DNA from: Escherichia coli
GTDB taxonomy: Bacteria > Pseudomonadota > Gammaproteobacteria > Enterobacterales > Enterobacteriaceae
Direction: 5' to 3' (one strand)
Length of the DNA stretch: 64,000 nucleotides
NCBI RefSeq assembly: GCF_048403405.1
Contig: NZ_CP183129.1
In this document: in pieces, positions 1-64,000 of the stretch
Numbering within the stretch: the first letter of the stretch is position 1
How the letters are laid out: each line of letters begins with the position of its first letter
Position numbers and translations under genes: made by a program
The notes under the pieces: generated by a model
What the model saw: only the letters and a program-made list of their open reading frames with translations
Database searches by the model: none
What the model was told of the DNA's origin: nothing

Positions 1-18
1 TGTGAATAGCGGTTTACA

Positions 19-1107
19 TCAACCACCTGCTTTCATTACCCATTCAGAGATAAATTTATTACCCGGTACTGGCGGAGAGTACAAATAGCCCTGCAAAAAG
101 TGAACGCCTTTGCCGATCATTAAATCCGCCTGCTCCTGGGTTTCTACCCCTTCCGCCACGATACTCAGACCAGGCTTACGCGCCAGTTCGACAATATTGT
201 CCACAATATGACCGGATATTTCGTCCACGCTCGCCATTTGCACAAATGACTTATCGATCTTAATAAAATCGACCGGGAACGCCTGCAAGTAACGATAGGT
301 CGCATAACCCGTACCAAAGTCATCCAGCGCAAAGGTAATGTTGTGCTGATGAAGGCTGTCAAATATCGCTCTGGCTTCTGGCGTTACCGGAATAGGGTTA
401 CGTTCCGTTAGCTCGAGAACCAGTTTGATTTTATCGTTTCCTAATTTCTTGACCAGGTTCAGGCATTCTTTTTCAAATCCCGCGGCCAAAAAACAACCCG
501 CCGAGACGTTGATGCCAATATGGAAATTATCCGGCAGCAAATGTTTTACCGGCATCAGAATATCCGCAGTCTGTTTCATCAACTGGCGAGTCATTATGAC
601 GATAAGACCAGATGACTCCGCCAGAGGAATAAACTGATCCGGTGGGATAATTCCCGTTTGTGGATGTTCCCAGCGGACAAGCACCTCACAGCCCGTCAGT
701 ACCCCAGTCTGCGCGCAGAAAACCGGTTGGATCCACGGTTTAAATTCATGGTTTTCCAACGCCAGACTGATGGCTTCAGGCGTGACGATATGGTGATAGT
801 GATTATCATTAATATATTTGTGACTATTATTACCCGTGGCGGATATGATCTCCGGATTGTACTGAAAGAAAATATCCCGCCAGAAAGTAATATCGCTCTG
901 AATCCCCAGTTTCTCAAAGAGCTGTTTCTTTTGATGTGAAATGGTCTTTGCACTGCGATTTCTGTACTGTGATATTTCTGTTACAGACATTCCCTGCATC
1001 AGCAGCTTGAGTAGCAGTCGTTCTTTCTCGGATACGCTACCAGGCAATGACAAATGAACCGTTGTACCGAACTCTTGCAGAAAAACACGAAAATCACATG
1101 AATTCAT
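19..1107 (-). CDS. pdeL: c-di-GMP phosphodiesterase PdeL (LuxR-type HTH plus EAL domain)
   Basis: ORF 19..1113; translation recognised as YahA/PdeL; start placed at ATG 1107 (MNSCDF...) with AGGTG RBS upstream; track start 1113 is GTG. Confidence 0.85.
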   Translation of the reverse strand: MNSCDFRVFLQEFGTTVHLSLPGSVSEKERLLLKLLMQGMSVTEISQYRNRSAKTISHQKKQLFEKLGIQSDITFWRDIFFQYNPEIISATGNNSHKYINDNHYHHIVTPEAISLALENHEFKPWIQPVFCAQTGVLTGCEVLVRWEHPQTGIIPPDQFIPLAESSGLIVIMTRQLMKQTADILMPVKHLLPDNFHIGINVSAGCFLAAGFEKECLNLVKKLGNDKIKLVLELTERNPIPVTPEARAIFDSLHQHNITFALDDFGTGYATYRYLQAFPVDFIKIDKSFVQMASVDEISGHIVDNIVELARKPGLSIVAEGVETQEQADLMIGKGVHFLQGYLYSPPVPGNKFISEWVMKAGG

Positions 1108-1939
1108 GAACACACCTTTTATCTTTTATCGCTGTTCAGTATGAGTGATTACCTGTGGATTCCTGAGCACACATAAGGGGTAACCATAAACATCAGCGAT
1201 GCCATACGCATAACATCCCACATCACTATCAAAAAGATTATCTTTACCTCTGATGCTCGCTCAAAAACAGTTACGCTAAATACCTTAAAAAGGTAATCAC
1301 AAGTCAAACTCAGGAGATAATCACGCAAGAATGCAATATTAAAATTCAGATACTCATTTTTGGTAATAAAGAAGTAGTTGGACTATTTCAATATTTATAA
1401 TTTCCCACTACGTATTGACGCCCATTCATGAGTAAAGGCGCATTATATGAATTTAACAATCCAGATCAACTGAAAATACCTCAACCTCATAAACACATAG
1501 CGTCAACATTCAATGACATAATGAGTAAAGATGTTGGTTATGCATACACGTCATTACTCTATGCCTATCCCTTAACAACCTGCTTTTTAAGGCTGAATCC
1601 ATTCAGCAATAGATAACCAACATTATAACAATGACAATAAAAACAATATTTAAAACAATCAATAAAATATCAGACACAGACAATTAAACCTTAAACAACA
1701 AACAGTTACATTGATTTTAGTTGATTTGCGCTACGCGTTTCCCATGAATAAAGCGTCATTTCAAATTAGCACCAATATTTACATTAAATAAGACTAAGCT
1801 TATTGAACATTCACAACAGTCCAAGCGTAGGTTTTGGGCTTCAATAGTTCTTTTCTTTTTTATTATCTGTTGCCTGGCAATCATCAATCGATACTAAGGG
1901 CTTAACTGTACACAGATATAACGTATCAAGAGGTAAGAG

Positions 1940-1972
1940 AAACCGCGCCATATGCAGACATGGCGCGGTTTT
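1940..1972. terminator. GC-rich hairpin AAACCGCGCCAT/ATGGCGCGGTTT followed by TTTT, just downstream of betT stop
   Basis: Perfect 12-bp inverted repeat with 8-nt loop read directly; U-tract is on the + strand side, so function for minus-strand betT is uncertain. Confidence 0.35.
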
Positions 1973-1984
1973 ATGCAATAACAA

Positions 1985-4018
1985 TCACGCGTCCGGGAAC
2001 ATCACGCTATGGCCCGGCGCTTCACGATGGAGATGGATAAAGTTAAGGTGTCGCTCGTACTGGTCGAGAATATCGGTGATCACCTGCTCTTTGCTGTAGT
2101 CCATCAGGTCGTTGCCCTGGCTGCCTTCTAACAGGAAGGTTTCCAGCCGGTAGTAGGTCGATTTCCCGCTACGTGCGCGGTAGGTAAAGCCCGGCACCGA
2201 ATATTGCTGCGGCCAAATCTGATAGACAAAGTTTTGCTCTTCGCCCATATGCACCAACAAATCCAGATGCCCCAACTGTTGCCCCTCTTCCGGCGGCAGG
2301 CTTTTTAGCTCCACGTACGCGCCGCGCAACCGCAGCTCCTGCGCCACTTCTTCCATTGCCGGGTAACAGACCGTCTCCATCATCTGTTTAGTGTAACGCG
2401 TGCCCGGATAATTCATCAGGCGCGAGAGACGTTTTTTCCAGCTCAGGCGATCCTGAAGCCCCAGCGGTCGCGGCGCGGTATCACGGTTGGCACTTTCACG
2501 GCGGTAATCTTCTACCTTCAGAGATTTATACAACCCCGCCATCACGAAGAAAATCACAAAGCTGAACGGCAGCCCCATGATTACCGTGGTGTTTTGCAGC
2601 GCGGATATCCCGTTGGTCATCAGCATGCCGAGCGTCAGCAGGCCAATCGCCACCGACCAGAAGACGCGCAGCCAGCCGGGGGCGTCGCTGTTGATATCTT
2701 TAAGCTGCGAGGTGAAATTCCCCAGCACCAGCGCCCCGGAGTCCGCCGAGGTCACATAAAACAGCAGGCCAGTAATGGTGGCGACGGAGGCGCTAAAGGT
2801 AAACGCCGGATACTGCGCCAGCAGGCTGTAGAAGCCGCGCTCCGGATGGACCATCGCTTCCTCGGCAAATGCCGCGCCGCCGTGGATGATTTCATACAGC
2901 GCGCTATTGCCGAACACCGAGAGCCATAACAGCGTGAAGGTAAACGGAATAATCAACGTGCCCAGCACGAACTGGCGAATGGTACGCCCGCGCGAGATAC
3001 GCGCCAGAAACAGGCCGACAAACGGCGACCATGCCACCCACCATGCCCAGAAGAAGAGCGTCCAGTTATTCATCCACTCAACCGGACGGTCGAAGGCAAA
3101 ACTGTTGAGCGTCATGCCCATAAAGCGATTCACATAGTCGCCAACGTTCAGCACCAGCGCATTAAGCAGGAACGAGGTGTCACCCATAAACAGCACGAAA
3201 AGGATCAATCCCAGCGCCAGCGCAACGTTAAGTTCCGATAACACACGAATGCCCTTATCGACACCGGAGGTGACAGAGATCGTGGCGATGATCACCGACA
3301 AGGCGATCAGTGCCGCTTTCGCCGCCATTGAATCGGGAATATCAAACAGTACGCTCAAGCCATAGTTAAGCTGCACCACACCGATACCGAGCGTAGTGGC
3401 AATACCGAAGATGGTGCCGATTACCGCTGCAATATCCACTGAATGACCAATCGGCCCGTTAATCCGTTTACCGAAGATCGGGTACAGCGCCGAGCGGATG
3501 GTGAGCGGCAAATTATAACGATAGCTAAAGTATCCGAGCGCCATGCCCATCAGCGCATACATCGACCAGCCGGTTAAGCCGTAGTGAAACAGCGTCCAGA
3601 CCATCGCCTGACGCGCGGCCTCAATCGTCTGACCCGCGCCTTCCGGCGGCTGCATATACTGCGTTACCGGTTCGGCTACGGAGAAGAACATCAGGTCGAT
3701 ACCGATCCCGGCAGCAAACAGCATCGCCGCCCAGCTCAGCAGGCTGAATTCCGGTTTGGATTGTTCTGGCCCGAGCTTCACCGAACCAAAACGCGAACAA
3801 GCAATACAGACCACAAAGACAATATAGAGCGTTGCCGCCAGCAGATAGTACCAACCGAAGGTTTTAGAAACCCAGTCCAGCGTGCGGCCAATCCACAGGG
3901 CCGAGAAGTCGCGAAACAGGATCGTTGTCAGGGAAAACAACAAAATCAGTCCGGCGGAAGTGTAAAACACCACCGGATTGATTTTGTCCTTTTCCCTGCT
4001 GTGTGAAAGGTCTGTCAT
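1985..4018 (-). CDS. betT: choline transporter BetT (BCCT family)
   Basis: 677-aa ORF, N-terminus MTDLSHSREKDKINPVVFYTSAGL matches BetT; divergent from betIBA. Confidence 0.92.
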   Translation of the reverse strand: MTDLSHSREKDKINPVVFYTSAGLILLFSLTTILFRDFSALWIGRTLDWVSKTFGWYYLLAATLYIVFVVCIACSRFGSVKLGPEQSKPEFSLLSWAAMLFAAGIGIDLMFFSVAEPVTQYMQPPEGAGQTIEAARQAMVWTLFHYGLTGWSMYALMGMALGYFSYRYNLPLTIRSALYPIFGKRINGPIGHSVDIAAVIGTIFGIATTLGIGVVQLNYGLSVLFDIPDSMAAKAALIALSVIIATISVTSGVDKGIRVLSELNVALALGLILFVLFMGDTSFLLNALVLNVGDYVNRFMGMTLNSFAFDRPVEWMNNWTLFFWAWWVAWSPFVGLFLARISRGRTIRQFVLGTLIIPFTFTLLWLSVFGNSALYEIIHGGAAFAEEAMVHPERGFYSLLAQYPAFTFSASVATITGLLFYVTSADSGALVLGNFTSQLKDINSDAPGWLRVFWSVAIGLLTLGMLMTNGISALQNTTVIMGLPFSFVIFFVMAGLYKSLKVEDYRRESANRDTAPRPLGLQDRLSWKKRLSRLMNYPGTRYTKQMMETVCYPAMEEVAQELRLRGAYVELKSLPPEEGQQLGHLDLLVHMGEEQNFVYQIWPQQYSVPGFTYRARSGKSTYYRLETFLLEGSQGNDLMDYSKEQVITDILDQYERHLNFIHLHREAPGHSVMFPDA

Positions 4019-4146
4019 CCAGTATCCCCACTGTTATTGTTACCATTTAAAATCAAATTCGTAACAATTAAGACACATTTTATATTGAACGTCCAATCAA
4101 TAACCGCTTTAATAGATAAACAACGCTGATGAATGGAGTGGCGAAA
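4019..4146. promoter_or_regulatory. divergent betT / betIBA control region with candidate BetI operator
   Basis: 128-bp intergenic region; near-palindrome ATTGAACGTCCAAT at 4084-4097 and inverted repeat ATTGTTAC...GTAACAAT at 4034-4068; TetR-family repressors bind palindromes between divergent promoters. Confidence 0.45.
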
Positions 4147-4734
4147 ATGCCCAAATTGGGGATGCAGTCGATCCGGCGCAGACAACTGATCGACGCCACG
4201 CTGGAAGCAATAAATGAAGTGGGCATGCACGATGCAACGATCGCGCAGATCGCCCGCCGTGCAGGCGTTTCTACGGGGATCATCAGCCACTATTTCAGGG
4301 ACAAAAATGGTCTGTTGGAAGCAACCATGCGCGATATCACCAGTCAGCTGCGTGACGCGGTTTTGAATCGATTACATGCACTTCCGCAGGGCAGTGCAGA
4401 GCAGCGATTACAGGCGATTGTTGACGGGAATTTCGATGAATCGCAGGTCAGTAATGCTGCGATGAAAGCCTGGTTGGCGTTTTGGGCCAGCAGTATGCAT
4501 CAGCCGATGCTTTACCGTTTGCAGCAGGTGAGCAGCCGCCGCTTGTTGTCGAATCTGGTGAGCGAATTTCACCGCGAGTTACCGCGCCAACAGGCACAGG
4601 AAGCGGGCTACGGCCTTGCCGCGCTGATTGACGGATTATGGCTGCGCGCGGCACTGAGCGGCAAACCGCTGGATAAACCTCTCGCACACTCGCTGACCCG
4701 TCACTTTATTACTCAGCATTTACCCACCGATTAA
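4147..4734 (+). CDS. betI: TetR-family repressor BetI
   Basis: ORF 4129..4734; start at ATG 4147 ([16 protein letters not shown]...) gives 195 aa. Confidence 0.9.
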
Positions 4735-4747
4735 CCGAGGAGACGTG

Positions 4748-6220
4748 ATGTCCCGAATGGCAGAACAGCAGCTTTATATACATGGTGGTTATACCTCCGC
4801 CACCAGCGGTCGCACCTTCGAGACCATTAACCCGGCCAACGGTAACGTGCTGGCGACCGTGCAGGCCGCCGGGCGTGAGGATGTCGATCGCGCCGTGAAG
4901 AGTGCCCAACAGGGGCAAAAAATCTGGGCGGCGATGACCGCTATGGAACGCTCGCGTATTCTGCATCGAGCCGTTGATATTCTGCGTGAACGCAATGACG
5001 AACTCGCAAAACTGGAAACCCTCGACACCGGAAAAGCGTATTCGGAAACCTCAACCGTCGATATCGTTACCGGCGCGGACGTGCTCGAGTACTACGCCGG
5101 GCTGATCCCGTCGCTGGAAGGCAGCCAGATCCCATTGCGTGAGACGTCATTTGTCTATACCCGCCGCGAACCGCTGGGCGTAGTGGCAGGGGTTGGCGCA
5201 TGGAACTACCCGATCCAGATTGCCCTGTGGAAATCCGCCCCGGCGCTGGCGGCAGGCAATGCAATGATGTTCAAACCGAGTGAAGTCACCCCGCTTACCG
5301 CGTTAAAGCTGGCTGAAATTTACAGCGAAGCGGGCCTGCCGGACGGCGTATTTAACGTGCTGCCGGGCGTAGGTGCGGAAACCGGGCAGTATCTGACCGA
5401 GCATCCGGGCATTGCCAAAGTGTCATTTACCGGCGGTGTCGCCAGCGGCAAAAAAGTGATGGCTAACTCGGCGGCTTCCTCCCTGAAAGAAGTGACCATG
5501 GAGCTGGGCGGTAAATCACCGCTGATCGTTTTCGACGATGCGGATCTCGATCTCGCCGCTGATATCGCCATGATGGCGAACTTCTTCAGCTCCGGTCAGG
5601 TGTGTACCAACGGCACCCGCGTGTTTATTCCGGCGAAATGCAAAGCCGCATTTGAACAAAAGATTCTGGCTCGCGTTGAGCGCATTCGCGCGGGCGACGT
5701 TTTCGATCCGCAAACTAACTTTGGCCCGCTGGTCAGCTTCCCGCATCGCGATAACGTGCTGCGTTACATCGCCAAAGGCAAAGAGGAAGGCGCGCGCGTA
5801 CTGTGCGGCGGCGATGTACTGAAAGGCGATGGCTTCGATAACGGCGCATGGGTTGCACCGACCGTGTTCACCGATTGCCGCGACGAAATGACCATCGTGC
5901 GCGAAGAGATCTTCGGTCCGGTGATGTCGCTTCTCACTTATGAATCTGAGGACGAAGTGATTCGCCGCGCCAATGATACCGACTACGGCCTGGCGGCGGG
6001 CATCGTGACGGCGGACCTGAACCGCGCGCATCGCGTCATTCATCAGCTGGAAGCGGGTATTTGCTGGATCAACACCTGGGGCGAATCCCCTGCTGAGATG
6101 CCCGTTGGCGGCTACAAACACTCCGGCATTGGTCGCGAGAACGGCGTGATGACGCTCCAGAGTTACACCCAGGTGAAGTCCATCCAGGTTGAGATGGCTA
6201 AATTCCAGTCCATATTCTAA
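4748..6220 (+). CDS. betB: betaine aldehyde dehydrogenase BetB
   Basis: ORF 4745(GTG)..6220; ATG 4748 preceded by GAGGAG; aldehyde dehydrogenase family sequence, [16 protein letters not shown]-terminus. Confidence 0.92.
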
Positions 6221-6233
6221 CCAGGAGGTTTAT

Positions 6234-7922
6234 TTGCAATTTGACTACATCATTATTGGTGCCGGCTCAGCCGGCAACGTTCTCGCTACCCGTCTGACTG
6301 AAGATCCGAACACAACCGTGCTGCTGCTTGAAGCAGGCGGCCCGGACTATCGCTTTGACTTCCGCACCCAGATGCCCGCCGCGCTGGCGTTCCCGTTACA
6401 GGGTAAACGCTATAACTGGGCCTATGAGACGGAACCGGAACCGTTTATGAACAACCGTCGCATGGAGTGCGGACGCGGTAAGGGGCTTGGCGGGTCATCA
6501 CTGATCAACGGCATGTGTTACATCCGTGGTAACGCGCTGGATCTCGACAACTGGGCGCAAGAACCTGGCCTGGAGAACTGGAGTTATCTCGACTGCCTGC
6601 CCTACTACCGCAAGGCCGAGACTCGCGACGTGGGCGAGAACGACTACCACGGCGGTGATGGCCCGGTGAGCGTCACCACCTCCAAACCCGGCGTCAATCC
6701 GCTGTTTGAAGCGATGATTGAAGCGGGCGTGCAGGCGGGCTACCCGCGCACGGACGATCTCAACGGCTATCAGCAGGAAGGTTTTGGCCCGATGGATCGC
6801 ACCGTCACGCCGCATGGCCGTCGCGCCAGCACCGCGCGTGGCTATCTCGATCAGGCCAAATCGCGCCCTAACCTGACCATTCGAACTCACGCCATGACCG
6901 ATCACATCATTTTTGACGGCAAACGCGCGGTGGGCGTCGAGTGGCTGGAAGGCGACAGCACCATTCCGACCCGCGCGGCGGCGAATAAAGAGGTGCTGTT
7001 ATGTGCAGGCGCGATTGCCTCACCGCAGATCCTGCAACGTTCCGGCGTGGGTAGCGCTGAACTGCTGGCGGAGTTTGATATTCCGCTAGTGCATGATTTA
7101 CCCGGCGTCGGCGAAAATCTTCAGGATCACCTGGAGATGTATCTGCAATATGAGTGCAAAGAACCGGTTTCCCTCTACCCTGCCCTGCAGTGGTGGAATC
7201 AGCCGAAAATCGGTGCGGAGTGGCTGTTTGGCGGCACCGGCGTTGGTGCCAGCAACCACTTTGAAGCAGGCGGATTTATTCGCAGCCGTGAGGAATTTAC
7301 GTGGCCGAATATTCAGTACCATTTCCTGCCAGTGGCGATTAACTATAACGGCTCGAACGCAGTGAAAGAGCACGGCTTCCAGTGCCACGTCGGATCGATG
7401 CGCTCGCCAAGCCGTGGGCATGTGCGGATTAAATCCCGCGACCCGCACCAGCATCCGGGAATTCTGTTTAACTACATGTCGCACGAGCAGGACTGGCAGG
7501 AGTTCCGCGACGCAATTCGCATCACCCGGGAGATCATGCATCAACCGGCGCTGGATCAGTATCGTGGCCGCGAAATCAGCCCCGGTGTCGAATGCCAGAC
7601 GGATGAGCAGCTCGATGAGTTCGTGCGTAACCACGCCGAAACCGCCTTCCACCCGTGCGGTACCTGCAAAATGGGTTATGACGAGATGGCAGTGGTTGAC
7701 GCCGAAGGCCGCGTACACGGGCTGGAAGGCCTGCGCGTGGTGGATGCGTCAATTATGCCGCAGATTATCACCGGCAATTTGAACGCCACGACGATTATGA
7801 TTGGCGAGAAAATGGCGGATATGATTCGCGGGAAGGATGCGTTGCCGAGGAGCACGGCGGGATATTATGTGGCAAATGGGATGCCGGTGAGAGCGAAAAA
7901 AATGAGTCGTGATTTGAACTGA
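6234..7922 (+). CDS. betA: choline dehydrogenase BetA (GMC oxidoreductase)
   Basis: N-terminal FAD motif [14 protein letters not shown]; apparent TTG start at 6234 with AGGAGG 5 nt upstream; track ORF starts at TTG 6189 inside betB. Confidence 0.85.
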
Positions 7923-8115
7923 CTCAGGAACCTATCAGATTGAGAGTTACCGTTCTACTATGAGGACCGAATCCTTATATAAAACACTGAGGTAACTCTC
8001 ATGCTTCATATCCAGTATTCATGATGCTGGTTTTTTGCTGATATTTAACCCGAACACTCCTGATACAGCCTATTAATTCATTTATCTGCGGCAGATTTTA
8101 TTTTCTGGATATATT

Positions 8116-8784
8116 ATGAGTGAACAAATCAAACAGGATATCGATCTGATTGAGATTTTATTTTATCTGAAGAAAAAGATTCGTATTATCCTTTTTATTA
8201 TAACTATCTGTATGGCAATGGTGCTGTTGTTTCTGTATATCAATAAAGATAATATAAAAGTGAGTTACAGCCTAAAAATAAACCAGACAACACCAGGCAT
8301 ACTTGTTAGCTGTGATAGCAATAATAACTTTGCCTGTCAGACCACAATGACTGAAGATGTTATTCAGCGAATTACTACATTTTTTCAGACCAGCCCAGAT
8401 GTCAAGAACAGAGAAATAAAGCTGGAATGGTCAGGAGATAAGAGAGATTTACCAACTGCTGAAGCGGAAATATCTCGCGTGCAGGCGTCTATTATCAAAT
8501 GGTATGCGTCAGAATATCATAATGGCAGGCAAGTTCTCGATGAGATACAAACACCTTCAGCAATTAACAGTGAGCTTTATACAAAAATGATATACCTGAC
8601 CAGGAACTGGTCATTGTATCCGAACGGTGATGGCTGTGTAACTATAAGCTCACCAGAAATAAAAAATAAATACCCTGATGCCATTTGCCTGGCTCTGGGA
8701 TTTTTTATAAGCATTGTAATTTCTGTAATGTTTTGCCTTGTCAAAAAAATGGTAGATGGATACCAACAAAACTCTGGGCAGTAA
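8116..8784 (+). CDS. ykgH: predicted inner-membrane protein, YkgH-like
   Basis: 222-aa ORF with one N-terminal and one C-terminal hydrophobic segment; position between betA and ykgG matches ykgH. Confidence 0.6.
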   Translation: MSEQIKQDIDLIEILFYLKKKIRIILFIITICMAMVLLFLYINKDNIKVSYSLKINQTTPGILVSCDSNNNFACQTTMTEDVIQRITTFFQTSPDVKNREIKLEWSGDKRDLPTAEAEISRVQASIIKWYASEYHNGRQVLDEIQTPSAINSELYTKMIYLTRNWSLYPNGDGCVTISSPEIKNKYPDAICLALGFFISIVISVMFCLVKKMVDGYQQNSGQ

Positions 8785-8854
8785 TAAACAGCATTCTGAC
8801 AGAGAGTGCCTGTATAAAACTATAGTAACAATGACCGGGAAGGGAGCCCGTCTT

Positions 8855-8878
8855 CAGGAATGGATTCCTGTCTTTTTC
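8855..8878 (+). terminator. putative intrinsic terminator after ykgH
   Basis: Hairpin CAGGAATGGATTCCTG followed by TCTTTTT, 70 nt after the ykgH stop. Confidence 0.4.
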
Positions 8879-9026
8879 ACTGTAAATATCCTGGCATTAT
8901 TAATGTCAGGATATTTACAGAAGAGCAGCATAACCATGACGGAACGGGGTTAAGTCAGGTTGTCCTTAACGCTATTCACAACCTCGTATGCCGCCTTCAG
9001 GTTTATGTCCAGACTTCATATCTCTC

Positions 9027-9722
9027 TCAGCAATCCTCAATAATCAGATACACCGCTTTCACCGGGCCATGAACCCCGACGACTTTGATAAGCTCAATAT
9101 CCGCCGTTGAACTAGGGCCGCTAATGATGTTAATGCAGGACGGCATTCGTTCACCGGCCTGCGCTTTCTGATGCAATTTTTCTGCGAGTTGCGCTACACG
9201 CGGCAGGATAGTGCTTTTACGCAGGATAAAAAGAGAAGATTCCGGGAGCAGGCTCAATGAACGCCCGCGCCCGGCGGCGGAAAAAAGAACCACGCCTCCC
9301 GATTCGGTTAAACCATATTCAGCATACACTACGCCAACTTTAGCCTGCTCTGCCTGCGAGATATTCTCGGCACCTTTCGCCGGATCCCAAACAACGGCAT
9401 TGCATTCCTGCTGCAAACGTTCGCTAATCCCCAATTCCTCCAGCCTCGTGTCACCGCTAATCACGATCGACTGATCTCCCAGCTCTTTACACAGACGTAT
9501 TGCAGCTTCTGCGGCCTGCGCCTCGCTGGTCAGTTCACAGCGCGTCAACATAACATCGCTGGCAAACTGGATAAACGCGTCACAACGCTGCTGTTGGTTA
9601 AGTTGGGTAAGCCGCTCGTTAGCATAGTTGTTAAGCGGCGCATCTTCTGCTTGCGGTTCAAGTCGCAGCGGGCGACCCAGTGCCTGAGCAACGTTATTCA
9701 AAAATTCGCTCCGATTATCCAT
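9027..9722 (-). CDS. ykgG: LutC-like lactate utilisation protein YkgG
   Basis: ORF 9027..9875; start placed at ATG 9722 (MDNRSEF...), 231 aa, overlapping ykgF stop by 8 bp. Confidence 0.75.
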   Translation of the reverse strand: MDNRSEFLNNVAQALGRPLRLEPQAEDAPLNNYANERLTQLNQQQRCDAFIQFASDVMLTRCELTSEAQAAEAAIRLCKELGDQSIVISGDTRLEELGISERLQQECNAVVWDPAKGAENISQAEQAKVGVVYAEYGLTESGGVVLFSAAGRGRSLSLLPESSLFILRKSTILPRVAQLAEKLHQKAQAGERMPSCINIISGPSSTADIELIKVVGVHGPVKAVYLIIEDC

Positions 9723-11142
9723 TCTTTTTCTCCTGCGCCTGATGTTTCTTAAACCAACTACGGAAACTCTCTCCGTCAGCTTCAGGAAGATCGCGTGCTT
9801 CCATCCAGTCGCTAATCGCGCCAAATTTGAGTGGTGTTTTGCCGCCATTGATAAACCAGCTTGCCGCATGAGCACCGGCCATCATCCCGACTTTCCACAA
9901 TCCTGGATGACTATTGGCATAAGCGAACATTTTTATCGCCCGTTGCTCTGCTTTTGCGGTGATCCCTTTTTCAGCCATCACCCGACGATGACGCAAAATC
10001 AGTTTTGACAGCGGAATACGCACCGGACACACGCTGTCACAAGCAGTGCATAAAGAGCAGGCGTAGGGTAAATCTTTAAAATCTTTATAGCCGCCAAGTA
10101 GCGGAGAAATCACCGCACCAATTGGCCCTGGATAAATAGAGCCATATCCATGACCGCCAATATGGCGATATGCCGGACAAGTATTCATACAAGCCCCGCA
10201 GCGAATACAGCGCAGCACATCCCGAAATTCAGAGGCCAGCACCTCAGAACGCCCGTTATCGACAATAACCAGATGAAACTCTTCAGGACCATCAACGTGC
10301 CCCGCTTCGCGCGGTCCTGTCAGCCAGGTGTTGTATCCCGTCAAACGTGCACCAACGGCACTGCGCGCCAGCATGGTGATCAATACATCTACCTCGGCAA
10401 ACGTGGGGGCAATACGCTCCATTCCCATCACTGCAATATGCGTTTTAGGCAGCGTGGTACACATTCGCGCATTACCTTCATTGGTCACCAGGCATACCGA
10501 ACCGGTCTCTGCCACCGCGAAATTACAGCCGGTAATACCTATTTCAGCACTGAGGAAATCTTCGCGGATTTTTTGCCGGATGAATAAGGTCATTGCTTCA
10601 GGCGTTTCCGACCCCTCATAGCCCAGACGTTCGTGTAGCACCCGACGGATCTGATGGCGATCTTTATGAATTGCCGGGACCACAACATGAGAGGGCGGAT
10701 CTTGATCCAGCTGGAGAATGTATTCACCCAGATCGGTTTCAATCACCTGAATGCCAGCATCCTGCAACACATGATTGACACCAATCTCTTCGGTCACCAT
10801 CGATTTAGATTTCACCACCTTCCGGGCATTTTTGCGTTGGGCAACCTGTAAAATGTAGCGAGTGGCGTCTTCTTTAGTTTTTGCAAAATAGACGTGACCG
10901 CCGTTTTGCGTCACTTTTTCTGAGAGCTGGTACAGATAAGCGTCGAGATTACTCAGAACATGATCACGTATCTGGGCGGCCCGATCGCGCCACTCCTCCC
11001 AGTGCCCCAATTCATCGACCATTTTTTGCCGATTTGCCCCGATACGCTGCTGCGCGTTTGCCACCGCTTTGCGCATGATCGGATCTTCAATTTGCTGACG
11101 GATGCGTGTCTTAAAATCTGTATTACTGGTTTTGATCGACAT
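9715..11142 (-). CDS. ykgF: LutB-like iron-sulfur protein YkgF (4Fe-4S ferredoxin-type Cys motifs)
   Basis: 475-aa ORF with CxxCxxC clusters (CIRCGACMNTCP, CSLCTACDSVCP). Confidence 0.8.
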   Translation of the reverse strand: MSIKTSNTDFKTRIRQQIEDPIMRKAVANAQQRIGANRQKMVDELGHWEEWRDRAAQIRDHVLSNLDAYLYQLSEKVTQNGGHVYFAKTKEDATRYILQVAQRKNARKVVKSKSMVTEEIGVNHVLQDAGIQVIETDLGEYILQLDQDPPSHVVVPAIHKDRHQIRRVLHERLGYEGSETPEAMTLFIRQKIREDFLSAEIGITGCNFAVAETGSVCLVTNEGNARMCTTLPKTHIAVMGMERIAPTFAEVDVLITMLARSAVGARLTGYNTWLTGPREAGHVDGPEEFHLVIVDNGRSEVLASEFRDVLRCIRCGACMNTCPAYRHIGGHGYGSIYPGPIGAVISPLLGGYKDFKDLPYACSLCTACDSVCPVRIPLSKLILRHRRVMAEKGITAKAEQRAIKMFAYANSHPGLWKVGMMAGAHAASWFINGGKTPLKFGAISDWMEARDLPEADGESFRSWFKKHQAQEKKNG

Positions 11143-11152
11143 CTTTATATCC

Positions 11153-11872
11153 TCAGCGGCTCATCAGCACTTCAGCAATATGCATTACTTTGACTTTCTG
11201 CCCTTCCCGTTGTAATCGCCCACTGATGTTCAGCAGGCAACTCACGTCAGCACCAATTAAATACTCAGGGCGGACTTCCATCAGGTGCGCAACCTTTTCT
11301 TTCACCATCTCGCCGGATATTTCGGCCATTTTGACCGAGAACGTGCCGCCAAATCCGCAGCAGGTATCCTGTTCAGCAAAGGTCAACAGCTCCAGTCCAC
11401 GCACATTTTTCAGCAGCATAAGTGGCTCGTCCTTCACCCCCAGCTTACGGGCCAGGCTACAAGATGGGTGATACACCGCTCTCCCTTGCAAACTGGCACC
11501 TACATCGACTACCCCTAATGTATTAACAATAAAAGAGGTGAGATCCTGCATACGCGCGGCAACCTTTTCGGCTCGTGATGCCCATTCAGGCTCATCCGCC
11601 AGATACGTTGGGTAACTTTTTACGGCATAGGTACAGGAGCCAGCCGGTGAAATAATGGGATCGTCGTTATCCTCCAGTGCGGCGATCAGATTTTTCATCC
11701 CTGGAATCGCTTCTTTGATATAACCACTATTGATCGCAGGCTGACCGCAGCATCCCTGTTTCTCCGGGAAATTTACGCGACAGCCGAGTTTTTCCAGTAG
11801 CAGCACGGAGTCTCGTGCCATTCTTGATTTCAGGGCGTCACCAATACAGGTGACAAAGAAATTGACATTCAC
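11153..11872 (-). CDS. ykgE: LutA-like Cys-rich (CCG domain) oxidoreductase subunit YkgE
   Basis: 239-aa ORF, Cys-rich motifs (GCCGQP, TCCGFGG); first gene of ykgEFG. Confidence 0.8.
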   Translation of the reverse strand: MNVNFFVTCIGDALKSRMARDSVLLLEKLGCRVNFPEKQGCCGQPAINSGYIKEAIPGMKNLIAALEDNDDPIISPAGSCTYAVKSYPTYLADEPEWASRAEKVAARMQDLTSFIVNTLGVVDVGASLQGRAVYHPSCSLARKLGVKDEPLMLLKNVRGLELLTFAEQDTCCGFGGTFSVKMAEISGEMVKEKVAHLMEVRPEYLIGADVSCLLNISGRLQREGQKVKVMHIAEVLMSR

Positions 11873-12398
11873 AACTAATACTCCATTACTTCATGCCCAT
11901 TTATGCCCGATGGTTCCCCCCTTCCGGGGGATCAATCATCAATAAATATGGCGTTCTTTTTTAATTGGCTAGCAACATACCACCCCTCATTTGTATGACA
12001 AATGATAATCTTTCATCCAAACTTCAAATGCAATAACTAATTTTATTTCTTTCGGCATCGCTCACATTTTATGGGGAAATCGACGTTCATTTTTGGCATA
12101 AGAAATCCATTTAAAAATGGCTACATCCCTTATACCTATTCAGAGCTACTTATTCAGGGGTTATTGAGATATACACTGATGGTGTACAAAAAATCACCAA
12201 CAATAATCACGTATCAAGTAATAGTCGGCATTTTATTTAATTGAAGCAATTTAGTTTGCATTTTTATTTAAAAACTGAGCTAGAGTCCATCAGAAAAAAA
12301 TATATAAAGCCCAAACCACCGTTGGAAATAGAAATAGTTGAAAGGCTCACAACTCCCGGAATGCGGATTATCTTTGACCTGATTTCTGGCGGTTTTAT

Positions 12399-13253
12399 TC
12401 AGGGTGCAAGCTGTCTGACCCTTTCCCGATATTCTCCCGGAGTACAACCAAACTCGCGGACAAACGCCTTGTGAAAAGATGATTCACTGGCATAGCCTAC
12501 TGACTCAGCGATCACCACAACAGGGAGCATTTCCCGGGAAAACATCTGGGCCGCTATTTGTAGACGCAACTTTGTTAATACAGCTAGCGGCGTGGTTCCG
12601 GAAACATCACGGAAAAGCTGGGCAAAACTTGCCCGGGACATGTGGGCGATGCTGGCCAGCGATTCGACGGTCCAGGCGTGTCCTGGCATTTCCAGCATTT
12701 GCTGTATTACCGCACCAAGACGTGGATGCAGAAGCAAACTGAGAATGTTTTTCTCTGTATTAACCTGTGCAATCCACTCACGCACCGCGAGGGTAAAGAA
12801 TGTAGCGCAGATCTGGCTACACAGAGCATCCACTCCCGGCATTGCCGATCTGGATTCCTGTTGTAAAAACGGGATCGCCTCCCTCAGCCAGTTATATTCC
12901 ACGCTATGGTTCACTGGTGCTACAAACAGCGTTTCCGGCAAAGACGTTAAAAAATAACGCGCCGAATGTTGCAGCCGAAGAGTGCCACAGACAATACAGG
13001 TCGATTCATTATCGACATGACTCAGGCGATGAGCTGAATTTTGTGGTAGCAGGACCACATTTCCCGGGCGTAATGTAAAAATCTCTCCCGTCGGCATTTC
13101 CAGCTTCGCCGCTCCTTGCGTTAACGCATGCCAACGAATAACCGACAATTCCCCGGCACCATGTGGAAGTTGCCAGTCACTTCCTAACACGCAATTCTTA
13201 TCGATCGTTCCTTGTGGAGCGTTAAGCATCAACAAACGGCTAAGAGCATCCAT
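12399..13253 (-). CDS. rclR: AraC-family activator RclR (reactive chlorine response)
   Basis: ORF 12399..13304; ATG 13253 with GGAG RBS gives 284 aa; C-terminal AraC HTH; divergent from rclA. Confidence 0.8.
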   Translation of the reverse strand: MDALSRLLMLNAPQGTIDKNCVLGSDWQLPHGAGELSVIRWHALTQGAAKLEMPTGEIFTLRPGNVVLLPQNSAHRLSHVDNESTCIVCGTLRLQHSARYFLTSLPETLFVAPVNHSVEYNWLREAIPFLQQESRSAMPGVDALCSQICATFFTLAVREWIAQVNTEKNILSLLLHPRLGAVIQQMLEMPGHAWTVESLASIAHMSRASFAQLFRDVSGTTPLAVLTKLRLQIAAQMFSREMLPVVVIAESVGYASESSFHKAFVREFGCTPGEYRERVRQLAP

Positions 13254-13479
13254 ATCAGACTCCTGAGTAGTTTTTTGATTACAAACACCAACTATCTTAG
13301 TCAATAATTAATCTAATACCATCAAATAGTTAATCATGATTTTTGTTTTGTGATTCTGATTAAGAAAAAGAAAATACCAGACGATAAGACAAAATATCAA
13401 GCGTTGTGAAGAAATGTTATTTGCTCTTTTGCGTCTATAGTCATGATGTCAAATGAACGCGTTTCGACAGGAAATCATC

Positions 13480-14805
13480 ATGAATAAATATCAGGCAGTT
13501 ATTATTGGTTTTGGCAAGGCTGGAAAAACATTAGCCGTCACGCTGGCAAAAGCAGGTTGGCGTGTGGCTCTCATCGAACAATCAAATGCAATGTATGGCG
13601 GGACCTGTATTAATATCGGCTGTATCCCAACCAAAACATTGGTTCATGACGCACAGCAGCACACAGATTTTGTCCGTGCCATACAGCGTAAAAATGAAGT
13701 GGTTAATTTTTTACGTAATAAGAATTTTCATAATCTTGCGGATATGCCCAATATCGACGTGATCGACGGCCAGGCGGAGTTTATCAATAATCATAGCCTG
13801 CGTGTTCATCGGCCTGAGGGAAATCTGGAAATTCATGGCGAGAAAATTTTTATTAATACCGGTGCACAAACCGTGGTTCCGCCAATTCCTGGAATTACCA
13901 CCACGCCAGGAGTATATGACAGCACCGGATTACTTAATCTAAAAGAATTGCCTGGGCATTTAGGTATTTTAGGCGGCGGATATATTGGCGTTGAGTTCGC
14001 CTCTATGTTCGCTAATTTTGGCAGCAAGGTAACCATTTTAGAAGCAGCTTCGCTGTTTTTGCCTCGGGAAGATCGGGATATTGCTGATAATATCGCGACG
14101 ATTTTACGCGATCAGGGCGTCGATATTATCCTCAATGCCCATGTGGAGCGAATCAGTCACCATGAAAATCAAGTGCAAGTGCATAGCGAGCACGCCCAAC
14201 TGGCGGTGGATGCACTGTTAATAGCTTCCGGTCGTCAACCGGCTACCGCTTCGTTACATCCAGAAAATGCCGGTATCGCAGTCAACGAGCGCGGGGCAAT
14301 TGTCGTTGACAAGCGATTACATACCACCGCAGACAATATTTGGGCGATGGGAGATGTTACCGGCGGGCTGCAATTTACTTATATTTCACTGGATGATTAC
14401 CGCATTGTACGTGATGAGTTACTGGGTGAAGGCAAACGTAGTACTGATGATCGGAAAAATGTGCCTTATTCCGTATTTATGACACCGCCCCTGTCCAGGG
14501 TTGGTATGACAGAAGAACAAGCCAGAGAGAGTGGTGCTGATATTCAGGTGGTGACATTGCCTGTAGCTGCAATTCCGCGCGCCAGAGTGATGAACGATAC
14601 CCGTGGGGTATTAAAAGCGATTGTTGATAATAAAACCCAACGTATATTAGGGGCATCACTGCTGTGTGTTGACTCCCACGAGATGATTAATATAGTGAAA
14701 ATGGTGATGGATGCCGGGCTGCCTTATAGCATATTACGCGATCAGATATTTACTCATCCGTCGATGAGCGAATCACTCAATGATCTATTTTCATTAGTCA
14801 AATAA
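13480..14805 (+). CDS. rclA: pyridine nucleotide-disulfide oxidoreductase RclA
   Basis: ORF 13453..14805; start at ATG 13480 (MNKYQAVIIGFGKAGK) gives 441 aa; CINIGC redox-active disulfide motif. Confidence 0.85.
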   Translation: MNKYQAVIIGFGKAGKTLAVTLAKAGWRVALIEQSNAMYGGTCINIGCIPTKTLVHDAQQHTDFVRAIQRKNEVVNFLRNKNFHNLADMPNIDVIDGQAEFINNHSLRVHRPEGNLEIHGEKIFINTGAQTVVPPIPGITTTPGVYDSTGLLNLKELPGHLGILGGGYIGVEFASMFANFGSKVTILEAASLFLPREDRDIADNIATILRDQGVDIILNAHVERISHHENQVQVHSEHAQLAVDALLIASGRQPATASLHPENAGIAVNERGAIVVDKRLHTTADNIWAMGDVTGGLQFTYISLDDYRIVRDELLGEGKRSTDDRKNVPYSVFMTPPLSRVGMTEEQARESGADIQVVTLPVAAIPRARVMNDTRGVLKAIVDNKTQRILGASLLCVDSHEMINIVKMVMDAGLPYSILRDQIFTHPSMSESLNDLFSLVK

Positions 14806-14913
14806 ACTCAAAATCAGACGCCAGAACAAATATTCTGGCGTCTCAGAGAAAAGAATCTTATTAATTCTCTGTTACTCTATAACTTCTTAATCACTTCATT
14901 GATGGTATTTTAT

Positions 14914-15150
14914 ATGTTTAAAAAATCTGTTTTATTTGCAACACTATTATCTGGCGTTATGGCATTTTCCACCAATGCAGATGATAAAATAATTCTGAAA
15001 CATATCAGCGTCTCGTCAGTATCAGCATCACCGACAGTTCTGGAGGATGCCATTGCTGATATAGCCAGAAAATATAATGCTTCATCCTGGAAAGTCACAT
15101 CGATGCGAATTGATAATAATTCAACCGCAACAGCAGTATTGTATAAATAA
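14914..15150 (+). CDS. rclB: small periplasmic protein RclB
   Basis: ORF 14899(TTG)..15150; ATG 14914 gives 78 aa with signal peptide MFKKSVLFATLLSGVMAFSTNA. Confidence 0.7.
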   Translation: MFKKSVLFATLLSGVMAFSTNADDKIILKHISVSSVSASPTVLEDAIADIARKYNASSWKVTSMRIDNNSTATAVLYK

Positions 15151-15161
15151 GGATGTTCACA

Positions 15162-15755
15162 ATGGAAAAATACCTTCACCTGTTAAGTCGGGGAGATAAA
15201 ATTGGCCTGACATTGATTCGTCTGAGTATTGCGATTGTTTTTATGTGGATTGGGTTATTAAAGTTTGTCCCTTACGAGGCAGACAGCATTACACCATTCG
15301 TCGCAAACAGTCCACTAATGTCGTTCTTTTATGAACACCCGGAAGACTATAAACAGTATCTGACTCACGAAGGCGAATACAAACCAGAAGCAAGGGCATG
15401 GCAATCGGCCAATAATACCTATGGTTTTTCCAACGGTCTTGGCGTCGTGGAGGTGATTATTGCTCTGCTGGTTTTGGCTAATCCTGTCAATCGCTGGTTA
15501 GGTTTATTGGGAGGGCTGATGGCATTTACCACACCGTTGGTAACACTCTCATTTTTAATCACCACCCCGGAGGCATGGGTACCCGCATTGGGTGACGCTC
15601 ATCATGGTTTCCCTTATTTATCTGGTGCTGGTCGCCTGGTATTGAAAGATACTCTGATGCTGGCAGGTGCTGTCATGATAATGGCAGATTCGGCGCGGGA
15701 AATTCTTAAACAACGCAGTAATGAATCCAGTTCAACGTTAAAAACTGAATATTGA
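15162..15755 (+). CDS. rclC: inner-membrane protein RclC
   Basis: ORF 15153..15755; ATG 15162 with AAGGA RBS gives 197 aa; multiple hydrophobic segments. Confidence 0.75.
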   Translation: MEKYLHLLSRGDKIGLTLIRLSIAIVFMWIGLLKFVPYEADSITPFVANSPLMSFFYEHPEDYKQYLTHEGEYKPEARAWQSANNTYGFSNGLGVVEVIIALLVLANPVNRWLGLLGGLMAFTTPLVTLSFLITTPEAWVPALGDAHHGFPYLSGAGRLVLKDTLMLAGAVMIMADSAREILKQRSNESSSTLKTEY

Positions 15756-15914
15756 TAATCCGAACACTGTCTGTTGTTCACTTTTTCAGGCGTCAGGCCC
15801 CCTTTCTGATGATGAAGCCTGACGCCATATTACCGGAGATATGACAGAGTGAAGATCAATATCACTCCCCTGTTAAAAGATCCTTGTCGTCTCAGGTAAA
15901 ATACATGATTAATA

Positions 15915-16799
15915 TCAATCATGTATTTTTACAGCAAGACAACCACGAACAAATTCAGGATTAAAATGTTTTACCGACTCCCCAACATAACCCAAATCAA
16001 GCGAACTAATTTGTGCCATTTCTTTCTCTGTCAGTGAGAAATCCCAGATAGCAAAATTTTCTTCGATACGCTGTTGATGTGTCGATTTCGGAATAACGAC
16101 CACTCCCCGTTGAATATTCCAACGCAGAATGACTTGAGAAATCGATTTTTGATGGGCATCTGCAATACTCTGAAGCAGATTATTTTCAAAGGGTTTATGT
16201 CGTCCACCACCTAACGGAGCCCATGCTTCAGGCTGCACGTTATAATACTTCATGGTTGCCAGCGCCTCTGGTTGGGCAAAATAGGGATGCAACTCGACCT
16301 GGTTGACCATCGGTTTAACTCTTACCGTTTCACAAAAGTTCGCCAGAACATGAGGATAGAAATTGGAAACCCCAATTGCTTTTAATTTGCCCTCTTCATA
16401 GGCATCTTCGAGTGCACGCCACGCACTGAAATAATCGCGCATAGCCTGGTGCAATAAATAGAGGTCGAAGTATTCTAGTCCCGATTTTTTTAATGATGCT
16501 TCAATACCTGCTTTTGCCGTATCCTGATTCAACATATCCTGCACCCACAATTTAGACGTTATAAATAACTCATCTCGGGTACATAAACCTTCAGATATGG
16601 CTTCACGAACGGCTTCACCGACGGCATCTTCATTACCGTATACCGCTGCAGTGTCGATGAGTCGATAACCCGTGCGGATAGCATTCAACACTGACTGTTT
16701 GCACACGTCTTTATCGGTAACCTGAAAAACACCAAATCCCATCATCGGCATTTTCAGATTGTTACTTAATACGTAAAATTCCACTGTCAGTCCCTCCAT
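15915..16799 (-). CDS. aldo-keto reductase (DkgA/YvgN-like)
   Basis: 294-aa ORF with AKR motifs ([24 protein letters not shown]); paralogous to ORF 22828..23679; a GTG start 15 nt downstream is possible. Confidence 0.75.
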   Translation of the reverse strand: MEGLTVEFYVLSNNLKMPMMGFGVFQVTDKDVCKQSVLNAIRTGYRLIDTAAVYGNEDAVGEAVREAISEGLCTRDELFITSKLWVQDMLNQDTAKAGIEASLKKSGLEYFDLYLLHQAMRDYFSAWRALEDAYEEGKLKAIGVSNFYPHVLANFCETVRVKPMVNQVELHPYFAQPEALATMKYYNVQPEAWAPLGGGRHKPFENNLLQSIADAHQKSISQVILRWNIQRGVVVIPKSTHQQRIEENFAIWDFSLTEKEMAQISSLDLGYVGESVKHFNPEFVRGCLAVKIHD

Positions 16800-17031
16800 T
16801 AGGTATGAACAATGAGTCTACGTTAAAACGTAACCTCAAATTAGTATGTGGATTTTGATATCACTTATGCAAAAAATTCATTAATAATGTAGGACTGAAA
16901 CCTCTCTATTTTTGGGGCAATGAAGCAGACGCTATCAGTGCTTTTGCCTTGGGACTTGCTGTTTTTGATACACTTAAGGCCCAGGACATAACGAAAATGT
17001 GCGATATGACAAAGAATTAACGGAGAATGTG

Positions 17032-17889
17032 ATGATCAGGCAGAAGATTCTACAGCAGCTCCTGGAGTGGATTGAGTGCAATCTTGAGCACCCTATTTCA
17101 ATCGAAGATATCGCACAGAAATCTGGCTACAGCAGACGCAACATCCAGCTTCTGTTCCGAAATTTCATGCATGTGCCTTTGGGAGAATACATTCGCAAAC
17201 GAAGGCTTTGTCGTGCCGCCATTCTTGTCCGACTCACCGCGAAATCTATGCTTGATATTGCACTCTCTTTACATTTTGACTCACAGCAGTCATTCAGCCG
17301 CGAATTTAAAAAGTTATTCGGCTGCTCTCCCCGTGAATACCGCCACCGTGATTATTGGGATCTCGCAAATATCTTCCCTTCTTTTTTAATACGTCAACAG
17401 CAAAAGACGGAGTGTAGATTAGTCAACTTTCCTGAGACACCTATTTTTGGCAATTCATTTAAATATGATATTGAAGTATCGAATAAATCACCGGATGAAG
17501 AAGTCAAACTGCGACGTCATCATTTAGCCAGATGTATGAAGAATTTTAAGACGGATATCTATTTCGTCTCCACATTCGAACCGTCAACAAAATCGGTCGA
17601 TTTGCTCACAGTTGAAACTTTTTCCGGTACGGTATGCAAACAAACCGATTCAGAGATGTCGAAAGAGTGGACAATTAACCGAGGACTGTATGCCTCTTTC
17701 CGCTATGAAGGTGAGTGGGAGCACTACCCTGAATGGGCGCGAAACCTCTATCTGATGGAATTACCTGCCAGGGGGTTAGCCAGAGTGAACGGCAGTGATA
17801 TTGAGCGATTTTATTACAATGAAAACTTCGTCGAAATTGATAGCAATAACATTGTTTGCGAAATTTTTATCCCCGTTCGCCCGGTTTAG
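17032..17889 (+). CDS. ykgA: AraC-family regulator with C-terminal effector-binding domain, YkgA-like
   Basis: ORF 16999(GTG)..17889; ATG 17032 with GGAG RBS; N-terminal AraC HTH (SIEDIAQKSGYSRRNIQLLFR). Confidence 0.65.
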   Translation: MIRQKILQQLLEWIECNLEHPISIEDIAQKSGYSRRNIQLLFRNFMHVPLGEYIRKRRLCRAAILVRLTAKSMLDIALSLHFDSQQSFSREFKKLFGCSPREYRHRDYWDLANIFPSFLIRQQQKTECRLVNFPETPIFGNSFKYDIEVSNKSPDEEVKLRRHHLARCMKNFKTDIYFVSTFEPSTKSVDLLTVETFSGTVCKQTDSEMSKEWTINRGLYASFRYEGEWEHYPEWARNLYLMELPARGLARVNGSDIERFYYNENFVEIDSNNIVCEIFIPVRPV

Positions 17890-17946
17890 CTGTAGCGATG
17901 TTTACATGAATTTATAACGAGACTACTGTCAGGCAATTCAATAAAT

Positions 17947-17980
17947 AATGGCGTTGAAGATGTCAACGCCATTATTGTTT
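17947..17980. terminator. bidirectional intrinsic terminator between ykgA and fdeC
   Basis: Perfect hairpin AATGGCGTTGA-agatg-TCAACGCCATT flanked by A-rich (upstream) and T-rich (downstream) tracts, between convergent genes. Confidence 0.55.
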
Positions 17981-18009
17981 ATTAGAATGTTACTTTCATA
18001 TTCTTAATA

Positions 18010-21000
18010 TTACTTCATCGCCTCCTCGCCCTTTGCCGTATCGGCATCCACCGCGGTTATGGTCACCGTCACTGGCTTCATTTCGTACCCGCCATAGGTC
18101 AGGGCGTTAAATGTGAACGTATAGACACCAGGCTTGCTGGTACTAAATGTACGCGTGATTTTTCCGCTCACGAAATGGTCATTTTTCGACGGCAGGAATT
18201 GATAATCCTTCTCCGTCACTCCTTCCGGAGCCTCAATGTCGACCCACACATTCCCCCCAACAGGGTTATTTGCCGAGAACAGGGTAACCTCCAGCTTCGC
18301 AGTCGATTTCCCATCCGCCACCAGCGATTGCACATCAGATGATGCGGTGAGCTCCGCGTTTTTATCATCCGCGACGAATTTAGATTCGGCAGTTTTCGTT
18401 GATACCTGACCGTTGGTCTGACTCACTTGCGCCTTGAGTGTGTATGTCGCCGCAACAGTAGTGGTAGCGGTGAAAATAGCCTGCCCTTGCTCATTCGTTG
18501 TCGCAGTGCCATTCGGTTCCAGGTTTAACGAAGCCGGGCTGGCAGTCAGCGTCACGTCGCTATCTTTCAACAGGTTGTTATTGGCATCAGTCACCGTAAC
18601 TTTATACGTCTGTTTGGCTTTGCCGTCCGCCAGTGCATAGATGCCAATCACCTCAATACTGGAAACGGTTGCGGTAGCCTTATCGGCTACAAACGTTATA
18701 GTCTGCGCATCTGAAGGCTGGTCATTTCCTGCCGACGCCGTGATCTCATAGGTTCCGGCAGTCACGGAAACCACCTGCAACTCTGCTTTCCCCTCATCGT
18801 TGGCTTTCACCCAGACATTATCGCCAGTAAGCGGCTTGACACCCCGGGGCAGATTAAAGGTCACCAGAGTGCCTGGAACAGGGTTACCGTTTTTATCCTC
18901 AACGGTCGCCGTCAGCGTAAAGGCATCTTTGCCGTTTGCCACTTTTTGAACGGCGGTGTCTACCTGCAGGTTTGCCTGACCGGTGCTGGCATCCGCGTTG
19001 AATTTCACCGTGACCGTCTTCTGAGAGTTTTTCACCGCGGCCGCGATTTCAAGTTCCCCTGCAACGGTTGATATCAACTCAATATCCGCTTTACCTGCCG
19101 CATTGGTTGTTACTGTATTCCCCGTCTTGCTAGTCACACCCTGCGGTAAAGTCAGCGTAACTTCTTGCCCCTGCAACGGGTTACCATAGCTGTCCACGAC
19201 GGTCAGGGTTACCTGGTTAGCAGACTGTCCATTTGCCAGTTGGTTATTCACCTTCACCGCCATATCACTGATCACTGCCCGGGAAGCGTCGCCTGCAACA
19301 TTCAGCACCAGTGGCTGAGCAACGGCATTTTGGCCGTTCACTCGCGGCATCACAGACAACTGACCCGCGGCAGATCCCAGCGTTAAGGTCGCCACGTAGA
19401 CCCCATTACCTTTCTCTGTCCAGTTTCCTGCTGAAGGACGCTCACTCCCCGTGCTGGCGGCACCGCTAAACACTGGTGCATCTGGCTTCAGCCCGGTGAC
19501 CGAGTTCCCATACGCATCCTTCACGGTGAAGGTGAGTTCCGTCGTCGTTTTGACGGTCGGAGCCTTATTGTCCGCAACAAGCGTAGAGTTCGCTGATGAC
19601 ATCTCTCCGGCGATGACCGTCAACTGTGCGGCTTCGGTGGCTGCTGGCTGGCCGTTGAAGAGCGGCATGACGCGAAGCTCGCCCGTCTTTCCGCCTGTAG
19701 TCAACGTAGCAACATAGGAACCGTCACCTTTTTCGGTCCAACTGGAAACGGTCGCCCCTTCAGAGGCGGTCCCCGTCAAACTTGCCGACAACGAAAGACC
19801 ACTGATAGCGTTGCCATGTGCATCTTTCGCCACCAACGTCACGGTTGTGCTTTCGCCGGCTTTTACGTGATCTTCCGCGACAGAGACTTTCGACTGGTTT
19901 GAAGATAACGCATCAGCCACCACGGTTACTTTTGCCGCATTTGCTGCCGCATCCTGTCCATTTAGCTTCGGCATAACTTCTAATTCACCCGCCGTAGAGC
20001 CGAGAGTAATCTGCGCAGTCCACGTCCCATCACCATTATTTGTCCAGCCAGATGCCGTAGAACCAACAGCAGCGGCACCCGCTAATGACGGCGCTTCCGG
20101 CGTGAGGCTGGTCACAGGGTTGTCATTGGCATCTTTTGTCGACCAGATTGCCGTAAGCGTACCGCCGACCACCGGTTTATCAGGATTCAGGGTGATGGAC
20201 GAATGTGCTGCATCAAGCGGCCCGGCAACAAACTTCAGCGTTTGTTGTAATGTGCCCAGCTGATACTGCTCGCTGAAGGCGCGCAAAACAACGTTTCCGG
20301 CACGGGTCGAAGAAACCGTGGCGCTGTAAACCCCTGGTTTTATTTCCGAAATGGCACCAACGGTAACACCATTAGTGTCTTGCGGAACAAGTCGCAGGCG
20401 GCTGGCTTCTCCCGTCACCGGATTACCCTCGGAGTCCACCGCAGTCAGCGTCAGCGTGTAGGCTTGCTGACCATCAGCAACCACGTCACCTGACGGCTCG
20501 TTAGCGCTCAGGGTGGAGTTTGCCACATCCATCATCGTGGCCCGCAGTTCTGCAGTGACGGTTTTGCTCATGCCATCAACGCTAACAGTAATCGTTGCCT
20601 CACCTGACTGCGTTCCGGTCGTAAAGACAGACTGATACACCCCTGCTTCAGTTTCGGTGAACTCACCCAGTGTTGGCTTTGCCTGTGATTTAGTGGCCTT
20701 CAGGGAACGAGTCACAATATTTCCAGCCGGTTTGAAGGTTAGTTCAGTCTTGATCTGCTCCTTCATGCCCGTGACTGGCTGGCCCTCGGCGTCGCGCAGA
20801 GACAGCACCAGCGGCTTTTGCTCATTACCGTTAGCAAGCATTTGAATACGGCTCTGACCGTCAAGCGTTAACGCCGTGCGATCGGCGCTCATACCAGCTC
20901 CGGTAATAACCACTTCTGTCTGCACACGTTTCGAGGCATTACCTTTGTTATCGTAGGCAACTGCTGAAATCGCATAATAATTGTCTTTGCCTGGACGGTA

Positions 21001-22263
21001 AGCCGGGAGCGTTACTTGCCACTGACTACCCTGACCGGTAATTTTGCCACCTTCAGCCAGTAATGACGGCGCTTCCCATTGCACATTTTTCAGTCCGTGA
21101 GTTGCTTTGCTGACCACAAGCCCCAGGGAAAGTGTCTGACCGCCCTTGCCTTCAATACGCTCAGGCAGAGCAATACGAATCACTTCAGATTTGCGGTACT
21201 CAAGAACGATGTTGTTATTACGCTCAACCAGGTCATAGCGGCTGCCTGCCAGCATTCGACGCTCGCGAATGCTGTCTGTATCGAGTTGTTTTTCCAGAGG
21301 TTCGCCAATCCGATAATTAACTTCCAGGCCAAAGCGAGTGTCATTCTCACCACTCTTGCCCTGCTTATGCCCGGCACTCAGGGTCAGAAGAGGCACTGGC
21401 GTGTAATTCACTTCAGCGGTAATCGCATGTGGATCTTTCTGGCGTTTATCTTTACCAAACAGCCCGACTTCATCGCCATAATACTGTTCATACATCAGGC
21501 TTGCGCCAAGCTGCGGCCAGGCAGGTAAATAGCCCTCAGCACGAATATCCCAGCCATTCGCCGGGCGTTCCTGATAATCCTCAACATCCGGTGATTTTTT
21601 CCAGCCAGAAGCCCGGATATAACCATTGGCGCTCAGTTTCAAATAATCACGCCAGTATTCCGCACCAACACCAATGCGGGTATGACTACGGGATAAATCA
21701 TGATCGATAAAAGTATTCACCCCCGCCATCCAGTCATTTCCTGAAAAATGACGCCAGCCAAAACCAATATTTGACTGAGTACGATCGTCGGTACGATGTA
21801 TTGCCCCCTGAGTGAACAACATATTTGTCGGCGTATCATAAATAGGATAAAGCATTTCCAGCGAAGAATCCTTCAGCGAGAAATCTTTATCGACATTCAG
21901 TTTGACGCGCGCTGTACCATATTTTCCGAGCCACTCCTGTATTTCCTGGTTAGCTTTAGCGGTGGCTATTCCGGTAATAAAATTACGTGTCGCATCGCTA
22001 TCTGGCTGACTGCTTAAAAATGTCCCGGCATTTGCGGCAAACGACGCGACATTTTTCTCCACGTTATTATCACCAGTTACCGTAGTATTTCCCATGCTCA
22101 ACCGTGGCTGAACCGCATGCTGCGCACGTGCCGCCATTACTGGGGTAAAGGTGACAGCGAGTGGAAAAAGAACCTGAACAGAGATATTTGCCCACGCCAC
22201 GCAGCGGGCCAGAACTGAATAACGAAATCGTGGTTGTTTATGACCTGTTTTATAACGTGACAT
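18010..22263 (-). CDS. fdeC: intimin/invasin-family adhesin FdeC (EaeH), full length
   Basis: Uninterrupted 1417-aa ORF; N-terminal beta-barrel region then many repeated Ig-like segments rich in T/V/A/G. Confidence 0.85.
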   Translation of the reverse strand: MSRYKTGHKQPRFRYSVLARCVAWANISVQVLFPLAVTFTPVMAARAQHAVQPRLSMGNTTVTGDNNVEKNVASFAANAGTFLSSQPDSDATRNFITGIATAKANQEIQEWLGKYGTARVKLNVDKDFSLKDSSLEMLYPIYDTPTNMLFTQGAIHRTDDRTQSNIGFGWRHFSGNDWMAGVNTFIDHDLSRSHTRIGVGAEYWRDYLKLSANGYIRASGWKKSPDVEDYQERPANGWDIRAEGYLPAWPQLGASLMYEQYYGDEVGLFGKDKRQKDPHAITAEVNYTPVPLLTLSAGHKQGKSGENDTRFGLEVNYRIGEPLEKQLDTDSIRERRMLAGSRYDLVERNNNIVLEYRKSEVIRIALPERIEGKGGQTLSLGLVVSKATHGLKNVQWEAPSLLAEGGKITGQGSQWQVTLPAYRPGKDNYYAISAVAYDNKGNASKRVQTEVVITGAGMSADRTALTLDGQSRIQMLANGNEQKPLVLSLRDAEGQPVTGMKEQIKTELTFKPAGNIVTRSLKATKSQAKPTLGEFTETEAGVYQSVFTTGTQSGEATITVSVDGMSKTVTAELRATMMDVANSTLSANEPSGDVVADGQQAYTLTLTAVDSEGNPVTGEASRLRLVPQDTNGVTVGAISEIKPGVYSATVSSTRAGNVVLRAFSEQYQLGTLQQTLKFVAGPLDAAHSSITLNPDKPVVGGTLTAIWSTKDANDNPVTSLTPEAPSLAGAAAVGSTASGWTNNGDGTWTAQITLGSTAGELEVMPKLNGQDAAANAAKVTVVADALSSNQSKVSVAEDHVKAGESTTVTLVAKDAHGNAISGLSLSASLTGTASEGATVSSWTEKGDGSYVATLTTGGKTGELRVMPLFNGQPAATEAAQLTVIAGEMSSANSTLVADNKAPTVKTTTELTFTVKDAYGNSVTGLKPDAPVFSGAASTGSERPSAGNWTEKGNGVYVATLTLGSAAGQLSVMPRVNGQNAVAQPLVLNVAGDASRAVISDMAVKVNNQLANGQSANQVTLTVVDSYGNPLQGQEVTLTLPQGVTSKTGNTVTTNAAGKADIELISTVAGELEIAAAVKNSQKTVTVKFNADASTGQANLQVDTAVQKVANGKDAFTLTATVEDKNGNPVPGTLVTFNLPRGVKPLTGDNVWVKANDEGKAELQVVSVTAGTYEITASAGNDQPSDAQTITFVADKATATVSSIEVIGIYALADGKAKQTYKVTVTDANNNLLKDSDVTLTASPASLNLEPNGTATTNEQGQAIFTATTTVAATYTLKAQVSQTNGQVSTKTAESKFVADDKNAELTASSDVQSLVADGKSTAKLEVTLFSANNPVGGNVWVDIEAPEGVTEKDYQFLPSKNDHFVSGKITRTFSTSKPGVYTFTFNALTYGGYEMKPVTVTITAVDADTAKGEEAMK

Positions 22264-22812
22264 TGAGATAATTTCCTGATGAACGAATTAACGAACATAG
22301 GCAGACACAAATAGTGGCGTCTGCTTGTCAGAAAAACCGGGAAATCCCCGATTTCCTTTTCCGCAGAAAAGGAAATACCTTTATGTAAGAAAGTACACCG
22401 CCACCTAATATATCCAGTGTCTGTAGCCACTCATCAGGTGGTTGGGCGCGGGATTATATTTTTATTTATGGGTAAAAATTTAGCTTTTTGTGCAAGTTAT
22501 TAAATAGATACCTAAGTTATATTTTTACTCTGCGGACAGTGAATAATTCATTATTCAGAGTGAATAATAATGGCCTGCCTTTAATTAACAACTATTGGAA
22601 ATACGTCGAAGTAGGTATATACGCCAGGATAAACCGATATATTTTTTATGGATATTCATTTTCCTTTATCGGACTGTAAATTGCGGGGATATCGAACTTG
22701 CACTACTCATCGCAACACTCAAACAGATTTATGAATTTCGTTCATAACCCCTGACAAATCCTGCCGTCTAATCGAGCTCTTCTCTTTACGTTATGCTTCT
22801 CATGAACGATAA

Positions 22813-25679
<2,867 letters not shown>

Positions 25680-25819
25680 CTATTATTTTAACCACATTAT
25701 TAGTAACAATGATAATCTGGCTGTATCGAAAATAATTCTAAACTTTCAGGAGATTTATTATGAATAAACGTATCCTCACGATTGCGCCATTCTTCTTACC
25801 GATATTCTGACACACATCA

Positions 25820-26746
25820 TTAACTTTCTATTTTTACTCTTTTCTCCACCATAAAATCAATAAAAGCACGAACTTTAGAGGGCATTCTCACCCGTGATGA
25901 AACATATATATAAAATCCAGGAAATGAAACGGCCCAATCCTCAAGAATCGGCTGTAACTTGCCCGCATTGATATGTTCAGCGATTGCAAAATCCAGATGT
26001 TGAATGATACCCGTTCCATTCAGCGCCATTCGTATCATGCTTTCGTCATCATTAGAAATATACTTACCTGAAACCTCTATTTCGAACTCTTCATTACCCC
26101 CCACAACATTAGAAAACTCCCATGCAGAGAGTGCACCGCTACTTTTATGCCGCAACCGAAGGCAATTATGGTTACTCAGTTCCTGAGGCGTTTCAGGAAT
26201 ACCGTGTTCTTTTAAATAATCTGGCGATGCCACAGTAACCAGTTTAATAAGCGGAGAAACAGGAACGGCAGTCATATGCTCATCCAGTCCTTGCTCAAGA
26301 CGTATGCCCACATCACAGCCGTCCGCAATAATGTTAGATAAACCGTCATCCATAATGAGTTCTATCTTTGTTTTGGGGTAACGAGTAAGAAACTCGCCAA
26401 TATGAGGCTCAACAAGCATCCGTGCTGCAACACGGGAGGAATTTATTCTCAACAGGCCTGTAGGTTCAAGTTGGGTATCACCAACATCTTTCAAAGCATC
26501 ATCAATTTGCCCCAAAGCCGACACCAGCACTTCATACAGACGCTGTCCTTCCTCAGTAAGCGACATATTGCGGGTCGTACGGTATATCAGCTTGGTGTTA
26601 AGACGTTCCTCAAGAGATTTTAAATTCTGGGACAATGCGGCCCGTGTAATACCCATTTCAGAAGCGGCTCTGGAAAAACTGCCGGCACGAACAATAAGCG
26701 CAAACCAGGCAAGAGAAGGCAAAATTGAAGGCTCTATTTTCATCAT
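25820..26746 (-). CDS. LysR-family transcriptional regulator
   Basis: ORF 25820..26809; ATG 26746 with AAGG RBS; LysR HTH (FSRAASEMGITRAALSQNLKSLEERL); divergent from hydrolase gene at 26903. Confidence 0.75.
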   Translation of the reverse strand: MMKIEPSILPSLAWFALIVRAGSFSRAASEMGITRAALSQNLKSLEERLNTKLIYRTTRNMSLTEEGQRLYEVLVSALGQIDDALKDVGDTQLEPTGLLRINSSRVAARMLVEPHIGEFLTRYPKTKIELIMDDGLSNIIADGCDVGIRLEQGLDEHMTAVPVSPLIKLVTVASPDYLKEHGIPETPQELSNHNCLRLRHKSSGALSAWEFSNVVGGNEEFEIEVSGKYISNDDESMIRMALNGTGIIQHLDFAIAEHINAGKLQPILEDWAVSFPGFYIYVSSRVRMPSKVRAFIDFMVEKRVKIES

Positions 26747-26902
26747 TGTAAACCTTAACTTAACACTGTGATAGATATTAGACCATTGATGATAACCAAT
26801 ACAAGTCATACTATTACGCCGTTCTCGATATGAACACGAATGCCAGTTGCGGATAATAGAAATGATATTTAAATCTGTTTAGGCAAATCCCCGGAGCTTG
26901 AA

Positions 26903-27823
26903 ATGAAAACTGTTTCGATAAAACATACTTACTGGGATATAGCTGCTGATATCTATTTCCCTGACGATTTTAATAGTGAAAAAAAGTATCCTGCCATTAT
27001 CAGCGCCCATCCAATTGGAAGCTGCAAAGAACAGACATCGGGCAGTGTGTATGGTGCCGCCCTGGCAAAAGCTGGCTTTATCGTCATTGCTTTTGATGCC
27101 AGTTTTCAGGGAAGCAGCGGTGGAGAACCGCGTTATCTGGAAGATCCAACAATGCGAGTAAAAGACTTCAGCATTGTCGTTGATTACCTTACCACCTTAC
27201 CTTACGTTGATGCCGGGCGTATTGGTGTACTGGGTATTTGTGGTGGAGGTGGATATGCCATTAATGCCGCAATGACAGAACGTCGAATTAAAGCTATTGG
27301 TACTGTCACGGGTGCAAACTACGGGCGTCTTATGCGTGAGGGATTTACAGCGTTTAATCCTATCGGAGCACTCGAAGCGATGGCGCAACAAAGAACAGAC
27401 GAAGCTAACGGCGCAAAACTTCGCGTAGATGATTTACTCCCCTCTTCTCCGGATGCAGCTCTTGAAGCGGGATTAACAGAAATAGACCTTTTTGAAGCCA
27501 CAGAATATTATCGTTCGCCACGAGGCTGTGCACCTAATGGGGTAAATCGTTCGCTATTCTCACATCAGACTGTTGCCGTGGGTTGGGATGCATTTCATCT
27601 TGCAGAAGTCCTGTTAACTCAACCAATAATGGTTGTGGTGGGCGATAGAGTGGGCGCATTTGGTGCCTACCGTGACGGCTGCGAAATTATTGGCCGCGCT
27701 GCCTCAAAACATAAAGAGCTGGTCGTGGTTGAAGGTTATTCACATTACGACCTGTATGATAAGCCAGAACCTGTGAAACAGGCACTCGAAAAATTAATTC
27801 CTTTTTATAAAACACATTTGTAA
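26903..27823 (+). CDS. alpha/beta-fold hydrolase with Cys at the nucleophile elbow (dienelactone-hydrolase-like)
   Basis: 306-aa ORF, GGAG RBS; motif RIGVLGICGGGGYA (G-x-C-x-G) and conserved His in YSHYDLYD; no signal peptide. Confidence 0.7.
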   Translation: MKTVSIKHTYWDIAADIYFPDDFNSEKKYPAIISAHPIGSCKEQTSGSVYGAALAKAGFIVIAFDASFQGSSGGEPRYLEDPTMRVKDFSIVVDYLTTLPYVDAGRIGVLGICGGGGYAINAAMTERRIKAIGTVTGANYGRLMREGFTAFNPIGALEAMAQQRTDEANGAKLRVDDLLPSSPDAALEAGLTEIDLFEATEYYRSPRGCAPNGVNRSLFSHQTVAVGWDAFHLAEVLLTQPIMVVVGDRVGAFGAYRDGCEIIGRAASKHKELVVVEGYSHYDLYDKPEPVKQALEKLIPFYKTHL

Positions 27824-27995
27824 TAATCTTACAGGGAGATTCCTTATCTCCCTGACATTTATCCTTTATTGACTACACAACAATAATAAAATTACTCAAA
27901 AAGAATTCTATTAAAGGAAAAAAGCATCAAAAAGTAGCAACTCAACTTATTAAGATTATACGCATTAAAATCAGATAAACATTTGAGGTATTGTT

Positions 27996-29138
27996 ATGAC
28001 AAATAAACACCCATCATTGTTTTCTCCTTTTATGCTGACAGAAAAAATAAAGCTACGTAATCGTATCGTTATGGCCCCTATGACGACCTGGTCAGCGAAT
28101 CCTGATGGAACCATCTCTGAGCAAGAACTCGAATTTTATAAACGCCGCTCACAAAATGTTGGTTTAGTAATAACAGGATGTACCTATGTCACGCCAAGCG
28201 GCATTGGGTTTACTCATGAATTTGCCGCGTATGACGACCGTTTCATTAACAGCCTTGAAAAGTTAGCAGCGGCAGCCAAAAGTGGCGGTGCTCCGGCTAT
28301 TTTGCAGATTTTCCACGCCGGTAATAAAGCCATCCCGGAGCTTGTGCCAAATAACGATGTTATTAGTGCCAGCGCATCAAGCGTAAAATCTGGTGACTTT
28401 ATGAAGAGAGTGGTACAAAGCAGGGAAATGACTGAAAACGAAATTCAGGAAACCATTAGAGCATTCGGAGATGTCACAAAAAGGGCGATTAAAGCAGGTT
28501 TTGATGGCGTTGAACTTCATGGTGCGCACGGATTCCTTCTGCAGAATTTCTTCTCCCCTCTATTTAACCAGCGTAATGACCGATGGGGAGGAGATCTTGA
28601 AGGACGTATGCGCTTCCCGCTGGCCGTATTACAGGAAGTAAAAAATGTAGTCTATGAATATGCGACAAAGCGCTTTGCTATCGGTTACAGAATATCTCCT
28701 GAAGAATCTGTAACAGGGGGGCTGCGGATAGAGGATACTTATAAACTCCTTGATCGACTCATTTCATCCGGTATTTCGTATATACATACCTCGCTGGTCA
28801 GTATTAACGATAGCTACCCTGTTGAGTCGCCAAATGGCCCCCGAACTATTGAATTGATTTTAAATCATATTGCAGGCAGAGTGCCGGTAATCGCTGCAGG
28901 TAAAATACGCACACCGTCTCAGGCTCAAGAAGCAATTTCCGCTGGCCTGCCACTTGTTGCGATCGGTAAAGGGCTGGTGATAAATCCAGAATGGGTGACT
29001 TTAGCTGAATCAGGTAGAAGCCATGAAATTCAAACAACCCTTAATCCACAACTTGTTCCTGAATTAACCATTCCGGATAAACTATGGGATCAAATTCAGG
29101 CATCGAAAGGAACTGGCTGGTTTCCGTTAATGGATTAA
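27996..29138 (+). CDS. NADH:flavin oxidoreductase, Old Yellow Enzyme family (ene-reductase)
   Basis: 380-aa ORF, GAGG RBS; OYE signatures (PMTTWSA, HGAHGFLLQNFFSP, GYRISPEE). Confidence 0.8.
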   Translation: MTNKHPSLFSPFMLTEKIKLRNRIVMAPMTTWSANPDGTISEQELEFYKRRSQNVGLVITGCTYVTPSGIGFTHEFAAYDDRFINSLEKLAAAAKSGGAPAILQIFHAGNKAIPELVPNNDVISASASSVKSGDFMKRVVQSREMTENEIQETIRAFGDVTKRAIKAGFDGVELHGAHGFLLQNFFSPLFNQRNDRWGGDLEGRMRFPLAVLQEVKNVVYEYATKRFAIGYRISPEESVTGGLRIEDTYKLLDRLISSGISYIHTSLVSINDSYPVESPNGPRTIELILNHIAGRVPVIAAGKIRTPSQAQEAISAGLPLVAIGKGLVINPEWVTLAESGRSHEIQTTLNPQLVPELTIPDKLWDQIQASKGTGWFPLMD

Positions 29139-29610
29139 ATATCTATTACTCTCCCGAGAGTAAAACTATTAAACCAATGAGTAACCGATACAGCCTCGCA
29201 AATTCTTTCAGATAATTAACTCGTCACTGCGGCACGTTCTCTCGTAAGGCGTGCCTGCTGTGTAATCCAGTATGTATCCGGCATAGTTGACGGTTTAATA
29301 GAACTCAATTCCTCTCCCAGGTCACCAACAACGATATCTTGTATAACACCCCAGGAGATACGACATTATGATGAGATGCGATATGCTCCTCAGCGCCAAT
29401 CAACGCCCGGGCTGGGCCAGTTTTGAGATCAGACTCATTCCCGGACTGACTTCAGGCGACATATATCAATGACGTTGGGGCAATAAAAGATAGCCGATGT
29501 AATACATCTATTCAAATTTGTGATACATGTCAAAAAATTGGTTGACCAAACTCGTTATTTATATAAGGGCACTTACGAAGTGCACTCTTTTTTAAAGCGA
29601 GGAAGTACCA

Positions 29611-29712
29611 ATGAAAGAGAATAAAGTACAACAAATCAGTCATAAACTGATTAATATCGTTGTTTTTGTCGCAATTGTAGAATACGCCTATTTATTTCTC
29701 CATTTCTATTAA
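29611..29712 (+). CDS. 33-aa hydrophobic small protein (YkgR-like)
   Basis: ATG 29611 preceded by GAGGAAG; encodes MKENKVQQISHKLINIVVFVAIVEYAYLFLHFY; below the 60-aa ORF track cutoff. Confidence 0.4.
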   Translation: MKENKVQQISHKLINIVVFVAIVEYAYLFLHFY

Positions 29713-30037
29713 TAACGGCAATAAACTGTTCACTTCAGTGATATTAAAAAATATGCATCCTCTCCCTTTTTTGTAAGTAATTATTATATCCGTGGGAGAG
29801 GAATACACGCTGTCCGGCAATCAAACTGCGATAAATCATCGGCCAGTAAAATGGAGATAGCCTCCATTCTCGAAAAATTCATACTCTCAGCGAAACCATC
29901 ACTCATCAAGGCGTTTATGGGAGCGTCGCCAATGGCTGCTAACAATGCCAGACTTCCCCGTTACCGAAATTCCACATACCACAAATGGTCACAGGGATTG
30001 GGTGTTGAAATGATCCGGATGAGCATGTATCTTTATG

Positions 30038-30058
30038 GTTATGTTATAACATAACAGG
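30038..30058 (+). promoter_or_regulatory. Zur box overlapping the ykgM promoter
   Basis: Perfect palindrome ATGTTATAACAT at 30041-30052, within 25 bp of the ykgM start; matches the GAAATGTTATAnTATAACATTTC-type Zur operator. Confidence 0.5.
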
Positions 30059-30063
30059 TAAAA

Positions 30064-30330
30064 ATGATGAAGCCCAATATCCATCCTGAGTATCGTACTG
30101 TGGTGTTCCATGACACCAGTGTTGATGAGTACTTTAAAATCGGCTCGACTATCAAAACAGACCGTGAGATTGAGCTGGATGGCGTAACGTATCCGTACGT
30201 GACAATTGATGTCTCTTCTAAATCGCACCCGTTCTATACAGGGAAGCTGAGAACAGTGGCATCAGAAGGAAATGTTGCACGATTCACCCAACGTTTTGGT
30301 CGTTTTGTTAGCACGAAAAAGGGGGCATGA
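30064..30330 (+). CDS. ykgM: ribosomal protein L31 paralog (zinc-independent) YkgM
   Basis: Translation [24 protein letters not shown]...; lacks the CxxC zinc ribbon; start 30064 or 30067. Confidence 0.9.
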
Positions 30331-30470
30331 TGAAAGTCCTTAACTCTCTGCGTACCGCAAAAGAACGCCATCCAGACTGTCAGATTGTGAAGCGAAAAGG
30401 ACGGCTATATGTGATTTGTAAATCTAATCCACGTTTTAAGGCCGTTCAGGGTCGTAAGAAAAAACGTTGA
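30330..30470 (+). CDS. ykgO: ribosomal protein L36 paralog YkgO
   Basis: 46-aa [49 protein letters not shown]; ATGA overlap with ykgM stop. Confidence 0.85.
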
Positions 30471-30498
30471 TTCAAAATTCGACGAATTAACGATATTT

Positions 30499-30558
30499 GT
30501 CTGATTAATAATCAGACCGGATTAATGTTGGTGTATTTATTACACCAGCATTAATTTT
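30499..30558 (+). terminator. tandem hairpins ending the ykgM-ykgO operon
   Basis: GTCTGATT-aat-AATCAGAC (30499-30517), then 15/16 inverted repeat ATTAATGTTGGTGTA...TTACACCAGCATTAAT (30521-30554) followed by TTTT. Confidence 0.5.
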
Positions 30559-31484
30559 CCTGGGGATGTATCTTCCTGTTCATTTAAGGTCAACTGCCTG
30601 ACGTTTCTCTCCGAATATTCCATTATATTAATGTTGACTTGTTGACCAGGTGCGCCCTGTATGCTGGCATCAACTCTCTTTTAGACTGAACACGCCACTC
30701 AGTTTCCTCCCTTTGCGACGCAGCCTGCATTTACACTCAAACGGTTAAGATGATAAATGTGGTAAATCTGTTGGTACTGACATAAAAACGTTTACGCCAC
30801 AGGAACGGCCTGATCCACCGGTAACCCCATCGCCGACGTTCGAGTGCCAGTTAGAGTAACGCGCACAGATGACTGAATGCAGTGCCCTGGCAAAGAGGCC
30901 ATCGTTCCTGTGACAACTGGCAGTCTTCGTTTAACTTCACTTAATTTGGCTCTTAGGGGGCTTACCGGACAGATGACGTACTTACACCTGTTTAATTTTT
31001 CATCACTTATTGGGATGAACACCCATAACCATTTTGTGCGGCATGTTAATCCATTAAAACACCTTACTGATTGGCAAATCATCTTTAATTATGACTCATG
31101 ATAGTTTTATATTCTATTTCTTATCATTTAAACTTGTTTTTTTACTAGTCCATTACACAACACATTAAGACTATTCCTAACACCTCAGGGCAAAGTTCCT
31201 GGCTAATATAAAATGCAAGTAAGAATTGAACGTTATATTGCCAATAACCTTATGAAACTGAATGTCTTTTTCTTCTTATCAAAAAAGCAATATTTTCATT
31301 TTTTGTAAATATTGACTTAACCATGGAATTCCTTTTCTGTTCACATATTGACACTCATCAGGAAAAAAACATAAATTTAAACCTAATCGAAATAATTAAA
31401 ACTTAATCTCGTTTAATCTATATTGATATGTGCTACGTATCTTATTTACTTCCGATTTACTAAAGAAACTGAATGTACCTGTAA

Positions 31485-32096
<612 letters not shown>

Positions 32097-32170
32097 ACTC
32101 CAGGCAAGTTAGTTTTAAAAAATGACTCACAGGGACATCACGTCCTCAATTCAACTCGGGAAGAAAAGCA

Positions 32171-32758
32171 ATGAAAAAAAAGGTTCTGGCAATAGCTCTG
32201 GTAACGGTGTTTACCGGCATGGGTGTGGCGCAGGCTGCTGACGTAACAGCTCAGGCTGTAGCGACCTGGTCAGCAACAGCCAAAAAAGACACCACCAGTA
32301 AGCTGGTTGTGACGCCACTCGGTAGCCTGGCGTTCCAGTATGCCGAAGGCATTAAAGGTTTTAACTCACAGAAAGGTCTATTTGACGTAGCTATCGAGGG
32401 TGACTCAACGGCTACCGCCTTTAAACTGACCTCACGTCTTATCACCAACACCTTAACCCAGTTGGATACCTCAGGTTCCACACTGAATGTGGGCGTTGAT
32501 TATAACGGCGCGGCAGTCGAAAAAACTGGCGATACCGTGATGATCGATACCGCCAACGGCGTACTGGGCGGCAACCTTAGCCCACTGGCTAACGGTTACA
32601 ATGCCAGCAATCGTACCACCGCACAGGATGGTTTCACTTTCTCCATCATCAGCGGCACCACCAATGGTACCACCGCAGTAACCGATTACAGCACTCTACC
32701 GGAAGGCATCTGGAGCGGCGACGTTAGCGTACAGTTCGACGCTACCTGGACCAGTTAA
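32171..32758 (+). CDS. ecpA: E. coli common pilus major subunit EcpA (MatB)
   Basis: 195-aa ORF with signal peptide [22 protein letters not shown]. Confidence 0.9.
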
Positions 32759-32773
32759 TCTCTCTGATGTACC

Positions 32774-32799
32774 AGCAGGGGTACCCCCCTGCTTTATTC
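32774..32799 (+). terminator. stem-loop between ecpA and ecpB (partial terminator/attenuator)
   Basis: AGCAGGGG-tacc-CCCCTGCT followed by TTATT, 16 nt after the ecpA stop; expected for a highly expressed major pilin gene. Confidence 0.45.
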
Positions 32800-32814
32800 C
32801 TGGACGGAATTGTT

Positions 32815-33483
32815 ATGAAAAAGCACCTTCTGCCTCTCGCTCTGCTGTTTTCCGGAATATCTCCGGCCCAGGCGCTGGATGTCGGCGATATATCATCGTT
32901 TATGAACAGTGACAGCAGCACGCTGAGCAAAACGATCCAAAACAGTACCGACAGTGGCCGCCTCATCAATATCCGTCTCGAACGGCTCTCTTCACCGCTT
33001 GACGACGGGCAGGTTATCGCAATGGACAAGCCGGATGAGTTGCTACTCACTCCCGCTAGCTTGCTGCTACCCGCCCAAGCCAGCGAAGTGATCCGCTTCT
33101 TCTATAAGGGACCAGCAGATGAAAAAGAGCGCTACTACCGCATTGTCTGGTTTGATCAGGCCCTCAGTGATGCGCAGCGCGATAATGCCAACCGTAGCGC
33201 TGTGGCCACTGCTTCCGCCCGCATCGGCACCATTCTGGTCGTCGCCCCCCGCCAGGCGAACTACCACTTTCAGTACGCCAACGGCTCCCTGACAAATACA
33301 GGAAATGCGACGCTGCGGATCCTCGCCTACGGCCCCTGCCTGAAAGCCGCCAATGGTAAGGAGTGTAAAGAGAATTACTACCTGATGCCGGGCAAGTCGC
33401 GTCGTTTTACCCGCGTGGACACGGCGGATAACAAAGGACGGGTTGCACTTTGGCAGGGTGATAAGTTCATTCCCGTGAAATAG
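32815..33483 (+). CDS. ecpB: pilus chaperone EcpB (MatC)
   Basis: ORF 32767..33483; ATG 32815 gives signal peptide [20 protein letters not shown], 222 aa. Confidence 0.85.
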
Positions 33484-33508
33484 ATAGCTGTGCAGATGGA
33501 TAACGACA

Positions 33509-36034
33509 ATGCCTTTACGACGGTTCTCCCCAGGACTGAAAGCCCAGTTTGCCTTCGGCATGGTCTTTTTGTTCGTTCAGCCCGATGCCAGCGCTGCTGA
33601 CATAAGTGCGCAGCAAATCGGTGGGGTGATTATTCCGCAGGCCTTCAGTCAGGCGCTTCAGGACGGCATGAGCGTCCCGCTCTATATTCATCTTGCCGGT
33701 AGCCAGGGTCGCCAGGACGATCAGCGAATCGGCAGCGCTTTTATCTGGTTGGATGATGGACAGCTACGCATCCGGAAAATACAGCTGGAAGAGAGTGAAG
33801 ATAACGCCAGTGTCAGCGAACAAACTCGACAGCAGCTGATGGCTCTGGCCAACGCCCCGTTCAATGAGGCCCTTACCATCCCCCTGACTGACAACGCGCA
33901 GCTGGATCTCAGCTTGCGCCAACTGCTGCTGCAGCTGGTGGTCAAGCGCGAAGCGCTGGGCACCGTACTACGCTCACGTAGCGAAGACATCGGGCAGTCC
34001 AGTGTTAACACCCTCAGCAGTAATCTGAGCTATAACTTCGGCGTCTATAACAACCAGTTGCGTAACGGCGGGAGCAACACATCCAGCTATCTGTCGCTGA
34101 ATAACGTTACTGCGCTGCGCGAACATCACGTGGTGCTCGACGGCTCACTGTACGGGATTGGTAGCGGTCAACAGGACAGTGAATTATATAAAGCGATGTA
34201 TGAACGCGATTTTGCTGGTCACCGATTTGCCGGTGGAATGCTCGACACCTGGAACTTGCAGTCCTTAGGGCCGATGACCGCCATTTCAGCAGGGAAGATT
34301 TACGGCCTTTCCTGGGGAAACCAGGCCAGCTCCACCATCTTCGACAGCAGCCAGTCAGCCACGCCAGTGATCGCCTTTTTACCGGCGGCGGGCGAAGTAC
34401 ATCTCACCCGTGATGGGCGGCTACTAAGCGTTCAGAACTTCACCATGGGCAATCATGAAGTGGATACCCGGGGTCTACCGTACGGTATTTACGATGTGGA
34501 AGTTGAGGTGATCGTTAACGGTCGCGTGATCAGCAAACGCACTCAACGGGTCAATAAGCTGTTTAGCCGGGGGCGCGGCGTCGGTGCACCACTGGCGTGG
34601 CAGATATGGGGTGGTAGCTTTCATATGGATCGCTGGTCGGAAAACGGGAAAAAGACGCGACCAGCTAAAGAGAGTTGGCTGGCAGGTGCCTCGACCTCCG
34701 GCTCACTGAGTACGCTTAGCTGGGCGGCAACGGGATATGGATACGATAATCAGGCGGTGGGTGAAACCCGTCTGACGCTGCCGCTTGGGGGAGCGATCAA
34801 CGTTAACCTGCAAAATATGCTGGCCAGTGACAGCTCATGGAGCAACATCGCCAGCATCAGCGCCACTCTACCGGGAGGCTTTAGTTCGCTGTGGGTTAAC
34901 CAGGAAAAAACCCGCATTGGCAATCAATTGCGACGTAGCGATGCCGACAACCGTGCAATCGGCGGCACACTCAACCTGAACTCACTGTGGTCGAAGCTGG
35001 GCACATTCAGCATCAGCTACAATGATGACCGCCGTTACAACAGCCATTATTACACGGCAGATTACTATCAAAATGTCTACAGCGGTCCCTTTGGTTCGCT
35101 TGGCCTGCGGGCCGGTATTCAGCGCTATAACAACGGCGACAGCAGCGCCAATACAGGGAAATATATCGCTCTCGATCTCTCGCTACCACTGGGCAACTGG
35201 TTTAGCGCAGGGATGACCCATCAAAACGGCTACACCATGGCAAACCTGTCAGCACGCAAACAGTTTGATGAAGGAACCATTCGCACTGTTGGTGCCAATC
35301 TGTCACGAGCCATCTCCGGCGATACCGGTGATGACAAAACCCTCAGCGGTGGGGCGTATGCACAGTTCGACGCTCGTTACGCCAGCGGAACGCTGAACGT
35401 CAATAGCGCGGCGGACGGCTACATCAATACCAATTTGACCGCCAACGGCAGCGTCGGCTGGCAAGGTAAAAACATCGCTGCCAGCGGGCGGACCGATGGC
35501 AATGCTGGGGTGATATTCGACACTGGCCTGGAGAACGATGGTCAGATCAGCGCCAAAATCAACGGGCGGATTTTCCCGCTTAACGGCAAGCGTAACTATC
35601 TCCCGCTCTCTCCCTATGGAAGATATGAGGTGGAGTTACAGAACAGCAAAAACTCACTCGACAGTTACGATATCGTCAGCGGTCGCAAAAGCCATCTGAC
35701 TCTCTATCCAGGCAATGTCGCTGTCATTGAGCCAGAGGTGAAGCAGATGGTTACCGTCTCCGGTCGTATCCGTGCGGAAGACGGCACACTGCTGGCTAAC
35801 GCACGGATTAACAACCATATCGGCCGAACCCGAACCGATGAAAACGGCGAGTTTGTCATGGACGTGGACAAGAAATACCCCACTATCGATTTTCGCTACA
35901 GTGGCAATAAAACCTGCGAAGTGGCACTGGAACTCAACCAGGCGCGCGGTGCCGTCTGGGTCGGTGATGTGGTCTGCAGCGGCCTCTCATCGTGGGCGGC
36001 GGTGACGCAGACAGGAGAAGAGAATGAGAGTTAA
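33509..36034 (+). CDS. ecpC: pilus usher EcpC (MatD)
   Basis: 841-aa ORF with signal peptide; outer-membrane usher-sized. Confidence 0.9.
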
Positions 36035-37667
36035 CCTACTGATAGCGATGATAATCGTTGCGCTAATCTGGCCTGCAACCGCGCTCAGAGCGGCAGTGAG
36101 CAAAACAACCTGGGCGGATGCACCGGCACGCGAGTTTGTGTTTGTCGAAAACAACTCAGACGACAACTTTTTCGTCACTCCTGGCGGGGCGCTGGATCCG
36201 CGCCTGACCGGTGCCAACCGCTGGACCGGTTTAAAATACAATGGTTCAGGAACCATCTATCAGCAAAGTCTCGGCTACATTGATAACGGTTACAACACCG
36301 GCCTTTATACCAACTGGAAGTTTGATATGTGGCTGGAAAATTCACCAGTTTCATCTCCTTTAACTGGCTTGCGCTGCATCAACTGGTACGCAGGGTGTAA
36401 TATGACCACCAGTCTTATCCTGCCGCAAACCACCGACGCCAGTGGATTTTATGGCGCGACGGTGACCAGCGGCGGCGCGAAGTGGATGCACGGCATGTTG
36501 TCAGACGCGTTTTACCAGTATCTGCAACAAATGCCCGTCGGCAGCAGCTTTACAATGACCATCAATGCCTGCCAGACCTCTGTGAACTATGACGCCAGTA
36601 GCGGCGCACGCTGTAAGGATCAGGCCTCCGGCAACTGGTATGTTCGCAACGTCACCCATACGAAAGCAGCAAATCTGCGGTTGATAAATACCCACTCGCT
36701 GGCGGAAGTATTTATCAACAGCGACGGAGTACCGACTCTGGGCGAAGGGAACGCCGACTGCCGGACGCAAACCATCGGCAGCCGTTCAGGATTAAGTTGT
36801 AAGATGGTTAACTATACCCTGCAAACAAACGGACTCAGCAACACCTCAATCCATATATTCCCGGCGATCGCCAACTCGTCGTTAGCCTCGGCCGTCGGGG
36901 CGTACGATATGCAGTTCAGTCTGAATGGCAGTTCATGGAAACCGGTGAGCAATACTGCCTATTACTACACCTTCAACGAGATGAAGAGCGCAGACTCGAT
37001 CTATGTTTTCTTCTCGAGCAACTTCTTTAAACAGATGGTGAACCTCGGGATCAGCGATATCAACACCAAAGATCTATTCAACTTTCGCTTTCAGAACACC
37101 ACATCACCGGAGTCTGGCTGGTATGAATTTTCTACCTCCAACACGCTGATTATCAAACCCCGTGATTTCAGCATCAGTATTATCTCCGATGAATATACTC
37201 AGACACCGTCGCGGGAGGGATATGTCGGCAGCGGCGAGTCGGCACTCGATTTCGGCTATATCGTAACCACCAGCGGTAAAACAGCTGCCGACGAAGTGCT
37301 GATCAAGGTGACCGGACCCGCGCAGGTGATTGGCGGGCGCTCCTATTGTGTCTTCAGCTCCGATGACGGTAAGGCGAAAGTACCGTTCCCGGCGACGCTT
37401 TCCTTTATTACCCGCAACGGAGCTACAAAAACCTACGATGCCGGGTGCGATGATAGCTGGCGGGATATGACCGATGCGCTGTGGCTGACCACACCGTGGA
37501 CTGATATCTCTGGCGAAGTGGGGCAGATGGATAAGACCACAGTCAAATTTTCGATTCCAATGGATAACGCCATTTCGCTGCGTACGGTAGATGATAACGG
37601 CTGGTTTGGCGAAGTCAGCGCTTCAGGAGAAATTCATGTTCAGGCGACGTGGCGTAACATTAACTAA
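36024..37667 (+). CDS. ecpD: pilus tip adhesin EcpD (MatE)
   Basis: 547-aa ORF with signal peptide [23 protein letters not shown]; overlaps ecpC stop. Confidence 0.85.
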
Positions 37668-38346
37668 GGCCCTGCTGACAGCGGTCTGTATGCTGGCGGC
37701 ACCTTTGACACAGGCGATTTCGGTCGGCAATCTGACATTTTCGCTGCCGTCCGAGACTGACTTTGTCAGCAAACGTGTAGTGAATAACAACAAAAGCGCA
37801 CGGATATACCGTATTGCCATCAGTGCTATCGATAGCCCGGGCAGCAGTGAATTGCGCACCCGACCGGTGGATGGTGAACTGCTTTTCGCCCCCCGCCAGC
37901 TGGCGTTGCAGGCTGGTGAGAGCGAGTATTTTAAATTTTACTATCATGGTCCACGGGATAACCGCGAGCGCTACTACCGGGTCTCATTTCGCGAGGTCCC
38001 CACTCGCAACCAGACAAGACGCAGCCCAACCGGCGGCGAGGTTAGCACGGAGCCGGTGGTGGTGATGGTTACCATTCTGGTAGTACGACCACGTCAGGTT
38101 CAATTTAAATGGTCCTTCGACCAGGTGACAGGAACGGTAAGTAACACTGGCAACACATGGTTTAAGCTACTGATTAAGCCAGGATGTGATTCGACCGAAG
38201 AGGAAGGCGATGCCTGGTACCTACGTCCGGGAGACGTTGTTCATCAGCCTGAGTTACGTCAGCCGGGGAATCATTATCTGGTCTATAACGACAAATTCAT
38301 TAAGATTAGCGATTCCTGTCCGGCTAAGCCCCCTTCGGCGGACTAA
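37636..38346 (+). CDS. ecpE: pilus chaperone EcpE (MatF)
   Basis: ORF 37591..38346; ATG 37636 with AGGAGA RBS; paralogous to EcpB (shared YYRV/YFKFYY motifs). Confidence 0.8.
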
Positions 38347-38658
38347 GACTTATCCATCGGTCAAGGGAAGAACTCCACCTCAGAGACTCAAAAATCGTTT
38401 AAATAATGTGGAAGCGATCGTCAATGTCACCTGTAACGATGGGCTTTCTCATATGTACACCATAGTGTTCAGGAGACGCGGAAAGGTACCAGGCAGCCTG
38501 CTAACGAGTGGTTTATTCACGAATTAGTACGTAAAATCGGTAACGGCTGGAAATCATTCAATACTCACACTATCGAAAGTTCCCCAGCCAACCGCGGTAC
38601 GTTCTTACATACGATGTACCGCTGTTCTCTTTACGATTTATAGCTGTACTGGTGAATT

Positions 38659-38988
38659 ATGAGCAATCTGAATCCATGCATGACGTGTGGTGCCTGTTGT
38701 GCATTTTTCCGCGTCTCTTTTTACTGGGCCGAAGCCGACGATGCTGGCGGTACCATTCCCGCCAGGCTCACTGAACAAATATCCCCTTTTCACCGATGCA
38801 TGAGCGGTACCAATCAGAAAAACCCCCGATGTATTGCCCTTGCAGGAACACCGGGCAAAAATGCCTGCTGCACGATATATAAAAATCGATCGTCCACGTG
38901 CAGAGAATTCGCCATGTCTGGTGAGAACGGAGTCGTCAATGAGGCTTGCAATCGTGCAAGAGCTAAATACGGGCTGACACCGTTATAA
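38659..38988 (+). CDS. ykgJ: Cys-rich zinc/iron-binding protein YkgJ
   Basis: 109-aa [22 protein letters not shown]... with CxxCxxCC motif. Confidence 0.7.
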
Positions 38989-39010
38989 ATATGCAATAAT
39001 TAATTGCACT

Positions 39011-39045
39011 GCCCCGCCAGCTATAATCGCGGGGCTTCGTTTTTC
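39011..39045 (+). terminator. intrinsic terminator after ykgJ
   Basis: Hairpin CCCCGC-cagctataat-GCGGGG followed by CTTCGTTTTT. Confidence 0.6.
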
Positions 39046-39194
39046 AGGGATAACAAAACCCGAAACTTCTTCCATCTGCCAGCAACAATGCCTCTTCCTC
39101 TATAGTGTTCTCCGGATCTACAGCATCCTGAAGTAGCGCGATGTACTCACGGGCTATCTGCTTCAGAAAGTAAAAAGCAATGTTTTTAACCTAT

Positions 39195-39226
39195 AAAAAT
39201 GGCGCTGCATTTGCGCCATTTTTATT
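39195..39226. terminator. bidirectional terminator downstream of yagU
   Basis: AAAAAT-GGCGC-tgcatttg-GCGCC-ATTTTTATT; A-tract and T-tract flank a GC stem, 10 bp from the yagU stop. Confidence 0.55.
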
Positions 39227-39236
39227 ATTCAATGCA

Positions 39237-39851
39237 TTATCTGTTTGAGCCTAAAGGGATCTCAGGGTCTGGCTCATGAGTAATTCTGTTTCGTAAATCT
39301 CTGCGAATAATTTCAATGGACCAGAACCAGACTAAATGTCCAAAAATTTCAGAAACATTCTCATACCACGGGAGATCAAACAGAGGTGGCGTCAGTCCCA
39401 TGAGAGGGAATGAAATCATATGAACAAAAAGTTGGGCTAAAGCACCTGCCAGTAAGCCCTGCCAGAGTTTAATTTTTGGAAATACTTCAGCGACCACACA
39501 ATAACCGACAGCAAACACTATCGAAAAGATAATGTGCGTAACACCAACCCAGTTAAAGACATGCCCGGCAAAGGTATAAACAGCCGCATTGGGATCTGTC
39601 AGCCCCAACCAGTCTCGAAGAAAAATATACGGAGGATTGAGAAAATTACGGGAGCAATCAATTTGCCCAGCAGCCCTGATTAATGATTCCGGGCCACACG
39701 CTGCATTAAACATATCCACCGGGCTACGTGGCGGCAATGGAACTTCAGCCCCCCACTTCACAAATGCGGAAACAACGCCAGCAATCAGCCCAATGAATGC
39801 AGCAAGACCATAACGTCTGCGGTTCGGTGGAGTTTGTTCAAATATATTCAT
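39237..39851 (-). CDS. yagU: inner-membrane protein YagU (DUF1440)
   Basis: 204-aa ORF with several hydrophobic helices. Confidence 0.7.
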
Positions 39852-40257
39852 ATCTACCCTGCTTGTACCATTATGTTATACACCTCTTCAGGAGTATTCA
39901 TAAAATAAGACAAATGTAAAGAACTGTATTGTTTTGTATAACAAGATAGTTTCCTAATCGCCAATGAATATAAGCACCATCATTTCTCCCTATTTTTATG
40001 TTAGAAGTGACAAAGATTTGTAGGGTGATGCAGAGCTGACAATCACAGGTTTCCTTATCGGTTTTTGCATCGTACAACTAAAGCAATAAACGAGCTCCCG
40101 TCATCGGCGAATATGAATTAATTAGCCGGGCTCATAGCTGCATTCGCGTTTTAAGAATAATCCTCCTGCTCTCACCGACTATGCTTAACGTTTAAAAAAG
40201 CATCAGCACTCTCGCAACGCTCTCTTATTTTCCCCTTTAGAATACCGGAGGCCTGGT

Positions 40258-40947
40258 ATGAGCAACCAAGGCGAATACCCCGAAGATAATCGGGTTGGGA
40301 AGCACGAGCCGCACGATTTTAGTTTGACCCGTCGCGATCTGATTAAAGTCAGCGCCGCAACGGCGGCGACCGCCGTGGTTTATCCTCATTCTACGCTTGC
40401 AGCAAGCGTTCCGGCAGCTACACCCGCGCCAGAGATAATGCCCCTGACACTTAAGGTGAACGGCAAAACCGAGCAGTTGGACGTTGATACCCGAACCACG
40501 CTACTGGACGCTTTGCGTGAAAATCTGCATCTGATCGGTACCAAGAAAGGTTGCGATCACGGGCAGTGCGGAGCCTGTACCGTGCTGGTCAATGGTCGCA
40601 GGCTTAATGCCTGCCTGACGCTTGCAGTCATGCATCAGGGGGCCGAGATCACCACCATTGAAGGCCTGGGTTCACCAGAGAATCTTCACCCCATGCAGGC
40701 GGCCTTTATCAAGCATGATGGCTTCCAGTGCGGCTACTGCACCTCCGGGCAAATTTGCTCATCAGTAGCGGTGCTAAAAGAGATTCAGGACGGCATTCCC
40801 AGTCACGTCACGGTCGATTTGGTTTCCCCTCCAGAAAGAACGGCCGATGAGATCCGTGAACGTATGAGCGGCAACATCTGTCGCTGTGGAGCATACGCTA
40901 ACATCCTTGCCGCCATTGAAGACGCTGCGGGGGAGATAAAATCATGA
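40258..40947 (+). CDS. paoA: periplasmic aldehyde oxidoreductase 2Fe-2S subunit PaoA (Tat signal)
   Basis: 229-aa ORF; twin-arginine motif ([12 protein letters not shown]) and 2Fe-2S Cys motifs ([18 protein letters not shown]). Confidence 0.85.
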
Positions 40948-41900
40948 AGGCGTTTACCTATGAACGAGTGAACACCCCGGCCGAGGCGGCACTTAGCGCT
41001 CAGCGCGTACCCGGCGCAAAATTTATCGCTGGCGGGACCAATCTGCTGGACCTGATGAAGCTGGAAATTGAAACGCCAACCCACCTTATCGATGTGAACG
41101 GGCTCGGGCTCGATAAGATTGAAGTGACCGACGCGGGTGGGCTGCGCATCGGCGCACTGGTACGGAACACCGACCTGGCAGCTCACGAGCGCGTGCGTCG
41201 TGATTACGCGGTACTCTCCCGCGCCCTGCTCGCTGGCGCGTCTGGTCAGTTACGTAATCAGGCAACCACCGCAGGTAATCTGCTCCAGCGCACGCGCTGC
41301 CCCTATTTTTACGACACCAATCAGCCCTGCAATAAGCGCCTGCCCGGGAGCGGCTGCGCGGCACTTGAAGGCTTTAGCCGTCAGCACGCGGTGGTAGGCG
41401 TAAGCGAAGCCTGCATTGCCACCCATCCGAGCGATATGGCGGTCGCAATGCGGTTGCTGGATGCGGTGGTGGAAACCATCACGCCGGAGGGAAAGACTCG
41501 CAGTATCACACTGGCTGATTTTTATCACCCTCCAGGAAAAACGCCGCACATTGAAACCGCCCTGCTTCCCGGTGAGCTTATCGTTGCGGTGACGTTACCT
41601 CCGCCGCTCGGCGGAAAACATATTTACCGTAAGGTGCGCGATCGCGCCTCCTACGCCTTTGCCCTGGTATCGGTCGCAGCGATTATTCAGCCTAACGGCA
41701 GCGGGCGCGTCGCGCTGGGCGGAGTAGCACATAAGCCCTGGCGCATTGAGGCTGCGGATGCTCAGCTATCCCAGGGGGCGCAGGCCGTGTATGACGCGCT
41801 GTTCGCCAGCGCCCATCCCACCACTGAAAACACCTTTAAACTCCTGTTGGCGAAGCGAACGCTTGCCTCCGTACTGGCTGAAGCGAGGGCACAGGCATGA
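40944..41900 (+). CDS. paoB: aldehyde oxidoreductase FAD-binding subunit PaoB
   Basis: 318-aa ORF, ATGA overlap with paoA. Confidence 0.85.
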
Positions 41901-44095
41901 AATTTGATAAACCCGCAGGGGAAAACCCGATTGATCAGCTGAAGGTTGTCGGTCGTCCCCATGACCGTATCGACGGACCGCTGAAAACTACCGGCACGGC
42001 ACGCTACGCCTACGAATGGCATGAAGAAGCCCCCAACGCCGCCTATGGTTATATCGTCGGTTCCGCCATTGCCAAAGGATGCCTCACCGCCCTCGATACG
42101 GACGCCGCGCAAAAAGCGCCGGGCGTACTGGCTGTCATTACCGCCAGTAACGCCGGGGCACTCGGCAAAGGCGACAAAAACACCGCCAGGCTGTTAGGCG
42201 GCCCCACTATTGAGCACTATCATCAGGCCATTGCGCTGGTAGTGGCCGAGACCTTCGAACAGGCACGAGCGGCGGCCTCGCTGGTGCAGGCGCACTATCG
42301 CCGTAATAAAGGAGCTTACTCCCTGGCGGACGAGAAACAGGCCGTCAGTCAGCCGCCGGAAGACACGCCCGATAAAAATGTTGGTGACTTTGACGGGGCT
42401 TTCACCTCCGCTGCGGTGAAGATTGATGCTACCTACACGACCCCGGACCAGAGCCATATGGCGATGGAACCGCATGCCTCGATGGCCGTCTGGGATGGAA
42501 ATAAGCTTACCCTCTGGACCTCAAATCAGATGATTGACTGGTGCCGCACCGATCTGGCAAAAACGCTGAAAGTGCCCGTGGAGAATGTGCGTATTATCTC
42601 CCCGTATATCGGTGGAGGGTTTGGCGGCAAGCTGTTCCTGAGAAGCGATGCGCTGCTGGCGGCCCTCGCCGCCCGTGCGGTGAAACGTCCGGTTAAAGTG
42701 ATGCTCCCCCGCCCCACTATTCCCAATAACACCACGCACCGCCCCGCCACCCTTCAGCACCTGCGTATCGGTGCCGACCAGAGCGGGAAAATCACTGCTA
42801 TCTCACATGAAAGCTGGTCCGGAAACCTGCCCGGCGGCACGCCGGAAACGGCGGTACAGCAAAGCGAATTTCTTTACGCAGGGGCGAATCGTCATACAGG
42901 CCTGCGGCTCGCCACGCTTGATTTGCCGGAAGGGAACGCCATGCGTGCGCCCGGCGAAGCCCCCGGTCTGATGGCGCTCGAAATCGCGATCGACGAACTG
43001 GCGGAAAAAGCGGGCATCGATCCCGTCGAGTTTCGCATCCTGAATGACACTCAGGTTGACCCCGCCGACCCGACGCGCCGCTTCTCTCGCCGTCAGCTTA
43101 TTGAGTGCTTGCGCACCGGAGCGGATAAATTTGGCTGGAAGCAGCGAAACGCCACCCCCGGACAGGTACGCGACGGGGAGTGGCTAGTCGGCCACGGTGT
43201 TGCGGCGGGCTTTCGCAATAATCTGCTGGAAAAATCGGGTGCGCGGGTTCACCTGGAGCAAAACGGCACCGTTACCGTGGAAACGGACATGACCGATATT
43301 GGCACTGGCAGCTACACCATTCTGGCCCAGACGGCAGCGGAAATGCTTGGCGTACCGCTGGAGCAGGTTGCGGTTCACCTCGGCGATTCCAGTTTCCCGG
43401 TTTCTGCGGGTTCTGGTGGACAATGGGGCGCGAATACCTCCACCTCCGGCGTTTACGCCGCCTGTGTGAAACTTCGCGAAATGATTGCCTCGGCAGTCGG
43501 GTTTGATCCTGAGCAGTCGCAGTTTGCCGACGGCAAGATTACCAACGATACCCGAAGCGCCACGCTACATGAGGCCACCGCAGGCGGCAGACTGACAGCG
43601 GAAGAGAGCATTGAATTCGGAACAATGAGCAAGGAGTACCAGCAATCGACCTTTGCCGGGCATTTTGTGGAGGTCGGCGTGCATAGCGCGACGGGAGAAG
43701 TTCGGGTCCGGCGTATGCTCGCCGTGTGCGCAGCGGGGCGCATTCTGAATCCGAAAACTGCACGCAGCCAGGTCATTGGCGCAATGACTATGGGCATGGG
43801 CGCGGCACTGATGGAGGAGCTGGCGGTAGATGACCGTTTGGGCTACTTCGTTAATCACGATATGGCGGGGTATGAGGTGCCGGTCCATGCGGATATCCCA
43901 AAACAGGAGGTGATTTTCCTGGATGATACCGACCCCATCTCCTCCCCGATGAAGGCCAAAGGTGTCGGTGAGCTGGGCCTGTGCGGCGTGAGCGCGGCTA
44001 TCGCCAACGCGGTGTATAACGCCACCGGTATTCGGGTACGGGATTATCCCATCACTCTGGATAAGCTGCTCGATAAACTGCCGGATGTGGTTTAA
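41897..44095 (+). CDS. paoC: aldehyde oxidoreductase molybdopterin subunit PaoC
   Basis: 732-aa ORF, overlaps paoB stop; xanthine dehydrogenase family Mo-binding subunit. Confidence 0.9.
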
Positions 44096-44104
44096 GGAGG
44101 AACA

Positions 44105-45061
44105 ATGTCATACTCGCTTTTTGACAAAGACGAGCACTGGCATAAGCCAGAGCAGGCGTTTCTCACCGATGACCACCGGACCATTCTGCGCTTCGCCGTA
44201 GAGGCGCTAATGTCCGGTAAAGGAGCGGTGCTGGTGACGCTGGTGGAGATACGCGGCGGCGCGGCGCGCCCGCTCGGGGCGCAGATGGTGGTGCGCGAAG
44301 ATGGTCGTTACTGCGGTTTTGTCTCTGGCGGCTGCGTGGAGGCCGCTGCCGCTTTTGAAGCGCTGGAGATGATGGGCTCAGGCCGCGATCGCGAAATTCG
44401 CTATGGTGAAGGTTCGCCGTGGTTTGACATCGTTCTGCCCTGCGGCGGTGGGATCACGCTGACGCTCCATAAACTACGCTCGGCACAGCCTCTGCTCGCC
44501 GTGCTGAACCGCCTGGAACAGAGAAAACCGGCGGGTCTGCGCTACGATCCGCAAGCTCAATCGCTGGTGTGCCTGCCCACGCAAACCCGGACGGGCTGGA
44601 ATCTCAATGGCTTTGAGGTGGGGTTCAGACCATGCGTCAGTCTGATGATTTACGGACGTTCTCTTGAGGCGCAGGCAACCGCGAGTCTTGCAGCAGCCAC
44701 AGGCTATGACAGCCATATCTTCGATCTTTTTCCGGCCTCAGCCAGCGCTCAGATCGATACCGATACGGCGGTCATTTTGCTGTGCCATGATCTCAACCGG
44801 GAGCTGCCAGTGTTGCAGGCCGCGCGAGAGGCAAAACCCTTTTATCTCGGCGCATTGGGCAGCTATCGAACCCACACTTTACGTCTGCAAAAGCTCCACG
44901 AGCTGGGATGGTCCAGGGAGGAGACAGCGCAAATCCGGGCACCCGTCGGGATATTCCCCAAAGCCCGGGATGCGCATACTCTGGCACTCTCCGTGCTGGC
45001 AGAAGTCGCCTCTGTACGTCTCCATCAGGAGGAGGATTCATGCCTGCCCCCGTCGTCCTGA
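44105..45061 (+). CDS. paoD: molybdenum cofactor insertion chaperone PaoD (XdhC-like)
   Basis: 318-aa ORF directly after paoC. Confidence 0.8.
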   Translation: MSYSLFDKDEHWHKPEQAFLTDDHRTILRFAVEALMSGKGAVLVTLVEIRGGAARPLGAQMVVREDGRYCGFVSGGCVEAAAAFEALEMMGSGRDREIRYGEGSPWFDIVLPCGGGITLTLHKLRSAQPLLAVLNRLEQRKPAGLRYDPQAQSLVCLPTQTRTGWNLNGFEVGFRPCVSLMIYGRSLEAQATASLAAATGYDSHIFDLFPASASAQIDTDTAVILLCHDLNRELPVLQAAREAKPFYLGALGSYRTHTLRLQKLHELGWSREETAQIRAPVGIFPKARDAHTLALSVLAEVASVRLHQEEDSCLPPSS

Positions 45062-45240
45062 TCCTTGCGGCCGGGCGTGGAGAGCGCTTTCTCGCCTCCG
45101 GGGGAAATACCCATAAATTAAGAGAAAAATCTGCAGTAGCCGTTTTAGAAAATCACCTAAATCGTTTAAAAGAGCACCCAACCCATAGTGGGCGCTCATC
45201 GCCTTGTGTAACTTATTCAGCAACGCGCGCCCTCGCCGGA

Positions 45241-46434
45241 CTAAAGCGCACCGGCCTTCTGGCGTGCGGTAACAAAGGTCAGTACGCCAGCGCAAAGGAG
45301 CAGCACGCTACTCATAGCAAACGTGCTCTGCCAGCCAAGGCGGTCAAATACGATGCCTCCTGCTGTTGATCCAAGGGCGATGGAGAGCTGAATCACCGCG
45401 ACCATGAGCCCGCCTCCGGCTTCGGCGTTGTCAGGCAACGTACGCGCAATCCATGTCCACCATCCGGTTGGCGCGGCGGTGGCCAGCATGCCCCAGAGTC
45501 CTAACAGCAGCGAGACCGTCCAGACGTGATGCCCGGTCAGCATCAGACCGATAGCAATGACGGCCATCAGTCCGGGTATGGCCATCAGCGTGGGGTAGAA
45601 TTTTCTGTTGAGAAATGCCGAAACAACCAGCGTGCCAATAAAACCGGCCACGCCGATAATCAGCAAAATCAACGACAAGCCTAAGGAATTAACCCGTGTC
45701 ACCGACTCCAGAAACGGGCGCACATAGGTGAATAGTGCAAACTGCCCCATGAAAAACAGGCAGCAGGCTATCATGCCGACCACAACCATGCGGCGGCTAA
45801 ATAAGCGGAATACCGCGCCACATGAAGTGTGGCTTTTATTCGCATCCATGCTTGGCAGGCTGATGCACTGCCAGATAAAGGCGACAACCGCGATGGGCAC
45901 CAGGCACAAGAAAGCGCCTCGCCATCCGACCGTAGCCCCCAGATAGCTTCCCAGCGGTGCGGCCACGACCGTCGCCAGCGCATTACCGGCGTTGAAAATT
46001 GCCAGCGCACGCGTGACCTGATGCTGCGGCACCAGACGAATCGCCGTTGCCGCTGACATCGACCAGAATCCGCCAATAGCCACACCAATCATCGCACGAC
46101 CGACCATATACATCAGATAACTGGAAGCCAGCGCAATAATAAGCCCCGATACGGCCATCAGAACCGTCATCCCCAGCAGCAGGAACTTACGATTCATCTT
46201 TCCAGCTAGCGTTGAAAGCGTCAGGCTGGTCAGAACCGCCAGCGCGCCGGAGATAGCAATCCCCTGCCCTGCCAGCCCCTCCGTCACGCCTAAATCGCGG
46301 GTAATCGGCGTGAGCAGGCTGACGGGCATAAATTCAGAAGCAATCAGCACAAACACGCACAGGGTCATGGCAAAAATACCGCCCCAGTATGCGCGCTGAT
46401 GATGAGGTGATAGTGTTTGGCTTAGTGTCGACAT
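45241..46434 (-). CDS. MFS transporter (12 predicted TM segments)
   Basis: 397-aa ORF, hydrophobic throughout; weak RBS, so start uncertain. Confidence 0.7.
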   Translation of the reverse strand: MSTLSQTLSPHHQRAYWGGIFAMTLCVFVLIASEFMPVSLLTPITRDLGVTEGLAGQGIAISGALAVLTSLTLSTLAGKMNRKFLLLGMTVLMAVSGLIIALASSYLMYMVGRAMIGVAIGGFWSMSAATAIRLVPQHQVTRALAIFNAGNALATVVAAPLGSYLGATVGWRGAFLCLVPIAVVAFIWQCISLPSMDANKSHTSCGAVFRLFSRRMVVVGMIACCLFFMGQFALFTYVRPFLESVTRVNSLGLSLILLIIGVAGFIGTLVVSAFLNRKFYPTLMAIPGLMAVIAIGLMLTGHHVWTVSLLLGLWGMLATAAPTGWWTWIARTLPDNAEAGGGLMVAVIQLSIALGSTAGGIVFDRLGWQSTFAMSSVLLLCAGVLTFVTARQKAGAL

Positions 46435-46509
46435 AGTGAAATTTCACAAAGATCAGGATAAAAGCCACCAGCCTATGGCCGGTGGCTTTGCATCAATTCA
46501 GGAGAGGTT

Positions 46510-47646
46510 TTATTTCAGTTTGGTCTGGAAAAATTGTTCGAACTTCGCGAAAGGTATTTTTCCGGCCACGTTATCGTACAGGTCCACGTGATTTGCCCCT
46601 GGTACCACCACCAACTCTTTGTCTTTACTGCCAACCGCCTTGTAAGCATCTTCAGCAAAATAGCGTGAATGTGCTTTCTCACCGGTCACAATCAGCGTCG
46701 GAATGGTGATTTCACTGGCGTAGCTCAACAGCGGCATATTCATAAATGACAGCGGCATCGTTGCCGTCCACGCCCCGGTAGAGTTAACGGAACGTTCGTG
46801 GAAGCCGCGCGGCATGCGATAGTAGTCAAAGAACTCTTTCAGTACCGGATGAGGATTTGCCGGCAGCGTTTCTGGCAGAATGCGCTCGCCCGCACTGACC
46901 TTGCCGTTGCTGTCGACATTAATATCATGACCACCGTGAGCGAACGTTCCGCTCTGCGCATCCTTCCAGCGCTGTTCATTCAGATATTGCAGAACGGCAC
47001 GACGGTCGGCGGTAGAATAACGGTCTTTGCCATCCCCCACACCATGACCCATCGCCCGGCTCATGTCATACATCACGCTGGTAGCTACCGCTTTAACGCG
47101 GGTATCCATCGCCACGTCGTTCAGCGCCATGCCGCCCCAGCCACAAATACCGAGCAGCCCGATACGGTTGCGATCTACCTCTTTTTGCAGCCCTAAGAAA
47201 TCCACCGCCGCGCTGAAATCTTCAGTGTTGATATCCGGTGAGGCGACGTTTCGCGGATAGCCGCCGCTTTCCCCGGTGTAAGAAGGATCGAACGCCAGGG
47301 TAACAAACCCTCGTTCCGCCAGCGTCTGCGCATACAAGCCGCTGGATTGCTCTTTCACCGCGCCAAATGGCCCACTGACCGCAATCGCCGCCAGCTTGCG
47401 ATCGCCACGGTCTTTAGGCAGGTAAAGATCGCCCACTAAGGTGATGCCATATCGGTTCGGGAACGAGACTTTACGGTGATCGACTTTCTGGCTCTCGGCG
47501 AACGTTTTATCCCATTTATCTGTCATGGACACAGGGGCATTAGGATTGGTTGAATCAGCATAACTCATTGTCGTGACTCCACTTAATGATGCGAAAAGCA
47601 GCATGGTCGGCATCGCGGTTTTTAGCGTGCGGGTGAAGGCTTTCAT
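46510..47646 (-). CDS. secreted alpha/beta-fold hydrolase with Cys nucleophile, paralog of ORF 26903..27823
   Basis: ORF 46510..47667(TTG); ATG 47646 with GGGGA RBS; signal peptide ending SYA; motifs RIGLLGICGWGG and NHVDLYD. Confidence 0.7.
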   Translation of the reverse strand: MKAFTRTLKTAMPTMLLFASLSGVTTMSYADSTNPNAPVSMTDKWDKTFAESQKVDHRKVSFPNRYGITLVGDLYLPKDRGDRKLAAIAVSGPFGAVKEQSSGLYAQTLAERGFVTLAFDPSYTGESGGYPRNVASPDINTEDFSAAVDFLGLQKEVDRNRIGLLGICGWGGMALNDVAMDTRVKAVATSVMYDMSRAMGHGVGDGKDRYSTADRRAVLQYLNEQRWKDAQSGTFAHGGHDINVDSNGKVSAGERILPETLPANPHPVLKEFFDYYRMPRGFHERSVNSTGAWTATMPLSFMNMPLLSYASEITIPTLIVTGEKAHSRYFAEDAYKAVGSKDKELVVVPGANHVDLYDNVAGKIPFAKFEQFFQTKLK

Positions 47647-47832
47647 AAAAATCCCCATAAAAAACAACAGAGAGATACAGGTTTCCGACGGACAACGCTG
47701 CGGTGCTTTACTTTGATGGGGTCATTATAGTGAGCAGAATTAGTGCTGATTAGGGGGCGATTAATGCTAAGATTAATACCATATTGTTATAAATTAATGT
47801 GGAGATTGCCGGCATGAAGGGGGGATGTTTCA

Positions 47833-48717
47833 ATGGCGAAAAGGGAGAACTACAACGAGCTGTACCTGTTTATGCAGGTGGTGCGAGAAGGCAGCTTTAC
47901 CGCAGCGGCTCAGCGGCTGGGTCTTGCTCAGTCAGGAGTCAGCCGTTCTGTTCGCGAGCTTGAAGAAAGGCTGGGTGTCCAGCTGCTAGTGCGCACCACG
48001 CGTAAACTGTCGCTGACACAAGCAGGCGAGCAGCTCTACCAGAAGACGGCATCTGGATTTGAAATGTTAGATCTTGGGCTTGCCACACTGGCGCACTATC
48101 GAGAGACGCCCTCCGGCACGGTGCGTATCAATGCCAGCCAGCACGCGATTGATAAATGCCTGCTGCCAAAGCTGGCGGTATTTAAACAGCGATATCCTGA
48201 TATCCGGCTTGAACTGATAAATGAGAGCCGGTTCGTCGATATCATCGAGGAAAGATTCGATGCAGGTGTCCGCCTGGGGCCTGAAGTCGGCCAGGGTATG
48301 GTCGCGGTACGCATCACGCCCGATATGGAGATGGCAATTGTGGGGACTCCGGAACATTTTCGTCGCTATGGTTTTCCGCAAACCCCGGCGGATTTAAAGG
48401 CGCATCCCTGTATCGCCTATCAGTTTGCCGACGGCAGCGTATACCAGTGGGAACTCAATCAGGATGATAAAAAAATCACTCATCGCCCTGAAGGGCAATG
48501 GGCCTTATCCGACAGCTATATGGAAGCAGAAGCCGCCCGGCTGGGCCTCGGATTGGCCTATGTTCCTGTTGAACTGGTCGCGGATGATTTAGAACACGGT
48601 AAGCTTATCAGGGTGTTGCAGCGTTACAGCCTGCGAATGGAGGGATTGTTTCTCTATTACCCTCATCGCAACGTCTCCCCCGCCCTGCGGATGGTCATTG
48701 ATACATTGAAAATCTGA
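47833..48717 (+). CDS. LysR-family transcriptional regulator (possibly YagP-like)
   Basis: 294-aa ORF; LysR HTH (FTAAAQRLGLAQSGVSRSVRELEERL); divergent from hydrolase-MFS genes. Confidence 0.75.
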   Translation: MAKRENYNELYLFMQVVREGSFTAAAQRLGLAQSGVSRSVRELEERLGVQLLVRTTRKLSLTQAGEQLYQKTASGFEMLDLGLATLAHYRETPSGTVRINASQHAIDKCLLPKLAVFKQRYPDIRLELINESRFVDIIEERFDAGVRLGPEVGQGMVAVRITPDMEMAIVGTPEHFRRYGFPQTPADLKAHPCIAYQFADGSVYQWELNQDDKKITHRPEGQWALSDSYMEAEAARLGLGLAYVPVELVADDLEHGKLIRVLQRYSLRMEGLFLYYPHRNVSPALRMVIDTLKI

Positions 48718-48789
48718 ACGTTAACAACGACCGACTCTTTACTGTGCAATATTGTGTCAGGTAGTCCCTCTGCGTTCAATTCCAGGGTT

Positions 48790-49210
48790 TGTACTGACCC
48801 CAAAAAGTTGGACAGTTAAACACGAGGCATATAGGTCTGATTCCGATATTCAATTGGAGTCAGACCTTTTAATTTCAGGCTAATTCTTCTGCTGTTGTAG
48901 TATTCAATATATTCCGTAACAGCATCCTTCAGTTCGCTTATATTACTGAACTCATCAAGATAAAAACACTCCGACTTTAAGGTTCCAAAGAAACACTCCA
49001 CCACAGCATTATCCAGACAATTGCCTTTTCTGGACATGCTTTGTTTAATACCATGTTCTTTAAGGATATTTTGATATCTTCTCATACGATACTGCCATCC
49101 CTGGTCAGAGTGCAGAACAGGATGCTCGTGAGGATTAAGCTTTTTGAATGCCTGATCGAGCATATTCTCAACCATGTTCATCACTGGTCTTTCCGAAAGG
49201 CTGTAAGAAA
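48790..49210 (-). mobile_element. IS3-family (IS150-like) fragment: terminal repeat plus C-terminal part of orfB
   Basis: End TGTACTGACCCC at 48790; minus-strand ORF 48816..49283 encodes the DDE integrase C-terminus (HSDQGWQY...[11 protein letters not shown]); truncated at IS26 boundary 49210/49211. Confidence 0.65.
49203..49210. repeat. 8-bp IS26 target-site duplication copy (GTAAGAAA)
   Basis: Abuts IS26 copy 1; its reverse complement TTTCTTAC is at 50736-50743 abutting copy 2. Confidence 0.8.
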
Positions 49211-50030
49211 GGCACTGTTGCAAATAGTCGGTGGTGATAAACTTATCATCCCCTTTTGCTGATGGAGCTGCACATGAACCCATTCAAAGGCCGGCATTTT
49301 CAGCGTGACATCATTCTGTGGGCCGTACGCTGGTACTGCAAATACGGCATCAGTTACCGTGAGCTGCAGGAGATGCTGGCTGAACGCGGAGTGAATGTCG
49401 ATCACTCCACGATTTACCGCTGGGTTCAGCGTTATGCGCCTGAAATGGAAAAACGGCTGCGCTGGTACTGGCGTAACCCTTCCGATCTTTGCCCGTGGCA
49501 CATGGATGAAACCTACGTGAAGGTCAATGGCCGCTGGGCGTATCTGTACCGGGCCGTCGACAGCCGGGGCCGCACTGTCGATTTTTATCTCTCCTCCCGT
49601 CGTAACAGCAAAGCTGCATACCGGTTTCTGGGTAAAATCCTCAACAACGTGAAGAAGTGGCAGATCCCACGATTCATCAACACGGATAAAGCGCCCGCCT
49701 ATGGTCGCGCGCTTGCTCTGCTCAAACGCGAAGGCCGGTGCCCGTCTGACGTTGAACACCGACAGATTAAGTACCGGAACAACGTGATTGAATGCGATCA
49801 TGGCAAACTGAAACGGATAATCAACGCCACGCTGGGATTTAAATCCATGAAGACGGCTTACGCCACCATCAAAGGTATTGAGGTGATGCGTGCACTACGC
49901 AAAGGCCAGGCCTCAGCATTTTATTATGGTGATCCCCTGGGCGAAATGCGCCTGGTAAGCAGAGTTTTTGAAATGTAAGGCCTTTGAATAAGACAAAAGG
50001 CTGCCTCATCGCTAACTTTGCAACAGTGCC
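49211..50030 (+). mobile_element. IS26 (IS6 family), copy 1, 820 bp
   Basis: 14-bp terminal inverted repeats GGCACTGTTGCAAA at 49211 and 50017-50030; encodes Tnp26. Confidence 0.92.
49274..49978 (+). CDS. tnpA: IS26 transposase Tnp26
   Basis: 234-aa product [35 protein letters not shown]...; track ORF starts at upstream TTG 49256. Confidence 0.92.
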   Translation: MNPFKGRHFQRDIILWAVRWYCKYGISYRELQEMLAERGVNVDHSTIYRWVQRYAPEMEKRLRWYWRNPSDLCPWHMDETYVKVNGRWAYLYRAVDSRGRTVDFYLSSRRNSKAAYRFLGKILNNVKKWQIPRFINTDKAPAYGRALALLKREGRCPSDVEHRQIKYRNNVIECDHGKLKRIINATLGFKSMKTAYATIKGIEVMRALRKGQASAFYYGDPLGEMRLVSRVFEM

Positions 50031-50743
50031 CTTGCTGGTAGTGGTTCTGTAGCCAGGTGGCTGAAGGTCTATGAAGAGCGCGGAGAAGCTGGTTTACGCG
50101 CGCTCAAGATTGGCACCAAAAGAAACATTGCAATATCAGTTGATCCAGAAAAAGCGGCATCAGCATTGGAGCTGTCAAAAGACCGACGCATTGAGGATCT
50201 TGAAAGGCAAGTTCGATTTCTTGAAACGCGGCTTATGTATCTAAAAAAGCTGAAAGCCTTAGCTCATCCCACGAAAAAGTAAAAGTACTCAACGAGCTAA
50301 GGCAGTTTTATCCTCTTGATGAGCTTCTCAGGGCTGCGGAGATACCGCGCAGTACGTTTTATTACCATCTAAAGGCTCTCAGCAAGCCTGACAAGTATGC
50401 GGACGTTAAAAAGCGTATTGGTGAGATTTATCACGAGAATAGAGGCCGATACGGATACCGTAGGGTAACGCTGTCTCTTCATCGAGAAGGGAAACAGATT
50501 AACCATAAAGCTGTTCAGCGCCTGATGGGAACCCTCTCACTTAAAGCAGCGATTAAGGTCAAGCGATACCGCTCTTACAGAGGAGAGGTAGGGCAAACCG
50601 CCCCTAATGTTCTCCAAAGAGATTTCAAGGCTACGCGGCCAAACGAGAAGTGGGTTACCGATGTTACTGAATTTGCAGTCAATGGGCGCAAGCTGTATTT
50701 GTCTCCAGTAATAGATCTCTTCAACAACGAAGTTATTTCTTAC
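50031..50743 (+). mobile_element. IS3-family (IS150-like) fragment: C-terminal part of orfA and N-terminal part of orfB, inverted relative to 48790..49210
   Basis: orfA end with stop at 50279-50281; orfB N-terminus to 50743 (...KWVTDVTEF...[17 protein letters not shown]); frame continues into the minus-strand fragment across the shared 8-bp repeat. Confidence 0.65.
50736..50743. repeat. 8-bp IS26 target-site duplication copy (TTTCTTAC)
   Basis: Reverse complement of 49203-49210, abutting IS26 copy 2. Confidence 0.8.
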
Positions 50744-51563
50744 GGCACTGTTGCAAAGTTAGCGATGAGGCAGCCTTTTGTCTTATTCAAAGGCCTTACA
50801 TTTCAAAAACTCTGCTTACCAGGCGCATTTCGCCCAGGGGATCACCATAATAAAATGCTGAGGCCTGGCCTTTGCGTAGTGCACGCATCACCTCAATACC
50901 TTTGATGGTGGCGTAAGCCGTCTTCATGGATTTAAATCCCAGCGTGGCGTTGATTATCCGTTTCAGTTTGCCATGATCGCATTCAATCACGTTGTTCCGG
51001 TACTTAATCTGTCGGTGTTCAACGTCAGACGGGCACCGGCCTTCGCGTTTGAGCAGAGCAAGCGCGCGACCATAGGCGGGCGCTTTATCCGTGTTGATGA
51101 ATCGTGGGATCTGCCACTTCTTCACGTTGTTGAGGATTTTACCCAGAAACCGGTATGCAGCTTTGCTGTTACGACGGGAGGAGAGATAAAAATCGACAGT
51201 GCGGCCCCGGCTGTCGACGGCCCGGTACAGATACGCCCAGCGGCCATTGACCTTCACGTAGGTTTCATCCATGTGCCACGGGCAAAGATCGGAAGGGTTA
51301 CGCCAGTACCAGCGCAGCCGTTTTTCCATTTCAGGCGCATAACGCTGAACCCAGCGGTAAATCGTGGAGTGATCGACATTCACTCCGCGTTCAGCCAGCA
51401 TCTCCTGCAGCTCACGGTAACTGATGCCGTATTTGCAGTACCAGCGTACGGCCCACAGAATGATGTCACGCTGAAAATGCCGGCCTTTGAATGGGTTCAT
51501 GTGCAGCTCCATCAGCAAAAGGGGATGATAAGTTTATCACCACCGACTATTTGCAACAGTGCC
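50744..51563 (-). mobile_element. IS26, copy 2, inverted relative to copy 1
   Basis: 820 bp with the same 14-bp terminal repeats; encoded transposase identical at protein level to copy 1. Confidence 0.92.
50796..51500 (-). CDS. tnpA: IS26 transposase Tnp26
   Basis: Same 240-aa track translation as 49256..49978. Confidence 0.92.
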
Positions 51564-51803
51564 GATGATTTCAGATTTCATGACTTGAGACACACCTGGG
51601 CAAGTTGGCTGGTTCAAGCCGGTGTCCCGTTGTCAGTGTTACAGGAAATGGGAGGCTGGGAGTCTATCGAAATGGTTCGTCGATATGCTCACCTCGCACC
51701 TAATCACCTTACCGAACACGCACGGCAAATAGACTCGATCCTGAACCCATCGGTCCCAAATTTGTCCCAGTCAAAAAATAAGGAAGGTACTAATGATGTG
51801 TAA
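51564..51803 (+). pseudogene. 3' remnant of a tyrosine-recombinase (phage-type integrase) gene truncated by IS26
   Basis: About 80 C-terminal codons containing HDLRHTWAS and RRYAHL catalytic-region motifs; begins at the IS26 boundary, ends 15 bp from tRNA-Thr. Confidence 0.65.
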
Positions 51804-51817
51804 CTTATTGATTTAAA

Positions 51818-51893
51818 TGGTGCCGATAATAGGAGTCGAACCTACGACCTTCGCATTACGAATGCGCTGCTCTACCAACTGAGCTATATCGGC
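51818..51893 (-). tRNA. thrW: tRNA-Thr (anticodon CGU)
   Basis: Reverse complement reads GCCGATATAGCTCAGTTGGTAGAGCAGCGCATTCGTAATGCGAAGGTCGTAGGTTCGACTCCTATTATCGGCACCA; adjacent to proA as for thrW. Confidence 0.9.
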
Positions 51894-52007
51894 CCTGAAA
51901 GGACATGTTCACGAACGTGAATCACGGTGGACAAGGTTAAAACTAACCGGGCGATGCGTCAATGGCCTTGTGAATCAAATGGCTACTTTTGCATCACCCG
52001 GTTTTAT

Positions 52008-53261
52008 TTACGCACGAATGGTGTAATCACCAATGCCGATCCACTTGTAAGTGGTCAGTGCTTCCAGCCCCATTGGGCCACGCGCGTGGAGTTTTTGTGT
52101 GCTTACCGCCACTTCCGCACCCAGACCAAACTGGCCGCCGTCGGTAAAACGCGTAGAGGCGTTAACGTAAACAGCGGACGAATCCACTTCGTTAACAAAA
52201 CGCTGGGCGTTGCGCATATCGCGGGTCAGGATCGCATCGGAGTGTTGTGTGCCGTGTTCACGAATATGGGCGATGGCATCGTCAAGATCGCTGACGATTT
52301 TGACGTTCAAATCTAATGACAGAAACTCATCGTCATACTCTTCGGCTTTAACAGCAACCACCTTCGCAGGGCCTGCCTGCAACTGCGCCAGTGCAGCTGC
52401 ATCTGCGTGTAATGTCACGCCGCTTTCCGCCATTTGTTTGCTTAATGCGGGCAGGAAGCTATCGGCGATGTTTTTATTCACCAGCAACGTTTCAACCGTA
52501 TTACATGTGCTCGGTCGCTGAGTTTTCGCGTTGACGATCACTTTTAATGCTTCAGCGATCTCTACACTTTCATCAACGTAAATATGGCATACGCCTATAC
52601 CACCTGTGATCACCGGGATCGTTGACTGTTCGCGGCACAGTTTATGCAGGCCAGCGCCACCACGCGGGATCAGCATGTCGATGTATTTATCCATACGCAG
52701 CATTTCACTGACCAGCGCACGGTCAGGATTATCAATCGCCTGCACGGCACCCGCCGGTAAGCCGCAGGATTTCAGGGCGTCCTGAATCACCGCCACCGTT
52801 GCAGCGTTAGTGCGGCAGGTTTCTTTACCGCCACGCAGGACCACCGCGTTACCCGTTTTCAGGCACAGCGAAGCGACATCAACCGTCACGTTCGGCCGCG
52901 CTTCATAAATCACGCCAATCACGCCCAGCGGTACGCGACGACGCTCAAGACGCAGGCCGCTGTCCAGTACGCCGCCATCGATTACCTGCCCCACCGGATC
53001 GGCAAGGTTACACACCTGGCGCACATCGTCAGCAATGCCTTTCAGCCGTGCGGGCGTCAGTGCCAGACGGTCAAGCATCGCTTCGCTAAGGCCATTGGCA
53101 CGCGCGTCAGCAACATCCTGGGCGTTAGCGTTGAGGATGATTTCGCTTTGTGCTTCCAGTTCATCGGCGATTTTTTCCAGCACACGATTTTTTTCGCGGC
53201 TGGAGAGTTGCGCTAATTTATACGAGGCTTGCTTTGCGGCAATGCCCATTTGTTCCAGCAT
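52008..53261 (-). CDS. proA: gamma-glutamyl phosphate reductase ProA
   Basis: 417-aa [31 protein letters not shown]... Confidence 0.95.
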
Positions 53262-53272
53262 CGGCCAGCTCC

Positions 53273-54376
53273 TTAACGGGTAATCATGTCATCACGGTGA
53301 ACGGCAACCGGGCCATATTCATATCCCAGTATTGCATCAATTTCTTGCGAGTGGTGTCCGGCAATACGGCGTAATGCATCGCTGTTGTAACGACTGACGC
53401 CGTGGGCGATATCGCGACCTTCGAGGTTGCAAATGCGGATGACTTCACCACGCGAGAAATTGCCAGTCACGCTTTTAATACCTTTCGGCAACAGGGAGCT
53501 GCCGCGTTCAAGAATGGCGGCGGTTGCCCCTTCATCTACCGTGATTTCACCCGCCGGCGGCGCACCGAAAATCCAGCGTTTACGGTTTTCAAGCGGAGTC
53601 GCCTGGGCATGGAACAGCGTACCCACGGAAATGCCTTCCATCACATCACCAATAACGCCCGGCTTGCTGCCCGCGGCAATAATGGTGTCGATACCCGCAC
53701 GGCAAGCCACGTCCGCGGCCTGCAATTTGGTACTCATGCCGCCAGTTCCGAGGCCTGAAACACTGTCACCGGCAATCGCGCGCAGTGCGTCATCAATGCC
53801 GTAAACATCTTTAATCAGTTCTGCCTGCGGATTGCTGCGCGGGTCAGCGGTGTACAAACCTTTTTGATCGGTCAGCAGCAACAGTTTATCGGCACCCGCC
53901 AGAATCGCCGCCAGCGCAGAAAGGTTATCGTTATCGCCGACCTTAATCTCTGCAGTAGCGACAGCATCGTTCTCATTGATTACCGGAACGATATTGTTAT
54001 CGAGCAACGCTCGCAGGGTGTCGCGGGCGTTCAGGAAGCGTTCACGGTCTTCCATATCAGCACGGGTCAGCAGCATTTGCCCGACGTGAATGCCATAAAT
54101 CGAAAACAGCTGTTCCCACAGTTGAATCAGTCGACTCTGCCCTACCGCCGCCAGCAGTTGTTTCGAGGCGATAGTCGCTGGCAGTTCCGGGTAACCCAGG
54201 TGCTCACGTCCGGCGGCGATCGCGCCCGACGTCACAATAACAATCCGATGCCCGGCGGCATGTAACTGCGCGCACTGGCGAACAAGTTCAACGATATGGG
54301 CACGGTTCAGACGGCGCGATCCGCCTGTTAGCACACTGGTGCCGAGTTTTACCACCAGCGTCTGGCTGTCACTCAT
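53273..54376 (-). CDS. proB: glutamate 5-kinase ProB
   Basis: ORF 53273..54463; ATG 54376 ([16 protein letters not shown]...) gives 367 aa. Confidence 0.95.
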
Positions 54377-54564
54377 GATTCTCTGCCATTCAATTTTAGG
54401 AAAAATGATATCAAACGAACGTTTTAGCAGGACTGTCGTCGGTTGCCAACCATCTGCGAGCAAAGCATGGTGTTTTGTTGCGCGGGATCAGCAAGCGTAG
54501 CGGCAGTTGTTTACGCTTTTATTACAGATTTAATAAATTACCACATTTTAAGAATATTATTAAT

Positions 54565-54590
54565 CTGTAATATATCTTTAACAATCTCAG
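54565..54590 (+). promoter_or_regulatory. Pho box (PhoB site) in the phoE promoter
   Basis: CTGTAATATATCTTTAACAATCTCAG about 75 bp upstream of the phoE start; resembles tandem CTGTCATA-type PhoB half-sites. Confidence 0.5.
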
Positions 54591-54663
54591 GTTAAAAACT
54601 TTCCTGTTTTCAACGGGACTCTCCCGCTGAATATTCGCGCGTTAATTAAAATCAGGAATGAAA

Positions 54664-55719
54664 ATGAAAAAGAGCACTCTGGCATTAGTGGTGATGGGCA
54701 TTGTGGCATCTGCATCCGTACAGGCCGCAGAAATATATAACAAAGACGGTAATAAACTGGATGTCTATGGCAAAGTTAAAGCCATGCATTATATGAGTGA
54801 TAACGACAGTAAAGATGGCGACCAGAGTTATATCCGTTTTGGTTTTAAAGGCGAAACACAAATTAACGATCAACTGACGGGTTATGGTCGTTGGGAAGCA
54901 GAGTTTGCCGGTAATAAAGCGGAGAGTGATACTGCACAGCAAAAAACACGTCTCGCTTTTGCCGGGTTGAAATATAAAGATTTGGGTTCTTTCGATTATG
55001 GTCGTAACCTGGGCGCGCTGTATGACGTGGAAGCCTGGACCGATATGTTCCCGGAATTTGGTGGCGACTCCTCCGCACAGACCGACAACTTTATGACCAA
55101 ACGTGCCAGCGGTCTGGCTACTTACCGTAACACTGACTTTTTCGGCGTTATCGATGGTCTGAACTTAACCCTGCAATATCAAGGGAAAAACGAAAACCGC
55201 GACGTTAAAAAGCAAAACGGCGATGGCTTCGGTACGTCATTGACATATGACTTTGGTGGCAGCGATTTCGCCATCAGTGGGGCCTATACCAACTCCGATC
55301 GCACTAACGAGCAGAACCTGCAAAGCCGTGGCACAGGCAAGCGTGCAGAAGCATGGGCAACAGGTCTGAAATACGATGCCAATAATATTTATCTGGCAAC
55401 TTTCTATTCTGAAACACGCAAAATGACGCCAATCTCTGGCGGCTTTGCCAATAAGACACAGAACTTTGAAGCGGTCGCCCAATACCAGTTTGACTTTGGT
55501 CTGCGTCCATCGCTGGGTTATGTCTTATCGAAAGGGAAAGATATTGAAGGCATCGGTGATGAAGATCTGGTCAATTATATCGACGTCGGTGCTACATATT
55601 ATTTCAACAAAAATATGTCAGCGTTTGTTGATTATAAAATCAACCAACTGGATAGCGATAATAAGCTGAACATCAATAATGATGATATTGTCGCGGTTGG
55701 CATGACCTATCAGTTTTAA
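54664..55719 (+). CDS. phoE: phosphate-starvation outer-membrane porin PhoE
   Basis: ORF 54658..55719; ATG 54664 with AGGA RBS; signal peptide [21 protein letters not shown]; C-terminal GMTYQF. Confidence 0.95.
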
Positions 55720-55757
55720 TGGATATTGCCGGATGTGATGCATCCGGCACATTTCAC

Positions 55758-56216
<459 letters not shown>

Positions 56217-57461
56217 TTAACACAATCGTTTTTCAATCCAGTCTGTGATTTCCTGAAGGCCTTTGTCAAAATTCCGATACACCGGGTTAAATGGGATCTC
56301 TAATAATTTACCGTCAGCAGATGATGAGGTGATTAAGCGTGAGTCCTCTTCCGGGCTGAACGGATCGTTCTTCCAGTAGCCTGATAACATTGGCGTTGGG
56401 CAACGACGTCCCAGCAATCCTTGCACTTTTAATGAATAGCGATTCAACTCCACGCGTAACGCTTCGTCGGAAGCATCATGCATACCCAAACGACTCGCCA
56501 GAACGTCAAGATACATTTCCGGCACCTGTTGCTGGCACTTAAAATCACTCAACAGGGTATGAACTACCGGACCAAGACAGGCAACCGCTTTCAGACGCGG
56601 CGATTCAAGGTATGCCAGACGTACGGCAACGTTAGCGCCGAAACGGAAACCAAAGGCCGCGACGCGAGTGTGATCTACCCACGGTACGTTAGGCAGCGCC
56701 TTTAAGACGTGCTGATGCAACAGGCTGGAGTCCTGGGTGAGCTTCCATTTTGAAGAAAAGCCCACCGACGGCATATCAATAGTCAGCATCGCAATGCCGC
56801 GCGGCGCAAAATAACGTTCATACAGGCTGTAATAGTCCGTCTGCATCGCATCCAGACCACCACACATTAATACTGTCGGGAACGGGCCATCACCTTTCGG
56901 CATATGCAAAAAGCCGGTGATGGGCGCACCGCCGGGTACGGTAAACTCCATCTGCCGCATCGTGCCCGGCAGACGCTGAGCGGCCTCTTCATAGGCGCGG
57001 TTTGACAAAGCCTGCGCTTGCTCGGCCAGGTCATCTCCTTTCAGATGAGGATAGGCGGCAATGTTGTACAACGTAGCCGCATGCAGCCAGTGACGACCAC
57101 TGAGTTGCGGATCTTCTTCCGCACAGGCTTTTTGTTGCCACACCATCGCCTGGGTGGCCCACTCATAAATCCAGTTGCCACCACGGTAGCCAATCACCGT
57201 ATCGTATAAATCATCGTCGGTACGTTCGGCATCGCTCATCACAATACGCGCCTGGACGTCGAGGATTTCACGTGGGTCAATGCCGCGCCAGATCCACATC
57301 AGACGGTTAATCATGCGATACCAGTGAGGGATGGTTTTACCATCAAGGGCCGACTGCACAGGCGGTTGTGCGCCGTGATTAAAGCGGCGGACTAGCGTCG
57401 AGGTTTCAGGATGTTTAAAGCGGGGTTTGAACAGGGTTTCGCTCAGGTTTGCCTGTGTCAT
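56217..57461 (-). CDS. frsA: esterase FrsA (fermentation/respiration switch protein)
   Basis: 414-aa alpha/beta-hydrolase ORF between crl and gpt. Confidence 0.92.
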
Positions 57462-57552
57462 GGATGCAGCCTCCAGAATACTTACTGGAAACTATTGTAA
57501 CCCGCCTGAAGTTAAAAAGAACAACGCCCGGCAGTGCCAGGCGTTGAAAAGA

Positions 57553-58011
57553 TTAGCGACCGGAGATTGGCGGGACGAATACGACGCCCATATCCCACGG
57601 TTGTTCGATCCAGGTATCTTGCGGGATATCAACAACATAATCATCAACCAGCGGACGACCAGCCGGTTTTGCGAAGATGGTGACAAAGTGCGCTTTTGGA
57701 TACATTTCGCGGATTGCCACTGCAGTACCACCGGTATCCACCAGGTCATCAATAACAATGAAGCCTTCGCCATCGCCTTCTGCGCGTTTCAGCACTTTAA
57801 GCTCGCGCTGGTTGTCGTGATCGTAGCTGGAAATACAAACGGTATCGACATGACGAATACCCAGTTCACGCGCCAGTAACGCACTCGGTACCAGACCGCC
57901 ACGGCTTACGGCAATAATGCCTTTCCATTGTTCAGAAGGCATCAGTCGGCTTGCGAGTTTACGTGCATGGATCTGCAACATGTCCCAGGTGACGATGTAT
58001 TTTTCGCTCAT
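57553..58011 (-). CDS. gpt: xanthine-guanine phosphoribosyltransferase Gpt
   Basis: 152-aa [26 protein letters not shown]... with PRPP-binding [11 protein letters not shown]. Confidence 0.95.
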
Positions 58012-58271
58012 GTGAAGTGTCCCAGCCTGTTTATCTACGGCTTAAAAAGTGTTCGAGGGGAAAATAGGTTGCGCGAGATTATAGAGATCTGGCGCACTAA
58101 AAACCAGTATTTCACATGAGTCCGCGTCTTTTTACGCACTGCCTCTCCCTGACGCGGGATAAAGTGGTATTCTCAAACATATCTCGCAAGCCTGTCTTGT
58201 GTTGACAACATTTTCTGCTAACCCTGTGACCTGCAATACTGTTTTGCGGGTGATCGACAAGGAGACTTAAC

Positions 58272-59729
58272 GTGTCTGAACTGTCTCAATTATCTCCACA
58301 GCCGCTGTGGGATATTTTTGCCAAAATCTGTTCTATTCCTCACCCGTCCTATCATGAAGAGCAACTCGCTGAATACATTGTTGGTTGGGCAAAAGAGAAA
58401 GGTTTCCATGTCGAACGCGATCAGGTAGGTAATATCCTGATTCGTAAACCTGCTACCGCAGGTATGGAAAATCGTAAACCGGTCGTCTTGCAGGCCCACC
58501 TCGATATGGTGCCGCAGAAAAATAACGACACCGTGCATGACTTCACGAAAGATCCTATCCAGCCTTATATTGATGGCGAATGGGTTAAAGCGCGCGGCAC
58601 CACGCTGGGTGCGGATAACGGTATTGGTATGGCCTCTGCACTGGCGGTTCTGGCTGACGAAAACGTGGTTCACGGCCCGCTGGAAGTGCTGCTGACCATG
58701 ACCGAAGAAGCCGGTATGGATGGTGCTTTTGGCTTACAGAGCAACTGGTTGCAGGCTGATATTCTGATTAACACCGACTCCGAAGAAGAAGGTGAAATCT
58801 ACATGGGTTGCGCGGGGGGTATCGACTTTACCTCCAACCTGCATTTAGATCGTGAAGCGGTTCCAGCTGGCTTTGAAACCTTCAAGTTAACCTTAAAAGG
58901 CCTGAAAGGCGGTCACTCCGGCGGTGAAATCCACGTTGGCCTGGGTAATGCCAACAAACTGCTGGTGCGCTTCCTGGCGGGTCATGCAGAAGAACTGGAC
59001 CTGCGCCTTATCGATTTCAACGGCGGCACACTGCGTAACGCCATCCCGCGTGAAGCCTTTGCGACCATTGCTGTCGCAGCTGATAAAGTCGACGCACTGA
59101 AATCTCTGGTGAATACCTATCAGGAGATCCTGAAAAACGAGCTGGCAGAGAAAGAGAAAAATCTGGCATTGCTGCTGGACTCTGTTGCGAACGATAAAGC
59201 TGCCCTGATTGCGAATTCTCGCGATACCTTTATTCGTCTGCTGAACGCCACCCCGAACGGTGTGATCCGCAACTCCGACGTGGCAAAAGGTGTGGTCGAA
59301 ACCTCCCTGAACGTCGGTGTGGTGACCATGACTGACAATAACGTAGAAATTCACTGCCTGATCCGTTCTCTGATCGACAGCGGTAAAGACTACGTGGTAA
59401 GCATGCTGGATTCGCTGGGTAAACTGGCTGGCGCGAAAACCGAAGCGAAAGGCGCATATCCTGGCTGGCAGCCGGACGCTAATTCTCCGGTGATGCATCT
59501 GGTACGTGAAACTTATCAGCGTCTGTTCAACAAGACGCCGAACATCCAGATTATCCACGCGGGCCTGGAATGTGGTCTGTTCAAAAAACCGTATCCGGAA
59601 ATGGACATGGTTTCTATCGGGCCAACAATCACCGGTCCACACTCTCCGGATGAGCAAGTTCACATCGAAAGCGTAGGTCATTACTGGACACTGCTGACTG
59701 AACTGCTGAAAGAAATTCCGGCGAAGTAA
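58272..59729 (+). CDS. pepD: cytosol nonspecific dipeptidase PepD
   Basis: 485-aa ORF with GTG start; M20-family metallopeptidase. Confidence 0.95.
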   Translation: MSELSQLSPQPLWDIFAKICSIPHPSYHEEQLAEYIVGWAKEKGFHVERDQVGNILIRKPATAGMENRKPVVLQAHLDMVPQKNNDTVHDFTKDPIQPYIDGEWVKARGTTLGADNGIGMASALAVLADENVVHGPLEVLLTMTEEAGMDGAFGLQSNWLQADILINTDSEEEGEIYMGCAGGIDFTSNLHLDREAVPAGFETFKLTLKGLKGGHSGGEIHVGLGNANKLLVRFLAGHAEELDLRLIDFNGGTLRNAIPREAFATIAVAADKVDALKSLVNTYQEILKNELAEKEKNLALLLDSVANDKAALIANSRDTFIRLLNATPNGVIRNSDVAKGVVETSLNVGVVTMTDNNVEIHCLIRSLIDSGKDYVVSMLDSLGKLAGAKTEAKGAYPGWQPDANSPVMHLVRETYQRLFNKTPNIQIIHAGLECGLFKKPYPEMDMVSIGPTITGPHSPDEQVHIESVGHYWTLLTELLKEIPAK

Positions 59730-59739
59730 TTACAATAAT

Positions 59740-59761
59740 GTCCACGCCTGCGGGCGTGGAC
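59740..59761 (+). terminator. hairpin immediately after pepD stop
   Basis: GTCCACGCC-tgcg-GGCGTGGAC perfect 9-bp stem; weak downstream T-tract (TACTGTTTG). Confidence 0.35.
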
Positions 59762-59776
59762 TACTGTTTGAAGCCA

Positions 59777-60019
59777 ATGGCTATCTATATCGAAATAACA
59801 AAACATTATGAAACTCATGAAAAGGTCGCATATTTATATAGCTGCGACCATATTTCATGGGGAGAATTTCTGATCACCAAAGAAGGTTTTGCGCTGGAAT
59901 CCGTGAAAGAACTTAAGGGTGAAAAGCAGAAATTTTATATGTTCAGAGCCTGGGGCAAAGTCAGGAGAGCATACTTAACCACGGGAGAATTCCCCCAGGA
60001 AACATGTTACGCCGCTTAA
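59777..60019 (+). CDS. hypothetical 80-aa protein
   Basis: ORF 59738..60019; first ATG lies inside the pepD terminator hairpin, so ATG 59777 (MAIYIEITKHYE...) is used; no clear RBS. Confidence 0.25.
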   Translation: MAIYIEITKHYETHEKVAYLYSCDHISWGEFLITKEGFALESVKELKGEKQKFYMFRAWGKVRRAYLTTGEFPQETCYAA

Positions 60020-60035
60020 AGTCAGAGTTATTTTT

Positions 60036-60545
60036 TCATGCATTTACCATTTTGGCATTACGCCTGCGCCACATGGCAATGGCGGCAGCCACTAATGCCA
60101 GTTCCAGTAAAAACGACCAGTGTAATAAAAAATTGAGCCACCACGGATGATGTACCGCCGTAATATGAAAGAGTGCAAAGGGTTGGTTAACGAAAGGCAT
60201 CAACCACCAGATATCACCGACCAGCGTATCGAGTAATAAATGCACGATACCATTCAGGCAAAACACCACGCCCAACCACGCCGGAAGTTTATTCTTCGCA
60301 ATTGCGGCCCAGACTAATGTCGCCGCCAGCAGAGCAAACCATAATAATGGCCAATGAGACGGGTAAAGATGATGATGTCGTTGCCCGTTATCAACCAGAT
60401 AGCACCAAAAAAGATCAAAATCGGGCGCAACGGACCCAACTAAGCCAATAACCATCGCCCAGCGCGCATGACGAGCAATCAGTGGCAAGCGTTTCATTAA
60501 AGTACAAGTTATTAAATAACCAGCCGGAAGATGACCGATAAACAT
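60036..60545 (-). CDS. polytopic membrane protein, possibly DUF457/YdjM-like metal-dependent hydrolase
   Basis: ORF 60036..60599; ATG 60545 (MFIGHLPAGYL...) with AAGGA RBS; His-rich hydrophobic sequence; 7 bp downstream of prfH. Confidence 0.5.
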   Translation of the reverse strand: MFIGHLPAGYLITCTLMKRLPLIARHARWAMVIGLVGSVAPDFDLFWCYLVDNGQRHHHLYPSHWPLLWFALLAATLVWAAIAKNKLPAWLGVVFCLNGIVHLLLDTLVGDIWWLMPFVNQPFALFHITAVHHPWWLNFLLHWSFLLELALVAAAIAMWRRRNAKMVNA

Positions 60546-60606
60546 GACTATTCCTTTCGTTTTTCCCGCCGCTTTCACATAGAAAACGGCGGGAGACATT
60601 CCTCAA

Positions 60607-61221
60607 TTACACAGCGACAAAAGCCATCCCTGTAAACGTTCGTCGCGGGTTGCCACGTTCAATCTGGTGATGGAACATTCGCCGCTGCGATTTCAGCGCC
60701 GCGCTATTTTTCTGTTGCTGCTGCTCCAGCTTCCAGGCAATCAGCAATCGCGCCAGCCGTTTGTTAGCATGCTGGCTGCGCTCTGACTGAACCTTCACGC
60801 TAATCCCGGATGCCAAATGCGTGGCGCGTACCGCCGAGTCGGTTTTATTGACATGTTGACCGCCCGGCCCCGACGAACGCAGCGTCTCATACCGGATCGC
60901 ATCGGATTGCTCCTGCTCATCAGCGGTAAAACGCCCAATGCCCAGAAACCAGTTTTTGCGCCCATGATGAGGCCGATACGGACTCGGACAAATCCACTGA
61001 ATAGTGCCGCACCAACTTTCGCTTAATGCCCATGCATTATCGCCATCCAGAGAAACCAGCGCTGAACGCAGCGTGTCAGAGTAGCGGCCCGTTTCTGTTT
61101 CCAGCACCGTTACCGCGACGTCTTGTCGGGTAGCTTCTTTAATCAGCCTGTCCAGTGCCTTTTTCACTGCGAGACAACATTCTTCCGGCCCCTGCGCTGA
61201 GGAGAGTTGTAGCAAGATCAT
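60607..61221 (-). CDS. prfH: peptide chain release factor homolog PrfH (GGQ motif)
   Basis: ORF 60607..61305; start at ATG 61221 ([14 protein letters not shown]...) in ATGA overlap with rtcB stop; [16 protein letters not shown] motif. Confidence 0.8.
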
Positions 61222-62369
61222 CCTTTTTTCCCTCCACTGTTTTTGAGCGTTAGCACCGGACGCAGTCGCGCGACAGGAATAATTAAACCGGCTTGCACCA
61301 GACATTGCACCACACTTTCAGCCGATTTATAGGCTTGTGGCGCTTCTTCGAAGATGAGTTGTTTATCGCGACAAATCACCCGGCTGCCAAGTTCAGTACG
61401 CGAGAGTTGCGTCGCCGTGTAATTCGCTGCCAGACGCCCTTTACACTCGGTGCGCCCCCATTTACGCCCTGCCCCATGCGCCAGCGAGTGGAGCGTTTTT
61501 TCGTTCGCAACAGGTTTAACCAGCCAGGAGTAATCACCGCGTGAACCGGGAATAATCACCAGACCGTTGTCATCCGGCGTGGCACCTTTACGATGCAACC
61601 AGCCCTGTTGATCGCCGATTTGGCACGCGCTAACAAAGTTATGCGCCACATCCAGAACCGGACTTCCGGTGGCCTTAACTTGTTGCATTATGCGCAAAGC
61701 GATCATCTGGCGATTAATACGCGCAAACGCCAGCGCATCGTCATGTTCCGCAATATACCGTAGCGCGTCGTCACTGCCTTCAGGCAAACCATGATGCGAA
61801 AACGAGGCAATATGCCGCTGTAAAATAGACTGCCCCAACCCCCTCGAGCCGCTATGAACCAGCAGTTGCAGATGCTGCGCATCCAGACCTGCCAGTGCAA
61901 ACAGTTCAGCGTCGATGATTTCATCAACTTGTTGCAGTTCTGCAAAGTGGTTTCCGCCACCGATAGAGCCAAGCGAGCTGCGCCACGAATGCTGTGCAAA
62001 TGCTGACGGCAGGTTTTCCTCCAGCCAGCTTTCTTCAGCAACGTCATCCAAAGCTGATAATCGCTTTTCAAACTTATCGGCGTTGTATTTACGAGCGAGA
62101 ATATCTGTTTGCCATAGCGCCATGCCGCAGCCGATATCATTGCCGACCAGTGCCGGGTAAAAACGGCCTGCGGAGAAGAACGCTGCGCCAATCGGGTAGC
62201 CGCGTCCGGGATGTAAATCTGGCATCCCTACTACGCGCTGCATGTTGGGTAAATTTGCCGTGGTGTGTAATTGTTGGATCGCTAAACTCTCGATCCACAG
62301 GTCATCAGATGCGATGGTAAATACCGCATCGGATAAGGGACGAATATATTTGCCCATGTACCATTCCAT
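61218..62369 (-). CDS. rtcB: RtcB-family RNA ligase paired with prfH (RtcB2-type)
   Basis: 383-aa ORF with RtcB motifs ([27 protein letters not shown]); start may be ATG 62369 or 62357. Confidence 0.8.
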
Positions 62370-62675
62370 TTATACTCGTCATACTTCAAGTTGCATGTAC
62401 TGCGGCTGCGTTCGTTCACCCCAGTCACTTACTTATGTAAGCTCCTGGGGATTCACTCGCTTGTCGCCTTCCTGCAACTCGAATTATTTAGAGTATATAA
62501 ATATTAAAAATCAGGAAATGGCAGACGAATCCAGGGCAAGAAAAAAAGAATTAATCCTGGAAAGGTCTGCAAAGAGTCATTGATAAAGGATTTGTCATGA
62601 TTTACCTCCTTGCAGTTTGTGGAATAAGAAAACGCGCACATACTAGGCGGGTGTTATTTTCATTGCAAGCTGGAT

Positions 62676-63128
62676 TTAATGTTGCGGTTTATATCGCATA
62701 GAAAAATTAGTAAACCACGCTCCCCTGCATTCAACGCGCTGCTGCTTAACTGTCTGAAAACCATAACGTTCAAAAAAGGGTTTTGCGGTTATGCTGGCAT
62801 CTACCGTTAGTTCGGATTCAGACTTAATCAATGGTTTTAACAAAGCGCTGGCAACCCCACAGCGGGTGTATTCAGGGTCAACAAATAACATATCGATATA
62901 GTGTTCAACGCGGGAAATAAAACCAACCGGTTGTGCATTAATGATCGCAACCCACACTTGTGATTTCGCGAGTTTCTCCTTCCAGCGAGATTCGTCAATC
63001 TGCGCCCAGGCGGCAATTTGTTGTGGTGAATAATGCTGACTGGCGGTCATCGTAACCGCTCTAAGGAAAATAGCGCATAGTTGCTGAAAATCGCCAGGCT
63101 GATAGTTTCTTATTTGTATGTTATTCAT
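62676..63128 (-). CDS. yafP: GNAT-family acetyltransferase YafP
   Basis: 150-aa ORF, last gene of the dinB-yafNOP operon. Confidence 0.85.
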   Translation of the reverse strand: MNNIQIRNYQPGDFQQLCAIFLRAVTMTASQHYSPQQIAAWAQIDESRWKEKLAKSQVWVAIINAQPVGFISRVEHYIDMLFVDPEYTRCGVASALLKPLIKSESELTVDASITAKPFFERYGFQTVKQQRVECRGAWFTNFSMRYKPQH

Positions 63129-63137
63129 AATATAAAT

Positions 63138-63536
63138 TCAAAAACGCATGCGAAACGCTTCTGCCATTTTTCCAATTTTATGCATTTGGTTGTTATCTCG
63201 AGCCAGTTTATGAGGTTCAGGCTTCAGAATGGCAATGAGCAACCATGCTTGCTCATCAAACGCACCCTGACAATATACCAAATGCGCTTCGTCATTCGTT
63301 CTGCTGAATTGGCACAACTGTGGCGGAAATGGATTATTCACATTTGCCAGATGAATATGAGCAACTCGCTCAAATTTGATTAATGGCCAGGTAAACGAGT
63401 CGTCGTAGAGTGCATCGCGACCAAATATATCTGGCAAAATACCGTCACGCTTATAGGAAATAAAATCCGCCGTTAACGCATCAAGTTCCTCTGCTGTAAG
63501 TTGCAGGCGAATAAGTTTTGTTTTGAATACCCGCAT
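63138..63536 (-). CDS. yafO: ribosome-dependent mRNA interferase toxin YafO
   Basis: 132-aa ORF MRVFKTKLIRLQLTAEELDALTADF...; 3 bp after yafN stop. Confidence 0.85.
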   Translation of the reverse strand: MRVFKTKLIRLQLTAEELDALTADFISYKRDGILPDIFGRDALYDDSFTWPLIKFERVAHIHLANVNNPFPPQLCQFSRTNDEAHLVYCQGAFDEQAWLLIAILKPEPHKLARDNNQMHKIGKMAEAFRMRF

Positions 63537-63538
63537 CC

Positions 63539-63832
63539 TTATTCCTTAAAGTCATTGAAATCATCATCCGTCATATCATTAAGATATTGTTCAGCGCGGC
63601 GTGTAATTTCCTCTAATCTTGCAGCACTCGGACGGAAGCGCGCCTTTATGGGCTTTTTCTCCTCTTGTTCAGCAAGCATGTCCATTAACGCTTCGAATGC
63701 GCTGGCACTTAAGAGATATCCTGCGGGGCGATTATTAGAAAGAACCGCAACCGGTTGATCAATAAAGTATTTAGCTGGGTTTTTACGTAACTCAGTGATA
63801 TTGACCGATTTTTCAGCGAGAATTCGATGCAT
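63539..63832 (-). CDS. yafN: antitoxin YafN
   Basis: 97-aa ORF MHRILAEKSVNITELRKNPAKYF... Confidence 0.85.
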   Translation of the reverse strand: MHRILAEKSVNITELRKNPAKYFIDQPVAVLSNNRPAGYLLSASAFEALMDMLAEQEEKKPIKARFRPSAARLEEITRRAEQYLNDMTDDDFNDFKE

Positions 63833-63883
63833 ACAGTGATCCCCTCATAATAATGCACACCAGAATAGACATAATAGTATACA

Positions 63884-64000
63884 TCATAATCCCAGCACCA
63901 GTTGTCTTTCCATTTGCGGGTCAAGCAACGTCACATGCAGCCCCACCAGTCGCACACCGCGCCCGCCGCGGCGTTCATCCCAGGTTTTACGCGCGGTGGC
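63884..64000 (-). CDS. dinB: DNA polymerase IV DinB, 3' end only (gene continues beyond the window)
   Basis: Minus-strand reading ends ...LLDPQMERQLVLGL then stop at 63884-63886. Confidence 0.7.
   Translation of the reverse strand, partial: ATARKTWDERRGGRGVRLVGLHVTLLDPQMERQLVLGL

Follow-up and report, generated by a model that had tools for sequence, protein, structure and literature searches.

Here we describe a compact three-gene cassette on the Escherichia coli chromosome, in the ykgM-ecp-pao-thrW region, that comprises a LysR-type regulator, an exported alpha/beta hydrolase and an efflux-type major facilitator superfamily (MFS) transporter. With moderate confidence, we read it as a self-contained accessory cassette against a foreign small molecule, which it would sense, cleave with an inducible periplasmic ester or lactone hydrolase, and export. 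The hydrolase is a new member of a known, uncharacterised family with structures already solved; this family is very widely distributed, strongly conserved and represented by two crystal structures. Together with the locus of a cytoplasmic paralog in the same window (the whole 64,000-nucleotide stretch of DNA analysed), the cassette represents chemistry that is present in only some strains of commensal and pathogenic E. coli and is missed by K-12, the model strain. Its compact arrangement of regulator, enzyme and pump makes it unusually easy to study, and the LysR promoter could be used as a reporter for the inducer.

Gene layout and paralogy

The three open reading frames lie where the original prediction had placed them. 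The features of the cassette and the paralogous gene are as follows.

47833..48717, plus strand: LysR-type transcriptional regulator (LTTR), 294 aa, divergent from the hydrolase gene
47647..47832, minus strand: divergent control region, from sequence reading and alignment of eight enterobacterial loci
46510..47646, minus strand: exported alpha/beta hydrolase precursor, 378 aa, PA2218/YcjY family
47557..47646, minus strand: predicted Sec signal peptide, residues 1-30, MKAFTRTLKTAMPTMLLFASLSGVTTMSYA followed by D, from ortholog conservation and AlphaFold disorder
46458..46489, minus strand: terminator-like hairpin GCCACCGGCC-ATAG-GGCTGGTGGC then UUUUAU, between hydrolase stop and MFS start
45241..46434, minus strand: 12-TM MFS transporter, 397 aa, DHA1 / NepI-SotB-Cmx efflux group, from NCBIfam and hydropathy
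26903..27823, plus strand: cytoplasmic paralog, 306 aa, YcjY subfamily, with Cys113, Asp248 and His281

The two hydrolases had been predicted to be paralogs, and the comparison bears this out: they share 32% identity over 323 columns (BLASTP, E 4e-35) with all three previously quoted motifs in alignment, a similarity far beyond chance. The exported copy diverges from its own LysR gene, as foreseen, while the cytoplasmic copy has a divergent LysR gene (25820-26809) and a co-directional OYE flavoreductase gene (27996-29138). The regulators facing the two hydrolases are only 29% identical to each other, the cassette LysR being nearer (42%) to another LTTR at 24726-25661; at these identities, a recent duplication of the whole module was rejected. 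What had been proposed as cytoplasmic and exported versions of the same enzyme are indeed one copy without and one with a signal peptide, but they are not a single enzyme; they fall into two old subfamilies, YcjY-like and PA2218-like, and to judge from their sequences are ancient paralogs.

Among complete E. coli genomes, 17% have the exported cassette and 39% the cytoplasmic locus, and both loci are missing from K-12. The K-12 gene yagP was considered as a remnant of the cassette LysR gene and rejected, as YagP has no more than 28% identity with the C-terminal half, so that K-12 has a different LTTR fragment at that place. The hydrolase gene carries a generic annotation in about 900 complete E. 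coli genomes, and its carriage on plasmids is negligible (six records, two of them megabase-sized and chromosome-like).

Export, catalytic residues and family of the hydrolase

The N-terminal signal peptide attributed to the exported copy was upheld. It spans 30 residues, with predicted cleavage after SYA30; more than 100 enterobacterial orthologs keep the basic n-region, the hydrophobic core and the S-Y/H-A cleavage site followed by D/E, in-frame 3-aa indels occur among their signal peptides, and residues 1-33 are disordered in the AlphaFold model. Among remoter homologs, signals of the Sec, lipoprotein and Tat types occur. Conservation among orthologs argues for a Sec-exported enzyme with a cleavable signal peptide. 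The length of 378 aa is counted from the ATG of the original prediction, and the mechanical ORF extends to a TTG at 47667. The RefSeq/PGAP call for E. coli (352 aa from Met27) lacks the signal peptide, and Met27 is not conserved, orthologs having I, K or L there; this start call masks the signal peptide and needs correction.

The putative triad consists of Cys168 (codon 47143-47145), Glu323 (46678-46680) and His353 (46588-46590). AlphaFold puts Cys168 on the nucleophile elbow, and not away from it, with Glu323 past the next-to-last core strand and His353 past the last; this placement was read from AF2 secondary structure and from an alignment in which the Cys falls opposite the Ser of 8B4U, and is topological only, not a matter of side-chain distances. 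As modelled, the enzyme fits the canonical alpha/beta-hydrolase triad topology. The Cys-His-Asp triad proposed earlier stands as far as Cys and His are concerned, both in their canonical places, but the acid of the exported copy is Glu323, not Asp. The Cys nucleophile is kept in 73 of 77 genomic homologs, in the motif GICG[WF]GG, where the +2 position of the elbow is Trp or Phe and not a small residue, and it is the sole Cys of the mature protein in 53 of the 77. A catalytic thiol at work in the oxidising periplasm would be mechanistically interesting; a lone one is also chemically awkward there, which, like the Trp or Phe at the +2 position, counts against the favoured reading of a periplasmic hydrolase with an exporter.

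The exported hydrolase is about 63-70% identical to Pseudomonas aeruginosa PA2218 (PDB 2HDW). Searches of the PDB matched it to 2HDW (E 2e-125) and 5XB6 (E 2e-43), and the cytoplasmic paralog to 5XB6, which is E. coli YcjY (E 4e-67), and 2HDW (E 6e-44). Full-length similarity to solved members, and a fold that agrees with theirs including the cap domain, place the enzymes in the YcjY/PA2218 family (COG1073-type). Both window proteins carry its signature, K-E-Q after strand 3, FDxSxxGxSxGxPR, G-I-C-G/A-x-G/A-G and H-x-D-L-Y-D, in columns that show no or almost no variation across alignments of 11, 30 and 54 sequences. With the C-terminal half by itself, 2HDW and 5XB6 were the only PDB matches, and the cap domain is specific to this family.

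Neither hydrolase fell into a characterised family with a known substrate in NCBIfam, Pfam, PDB or AFDB50, where matches were generic or sub-threshold and all AFDB50 neighbours are uncharacterised. No functional study was found in the literature on YcjY, PA2218, 2HDW/5XB6, PA2219/PA2220, opdE, af380 and PF18050; in PAO1, PA2219/OpdE and PA2220 presumably form the same cassette, and YcjY is, we assume, grouped by databases with the 'polyketide transferase af380' family. The suggestion that the pair has an undescribed function thus survives in that no function-assigned family was found, but the family itself was already known from two crystal structures. Pfam DLH (PF01738) matched the exported hydrolase at E 0.0085 over 50 residues, short of family membership, and the paralog at E 7.5e-5 in the N-terminal half only. 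That a Cys can act as the nucleophile is well established for dienelactone hydrolases; set against their Cys-His-Asp triad, both window enzymes have the Cys and the His, with a Glu in the acid position of the exported enzyme and an Asp in that of its paralog, and the resemblance is one of mechanism, not of family membership.

Profile matches also bear on two other activities, both of which we consider quite doubtful. UilS (NF047920), for which degradation of N-acyl-homoserine lactones (AHL) has been demonstrated (PMC11633161), is the top NCBIfam match of the two paralogs and of distant members of the family (50-119 bits), as would suit a quorum-quenching lactonase of UilS/AidA type exported to destroy neighbours' signals. 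The two window enzymes score 64.4 and 75.0 bits, however, far under the cut-off of 400, with the best stretch of both confined to the N-terminal half and ending near the nucleophile. UilS itself is cytoplasmic, the Bacteroidota, Negativicutes, Campylobacterota and Melainabacteria, in which the hydrolase family abounds, are not prominent users of AHL signalling, and AHL turnover is no fit for the partner genes (cupin, aldo-keto reductase, flavodoxin-like). The second activity, a periplasmic peptidase or amidase on cell-wall or other peptides, is suggested by analogy with YcjY: ycjY forms one operon with mpaA, which encodes a murein-peptide amidase, under the neighbouring LTTR PgrR (PMC5934670), and its overexpression makes E. 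coli filament (PMC3614548). Pfam Peptidase_S15 matches the cytoplasmic paralog (E 7.5e-10) and S9 matches are weak, but these matches extend over no more than the generic N-terminal core, as far as the nucleophile, the cap domain is family-specific by the C-terminal search above, and no peptidoglycan gene recurs beside the PA2218-type enzyme in 77 loci.

Conserved linkage, transporter and control region

LysR, hydrolase and NepI-like MFS genes co-occur in Gamma-, Alpha- and Betaproteobacteria. Of 77 loci, 28 have an orthologous LTTR (36-98% identity) adjoining the hydrolase, and at 16 loci, drawn from three proteobacterial classes and including both gene orders, an orthologous MFS gene (47-91% identity) lies no more than 1.1 kb from it; a 17th MFS neighbour, in Campylobacter, is only 22% identical. 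PA2218-type enzymes retain 51-64% identity from Enterobacterales to Bacteroidota, Negativicutes, Campylobacterota, Melainabacteria and Elusimicrobia. Members from other phyla have exported cupin, CMD-like and cyclophilin-like proteins as neighbours or fusion partners of the hydrolase, and further frequent neighbours are aldo-keto reductases, flavodoxin-like proteins and acetyltransferases (LbH); the cupin, cyclophilin-like, LbH acetyltransferase and flavodoxin-like neighbours name no pathway.

The transporter scores 292.7 bits with NepI, 176 with SotB-like and 136 with Cmx/CmrA profiles in NCBIfam; the NepI purine ribonucleoside efflux pump profile (NF007578) has a cut-off of 584 bits, and the protein is a related DHA1 transporter, not a NepI equivalog. 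RefSeq calls it at 375 aa, with a start at 46368. The operon that the original prediction drew between hydrolase and pump is backed by a neighbourhood conserved across proteobacterial classes, but only in part, because a conserved terminator-like hairpin splits the genes. The 75-nt spacer folds at -28.6 kcal/mol (RNAfold), and an equivalent hairpin with a U-run, different in sequence, is found in Kluyvera, Hafnia, Klebsiella and Enterobacter; it could delimit two separate transcription units.

The strength and conservation of this hairpin would also suit three neighbours without a common function, with the pump as an independent drug or metabolite exporter under its own promoter and the hydrolase standing alone. 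Most of the non-proteobacterial loci among the 77 have no MFS neighbour, which points the same way, as does the nucleotide match on Kosakonia and Pantoea plasmids, which spans the hydrolase and LysR genes only (the extent of the match, not the gene content of the surroundings). The 16-locus MFS linkage in three classes is not, however, expected without selection for linkage, and we judge it improbable that the three genes have no function in common.

The regulator matches a YafC-type LTTR best (192 bits, below the profile cut-off), 56 LTTR profiles match it over its full length (NCBIfam), and its orthologs carry PF00126 (HTH_1) and PF03466 (LysR_substrate). Across the eight aligned enterobacterial loci, the control region has conserved blocks. 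These comprise a box ATTTATAACAATATGGTAT at 47794-47776 that includes the T-N11-A motif TAACAATATGGTA, 47 nt upstream of the -10. The control region also has a dyad CTAATCAGCAC-N8-TGCT from 47753, a perfect -10 TATAAT (47729-47724) with a poor -35, and a Shine-Dalgarno GGGGA (47656-47652) in a conserved 5'UTR. A divergent target gene and a T-N11-A box upstream of the promoter make up an LTTR arrangement, and the regulator probably binds at the box. A riboswitch or leader RNA in the 5'UTR was rejected, with no Rfam match within 45000-49300 and a fold no better than that of shuffled sequences (z -0.16).

Proposed function and comparison with known systems

In the model that we favour, LysR bound at the conserved box would respond to its ligand by turning on the hydrolase gene, the perfect -10 and poor -35 suggesting an activator-dependent promoter. 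Made with its 30-residue Sec signal peptide, the hydrolase would act in the periplasm, where Cys168, activated by His353 and Glu323, would attack a substrate carbonyl, most likely of an ester or an (unsaturated or enol) lactone; a thioester acyl-enzyme would then be resolved by water to a ring-opened or de-esterified acid. The NepI-like DHA1 pump would expel the same or a related compound from the cytoplasm, with a partial terminator between the genes keeping its expression below that of the hydrolase. The copy at 26903 would be a cytoplasmic YcjY-type relative that works with an ene-reductase and aldo-keto reductases in related carbonyl or lactone chemistry. Against this model, an exporter adjoining a periplasmic hydrolase makes no obvious pathway; an importer of the hydrolysis product would be as logical, MFS direction being unreadable from sequence. 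The UilS (64-75 bits) and Pfam DLH scores, far from membership, also count against it.

Cys or Ser alpha/beta enzymes also transfer acyl groups, as in polyketide off-loading, BAAT and PHA synthase, and the exported hydrolase could be an acyltransferase or transesterase that passes an acyl group from a Cys thioester to an acceptor, for example a small alcohol or amine or a component of the envelope. This is rather unlikely: an exported enzyme is cut off from CoA and ACP thioester donors, the 77 neighbourhoods have no recurrent gene for a carrier protein, a synthase or the making of an acceptor, and DcsB and GrgF share no more than 20% identity with it. Less probable than our model, but a possibility to be taken seriously, is that PA2218-type enzymes (GICG[WF]GG, usually one mature Cys) form a distinct class of extracytoplasmic cysteine hydrolases for one specific, widely met compound. 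They would be the core of an undescribed exported pathway with signal-peptide-bearing HNL-type cupins, CMD-like and cyclophilin-like proteins, and the E. coli cassette would be its minimal form.

Among the closest known systems is PA2218 (2HDW, deposited as 'hypothetical protein'); the order hydrolase then MFS was seen in a Pseudomonas sp. (L088). YcjY (5XB6, deposited as 'uncharacterized protein') aligns a Ser with the acid of the window enzymes, and is cytoplasmic with mpaA as operon partner, whereas the window hydrolases adjoin an MFS pump or OYE. The UilS/AidA lactonases, the nearest functionally named profile, have an N-terminal core in common, but UilS is cytoplasmic. DcsB (7D78) and GrgF (6LZH), fungal polyketide off-loading hydrolases, lack an equivalent gene context; they are eukaryotic and intracellular, and their substrates are carrier-bound thioesters. 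PcaL/PcaDC, an enol-lactonase fused to carboxymuconolactone decarboxylase, is analogous to a family member with CMD domains and an alpha/beta hydrolase (P0192), but its hydrolase half belongs to a different alpha/beta family, P0192 has a signal peptide, and a CMD partner is missing from the E. coli cassette. Dienelactone hydrolases (ClcD/TfdE type) share with the exported hydrolase the alpha/beta fold, a putative Cys-His-acid triad and, probably, the opening of a lactone via a thioester intermediate.

Genomic setting and distribution of the cassette

The window is a piece of E. coli chromosome with the gene order eaeH - ykgM/O - ecp - yagU - paoABCD - thrW - proAB. Within it lie the following features, the cytoplasmic hydrolase having two aldo-keto reductases (AKRs) close by.

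45241-46434, minus strand: MFS transporter, downstream of paoD
46510-47646, minus strand: alpha/beta hydrolase (exported), downstream of paoD
47833-48717, plus strand: LysR-type regulator, downstream of paoD, divergent from the exported hydrolase
24726-25661, minus strand: second LysR near the cytoplasmic hydrolase, in tandem with LysR 25820-26809
25820-26809, minus strand: LysR facing the cytoplasmic hydrolase
26903-27823, plus strand: second alpha/beta hydrolase (cytoplasmic, hydB), divergent from LysR 25820-26809
27996-29138: Old-Yellow-Enzyme (OYE) reductase, co-directional with hydrolase 26903-27823

The cassette formed by the first three genes is found in 912 of 5,426 complete E. coli genomes, nearly always on the chromosome, and the LysR-hydB-OYE block in 2,105 of them; K-12 has neither. 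Since the K-12 pseudogene ykgP (L090, the K-12 locus, 23717-23806) is the final ~90 nt of the OYE gene (window 28950-29250), K-12 has evidently deleted the entire AKR-AKR-LysR-LysR-hydrolase-OYE block. No remnant of the exported cassette was found in K-12, and yagP, considered as a relic of LysR 47833, was rejected at 28% identity.

Other strains carry an intact ykgR after the OYE gene of the first locus and a partial ykgR copy just downstream of the cassette LysR (L001 12840-12908; L002 23830-23898), copies that may be the trace of an old rearrangement joining the two loci. Similarity to other strains stops ~75 bp past the stop of the cassette LysR. Window 48792-51803 contains two inverted, 100% identical IS26 copies of 820 bp each (49211-50030 and 50744-51563), surrounded by IS3-family transposase fragments (48816-49283, minus; ~50525-50743, plus) and an integrase 3' fragment. 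A thrW island that a near-identical strain possesses, with AbiE toxin-antitoxin among its contents, is missing; the pattern looks like an IS26-mediated deletion or inversion.

Linkage and control of the hydrolase and pump genes

The LysR-hydrolase-MFS arrangement, with LysR divergent, also occurs in Klebsiella michiganensis and Dickeya at different chromosomal contexts. A scan of relatives, one genome per species, found 591, and among the best 80 of these a LysR gene lies within 2.5 kb of the hydrolase in 28 loci and an MFS gene orthologous to that of the window (47-91% identity) in 16, which cover Gamma-, Alpha- and Betaproteobacteria and both gene orders; a 17th MFS neighbour, in Campylobacter, has merely 22% identity. 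This conserved linkage is good evidence for functional coupling. The best named NCBIfam relatives of the pump are NepI (293 bits, under cut-off), SotB-type sugar efflux and Cmx chloramphenicol efflux proteins, all of them DHA1 exporters.

The hydrolase had been placed in an apparent operon with the pump, and the linkage part of that claim held across proteobacterial classes; the 75-nt spacer complicates the rest, as it folds into a hairpin rich in GC with UUUUAU after it (-28.6 kcal/mol), and Kluyvera, Hafnia, Klebsiella and Enterobacter have hairpins of other sequence at this site. We read this as a putative partial terminator that would set the hydrolase-to-pump ratio, and the genes could conceivably form two separate transcription units. 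That hydrolase and pump lack functional coupling altogether would suit the conserved hairpin and U-run, but is improbable given the orthologous MFS gene kept in 16 loci of three proteobacterial classes.

The divergent control region is conserved in eight enterobacterial loci. Its elements are a ATTTATAACAATATGGTAT box containing a T-N11-A core, a CTAATCAGCAC-N8-TGCT dyad and a TATAAT that is perfect, whereas the -35 is poor. Promoters activated by a LysR-type transcriptional regulator (LTTR) are usually laid out like this, and the cassette LysR would bind here. The hydrolase mRNA 5'UTR also has a block (47660-47717, minus) conserved across enterobacterial genera, with no Rfam match and a fold no better than that of shuffled sequence.

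A probably exported cysteine hydrolase with an old paralog

The two hydrolases are paralogous, as originally predicted (32% identity, E 4e-35, in an alignment spanning all the motifs then quoted). The exported enzyme matches P. aeruginosa PA2218 (PDB 2HDW) at E 2e-125 and the cytoplasmic one E. coli YcjY (PDB 5XB6), its best structure, at E 4e-67, while each also matches the other's structure at E about 1e-43; they are thus paralogs of long standing, each in its own subfamily of a shared family. Recent duplication is ruled out by this subfamily split and by the 29% identity of the LysR proteins facing the two hydrolases. The cassette LysR is closer to the distal LysR 24726-25661 (42%) than to LysR 25820-26809 (29%).

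Both PDB deposits are labelled hypothetical or uncharacterised, and a literature search for YcjY, PA2218, 2HDW and 5XB6 found no functional paper. ycjY is controlled by the neighbouring LysR regulator PgrR (PMC5934670), YcjY overexpression results in filamentation (PMC3614548), and YcjY was once proposed as a PHB polymerase owing to its GXCXG motif (PMC3709699). Pfam gives both hydrolases weak generic alpha/beta matches only (PETase-like, Abhydrolase, S15, DLH), and none of the top 50 AFDB50 neighbours is characterised. The hydrolases, generically annotated in many genomes and belonging to a family with solved structures, are not a new kind of protein.

The 378-aa form of the exported hydrolase begins MKAFTRTLKTAMPTMLLFASLSGVTTMSYA/DS (slash, cleavage site), with GGGGA 5 nt upstream of its ATG at 47644-47646. 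RefSeq/PGAP instead starts the E. coli hydrolase at Met27 (MSYADS; 47566-47568; 352 aa), a call that deletes the Sec signal peptide. More than 100 enterobacterial orthologs keep the basic n-region, hydrophobic core and S-Y/H-A cleavage site, their 3-residue indels stay in frame, and several have Ile, Lys or Leu in place of Met27, which rules out the RefSeq start and makes the 378-aa start correct. Distant homologs bear Sec, lipoprotein (..AGC, ..TSC) or twin-arginine (RRxLLK) signals, residues 1-33 are disordered in the AlphaFold model, and the cytoplasmic paralog has no N-terminal extension. The predicted signal peptide of the exported copy is therefore upheld at the level of sequence conservation.

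In the AlphaFold2 model (pLDDT 87, pTM 0.86), Cys168 sits at a nucleophile elbow between strand 157-167 and helix 169-178, Glu323 immediately follows strand 317-322, and His353 lies in a loop past strand 343-348; by phmmer, Cys168 aligns with the catalytic-motif Ser (GLSMGG) of serine hydrolase 8B4U. Of the Cys-His-Asp triad first proposed, Cys and His stand and the acid of the exported copy is Glu. Among full-length cluster representatives, 44/52 have the Cys and 34/47 of those aligned have the His; the acid is Glu in 26 and Asp in 12. Genomic homologs keep the Cys in 73/77 (motif GICG[WF]GG), and in 53 of the 77 it is the sole Cys of the mature protein. Other invariant residues that characterise the family are K98-E99-Q100, D120, S122, S127, R132, D143, D149, R183 and R226. 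Some family members of about 480 aa (P0150, P0157, P0249), with Gly at the nucleophile position and no His, could be pseudoenzymes that carry additional sequence at the C-terminus.

Partner proteins and proposed role

In Bacteroidota, Negativicutes, Campylobacterota, Melainabacteria, Elusimicrobia and Verrucomicrobia, the exported subfamily stays 51-64% identical to its E. coli member; gut organisms are numerous among the carriers. The proteins repeatedly encoded beside it in these phyla are a small cupin scoring above the NCBIfam '(R)-mandelonitrile lyase' cut-off (15 loci; 182 bits vs 140), an LbH protein resembling maltose/galactoside-O-acetyltransferases (16 loci), Cyclophil_like2 (PF18050) proteins (about 18 loci), AKRs, SDRs, flavodoxin-like proteins and, in Bacteroidota, AraC regulators. 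Most cupin and cyclophilin-like partners bear signal peptides; the LbH proteins do not. Signal-peptide-bearing HNL-type cupins, CMD-like and Cyclophil_like2 proteins accompany the hydrolase across loci L016-L089, and P0202 is a natural signal peptide-cupin-hydrolase fusion. This suggests an extracytoplasmic enzyme set without a described pathway. In Dickeya chrysanthemi, a Cyclophil_like2 gene encoding a hydrophobic N-terminus (L005 7234-7743) lies between hydrolase and MFS. It ties the minimal cassette of enterobacteria to the more extensive sets of genes seen in other phyla.

On the most parsimonious view, the cassette encodes an inducible, exported Cys-His-Glu hydrolase together with an exporter and an LTTR sensor of its own; in the periplasm, the enzyme would open an exogenous compound at an ester or lactone. 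Acyl transfer rather than hydrolysis seems unlikely, as does cleavage of a peptide or amide. Quenching of AHLs is similarly doubtful: the UilS AHL lactonase is the top NCBIfam match of both hydrolases, but its scores of 64-75 bits lie far below the 400-bit cut-off. In E. coli, the compactness of the cassette allows direct tests of the substrate and role of a cysteine hydrolase that is very widespread, highly conserved and for the most part extracytoplasmic.

Five likenesses point towards a lactone or ester; because they do not test the substrate, we regard the periplasmic hydrolase-exporter model as about evenly balanced between right and wrong. UilS is the nearest named profile, and the paralog keeps ene-reductase and AKR company. 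The nearest characterised structure is DcsB, which forms a lactone and is labelled a thioesterase in its PDB record. The triad chemistry is probably shared with dienelactone hydrolase, and the natural fusion P0192, a signal peptide and two CMD/PcaC-like domains joined to the hydrolase, mirrors the lactone-processing fusion PcaL/PcaDC.

Follow-up and report, generated by a model that had tools for sequence, protein, structure and literature searches.

Inversions caused by IS26 have been described by He et al. (2015, mBio 6:e00762-15; PMC4471558), who published both a signature and a parsimony argument for intramolecular replicative transposition of IS26 in trans. In their case, the element ISSwi1 is split into inverted halves in plasmids pKPN-068 and pKpQIL-234 as compared with pKpQIL-10. 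The same authors infer a 74-kb deletion of the adjacent-deletion kind (PMC4471558). The 64-kb stretch of Escherichia coli DNA analyzed here (the window) holds a structure that resembles these trans inversions in its inverted IS26 pair, in its inverted 8-bp repeats (one per copy) and in the exact rejoining of the separated halves. It differs from the published examples in being chromosomal rather than plasmid-borne, in the length of the inverted segment (713 bp, compared with 16-40 kb or more), in involving the variant IS26-v1, and in having neither resistance genes nor a single-copy ancestor sequence.

A DNA segment between two IS26 copies is also seen in IS26 pseudo-compound or composite transposons (e.g., of the Tn4352 type). 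Unlike a pseudo-compound transposon or translocatable unit, however, the copies found here are inverted rather than direct, and they enclose an IS150 fragment only, with no passenger gene. Additionally, the outer flanks of the whole unit differ (AAATCATC versus GTAAGAAA), and because no duplication flanks the unit, nothing indicates that it has moved as such. Altogether, we consider it likely that a series of IS26-v1 events at the chromosomal thrW locus left this structure as its footprint, and that the series ended with intramolecular replicative transposition in trans.

The inverted IS26 pair and its target site

The features of the locus are given below in window coordinates; L001, L006 and L009 are comparison loci.

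47833-48717, plus strand: gene (ORF) for a LysR-family regulator, annotated as LysR family regulator in L001, L006 and L009
48790-49202, minus strand: IS150 nt 1031-1443, mapping to L001 4990-5402; keeps its original orientation beside the LysR flank
49203-49210: target-site copy 1, GTAAGAAA, IS150 nt 1023-1030 read on the minus strand; abuts the IRL end of IS26 copy a
49211-50030, plus strand: IS26-v1 copy a, 820 bp, 14-bp terminal inverted repeats; tnp26 at 49274-49978 (234 aa, G184N)
50031-50735, plus strand: IS150 nt 318-1022, mapping to L001 6115-5411 in reverse; inverted relative to the remaining IS150
50736-50743: target-site copy 2, TTTCTTAC, IS150 nt 1023-1030; abuts the IRR end of IS26 copy b
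50744-51563, minus strand: IS26-v1 copy b, same sequence as copy a; tnp26 at 50796-51500 on the minus strand
51564-51803, plus strand: last 240 nt (79 codons and stop) of a prophage tyrosine integrase gene, the first 879 nt of which are missing
51818-51893, minus strand: tRNA-Thr (CGT), thrW, from ARAGORN and annotations; proA and proB are next

The four junctions of the IS26 pair are given by the k-mers CCGAAAGGCTGTAAGAAAGGCACTGTTGC, GCAACAGTGCCCTTGCTGGTAGTGG, GTTATTTCTTACGGCACTGTTGC and GCAACAGTGCCGATGATTTCAGATT.

The earlier note had described two 820-bp IS26 copies in opposite orientation around 713 bp, and this is what was found: the arms at 49211-50030 and 50744-51563 are 820 nt each, inverted, 100% complementary and spaced by 713 nt. 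A perfect 14-bp terminal inverted repeat, GGCACTGTTGCAAA, is located at all four IS26 ends. It occurs exactly four times in the window, where 0.02 occurrences would be expected by chance, so only two IS26 copies are present. The 234-aa Tnp26 ORF matched the NCBIfam model NF033587 (IS6 family transposase) with 278.2 bits (cut-off 125). The IS26 sequence was identical at 817 of 820 positions to copies annotated as IS26 in four loci, and at all 820 to the IS26-v1 copies in locus L002; plasmid copies encoding WP_001067858.1 were likewise identical to it. Its differences from standard IS26 number three (nt 459 G>A and nt 613-614 GG>AA), with G184N as the sole amino-acid change. As defined in PMC9412624, IS26-v1 carries three nucleotide changes, two of which give Tnp26 G184N. 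The variant goes back to Pong et al. 2019 (cited in PMC9019673 and PMC9412624), and raised activity has been reported for it (Pong et al. 2019, through PMC9019673). Judged by its sequence, the element is the variant IS26-v1 (Tnp26 G184N), and nothing was found that sets it apart.

The 8-bp inverted target repeats claimed for the pair were also recovered: GTAAGAAA abuts copy a on its outer side, and the reverse complement, TTTCTTAC, abuts copy b on its inner side. The match ends at exactly 8 bp and extends no further. Read from each insertion sequence, the flanks are GTAAGAAA-IRL...IRR-CTTGCTGG for copy a and AAATCATC-IRL...IRR-GTAAGAAA for copy b. The octamer copies are thus inverted, one per IS26, and placed at opposite IS ends (outside at the IRL of copy a, inside at the IRR of copy b), and one target copy per IS26 is the expectation for a split target duplication. 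The octamer occurs five times over both strands of the 64 kb, with about two occurrences expected, and so is not rare in itself. What counts is that both copies abut IS26 ends (about 1/65,536 per given flank pair) and that IS150 is restored exactly. The four flanks were also inspected by eye for outward hybrid promoters at the IS26 ends, and no convincing -10 box at the right spacing was seen.

Reconstruction of IS150 and possible routes to the inversion

The interrupted element had been called IS150-like in the earlier note; its assignment to the IS3 family stood, and the qualifier can be dropped, as the element is IS150 itself (99.9% identity). The outer part (48790-49202) contains the 3' part of orfB, with its stop at 48816-48818, and the right terminal inverted repeat of IS150, whose terminus TGTACTGACCCC lies at 48790. 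The inner part (50031-50735) contains the 3' part of orfA (stop at 50280-50282), the A AAA AAG frameshift site and the 5' part of orfB. The halves of orfB are therefore opposed in the way previously noted: the N-terminal part reads on the plus strand as far as 50743, and the C-terminal part, including the stop, occupies 48816-49210 of the minus strand. An apparent extension of IS150 homology by 8 bp past the terminus (from 48782) proved to be merely a similarity of the flank (CCAGGGT) to a hokE-linked IS150 site, and the 1,443-bp boundary of IS150 was upheld after this check.

Re-inversion of the middle segment, with removal of one IS26 and one 8-mer, yielded 1,126 bp that aligned to intact IS150 (nt 318-1443) as one ungapped piece over 1,126/1,126 bp, at 99.9% identity and with a single octamer. 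This reconstructed IS150 had matches in 3,346 records at a coverage of at least 80%. Translation of the rejoined halves agreed with the claim that orfB joins in frame over the octamer. The resulting OrfB matched the NCBIfam IS3-family transposase model in a single stretch (350.9 bits, cut-off 160), residues 2-276 aligning to profile positions 91-369 of 369. The contiguous IS3-family element that the earlier note had proposed to look for by re-inversion is thus obtained, together with a continuous OrfB. Neither of the two outcomes named there as refuting the reading was seen. Intact IS150 is 1,443 bp long; nt 318-1443 are kept here, with the frameshift site and the right terminus, and nt 1-317 (the left repeat and the start of orfA) are missing. 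Because of this deletion, the IS150 in the window is a truncated, split remnant. The 713-bp middle segment consists wholly of IS150 nt 318-1030 and therefore holds no cargo, in line with the statement that no resistance or cargo gene lies between the IS26 copies.

The geometry of the pair and the restoration of IS150 support the original reading of the structure as a product of intramolecular replicative IS26 transposition, and the 100% identity of the two copies is as expected if one arose as a replica of its partner. The final structure would nevertheless be identical if a second IS26-v1 had inserted into IS150 orfB through a cointegrate and its resolution, with a direct 8-bp duplication of GTAAGAAA, and RecA had then flipped the 713 bp. 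Since both routes leave the same structure, the one-step route is favored by parsimony and is not proven. Perfect 820-bp inverted repeats 713 bp apart are good RecA substrates, and a route of this kind was first proposed by other authors for pKpQIL-234 (reported in PMC4471558). However, it requires at least three steps (cointegrate, resolution and inversion) where one is sufficient, and IS26 cointegrates need recA-dependent resolution to leave a single copy (PMC7986276; PMC4471558). He et al. prefer the one-step route in the analogous case (PMC4471558), and the direct-repeat isomer, with GTAAGAAA on both sides, was found in no isolate among complete E. coli genomes. On balance, insertion followed by RecA inversion appears unlikely.

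How a short segment is oriented between identical inverted repeats depends on assembly quality, and a short-read graph can traverse it either way if the repeats exceed the read or insert length. The orientation of the 713 bp could accordingly have been an arbitrary choice of the assembler, or both isomers could coexist in a mixed population. Against this, the contiguous 64 kb running through two IS26 copies and the IS150 pieces suggests a long-read or finished assembly, and the remainder aligns collinearly to an independent complete genome with some eight substitutions, so that assembly quality appears high. In either orientation, moreover, IS26 activity at the octamer is needed. We regard an artefact or mixture as very improbable.

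The thrW locus and the proposed order of events

To the left of the structure, the LysR gene forms an intact chromosomal flank, with the end of IS150 73 bp downstream; to the right, thrW is the intact attachment site of a lost prophage and island. Alignment to the near-identical E. coli MS 69-1 showed the window to be collinear over 61 kb, differing by about 8 substitutions; positions 1-48788 show 3 mismatches and no gaps. A stretch of 46,628 bp is present in MS 69-1 and absent from the window, comprising the remnant of an AbiE-bearing island and the whole thrW prophage. What has been erased at thrW includes a 40-kb prophage and an AbiE-bearing defence island.

The integrase tail gave weak profile matches to the C-terminal part of tyrosine recombinases. 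The tail matches the prophage integrase of MS 69-1 (L006 48023-48262) at 100% identity but an older integrase pseudogene at only 76%, and this 3' end of the integrase is fused to IS26. The identity with the MS 69-1 integrase indicates that the prophage was lost via an IS26 breakpoint. Site-specific (Int/Xis) excision was ruled out, as the 3' end of the integrase stays in place, fused to IS26. This loss resembles IS26 adjacent deletion in cis in leaving a single IS26 without target duplication, between two flanks that near-identical relatives carry 46.6 kb apart; an equal result would come from recombination of two direct IS26 copies. Strain NN5 carries an independent IS26-bounded deletion that runs from a thrW integrase of the same type to tauC.

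The closest relatives do not have IS150 at the corresponding site, so one extra event must be assumed. In the proposed history, an ancestor resembling MS 69-1 would first have acquired IS150 in the DNA separating the LysR gene from the thrW island. IS26-v1, probably plasmid-derived, would then have landed in the interval from IS150 to thrW. Next, an adjacent deletion by IS26, through intramolecular transposition in cis or an equivalent process, would have taken out ~46.9 kb, comprising all between IS150 nt 317 and prophage integrase nt 879, and left a single IS26 (copy b) with no target duplication. In the last step, the ends of this resident IS26 would have attacked the octamer TTTCTTAC at IS150 nt 1023-1030 on the opposite strand, only 705 bp away. 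With replication, a second IS26 (copy a) would have arisen in inverted orientation, IS150 nt 318-1030 would have been turned around, and each IS would have ended up beside one copy of the octamer, the two copies being inverted.

Copy b would accordingly be the original resident and copy a the new copy arising from the inversion, and Tnp26 may be presumed to have catalyzed each step. At least three IS26 events would have taken place, the inversion being the final one in the order that we infer, a longer history than the earlier note had read from the locus; the deletion and the inversion in reverse order could give an identical end product. Before the inversion, the outer neighbors of copy b would have been IS150 nt 318 and integrase nt 880, which have no common 8-bp repeat. 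The flanks of IS26 reconstructed for this stage, CCAGCAAG and GATGATTT, do not match, as expected after an adjacent deletion (cf. PMC7986276).

The earlier note had also suggested a comparison with related genomes carrying a single IS26, which yielded no counterpart: complete E. coli genomes (5,426), PLSDB plasmids and metagenome contigs contained no such ancestor. A relative of this kind would corroborate the reading but is not strictly needed for it. Ten matches to the single-IS26 ancestor at a coverage of at least 80% were rejected as two-piece joins, in which intact IS150 and IS26 are parted by hok/mok DNA, and four further matches (H13-H15 and H17) that resembled common IS26-IS150-IS26 units were set aside as coincidental neighbors. 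No complete E. coli genome covers at least 80% of 47800-52100, the region of the present arrangement. An exact-match scan of metagenome contigs for the junction of IS26 with the integrase gave 0 matches. The junction-spanning chimeric ORFs (155 aa and 126 aa) were not on record, which different start-codon calls may explain. Because neither a single-IS26 intermediate nor another carrier of the junctions was found, the ancestor is purely a reconstruction.

The junction of IS26 with IS150 nt 318 was spanned by none of the best 5,000 plasmid records in PLSDB (72,556 plasmids) and was absent from complete E. coli genomes and their plasmids. Its absence from plasmids suggests that the junction was probably formed in place. 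This bears on the idea that a module of IS26, IS150 fragment and IS26 was built on a plasmid and moved here as a composite transposon or by recombination. Identical IS26-v1 and intact IS150 do co-occur on F-type resistance plasmids (e.g., NZ_CP147566.1); the plasmid matches, however, have an intact IS150 with other DNA between it and IS26. Additionally, IS150 meets the chromosomal LysR flank at its own terminus in the outer part (48790-49210), and from there its sequence runs on through the octamer into the inner part; the split therefore struck an IS150 already resident at this site. Import of a ready-made module is effectively refuted, and we give it almost no credence.

Significance of the inverted pair

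The locus is a clean textbook trace of an IS26 reaction that is already known. It offers a clean chromosomal teaching case of the trans pathway, with little import beyond this genome, and is unusual in how short the inverted segment is (713 bp), the target lying only 705 bp from the IS end. No function is evident for the pair, which is a scar: it leaves IS150 inactive and records where a prophage was lost. It is also a potential site of more rearrangement or of assembly ambiguity.

The pair could conceivably be live, with RecA or Tnp26 flipping the 713-bp segment, and serve as an active source of the hyperactive IS26-v1 in the chromosome, driving prophage and defence-island loss in a clinical E. 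coli lineage, a suggestion that we think unlikely. If true, it would make chromosomal IS26-v1 a driver of such losses.

For annotators, one short IS26-v1 series would account for the two pseudogene fragments of IS150, for the integrase tail and for the absence of the prophage. IS26-v1, usually discussed in the context of resistance plasmids, appears here to have removed a 46.6-kb thrW prophage and island, including an AbiE toxin-antitoxin pair.

The inverted IS26 pair and the restored IS150

The two IS26 copies in the window, here called copy a and copy b, adjoin remnants of IS150 and lie among the following features:

left of the IS26/IS150 block: LysR-family regulator gene, pao and ecp genes
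49211-50030, plus strand: IS26 copy a
50744-51563, minus strand: IS26 copy b
51564-51803, right of copy b: tyrosine integrase, last 240 nt
51818-51893, minus strand, right of copy b: tRNA-Thr(CGT), thrW
right of copy b: proA and proB

The earlier note's description of inverted 820-bp copies 713 bp apart was borne out, as the arms 49211-50030 and 50744-51563 are 820 nt long and 100% complementary around a 713-nt spacer. With four occurrences of the IS26 terminal repeat GGCACTGTTGCAAA (0.02 expected by chance), the window contains just two IS26 copies in its 64 kb. The inverted match reported at the outer end of copy a and the inner end of copy b is also present: GTAAGAAA lies directly left of copy a (49203-49210) and TTTCTTAC directly left of copy b (50736-50743), their complementarity at the IS26 flanks being exactly 8 bp. 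Written in IS-centric orientation, copy a reads GTAAGAAA-IRL...IRR-CTTGCTGG and copy b AAATCATC-IRL...IRR-GTAAGAAA, so that a single target duplication is split between both copies. The octamer is not rare per se: counting both strands, the window has five, where about two would be expected; the weight of evidence is the position of both octamers beside IS26 ends, together with the outcome of the reconstruction.

In this reconstruction the middle segment was re-inverted and one IS26 and one octamer were removed, joining 50031-50743 to the reverse complement of 48790-49202. As anticipated, a contiguous IS3-family element resulted: the 1,126 bp aligned with annotated intact IS150 as a single ungapped full-length piece at 99.9% identity, and 3,346 records matched it at a coverage of at least 80%. 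Mapped on an intact IS150 (locus L001), the inner segment corresponds to nt 318-1030, confirming that no cargo gene lies between the copies, and the outer segment to nt 1023-1443, with an overlap of exactly the octamer, nt 1023-1030. The two orfB halves do join in frame, since the translated reading frame was uninterrupted and the re-joined OrfB matched the NCBIfam IS3-family transposase model in one stretch (350.9 bits; cut-off 160). Thus, neither a discontinuous OrfB nor a missing 8-bp match, the two outcomes named beforehand as counting against an inversion, was encountered.

The encoded Tnp26 (234 aa) scored 278 bits on the IS6-family model (cut-off 125). Compared with standard IS26 (loci L003, L004 and L005), the window element has three differences, namely A at nt 459 and AA at nt 613-614 in both copies, with G184N as the sole amino-acid change. 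These changes fit the published definition of IS26-v1 (PMC9412624), to which both copies belong on the basis of their sequence. For this variant, raised transposase activity and cointegrate frequency have been reported (Pong et al. 2019, as cited in PMC9019673). Both copies are base-for-base identical to those encoding WP_001067858.1 on the F-type resistance plasmid NZ_CP147566.1 (L002). Arrival of a ready-made module by way of a plasmid is nevertheless effectively excluded, as the outer IS150 part meets the chromosomal flank at its own terminus, and the junction of IS26 with IS150 nt 318 was found in 0 of the best 5,000 plasmid records and in 0 E. coli records.

Formation of the arrangement

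The most economical history would have four steps. IS150 insertion and IS26-v1 entry would have been followed by a cis event (adjacent deletion) with loss of ~46.9 kb, and then by a trans event (intramolecular replicative transposition) into the octamer IS150 nt 1023-1030, a target just 705 bp away from the IS end; this last event would have created copy a and flipped IS150 nt 318-1030. The last two steps are interchangeable, as a 47-kb inversion and then a deletion from copy a would give the same product. Before inversion, the single IS26 would have had IS150 nt 318 and integrase nt 880 as neighbours, with no common octamer; flanks of this kind are expected from IS26 adjacent deletion (PMC7986276; PMC4471558).

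The earlier interpretation as an intramolecular replicative inversion is supported by the exact restoration of IS150 and by He et al. 2015 (PMC4471558), whose Fig. 1b shows the same geometry and who documented such structures, among them an IS broken into two mutually inverted halves. An identical final sequence would arise if a second IS26 had inserted with a direct duplication and RecA had then inverted the segment between the 820-bp copies. This route is improbable, however, as it takes additional steps, and IS26 moves by way of cointegrates whose resolution depends on recA (PMC4471558, PMC7986276); He et al. 2015 likewise judged the one-step route likelier than insertion and then inversion (PMC4471558). 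We therefore think it likely that a one-step trans event made the inverted pair. An assembly orientation error or a mixed population is possible in principle, given that the segment is short and bounded by identical inverted repeats, but the high quality of the rest of the window speaks against it.

At this site, E. coli MS 69-1 and its group have no IS150. FDAARGOS_1289, alone among 5,426 genomes, carries the element at this position, complete and flanked by a 3-bp duplication; IS150 was thus intact on arrival and truncated later. The base beside the IS150 terminus (48789) is T, and C in both the empty MS 69-1 site and the occupied FDAARGOS_1289 site; the flank CCAGGGT (48782-48789) resembles that of the common hokE-linked IS150 copies, with T at that position. 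This T may stem from a target preference of IS150, from a point mutation or from a base brought along from a donor site; the other IS150 end is deleted.

Loss of the thrW prophage and island

The window is collinear with MS 69-1, with three mismatches (6884, 14283 and 41968) and no gaps over 1-48788 and ~5 mismatches over 51564-64000; so few substitutions in the left 48.8 kb place both the divergence and the IS26 events in the recent past. The IS26 site is the only structural difference, besides one IS200C (~0.7 kb, downstream of pepD in MS 69-1) whose empty site in the window, at ~59732-59738, adjoins a GC-rich hairpin (GTCCACGCCTGCGGGCGTGGAC).

At the IS26 site, 46,628 bp of MS 69-1 (L006 1395-48022) are replaced by the 2,775-bp block of IS150 remnants and IS26 pair (48789-51563). 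The missing DNA comprises an AbiEi/AbiEii toxin-antitoxin pair with other old thrW island remnants, an AraC regulator, and a complete thrW prophage (~40 kb), of whose integrase the first 879 nt are gone. The boundaries are IS26, not att sites, and site-specific excision was ruled out as the cause of prophage loss, as the 3' end of the integrase gene is still present, joined to IS26. This tail is 100% identical to the MS 69-1 prophage integrase but only 76% to the older integrase pseudogene, while the equally close relatives 4621 and TUM14771 lack the prophage, so the window's ancestor was MS 69-1-like.

MS 69-1 has a 64-bp stretch (L006 8134-8197), located between the prophage and the remnant of the old island, that is 95% identical to window 51800-51863, immediately upstream of the 3' end of thrW. 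It is probably the internal att repeat of tandem insertions at thrW; of the two copies, the window keeps only the one proximal to thrW. In E. coli NN5 (L005, NZ_CP126348.1, 5787-8052), a standard IS26 just upstream of a same-type thrW integrase is joined to a truncated tauC, so that a further large deletion bounded by IS26 must have taken place independently at this locus in another lineage.

Distribution and significance

No complete E. coli genome showed the same arrangement, none of the 5,426 carried the reconstructed single-IS26 ancestor, the chimeric junction ORFs had no database record, and the IS26/integrase junction was not found in metagenome contigs. In the data covered by these searches, the arrangement occurs in this genome alone, in keeping with a recent event.

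The phenomenon and its elements are known and already described. The pair carries no cargo, and apart from inactivating IS150 and marking the prophage and island loss it has no evident function. What the analysis adds is modest: the copies are identified as IS26-v1, the setting is chromosomal, the inverted segment is very short, and a 46.6-kb deletion is linked to the pair.

Follow-up and report, generated by a model that had tools for sequence, protein, structure and literature searches.

How did a threonine tRNA gene in this Escherichia coli chromosome come to have beside it only the tail of an integrase gene, cut off by an insertion sequence, where a close relative carries a complete prophage? 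The analysed stretch of contig NZ_CP183129.1 (64,000 nucleotides, hereafter the window) contains the tRNA gene thrW, the site at which an initial annotation had proposed a decayed island. We propose that the locus is the IS26-truncated scar of a thrW prophage that would have been lost through IS26, with an IS26 inversion in the remnant of an IS150 element, a reading to which we assign a probability of about 0.88.

An integrase tail beside an intact thrW

The stretch between the nearest insertion sequence and the far end of the tRNA gene contains the following features:

51564–51803, + strand: integrase pseudogene stub, codons 309–387 of an SfII/SfV-type tyrosine integrase and the stop codon (Pfam PF00589; identity to SfII Int)
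51804–51817, unstranded: phage-derived spacer of 14 nt from the int stop codon to the att core (98.8% match to SfII; 100% match to MS 69-1)
51818–51863, unstranded: att core of 46 bp, equal to the 3′ 46 nt of thrW and common to phage attP and bacterial attB
51818–51893, − strand: thrW, tRNA-Thr(CGT), intact (ARAGORN; 76 of 76 nt as in K-12 thrW)

Translation of 51564–51800 gives 79 residues (containing VRRYAHL and ending in TNDV), followed by a TAA stop at 51801–51803, which bears out the initial description of an integrase 3′ end of about 80 codons with HDLRHT and RRY motifs, both of which are present. A Pfam match to PF00589 (Phage_integrase; E=9.9e-17) covers only profile positions 126–171 of 172, the C-terminal catalytic box, and the peptide is identical at 79 of 79 positions to residues 309–387 of the 387-aa integrase of Shigella phage SfII. 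It displays the elements of box II (HDLRH, GGW and RRYAH, corresponding to H-x-x-R, His/Trp and the nucleophilic Tyr), which align via a full-length homologue with the H-x-x-R, His and Tyr of the HP1 integrase (1AIH); in the alignment to the same structure, the box I motif of the full-length homologue (LATGLRRS) falls upstream of the IS26 breakpoint. What is kept, codons 309–387 of 387, includes neither the box I Arg nor the N-terminal core- and arm-binding domains. The stub starts at the base directly after the terminal inverted repeat of an IS26 copy (50744–51563), with the outer end of that element at the 51563/51564 boundary; the 5′ part of about 308 codons is replaced by IS26, as had been stated at the outset. 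The initial annotation had made its reading depend on this frame being a true relative of the tyrosine recombinases and on the locus holding no complete prophage; the comparison with integrases aligns the stub to that family, and there is no complete prophage in the window.

To judge from its sequence, the stub is a pseudogene fragment of the PF00589 family and not a functional member. As the tail of a catalytic domain it is unable to recombine or to be excised, because the N-terminal arm- and core-binding domains, the box I Arg, its own start codon and a partner att site are all missing. The right annotation is an integrase pseudogene, N-terminally truncated by IS26, and not a gene. A mechanically called ORF of 276 aa (50973–51803, + strand) crosses the IS26 transposase gene in antisense and then enters the stub in frame; nothing marks this ORF as a gene, and automatic annotation could miscall it. 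We regard it as highly improbable that this ORF, or read-through from IS26, yields a protein with the C-terminal 79 integrase residues that hampers the integrases of incoming thrW-specific SfV/SfII-type phages, and nothing supports its expression. Were this true, the integrase fragment would, for instance by forming dead heteromers at the att core, be an accidental anti-lysogeny factor.

The tRNA gene itself is the sole one found by ARAGORN in the 64-kb window, and proA, proB and phoE lie to its right. The close adjacency of the integrase stop codon to the tRNA, first put at 15 bp, stands with a minor amendment, the distance being 14 nt (51804–51817) and the earlier figure differing by no more than one. 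In SfII an identical 46-bp core adjoins int (L001 3255–3300), and the homology to the phage stops at 51863. The tRNA 3′ end is shown to have been rebuilt from the phage att core on integration, and therefore thrW is still intact. A direct repeat of the tRNA 3′ end, which the initial annotation had proposed to look for further left, was sought throughout the window: no second copy of the att core or tRNA 3′ end occurs in the 64 kb at up to 3 mismatches in 43 nt (chance expectation 0). The window holds a single core copy and not the direct-repeat pair of attL and attR that marks an integrated prophage or island.

Source of the stub among thrW-specific elements

Phages of the SfII/SfV type are reported to use thrW, downstream of proA, as their integration site and to have int at one extremity of the prophage (PMC3306764). 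The 254 bp between the IS26 boundary and the tRNA match SfII and Escherichia phage phi458 at 98.8% DNA identity and SfV, SfI and SfIV at 98.0%, the match always lying at the int 3′ end. The likeness to these five phages (98–98.8% in DNA) covers the stub together with the 14-nt spacer and the 46-bp core, and it extends to the position relative to thrW and proA and to the convergence of int on the tRNA 3′ end. Unlike the SfII/SfV phages, of which SfII has the gene order xis, int, att, gtrA, gtrB and gtrII, the window has neither xis nor gtr genes nor a partner att site accompanying the stub, and about 20% of the integrase gene is left. We interpret the scar as the non-functional int-proximal junction (int 3′ end, P-arm spacer and 46-bp core) of an SfV/SfII-type temperate phage.

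The occupant of the same tRNA gene in K-12 offers another conceivable source. The statement in the initial annotation that K-12 carries CP4-6 here is correct: the MG1655 annotation places this cryptic prophage at 262898–297205, starting inside thrW, with intF distal beside the second core copy, so that the core is present twice, once per CP4-6 end. A K-12-type CP4-6 decayed in place would account for the shared tRNA gene and the identical 46-bp core; both occupants are also heavily IS-ridden and decayed. This origin is refuted by several differences. BLASTP finds no similarity of the stub to K-12 IntF (E=2.4), and CP4-6 is a 34.3-kb element whose unrelated 466-aa IntF is encoded at its far end beside a partial att copy, not next to thrW. 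BLASTN of window 45000–52100 against K-12 259000–302000 aligns nothing beyond the paoD end, the att core and thrW/proA, with no CP4-6 internal sequence shared in that interval, and the occupant in the related strain MS 69-1 (see below) is an SfV-like prophage rather than CP4-6. The two options that had been raised for the difference from K-12, IS-mediated loss or a different occupant, both hold: the stub is derived from an SfII/SfV-type Int and not IntF, and MS 69-1 retains a long insertion at this site.

At least 80% of the 254-bp int end is carried by 1,288 of the 5,426 complete E. coli genomes, and partial matches, mostly annotated as short integrase pseudogenes, are found in about 1,300–1,340 further genomes of the same set. 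Because of these partial matches, we conclude that decayed integrase stubs of the SfII/SfV family beside thrW-type att copies are commonplace. Old, diverged stubs with internal stops are present at L005 8034–8297 (MS 69-1), L010 6015–6158 and L011 5994–6137, that of MS 69-1 lying 14 bp from the second att core copy. Like the stub in the window, the old stubs (MS 69-1 L005 8034–8237; AR_0104; Ecol_542) belong to the same family, are N-terminally truncated and sit just upstream of a copy of the att core; they differ in measuring 144–204 bp at 91–98% identity, with internal stops and no IS26 boundary, whereas the stub in the window is young, as its 100% identity to an intact gene indicates. These old stubs indicate that thrW has been repeatedly and tandemly occupied, and its occupants repeatedly decayed to stubs, across E. 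coli lineages.

The probable arrangement before the loss

The closest relative is E. coli MS 69-1, which differs from window 1–48788 by 3 mismatches and no gaps (99.994% identity), is 100% identical to 51564–52442 and about 99.94% identical over 51564–63829. Between the two break points of the window, MS 69-1 has 46,628 bp (L005 1495–48122); in its full arrangement the LysR gene is followed by a ykgR fragment, an AbiEii/AbiEi pair, a 1069-aa ORF, an ash-family gene, an older int pseudogene, a second att, a prophage of about 40 kb, int and thrW. The prophage displays, in order, GIY-YIG, pinE, tail fibre, baseplate, sheath, capsid, terminase and lysis genes, continuing with Q, replication, repressor and xis-like genes and a full-length int of 372 aa, and ends at thrW. 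It matches SfV at 95.4% identity across 64% of a 25-kb query, and its structural genes are SfV-like, yet no gtr gene is annotated beside its att copy. The 46-bp core is present twice in MS 69-1 (L005 8252–8297 and 48377–48422), and the DNA of the stub is 100% identical to the integrase end of this complete SfV-like prophage at thrW. In TUM1226 and OX030728, flanks 100% identical to those of the window are spaced about 46.6 kb apart, as in MS 69-1. The alignment across thrW that had been recommended in the initial annotation thus displays CP4-6 in K-12 and an SfV-like prophage in MS 69-1. We infer from this sister genome, rather than from the window's own lineage, that the region would have been arranged in this way before the loss. 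Its description as a decayed island is right in recognizing a decayed occupant at thrW; the occupant is better called a prophage, and an older island remnant disappeared along with it.

Absent from the window are the AbiEii/AbiEi type IV toxin-antitoxin (abortive infection) pair, located at L005 1857–3546 in MS 69-1, and the 1069-aa hypothetical protein. The loss of the prophage took this candidate phage-defence module (AbiEii/AbiEi) along.

Two further observations concern the flanking DNA. Besides the thrW region, window 1–63829 differs structurally from MS 69-1 in one respect only: a 704-bp IS200C downstream of pepD in MS 69-1 (L009 8299–9002), which the window lacks at about 59732–59738. 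To the left, a module of MFS transporter, alpha-beta hydrolase and LysR genes (about 45117–48788, from paoD to IS150) is absent from K-12, where only the yagP LysR fragment is found; because of this absence, and because at least 80% of window 44000–49210 is carried by 911 of 5,426 complete E. coli genomes, we conclude that the module is accessory DNA.

IS26 and IS150 architecture

The DNA to the left of the integrase stub is made up of two copies of IS26 and two pieces of one IS150:

48790–49210, − strand: IS150 right-end fragment (IS150 1443–1023; IRR and 3′ part of orfB), with rve/rve_2/rve_3 in ORF 48816–49283 and collinear with the IS150 of FDAARGOS_1289
49211–50030, + strand: IS26 copy 1, 820 bp (IRs 49211–49224 and 50017–50030; tnp26 ORF 49256–49978)
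50031–50743, + strand: inverted internal IS150 fragment (IS150 318–1030; 3′ orfA and 5′ orfB), 99.4% identical to L002 6216–5501, in reverse
50744–51563, − strand: IS26 copy 2, 820 bp (IRs 50744–50757 and 51550–51563; tnp26 ORF 50796–51518)

Each IS26 copy has the 820-bp length, the 14-bp terminal inverted repeats (GGCACTGTTGCAAA) and the single transposase ORF of the element, and RefSeq records label matching sequence as IS26 family. The four matches to the inverted repeat correspond to two elements, and there are no other IS26 copies in the window. The two are mutually inverted and identical at 820 of 820 positions, with identical transposase ORFs listed at 240 aa. The LysR gene ends at a stop at 48717, 72 bp from the IS150 end, and 48718–51563 consists of this 72-bp spacer, the IS150 fragments and the two IS26 copies only; the earlier statement that no cargo lies between the tRNA and the LysR/hydrolase/MFS module therefore holds.

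The flanks of the IS26 copies are informative. To the left of copy 1 is GTAAGAAA (49203–49210), the last 8 bp of the IS150 right-end fragment, and to the left of copy 2 is TTTCTTAC (50736–50743), the last 8 bp of the internal IS150 fragment and the reverse complement of GTAAGAAA. The right flanks are unrelated, namely CTTGCTGG after copy 1 and GATGATTT, which belongs to int, after copy 2. Joining 48790–49210 to the reverse complement of 50031–50735 restores 1,126 contiguous bp of IS150 (318–1443) with 3 mismatches to the FDAARGOS_1289 IS150, and the 8-bp target is single-copy in the intact IS150 of L002.

A complete IS150 in FDAARGOS_1289 shares the exact insertion site and the orientation of the IS150 end seen here (TSD GTC; window 48789–48790, L002 5088–5093, L005 1492–1497). 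The flanks in FDAARGOS_1289 are only 99.2% identical to those of the window, and MS 69-1, although near-identical, lacks an IS150 at this position, which makes inheritance from an FDAARGOS_1289-type arrangement unlikely and suggests two independent strikes at one site, placed between imperfect inverted repeats.

IS26-mediated inversion and proposed deletion

Transposition of IS26 in trans within one molecule is known to give a new, inverted IS copy, to flip the intervening DNA and to duplicate the target in inverted orientation, one target copy per IS (He et al. 2015, PMC4471558). The window has the inverted IS26 pair, the inverted 8-bp duplication with one copy per IS and a 705-bp segment that is flipped relative to the IS150 of L002. 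Because GTAAGAAA and TTTCTTAC form an inverted pair, one per IS26 copy, we take the duplication as a signature that shows intramolecular replicative transposition of IS26 with inversion. An inversion by homologous recombination between two independent IS26 insertions was considered and rejected, as it predicts two pairs of reverse-complementary flanks and one is found: the reverse complement of CTTGCTGG is CCAGCAAG, not GATGATTT. By the pattern of the target duplication, copy 2 would occupy the position of the ancestral IS26, and copy 1 would be the product of the inversion event.

Undoing the inversion would restore the order LysR, IS150 (1443 to 318), IS26, int from codon 309 onward and thrW. 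In this restored arrangement the flanks of the single IS26, CCAGCAAG on the IS150 side and GATGATTT on the int side, mismatch, which indicates an IS26-mediated deletion; the known outcome of IS26 action in cis is likewise a deletion that leaves a single IS copy with no TSD (He et al. 2015, PMC4471558). Compared with an MS 69-1 arrangement to which an intact IS150 is added, the window lacks 46,628 + 317 bp. We picture the following history. An SfV/SfII-type phage integrated in thrW of a recent ancestor, and an IS150 inserted 72 bp downstream of the LysR gene in the window's lineage. IS26 would then have taken out the DNA from IS150 position 317 to int codon 308, comprising 317 bp of IS150 and the 46,628 bp (about 46.9 kb), presumably by intramolecular replicative transposition in cis (adjacent deletion) with release of a non-replicating circle. 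Either before or after this deletion, IS26 would have attacked in trans the 8-bp target GTAAGAAA in the remaining IS150, giving a second IS26 in inverted orientation, flipping the 705 bp between the copies and doubling the target as an inverted pair. One base stands against the full scenario: at junction position 48789 the window reads T where both reference genomes read C, and neither the IS26 nor the IS150 steps account for this T.

Replicative transposition in cis is the likeliest route of the deletion, and we favor it with some reserve. The 46.9-kb loss could instead have come about by RecA-dependent recombination between two direct IS26 copies, inserted separately in IS150 and in int, which would also leave exactly one IS26 with the non-matching flanks CCAGCAAG and GATGATTT; the deletion product is identical to that of the cis route, and the sequence does not separate them. 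We hold the recombination route to be possible and rather unlikely, since it calls for two IS26 insertions and a recombination as opposed to a single step by the cis route, the inverted TSD shows that this IS26 has itself undergone intramolecular replicative transposition at this place and there is no further IS26 copy in the window, although none of these points is decisive.

By the cis route or by recombination, the loss through IS26 that we prefer presupposes that the junctions are real. Identical 820-bp repeats are classic sites of assembly collapse, and the prophage might in principle still be present between two direct IS26 copies that the assembler merged into one; in line with this, the exact IS26/int and IS26/IS150 junctions are absent from all 5,426 complete E. 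coli genomes and from the plasmids of PLSDB. Junctions unique to one genome are, on the other hand, normal for a recent private event, and the contig crosses two identical IS26 copies with a consistent inverted TSD and a perfectly reconstructable IS150, which a short-read collapse usually would not give. Collapse would moreover need unplaced prophage contigs, and we judge such an artefact very improbable.

A ready-made unit of IS26 and truncated IS150 delivered from a plasmid was also considered and rejected, as no record spans any junction: comparisons of 47700–52100, 51440–51960 and 49911–50350 with the 5,426 complete E. coli genomes and PLSDB returned no junction-spanning record, and the high-ranking multi-piece matches are chance neighbourhoods of IS26 with a complete IS150 or ISKpn8.

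Implications for strain history and the thrW site

The event that made the IS26/int and IS26/IS150 junctions is, on the strength of these sequence comparisons, recent and private to this strain, and the two junctions could act as a lineage marker. The scar is otherwise ordinary: it fits the known thrW-specific lambdoid integrases and the known cis and trans transposition of IS26, and calls for no new mechanism or family. As in the case described by He et al. (2015, PMC4471558), a resident IS was split into pieces (IS150 here, ISSwi1 there), and in the restored arrangement a single IS26 without a TSD would abut a large deletion. Unlike that case, the events took place in the chromosome next to a tRNA gene instead of in a resistance plasmid, involve no resistance gene and deleted a prophage. 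The locus is a clean chromosomal example, without resistance genes, of the textbook trans outcome of intramolecular IS26 transposition and probably of the cis outcome as well, and its importance beyond annotation and strain history is small.

For the biology of the strain, the difference from MS 69-1 amounts to the loss of an SfV-like prophage of about 40 kb and of the AbiE toxin-antitoxin/abortive-infection module. The att core in thrW is empty but intact and should be usable by incoming thrW-specific phages, which would leave the site open to re-lysogenisation.

Follow-up and report, generated by a model that had tools for sequence, protein, structure and literature searches.

We analyzed a 64,000-nt stretch of Escherichia coli DNA, which is referred to below as the window. 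All coordinates are positions in this stretch, and position 1 is its first letter. The whole window was E. coli chromosome and showed 100% identity to the record of strain TUM14771. At one side of the locus was a minus-strand cluster containing crl, frsA, and gpt, which was followed by pepD on the plus strand. After pepD came a small open reading frame (ORF) on the plus strand and then, on the minus strand, a membrane gene, prfH, rtcB2, a repeat-containing spacer, yafP, yafO, and yafN. In the identical TUM14771 record, dinB was located further upstream on the minus strand. The first-pass annotation had described three ORFs on one strand between positions 60036 and 62369, and their presence was confirmed as described. 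The features of the locus were as follows.

61218 to 62357, minus strand: rtcB2, the intact gene of a 379-aa RNA ligase of the RtcB family (NF007153, TIGR03073, RefSeq CDS, and motifs).
60607 to 61221, minus strand: prfH, an intact gene for peptide chain release factor H, 204 aa (TIGR03072 and PDB 7SA4 chain 8).
61218 to 61221, minus strand: the ATGA in which the stop codon of rtcB2 overlaps the start codon of prfH (direct reading of the sequence).
60546 to 60606, minus strand: the spacer of 61 bp that separates prfH from the membrane gene and includes a hairpin, 60564 to 60594 (folding and a scan for terminators and promoters).
60036 to 60545, minus strand: the gene for a 169-aa inner-membrane protein of the YdjM family, PF04307 (Pfam, orthologue starts, AF2 model, and dN/dS).
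59733 to 60614, strand not applicable: an 882-bp segment made up of the 80-aa ORF and the membrane gene (ET201 alignment, genome counts, and PrfH C termini).
59777 to 60019, plus strand: an 80-aa ORF, convergently oriented to the membrane gene, that is a candidate for an orphan Rhs-type immunity gene (homologues and Salmonella context).

An Rfam scan of positions 59600 to 62800 found nothing between prfH and the membrane gene; the only match was a sub-threshold, repeat-like one upstream of rtcB.

Identity and coupling of the rtcB2-prfH pair

The RtcB2 protein matched the NCBIfam model NF007153 with 641 bits (cut-off, 407) over model positions 1 to 378 of 379, and it matched the PrfH-associated model TIGR03073 with 621 bits (cut-off, 272). 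Its motifs for metal binding and guanylylation (GCG, NHF, HSGSRG, AHN, and LAH(294)GAGRK) aligned to their equivalents in the Thermus thermophilus RtcB protein TTHA1785. The gene had originally been given a start at 62369, which yields a 383-aa ORF. We corrected this start to 62357 (MGKYIRP..., 379 aa), because the NCBIfam model aligned from residue 5 of the 383-aa ORF and the RefSeq protein is also 379 aa long.

In the case of PrfH, the match to TIGR03072 (328.5 bits; cut-off, 166.65) covered model positions 1 to 200 of 200, and the protein was identical to PDB 7SA4 chain 8 at 198 of 202 aligned residues. The GGQ motif was found at residues 120 to 122. The 204-aa protein aligned solely to residues ~115 to 307 of RF2 and was without the N-terminal domain 1 of RF1 and RF2. 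In published work, PrfH Q122 and RtcB2 H294 (H294N) were mutated to inactivate the system (PMC9304027), and both residues were retained in the window copy. Thus, the full-length matches to curated NCBIfam models and the alignment to the 7SA4 PrfH bore out the earlier view that the rtcB-prfH pair is intact.

The stop codon of rtcB and the start codon of prfH shared the ATGA at 61218 to 61221 (...GGATGATC...), which is a 4-nt overlap. Among the best 80 tblastn matches, 41 PrfH loci of other species had a high-scoring RtcB2-type gene upstream; a stop-start overlap was present at 32 of these 41 loci and was exactly 4 nt long at 18 of them. The recurrence at 32 of 41 loci indicated that coupling is a family trait and not a product of chance. 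The first-pass annotation had read the ATGA overlap as a sign of translational coupling, and both the sequence and the same type of overlap elsewhere agreed with that reading. On this sequence evidence, rtcB2 and prfH are translationally coupled via the overlap.

Previous work indicated that PrfH releases the peptide from ribosomes that have been cut in the decoding center of 16S rRNA, that RtcB2 re-ligates the rRNA, and that the rtcB2-prfH operon protects cells against colicin E3 (PMC9304027, PMC9223846, PMC13166195). Re-ligation of colicin-E3-cleaved 16S rRNA has been shown in the literature for the RtcB2 protein of E. coli ATCC 25922. Hence, the link to the repair or rescue of ribotoxin-damaged ribosomes that had been suggested for this locus is a published one (PMC9304027, PMC9223846). 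RtcB2-PrfH is an already characterized two-gene ribosome rescue-and-repair pair and an established example of toxin-cut ribosome repair; the window carries one more intact copy of it.

When the window was compared to the E. coli ATCC 25922 RtcB2-PrfH system (PDB 7SA4), the locus, the gene order, and the ATGA-type coupling were the same. The window PrfH differed from the 7SA4 PrfH by four substitutions (R20K, I56V, E171K, and I202V). Over the 202 aligned residues, the 7SA4 PrfH has I202 like the PrfH of strain ET201, and the last two residues of the solved PrfH are unseen. The window RtcB2 was ~97% identical to the RtcB2 of ET201, which served as a stand-in for the ATCC 25922 haplotype (...AFIEG ending).

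The rtcB and prfH genes of K-12 had been described as pseudogenes, which agreed with what we found in the K-12-type strain C600, where both are partial pseudogenes. The ykfJ and prfH pseudogenes of E. coli K-12 are located at the same chromosomal position as the window pair, between yafP and pepD. In K-12-type strains, a ~1-kb deletion takes the rtcB C terminus and the prfH N terminus and the membrane gene is absent, whereas all of these are intact in the window. The ~1-kb piece that is deleted in K-12 was present in 2,679 to 2,714 of the 5,426 complete E. coli genomes, or about half.

The membrane gene and the adjacent 80-aa ORF

The protein encoded downstream of prfH matched the Pfam family YdjM, PF04307 (E = 1.2e-8; model positions 3 to 164 of 176). 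All of its 100-plus homologues, which were typically 165 to 180 aa in length, had a precomputed PF04307 assignment. The protein had been described as polytopic and His-rich, and this description fit the data: the AF2 model (pLDDT 92) contained five long helices and one short helix, and 11 of the 169 residues were His. The His and Asp residues that were invariant in the subfamily were H5, D42, D44, D52, H58, H59, H64, H102, and D106. RefSeq labels the protein a "metal-dependent hydrolase"; we treated this as an annotation label, because no member of the YdjM family is known to have a solved structure or a proven activity. A search for a solved structure or a characterized relative of the membrane protein found none, and the protein had no match in NCBIfam, PADLOC, or PHROGs.

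YdjM of E. coli, the namesake of the family, is LexA regulated, and YbcI of E. coli is a further member of the YdjM/DUF457 family. The membrane protein resembled this inner-membrane family in that it was small and polytopic and matched PF04307. It differed in that its relationship to the Pfam seed was only a distant one (E = 1e-8) and in that it was without an NCBIfam model match and without a LexA box. Specifically, when the 200 nt ahead of the membrane gene were scanned at five orthologous loci, no LexA box (CTGT-N8-ACAG, with 7 or more of the 8 positions matching) was seen, and a search for a LexA box upstream of rtcB also found none. A paper on the Cap1 membrane pore that had been picked up as a lead to DUF457 literature was a false one; its text concerns DUF4579. 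In comparisons with Escherichia albertii, the dN/dS of the membrane gene was 0.19, and the values for rtcB and prfH were 0.14 and 0.11, respectively. Judged by its substitution pattern, the membrane gene is a real gene under purifying selection.

We placed the start of the membrane gene at ATG 60545. Every orthologue opened with MFIGHLPAGY, and the RefSeq protein is likewise 169 aa long. The in-frame extension upstream of 60545 was not conserved and was entirely different between species. A well-placed AAGGA preceded ATG 60545, and a GAGGA abutted ATG 60599. Because the start at 60545 was conserved, the gap between prfH and the membrane gene is 61 bp (60546 to 60606). The spacing of 7 bp that had been given for this junction was a start-codon artefact that arose from taking the longest ORF (ATG 60599). 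In orthologous loci, the gap between prfH and the membrane gene was 92 to 113 bp.

The hairpin at 60564 to 60594 in the spacer had a predicted dG of -24.8 kcal/mol and a z score of -4.2, and E. albertii and a Klebsiella aerogenes strain without rtcB-prfH had a related hairpin ahead of the membrane gene. We considered this hairpin as a terminator for rtcB2-prfH and rejected it because a U-run was missing on both strands. When the 61-bp spacer was scanned, no terminator-like site, U-run, or strong promoter-like site was found. Since the spacer is without a terminator and without a clear promoter, we infer, at roughly even odds, that read-through from rtcB2-prfH may extend into the membrane gene in the source strain.

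On the other side of the membrane gene, the small ORF is annotated as 93 aa from position 59738 but is probably 80 aa with a start at 59777. The annotated 93-aa start overlapped the pepD terminator hairpin (59740 to 59761), and the homologues of the ORF were 80 aa and confined to Escherichia and Salmonella. The dN/dS of the 80-aa ORF was 0.11, which indicated purifying selection. The ORF looks like an orphan Rhs-type immunity gene, and we list it as a candidate. It had no match in PADLOC, PHROGs, Pfam, or NCBIfam; the Salmonella Rhs tip had no Pfam, NCBIfam, or PDB sequence match, and a 171-aa protein of E. albertii had no NCBIfam match. In Salmonella, 10 nt separated the homologue of the 80-aa ORF (56% identical) from an Rhs C-terminal toxin tip upstream, or else an orphan copy of the tip preceded the homologue; immunity genes occupy this position. 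No toxin gene preceded the 80-aa ORF in the window or in E. albertii.

Distribution of the membrane gene and haplotypes of the slot

The membrane gene was present in 329 of the 5,426 complete E. coli genomes (~6%). Among the E. coli genomes with an undeleted rtcB2-prfH pair, ~12% carried the membrane gene and ~88% did not. The whole rtcB2-prfH-membrane gene arrangement was found in 327 of the 329 carriers, and the membrane gene was almost never beside a deleted pair. In E. coli genomes without the membrane gene, pepD was followed directly by an intact prfH.

In E. albertii, rtcB-prfH, the membrane gene, and the small ORF were found in the same order as in the window, with 90 to 96% amino-acid identity, and in two enterobacterial contigs rtcB-prfH and the membrane gene adjoined pepD. 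The presence of this arrangement in E. albertii and in the two contigs indicated that it is ancestral. The ET201 alignment indicated that the 882 bp from 59733 to 60614, which ~6% of complete E. coli genomes carry, were swapped for a hairpin-bearing sequence of ~61 bp in the majority E. coli haplotype. The right breakpoint of the segment was in the final prfH codons, and the PrfH endings therefore differ between haplotypes: the C terminus was ...AFVAV in the window and ...AFIEG in ET201, in which the segment is absent. Thus, the window PrfH owes its ...AFVAV ending to the 882-bp segment that adjoins prfH and that is missing from the majority haplotype (e.g., ET201). E. coli HS-02 had 420 bp left of the segment, in degraded form and riddled with homopolymers; this remnant could reflect decay or an assembly error and was left out of the conclusions.

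Based on gene order and genome counts, the membrane gene is an ancestral occupant of the variable slot that separates dinB-yafP from pepD in Escherichia and in certain other Enterobacteriaceae, and the comparison of complete genomes showed its retention in ~6% of E. coli and its deletion in the others. The gene is a marker for the ancestral Escherichia state of this variable locus, at which cassettes are swapped or lost.

Our cross-species sample consisted of the best 80 tblastn matches, with one genome per species and few Enterobacteriaceae. After the PrfH alignment was built, 79 loci were fetched, 64 of which were true PrfH loci, and the membrane gene was sought at the PrfH loci with an HMM built for the membrane protein subfamily. 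Among these best 80 tblastn matches, the membrane gene was located downstream at one of the 64 PrfH loci, that of Superficieibacter electus. The downstream neighbor at the other PrfH loci among the best 80 matches was heterogeneous, and in ~40% it was on the opposite strand. An rtcB-prfH pair followed by pepD, with the membrane gene absent, was found in typical K. aerogenes, in the Klebsiella michiganensis group, and in Citrobacter sp. FP75. The yafP-pepD slot of K. aerogenes contained the membrane gene or rtcB-prfH but not both, and the flanks were 95 to 98% identical between strains. In K. aerogenes GCA_018445925, dinB, yafP, and the membrane gene were on one strand and were followed by pepD, and rtcB-prfH was absent; the gap between yafP and the membrane gene in this species was 182 bp, with a hairpin inside. 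Homologues of the membrane protein with 46 to 55% identity (in Halopseudomonas, Pseudomonas, Rhodocyclales, and marine bacteria) were found in unrelated contexts, and none of the distant homologues examined had rtcB or prfH beside it.

It is known that rtcB2 and prfH alone on a plasmid protect the K-12 strains MG1655 and BW25113 (PMC9304027, PMC9223846), and the membrane gene was absent from K-12-type loci. The papers on RtcB2-PrfH (including PMC9304027 and PMC9223846) describe a two-gene operon and leave the membrane gene unmentioned. The membrane gene is neither conserved with RtcB2-PrfH nor required for it. The first-pass annotation had proposed that the gene might be a third operon member; its adjacency to rtcB-prfH was not conserved in other genomes, and the proposal was not supported.

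Alternative explanations for the linkage

The explanation that we favor, with a probability of about 0.85, is that the locus combines the known two-gene RtcB2-PrfH module with a separate, ancestral YdjM-family neighbor that is at most passively linked to it. In this known module, PrfH recognizes the damaged decoding center and frees the peptide through its GGQ motif, after which RtcB2 re-ligates the 16S rRNA. Read-through into the membrane gene would be a passive linkage and no functional partnership. The best reading of the membrane protein is that it functions independently and is at most passively co-transcribed with rtcB2-prfH. The useful result here is a negative one: adjacency alone is no ground for annotating or studying the membrane gene as part of the repair operon.

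Three other explanations were weighed against this one. The YdjM-like protein could be a lineage-specific third component, limited to Escherichia and a small number of related genera, co-transcribed with the pair and acting at the inner membrane, where it might sense or degrade incoming nuclease toxins or tether repair near the translocation site. The three genes were adjacent and co-directional in E. coli, E. albertii, Superficieibacter, and the two enterobacterial contigs, and nearly all carrier E. coli genomes (327/329) had the whole arrangement. The terminator-free 61-bp spacer and the purifying selection on the membrane gene (dN/dS, 0.19) are also consistent with a third component, as is the documented accretion of accessory genes, of other protein types, around RFH-RtcB (in text passages of PMC6514570). 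We nevertheless consider this explanation very unlikely, because the gene was absent from ~88% of the E. coli genomes in which the pair is undeleted, was missing at 63 of the 64 PrfH loci of other species among the best 80 tblastn matches, and occurred alone in K. aerogenes and in all of the distant homologues examined. In addition, the two-gene module suffices in hosts without the membrane gene. The least probable of the explanations is that the membrane gene belongs functionally to the dinB-yafP SOS cluster and that rtcB2-prfH was inserted between them. This idea would account for the single-strand order of dinB, yafP, and the membrane gene in K. aerogenes GCA_018445925, and it fits the minus-strand orientation of everything from yafN through the membrane gene in the window, as well as that of dinB in TUM14771. 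However, sites resembling a LexA box were missing upstream of the membrane gene (five loci) and of rtcB, the distant homologues were not beside dinB, and the 182-bp, hairpin-containing gap separates yafP from the membrane gene in K. aerogenes.

It is also highly improbable, in our estimate, that the 882-bp segment is a small defense islet against inter-bacterial toxins, in which orphan immunity would come from the 80-aa protein and further protection from the membrane protein. The membrane gene was found without the 80-aa ORF in Superficieibacter, K. aerogenes, and contigs L004 and L094, where it was 50 to 80 bp from pepD, and the two genes of the segment are convergent and hence form no operon. 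Moreover, database matches were absent for the 80-aa ORF (PADLOC, PHROGs, Pfam, and NCBIfam) and for the membrane protein (PADLOC, PHROGs, and NCBIfam). On the other hand, the Salmonella homologue of the 80-aa protein was in the immunity position right after an Rhs toxin tip, both genes were gained or lost together in E. coli, and RtcB2-PrfH itself counters secreted rRNases (PMC9304027). A more far-reaching version, which we regard as a long shot, is that the YdjM-like protein, read through from rtcB2-prfH in the Escherichia lineage with the 882-bp segment and possibly acting with the 80-aa gene, would add membrane-level protection against imported nuclease toxins, which would make the locus a three- or four-gene anti-toxin islet. 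If true, this would be the first functional handle on the uncharacterized YdjM/DUF457 family.

Returning to the favored explanation of a two-gene module with a separate neighbor, we compared the membrane gene to the accessory genes that have been described around RFH-RtcB. Text passages of Burroughs and Aravind (2019, PMC6514570) describe TPR, Pol-beta-type nucleotidyltransferase, zinc-finger, and charged-helix proteins among these accessories, and the passages covered make no mention of a membrane protein. As described there, the accessories and the membrane gene are alike in that each is an extra same-strand gene directly downstream of prfH. The accessories in those passages are soluble, RNA- or ribosome-oriented, and recurrent across lineages, whereas the YdjM-like protein is membrane embedded and is found in few Enterobacteriaceae at one syntenic locus. 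Among the best 80 tblastn matches, a 171- to 183-aa gene that resembled the described TPR gene was located 3' of prfH at six Bacteroidota loci, mostly in Flavobacteriaceae.

Contents of the yafP-pepD slot

The yafP-pepD slot, which is the chromosomal position of rtcB-prfH and the membrane gene, was compared among related genomes. In two strains of Klebsiella aerogenes, the flanks were 95-98% identical and the slot carried alternative cassettes. In Escherichia coli HS-02, a stretch resembling the membrane gene was found.

K. aerogenes locus L003, 5825-6589: YdjM-like gene alone
K. aerogenes locus L096, 2699-4657: rtcB-prfH alone
E. coli HS-02 locus L092, 3057-3420: homopolymer-rich 420-bp stretch

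The HS-02 stretch was flanked by pepD and a K-12-type prfH pseudogene. It was 78% similar to the membrane gene over the 5' portion of the latter and is either a decayed remnant or an assembly artefact.

The breakpoint of the 882-bp indel, which removes the membrane gene in strains such as ET201, was inside the last codons of prfH (window 60607-60615; ET201 locus L002, 2993-3001). Because of this location, the C-terminus of PrfH takes one of two forms in E. coli: ...AFVAV when the membrane gene is present and ...AFIEG in ET201, from which this gene is absent.

A small ORF as a candidate orphan immunity gene

The 882-bp segment also contained a small ORF, and a hairpin was found directly 3' of pepD.

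59738/59777-60019, + strand: small ORF, probably 80 aa
59740-59761, both strands: GC-rich 9-bp hairpin with a terminator-like score on each strand

The RefSeq start of the 93-aa ORF fell on top of this hairpin. Homologues of the 80-aa ORF were detected only in Escherichia and Salmonella, and searches of Pfam, NCBIfam, PADLOC, and PHROGs yielded no matches. The Salmonella homologue (56% identical) was located 10 nt past an Rhs C-terminal toxin tip or past an orphan copy of the tip, where an immunity gene would lie. Because its homologue occupies this position and the ORF in the window stands without a toxin, the 80-aa ORF is a candidate orphan immunity gene.

E. albertii carried an extra ORF that was missing from the window.

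E. albertii locus L100, 4450-4965: 171-aa ORF

This ORF, which had hydrophobic segments, separated pepD from the 80-aa ORF. It showed no relation to the Salmonella Rhs tip, NCBIfam gave no match, and no Pfam hit was on record.

Structured and repeated noncoding sequences

60564-60594, - strand: strong hairpin with a 13-bp stem (dG about -25 kcal/mol, z about -4)
62375-62498: repeat element in the yafP-rtcB spacer

The 13-bp hairpin was part of the membrane-gene leader and had no U-run. Upstream of the orthologues from E. albertii and from the strain of K. aerogenes without rtcB-prfH, a related hairpin (GCCGCTT...AAGCGG) was present; in the remaining loci, the leader hairpin was weaker or different.

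The repeat contained both ERIC-PCR primer sequences, and we took it to be an ERIC/IRU element. Its match to V_AS5 in Rfam was sub-threshold (49 bits versus a gathering score of 96). A 3-kb query that included the repeat had a median of 6 matching places per E. coli genome, and E. albertii lacked positions 62398-62473 of the element.

Genes downstream of prfH in other phyla

In other phyla, some loci had lineage-specific genes downstream of prfH. A gene for a 171-183-aa protein was common to six Bacteroidota loci, mostly from Flavobacteriaceae (L051, L055, L056, L059, L061, and L073), and this protein resembled the TPR accessory gene of a published account (PMC6514570). In three Pseudoalteromonas loci (L035, L036, and L042), a downstream gene encoded a protein of 114 aa in which the motif CSRNQWRS was low-molecular-weight phosphatase-like. 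In four loci (L035, L036, L038, and L044), a protein encoded downstream of prfH was RNA-ligase-like and carried the motif KMDGEN.

Follow-up and report, generated by a model that had tools for sequence, protein, structure and literature searches.

[quoted passage not shown] No evidence was found that speaks against this identification, yafN, yafO and yafP all being intact and ordinary. The genes are arranged as follows:

63884-64000, minus strand: 3' end of dinB (DNA polymerase IV), comprising the last 38 codons and the TGA stop, the rest of the gene lying beyond the window
63539-63832, minus strand: yafN, Phd/YefM-type protein antitoxin, 97 aa (Pfam PF02604, NCBIfam NF007300)
63138-63536, minus strand: yafO, ribosome-dependent mRNA endoribonuclease toxin, 132 aa (PF13957, NF007377)
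62676-63128, minus strand: yafP, GNAT-family N-acetyltransferase, 150 aa (PF13673, NF007338)

The three complete genes, whose limits in the list of open reading frames are exactly those claimed for them in an earlier note on this DNA, are real genes rather than chance reading frames. YafN scores 31.5 bits against the Pfam family PhdYeFM_antitox (PF02604, cut-off 29.8) and 196.7 against the NCBIfam equivalog NF007300 (cut-off 99), YafO reaches 130.8 bits against YafO_toxin (PF13957, E 2e-38, cut-off 25) and 243.3 against the equivalog NF007377 (cut-off 153), and YafP 72.6 bits against Acetyltransf_10 (PF13673, E 4e-20) and 320 bits against the equivalog NF007338 (cut-off 146). The minus strand of 63884-64000 translates to ATARKTWDERRGGRGVRLVGLHVTLLDPQMERQLVLGL*, the same as the C-terminus of K-12 DinB, and these last 38 residues bear out the statement of the earlier note that the window ends inside dinB. 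The spacers measure 51 bp between the dinB stop and the yafN start, 2 bp between yafN and yafO, and 9 bp between yafO and yafP; the last of these agrees with the value given previously, while the yafN-yafO gap, formerly put at 3 bp, is 2 bp by sequence, the junction reading TAAGGATG (TAA-GG-ATG). The organization of yafN and yafO, which are small, adjacent and co-directional, with the antitoxin first and a 2-bp gap, is that of a type II toxin-antitoxin locus. The G+C content of yafN, yafO and yafP is 42-44%, that of dinB (complete in the TUM14771 locus L001, 7385-8440) is 54%, and that of the window is 50%; yafP thus resembles the toxin-antitoxin pair in composition, and resembles dinB in its distribution.

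Six complete E. coli genomes, that of TUM14771 (NZ_CP128875) among them, match the final 4 kb of the window at 100% identity, and K-12 matches it at approximately 98%. In TUM14771, lafU, dinB, yafN, yafO, yafP, a gene for an RtcB-family ligase, prfH and a gene for a metal-dependent hydrolase follow one another on one strand, and pepD comes next, on the opposite strand. The closest characterized counterpart, dinB-yafN-yafO-yafP of K-12 (b0231-b0234), has the same genes in the same order and strand relation, with the same spacers of 51, 2 and 9 bp, and shows 98.2% DNA identity across 1208 bp; K-12 differs in that rtcB2 and prfH, intact here, are represented by the pseudogenes ykfJ and prfH.

In TUM14771 dinB, which extends beyond the window end, is complete (351 aa), lies directly upstream of yafN on the same strand, and is preceded by a LexA box, CACTGTATACTTTACCAGTG, a 20-mer that fits CTG-N10-CAG and is located in the dinB promoter, outside the window, 12-31 nt before the ATG. 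The earlier note had described the locus as an SOS-linked module and proposed to extend the sequence upstream; the extension offered by TUM14771 confirms this description, since the upstream sequence does encode the full DinB and does carry the LexA box. A LexA-repressed promoter before dinB, approximately 1 kb past the window end, would thus give rise to a single four-gene mRNA after DNA damage. In K-12, the induction of yafNO by mitomycin C comes from the dinB promoter and not from the proximal one (PMC2814082), and DNA-damage induction through read-through from PdinB has been reported for both K-12 and CFT073 (PMC2814082, PMC3105422); by analogy with these precedents, SOS read-through probably also reaches yafN, yafO and yafP in the present strain. 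A putative LexA box has in addition been reported in the proximal yafN promoter (PMC2814082), and a search allowing up to one mismatch to CTGT-N8-ACAG detected none there.

The proximal control region itself was delineated by promoter scan, repeats and the K-12 precedent:

63833-63912, minus strand: proximal yafNO promoter/operator region

It contains a promoter-like element, TGGAAA-18-TATGAT, located before yafN and whose -10 hexamer overlaps the dinB stop, it being of note that the consensus scans for promoters and terminators yielded site numbers no higher than those in shuffled sequences. A 21-nt direct repeat was detected in the same region, as were three TGTnnAY cores at 12-nt spacing (63883-63877, 63871-63865 and 63859-63853), which are followed by the yafN Shine-Dalgarno sequence, GAGGGG. 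These cores are operator-like and are candidate binding sites for YafN. With regard to K-12, where a promoter upstream of yafN was mapped experimentally and shown to be autoregulated by YafN (PMC2814082), one base is changed in the middle core and another strengthens the Shine-Dalgarno sequence (GAGGGT to GAGGGG). ATGTRYAY cores, again at 12-nt spacing, recur upstream of stand-alone yafNO modules in unrelated contexts, and since the same repeats precede those modules, the yafNO cassette appears to bring its own operator and promoter. On the K-12 model, this second, weak promoter at the dinB stop would be repressed by YafN, and would be derepressed when Lon degrades YafN in starvation or translation arrest.

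The yafNO pair has been established as a genuine toxin-antitoxin locus of type II whose induction requires Lon, and in K-12 the toxicity of YafO depends on translation or ribosome binding and is neutralized by YafN (PMC2814082); YafO binds the 50S subunit and brings about a cut in the mRNA 11-13 nt downstream of the AUG (reviewed in PMC7781912). Toxin and antitoxin activity, Lon lability and autorepression are expected to carry over from the K-12 alleles to those found here, in which case YafN, of the Phd/YefM type, would neutralize YafO, of RelE/HigB2 fold, and YafO would bind the ribosome and cause mRNAs to be cut 11-13 nt past their start codons. Translation of yafO is likely to be coupled to that of yafN, because the gap between them is 2 nt and the yafO Shine-Dalgarno sequence, AAGGA, lies inside yafN. 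YafN is 100% identical in amino acids to its K-12 counterpart. YafO is identical to that of K-12 at 129/132 positions, the substitutions being V33I, E66V and R75C, and of these I33 and C75 are seen in no other of the eight Escherichia sequences examined; positions 33, 66 and 75 are variable in a 125-member family alignment, and the invariant or near-invariant residues (F25, F38, G39, D41, H60, H62, L86, Y88, H109, A125 and F128) are all kept. The notion that YafO or YafP might be inactivated by their strain-specific substitutions was consequently set aside as unsupported, all of these falling at variable positions of the families. A separate matter of nomenclature concerns NF007300, and hence PGAP, which calls YafN a 'type I toxin-antitoxin system antitoxin', a name that has been propagated to thousands of genomes and that is in error, because YafN is a protein and its system is of type II.

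Sequence searches of the PDB with YafO and YafN gave no meaningful match. Because YafO has neither a solved structure nor a sequence match in the PDB, a deep alignment was built for it, the family comprising 355 representatives at 50% identity (E <= 1e-3) in an exhaustive profile search among 1.84 billion proteins. A first AlphaFold model from an alignment of 18 sequences was dropped (pLDDT 55), and the model from a 125-sequence alignment reached a pLDDT of 97.7. In this model YafO displays the alpha/beta microbial RNase fold of the RelE type, and a Foldseek search with it showed weak agreement with that fold. These data support, at the level of the predicted fold, the published 'RelE-homologous' label, and suggest that YafO adjoins HigB2 in the RelE superfamily. 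YafO has no detectable sequence similarity to any solved toxin; compared with the RelE/ParE-superfamily ribosome-dependent toxins that are paired with Phd/YefM antitoxins (YefM-YoeB, or HigB2 of Vibrio cholerae), it is larger (132 aa), carries a long C-terminal helix, and is reported to cleave 11-13 nt beyond the AUG and not in the A site (PMC7781912).

The four-gene form is one of two that coexist in the species. Among 5426 complete E. coli genomes, yafP was found in 5414, yafN in 2846 and yafO in 2843, corresponding to a four-gene to two-gene ratio of about 52:48, and in approximately 48% of the genomes dinB is followed by yafP with yafNO cleanly absent. Earlier splits of 60:40 and 50:50 (Gutierrez et al., PMC3105422) are thereby reproduced at an approximately 50-fold larger scale. 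The two-gene dinB-yafP operon, known from CFT073, HS, IAI39 and all B1 strains (PMC3105422), has the same dinB and yafP, and its flanks also match those of the present locus, with lafU upstream and rtcB2-prfH and pepD downstream; what it lacks is the 759-bp yafNO cassette, and in HS and IAI39 the stop codon of dinB shares an ATGA with the start codon of yafP, inside a single ATTATGA. Comparison of the four-gene and two-gene junctions defines the edges of the cassette here:

63884-63890, minus strand: upstream copy of ATTATGA, containing the dinB stop (left cassette edge)
63125-63131, minus strand: downstream copy of ATTATGA, containing the yafP start (right cassette edge)

The edges of the 759-bp cassette are therefore formed by a 7-bp direct repeat, of which two-gene strains hold a single copy, and by sequence the microhomology at these edges is 7 bp and not 4.

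Such a structure could have been produced in either direction. The four-gene form could be derived, a mobile yafNO cassette having been inserted into an ancestral dinB-yafP operon, and this possibility draws on the direct repeat that bounds the cassette, on the promoter/operator motifs that travel with yafNO in unrelated loci, on the integrase and IS element that adjoin one yafNO homologue, and on the low G+C content of the pair. It is nevertheless rather unlikely to be how the polymorphism arose, since the four-gene order is found in several Escherichia species, the outgroup described below also has it without conserving the flanking 7-bp repeat, the two-gene junction always carries the same single copy of ATTATGA, as expected of microhomology deletion, and at least three independent losses of yafNO have been inferred (PMC3105422). 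The evidence favours an old four-gene arrangement followed by repeated microhomology deletions, as proposed in that work, and an ancient insertion of yafNO with repeated deletions thereafter reconciles both directions.

The species distribution on which this preference for deletion partly rests includes E. whittamii and another Escherichia lineage with the four-gene order, and Escherichia sp. MOD1-EC7003 with the two-gene form. Outside Escherichia, a metagenomic Enterobacteriaceae contig (L019, 2097-4358) carries dinB, yafN, yafO, a GNAT gene and pepD, with its own LexA box at dinB, TACTGTATACTTGTCCAGTA; nqrF-nqrM lie upstream, and rtcB2-prfH are absent. Its products are related to those of the present locus with identities of 91% for DinB, 92% for PepD, 96% for Gpt, 84-85% for YafN and YafO and 56% for the GNAT protein, whose gene has a G+C content of 57% (44% for E. 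coli yafP), and which has either evolved fast or been replaced. As a scan of the genome collection for YafP was so narrow in its yield, returning four Escherichia loci, one 33%-identical planctomycete GNAT and nothing more, the linkage of dinB to a GNAT gene outside Escherichia rests on this one metagenomic contig family. Within the genus, a third architecture, dinB-yafN-yafP, was encountered in Escherichia sp. E1V33 (L005, 3676-4010), where yafO is deleted after approximately 9-10 codons and the antitoxin is left orphaned, and another lineage (L006, 3593-3991) has a nonsense codon in yafO, K120*; both are signs of toxin decay.

Since the GNAT toxins are a recognized toxin-antitoxin class, the adjacency of yafP to yafNO raises the question of a partnership between them. 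A three-component toxin-antitoxin system, with the acetyltransferase as a tRNA-acetylating second toxin of the TacT/AtaT kind or as a modulator, would be in keeping with the close packing of yafN, yafO and yafP on one strand and with the low G+C content that they have in common, but it is highly improbable, indeed close to refuted, given that yafP is kept in 99.8% of E. coli genomes whereas yafNO is absent from about 48%, that yafNO homologues and YafO-family toxins on Klebsiella/Pseudomonas plasmids occur in other contexts without a GNAT neighbour, that none of the GNAT toxins (TacT/AtaT/KacT/ItaT) is found among the PDB sequence matches of YafP up to E = 10, that no RHH/DUF1778 antitoxin precedes yafP, and that YafP was stated not to be a partner of yafNO in PMC3105422, citing earlier work. 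No cognate small antitoxin co-occurs upstream of yafP, the gene at that place being yafO in the present strain and, in about 48% of genomes, dinB. Stand-alone yafNO homologues, with identities of 48-69%, have neither dinB nor a GNAT gene nearby, and one of these is the pair that adjoins an integrase and an IS element. YafP is thus independent of yafNO, the conserved linkage being that of dinB with yafP, in agreement with the published view of dinB-yafP and yafN-yafO as independent pairs (Gutierrez et al., PMC3105422), and yafNO constitutes a self-contained, dispensable cassette that separates dinB and yafP, two genes linked in function. The wording of the earlier note, in which the GNAT gene was 'fused to' the toxin-antitoxin pair, is hence misleading; the genes are co-operonic and not partnered, and dinB-yafP persists without yafNO.

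It is worth recording, as a side observation on the toxin family, that the YafO-family toxins of IncFIB-type Klebsiella/Pseudomonas plasmids (L010, L011 and L012) are 32-38% identical to YafO and, as well as having no GNAT gene, are preceded not by a Phd/YefM antitoxin but by unrelated proteins of 165-205 aa without a Pfam match. These proteins may represent a different, uncharacterized class of antitoxin for the YafO family.

As an enzyme, YafP has both the GNAT domain and the pyrophosphate-binding loop (Q/R-x-x-G-x-G/A). Its nearest solved relatives, similar over the full length, are 2fiw of Rhodopseudomonas palustris (E 1.5e-16) and E. coli YjaB (E 3e-9), GNAT proteins of the Acetyltransf_10 type that have in common with it the x-x-G-x-A/G acetyl-CoA-binding loop; in YafP this loop reads T-R-C-G-V-A (residues 88-93) and aligns with R-G-C-G-V-G of YjaB. 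The protein is identical to that of K-12 at 145/150 positions, the differences being I22L, S39A, I74V, R90C and Y143S, with C90 and S143 found in no other of the eight Escherichia sequences examined. Position 90 belongs to the acetyl-CoA loop and is likewise Cys in YjaB; residue 143 is Thr in 2fiw, where Y143 is therefore not conserved. YafP differs from both relatives in being encoded in an SOS operon and in that nitroaromatic genotoxins have been implicated genetically (PMC3105422), experiments in CFT073 with 4-NQO and nitrofurazone having revealed a YafP-dependent modulation of nitroaromatic genotoxicity that is buffered by Pol IV (PMC3105422). From this genetic evidence, such genotoxins or their metabolites are candidate substrates that YafP would acetylate, with Pol IV buffering the effect.

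The manner in which yafP is translated links these observations to the polymorphism. No recognizable Shine-Dalgarno sequence is present at its start, the upstream sequence, GCGTTTTTGAATTTATATTATG, being devoid of a purine-rich ribosome-binding site, and for this reason yafP is probably translated by termination-reinitiation from the preceding reading frame. Reinitiation from yafO here, and from dinB in two-gene strains, is the most likely mechanism on the basis of these start regions, the ATGA overlap being a classic arrangement for it; the original paper had described this as 'frameshifting'. Because yafP seems to be translated solely in this manner, the presence or absence of yafNO may rewire YafP expression, and the difference between strains could in that case amount to a regulatory polymorphism of the SOS/mutagenesis response, and be more than a selfish toxin-antitoxin module being gained or lost; this remains a tentative proposal, to which only a low likelihood is attached. 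If it were true, the YafN-autorepressed, Lon- and starvation-responsive promoter of four-gene strains would drive yafN-yafO-yafP without dinB, uncoupling YafP from Pol IV, which buffers YafP-dependent cytotoxicity, and two-gene strains would tie YafP strictly to the translation of dinB.

The operon, its SOS control, the activity of YafNO, the independence of YafP and the four-/two-gene polymorphism had already been published between 2003 and 2011 (PMC3105422, PMC2814082), and the significance of the present locus goes little beyond the correct annotation of a textbook case. What is added here is the extent of the polymorphism (~52:48 across 5426 complete genomes), the 7-bp microhomology at the cassette edges, the four-gene order outside Escherichia, the operator-like repeats that accompany yafNO wherever it is present, and a high-confidence model of YafO that places it near HigB2.

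Some further observations concern the sequence downstream of yafP. The genes rtcB2, for an RtcB-family RNA ligase, and prfH, for a release-factor homologue, are intact at 60607-62357 on the minus strand, the strand of dinB-yafNOP, and overlap by 4 nt; they form a module for the repair of 16S rRNA cleaved by colicin E3 (PMC9223846, PMC9304027). Directly downstream of prfH lies a gene for a YdjM-family membrane protein, or 'metal-dependent hydrolase' (60036-60599, minus strand), absent at the same position in K-12, HS and IAI39. The family member ydjM of K-12 is under LexA control; at the present YdjM-family gene, a search allowing up to one mismatch found no LexA box. The consensus scan gave no terminator downstream of yafP and no promoter upstream of rtcB2, and a promoter picked out by eye after the yafP stop, TTGCAA-17-TAGTAT, agrees at 8/12 only and was discarded as unsupported by that scan. 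The spacer between yafP and rtcB2 holds an ERIC/IRU repeat (62371-62497) with the core GTGAATCCCCAGGAGCTTACATAAGTAAGTGACTGGGGTGA and inverted arms of 25 nt, which in Rfam gives a sub-threshold match to V_AS5 (49 bits, gathering score 96). This repeat is present in the window, in K-12 and in one other Escherichia species; HS and E1V33 have part of it, and IAI39 and two other lineages lack it.

The same spacer also contains an unannotated element of 136 nt (62505-62640, minus strand), which is at least 99% identical in 5342/5399 E. coli records, is nearly invariant across other Escherichia species, and is missing from the metagenomic contig, which has no rtcB2-prfH. With yafP ranging from 90 to 100% identity among its E. 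coli matches, the element is far more conserved than the gene beside it, as shown by its identity in these records together with its near-invariance across Escherichia. Full-text literature search returned no paper on the 15-aa peptide that it could encode, and one RtcB2-PrfH paper makes no reference to a leader. The reading frame in question is the following:

62598->62551, minus strand: small open reading frame of 15 codons, MTNPLSMTLCRPFQD, with a strong Shine-Dalgarno sequence (AAGGAGGT-N5-ATG)

A long hairpin is predicted after this frame, its 5' arm overlapping the end of the frame and the stop codon lying in the loop, and anti-Shine-Dalgarno pairing is also predicted in the element, the z of -1.8 being not significant. 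A possible role of the 136-nt element is that of leader peptide or attenuator for the ribosome-repair operon rtcB2-prfH.
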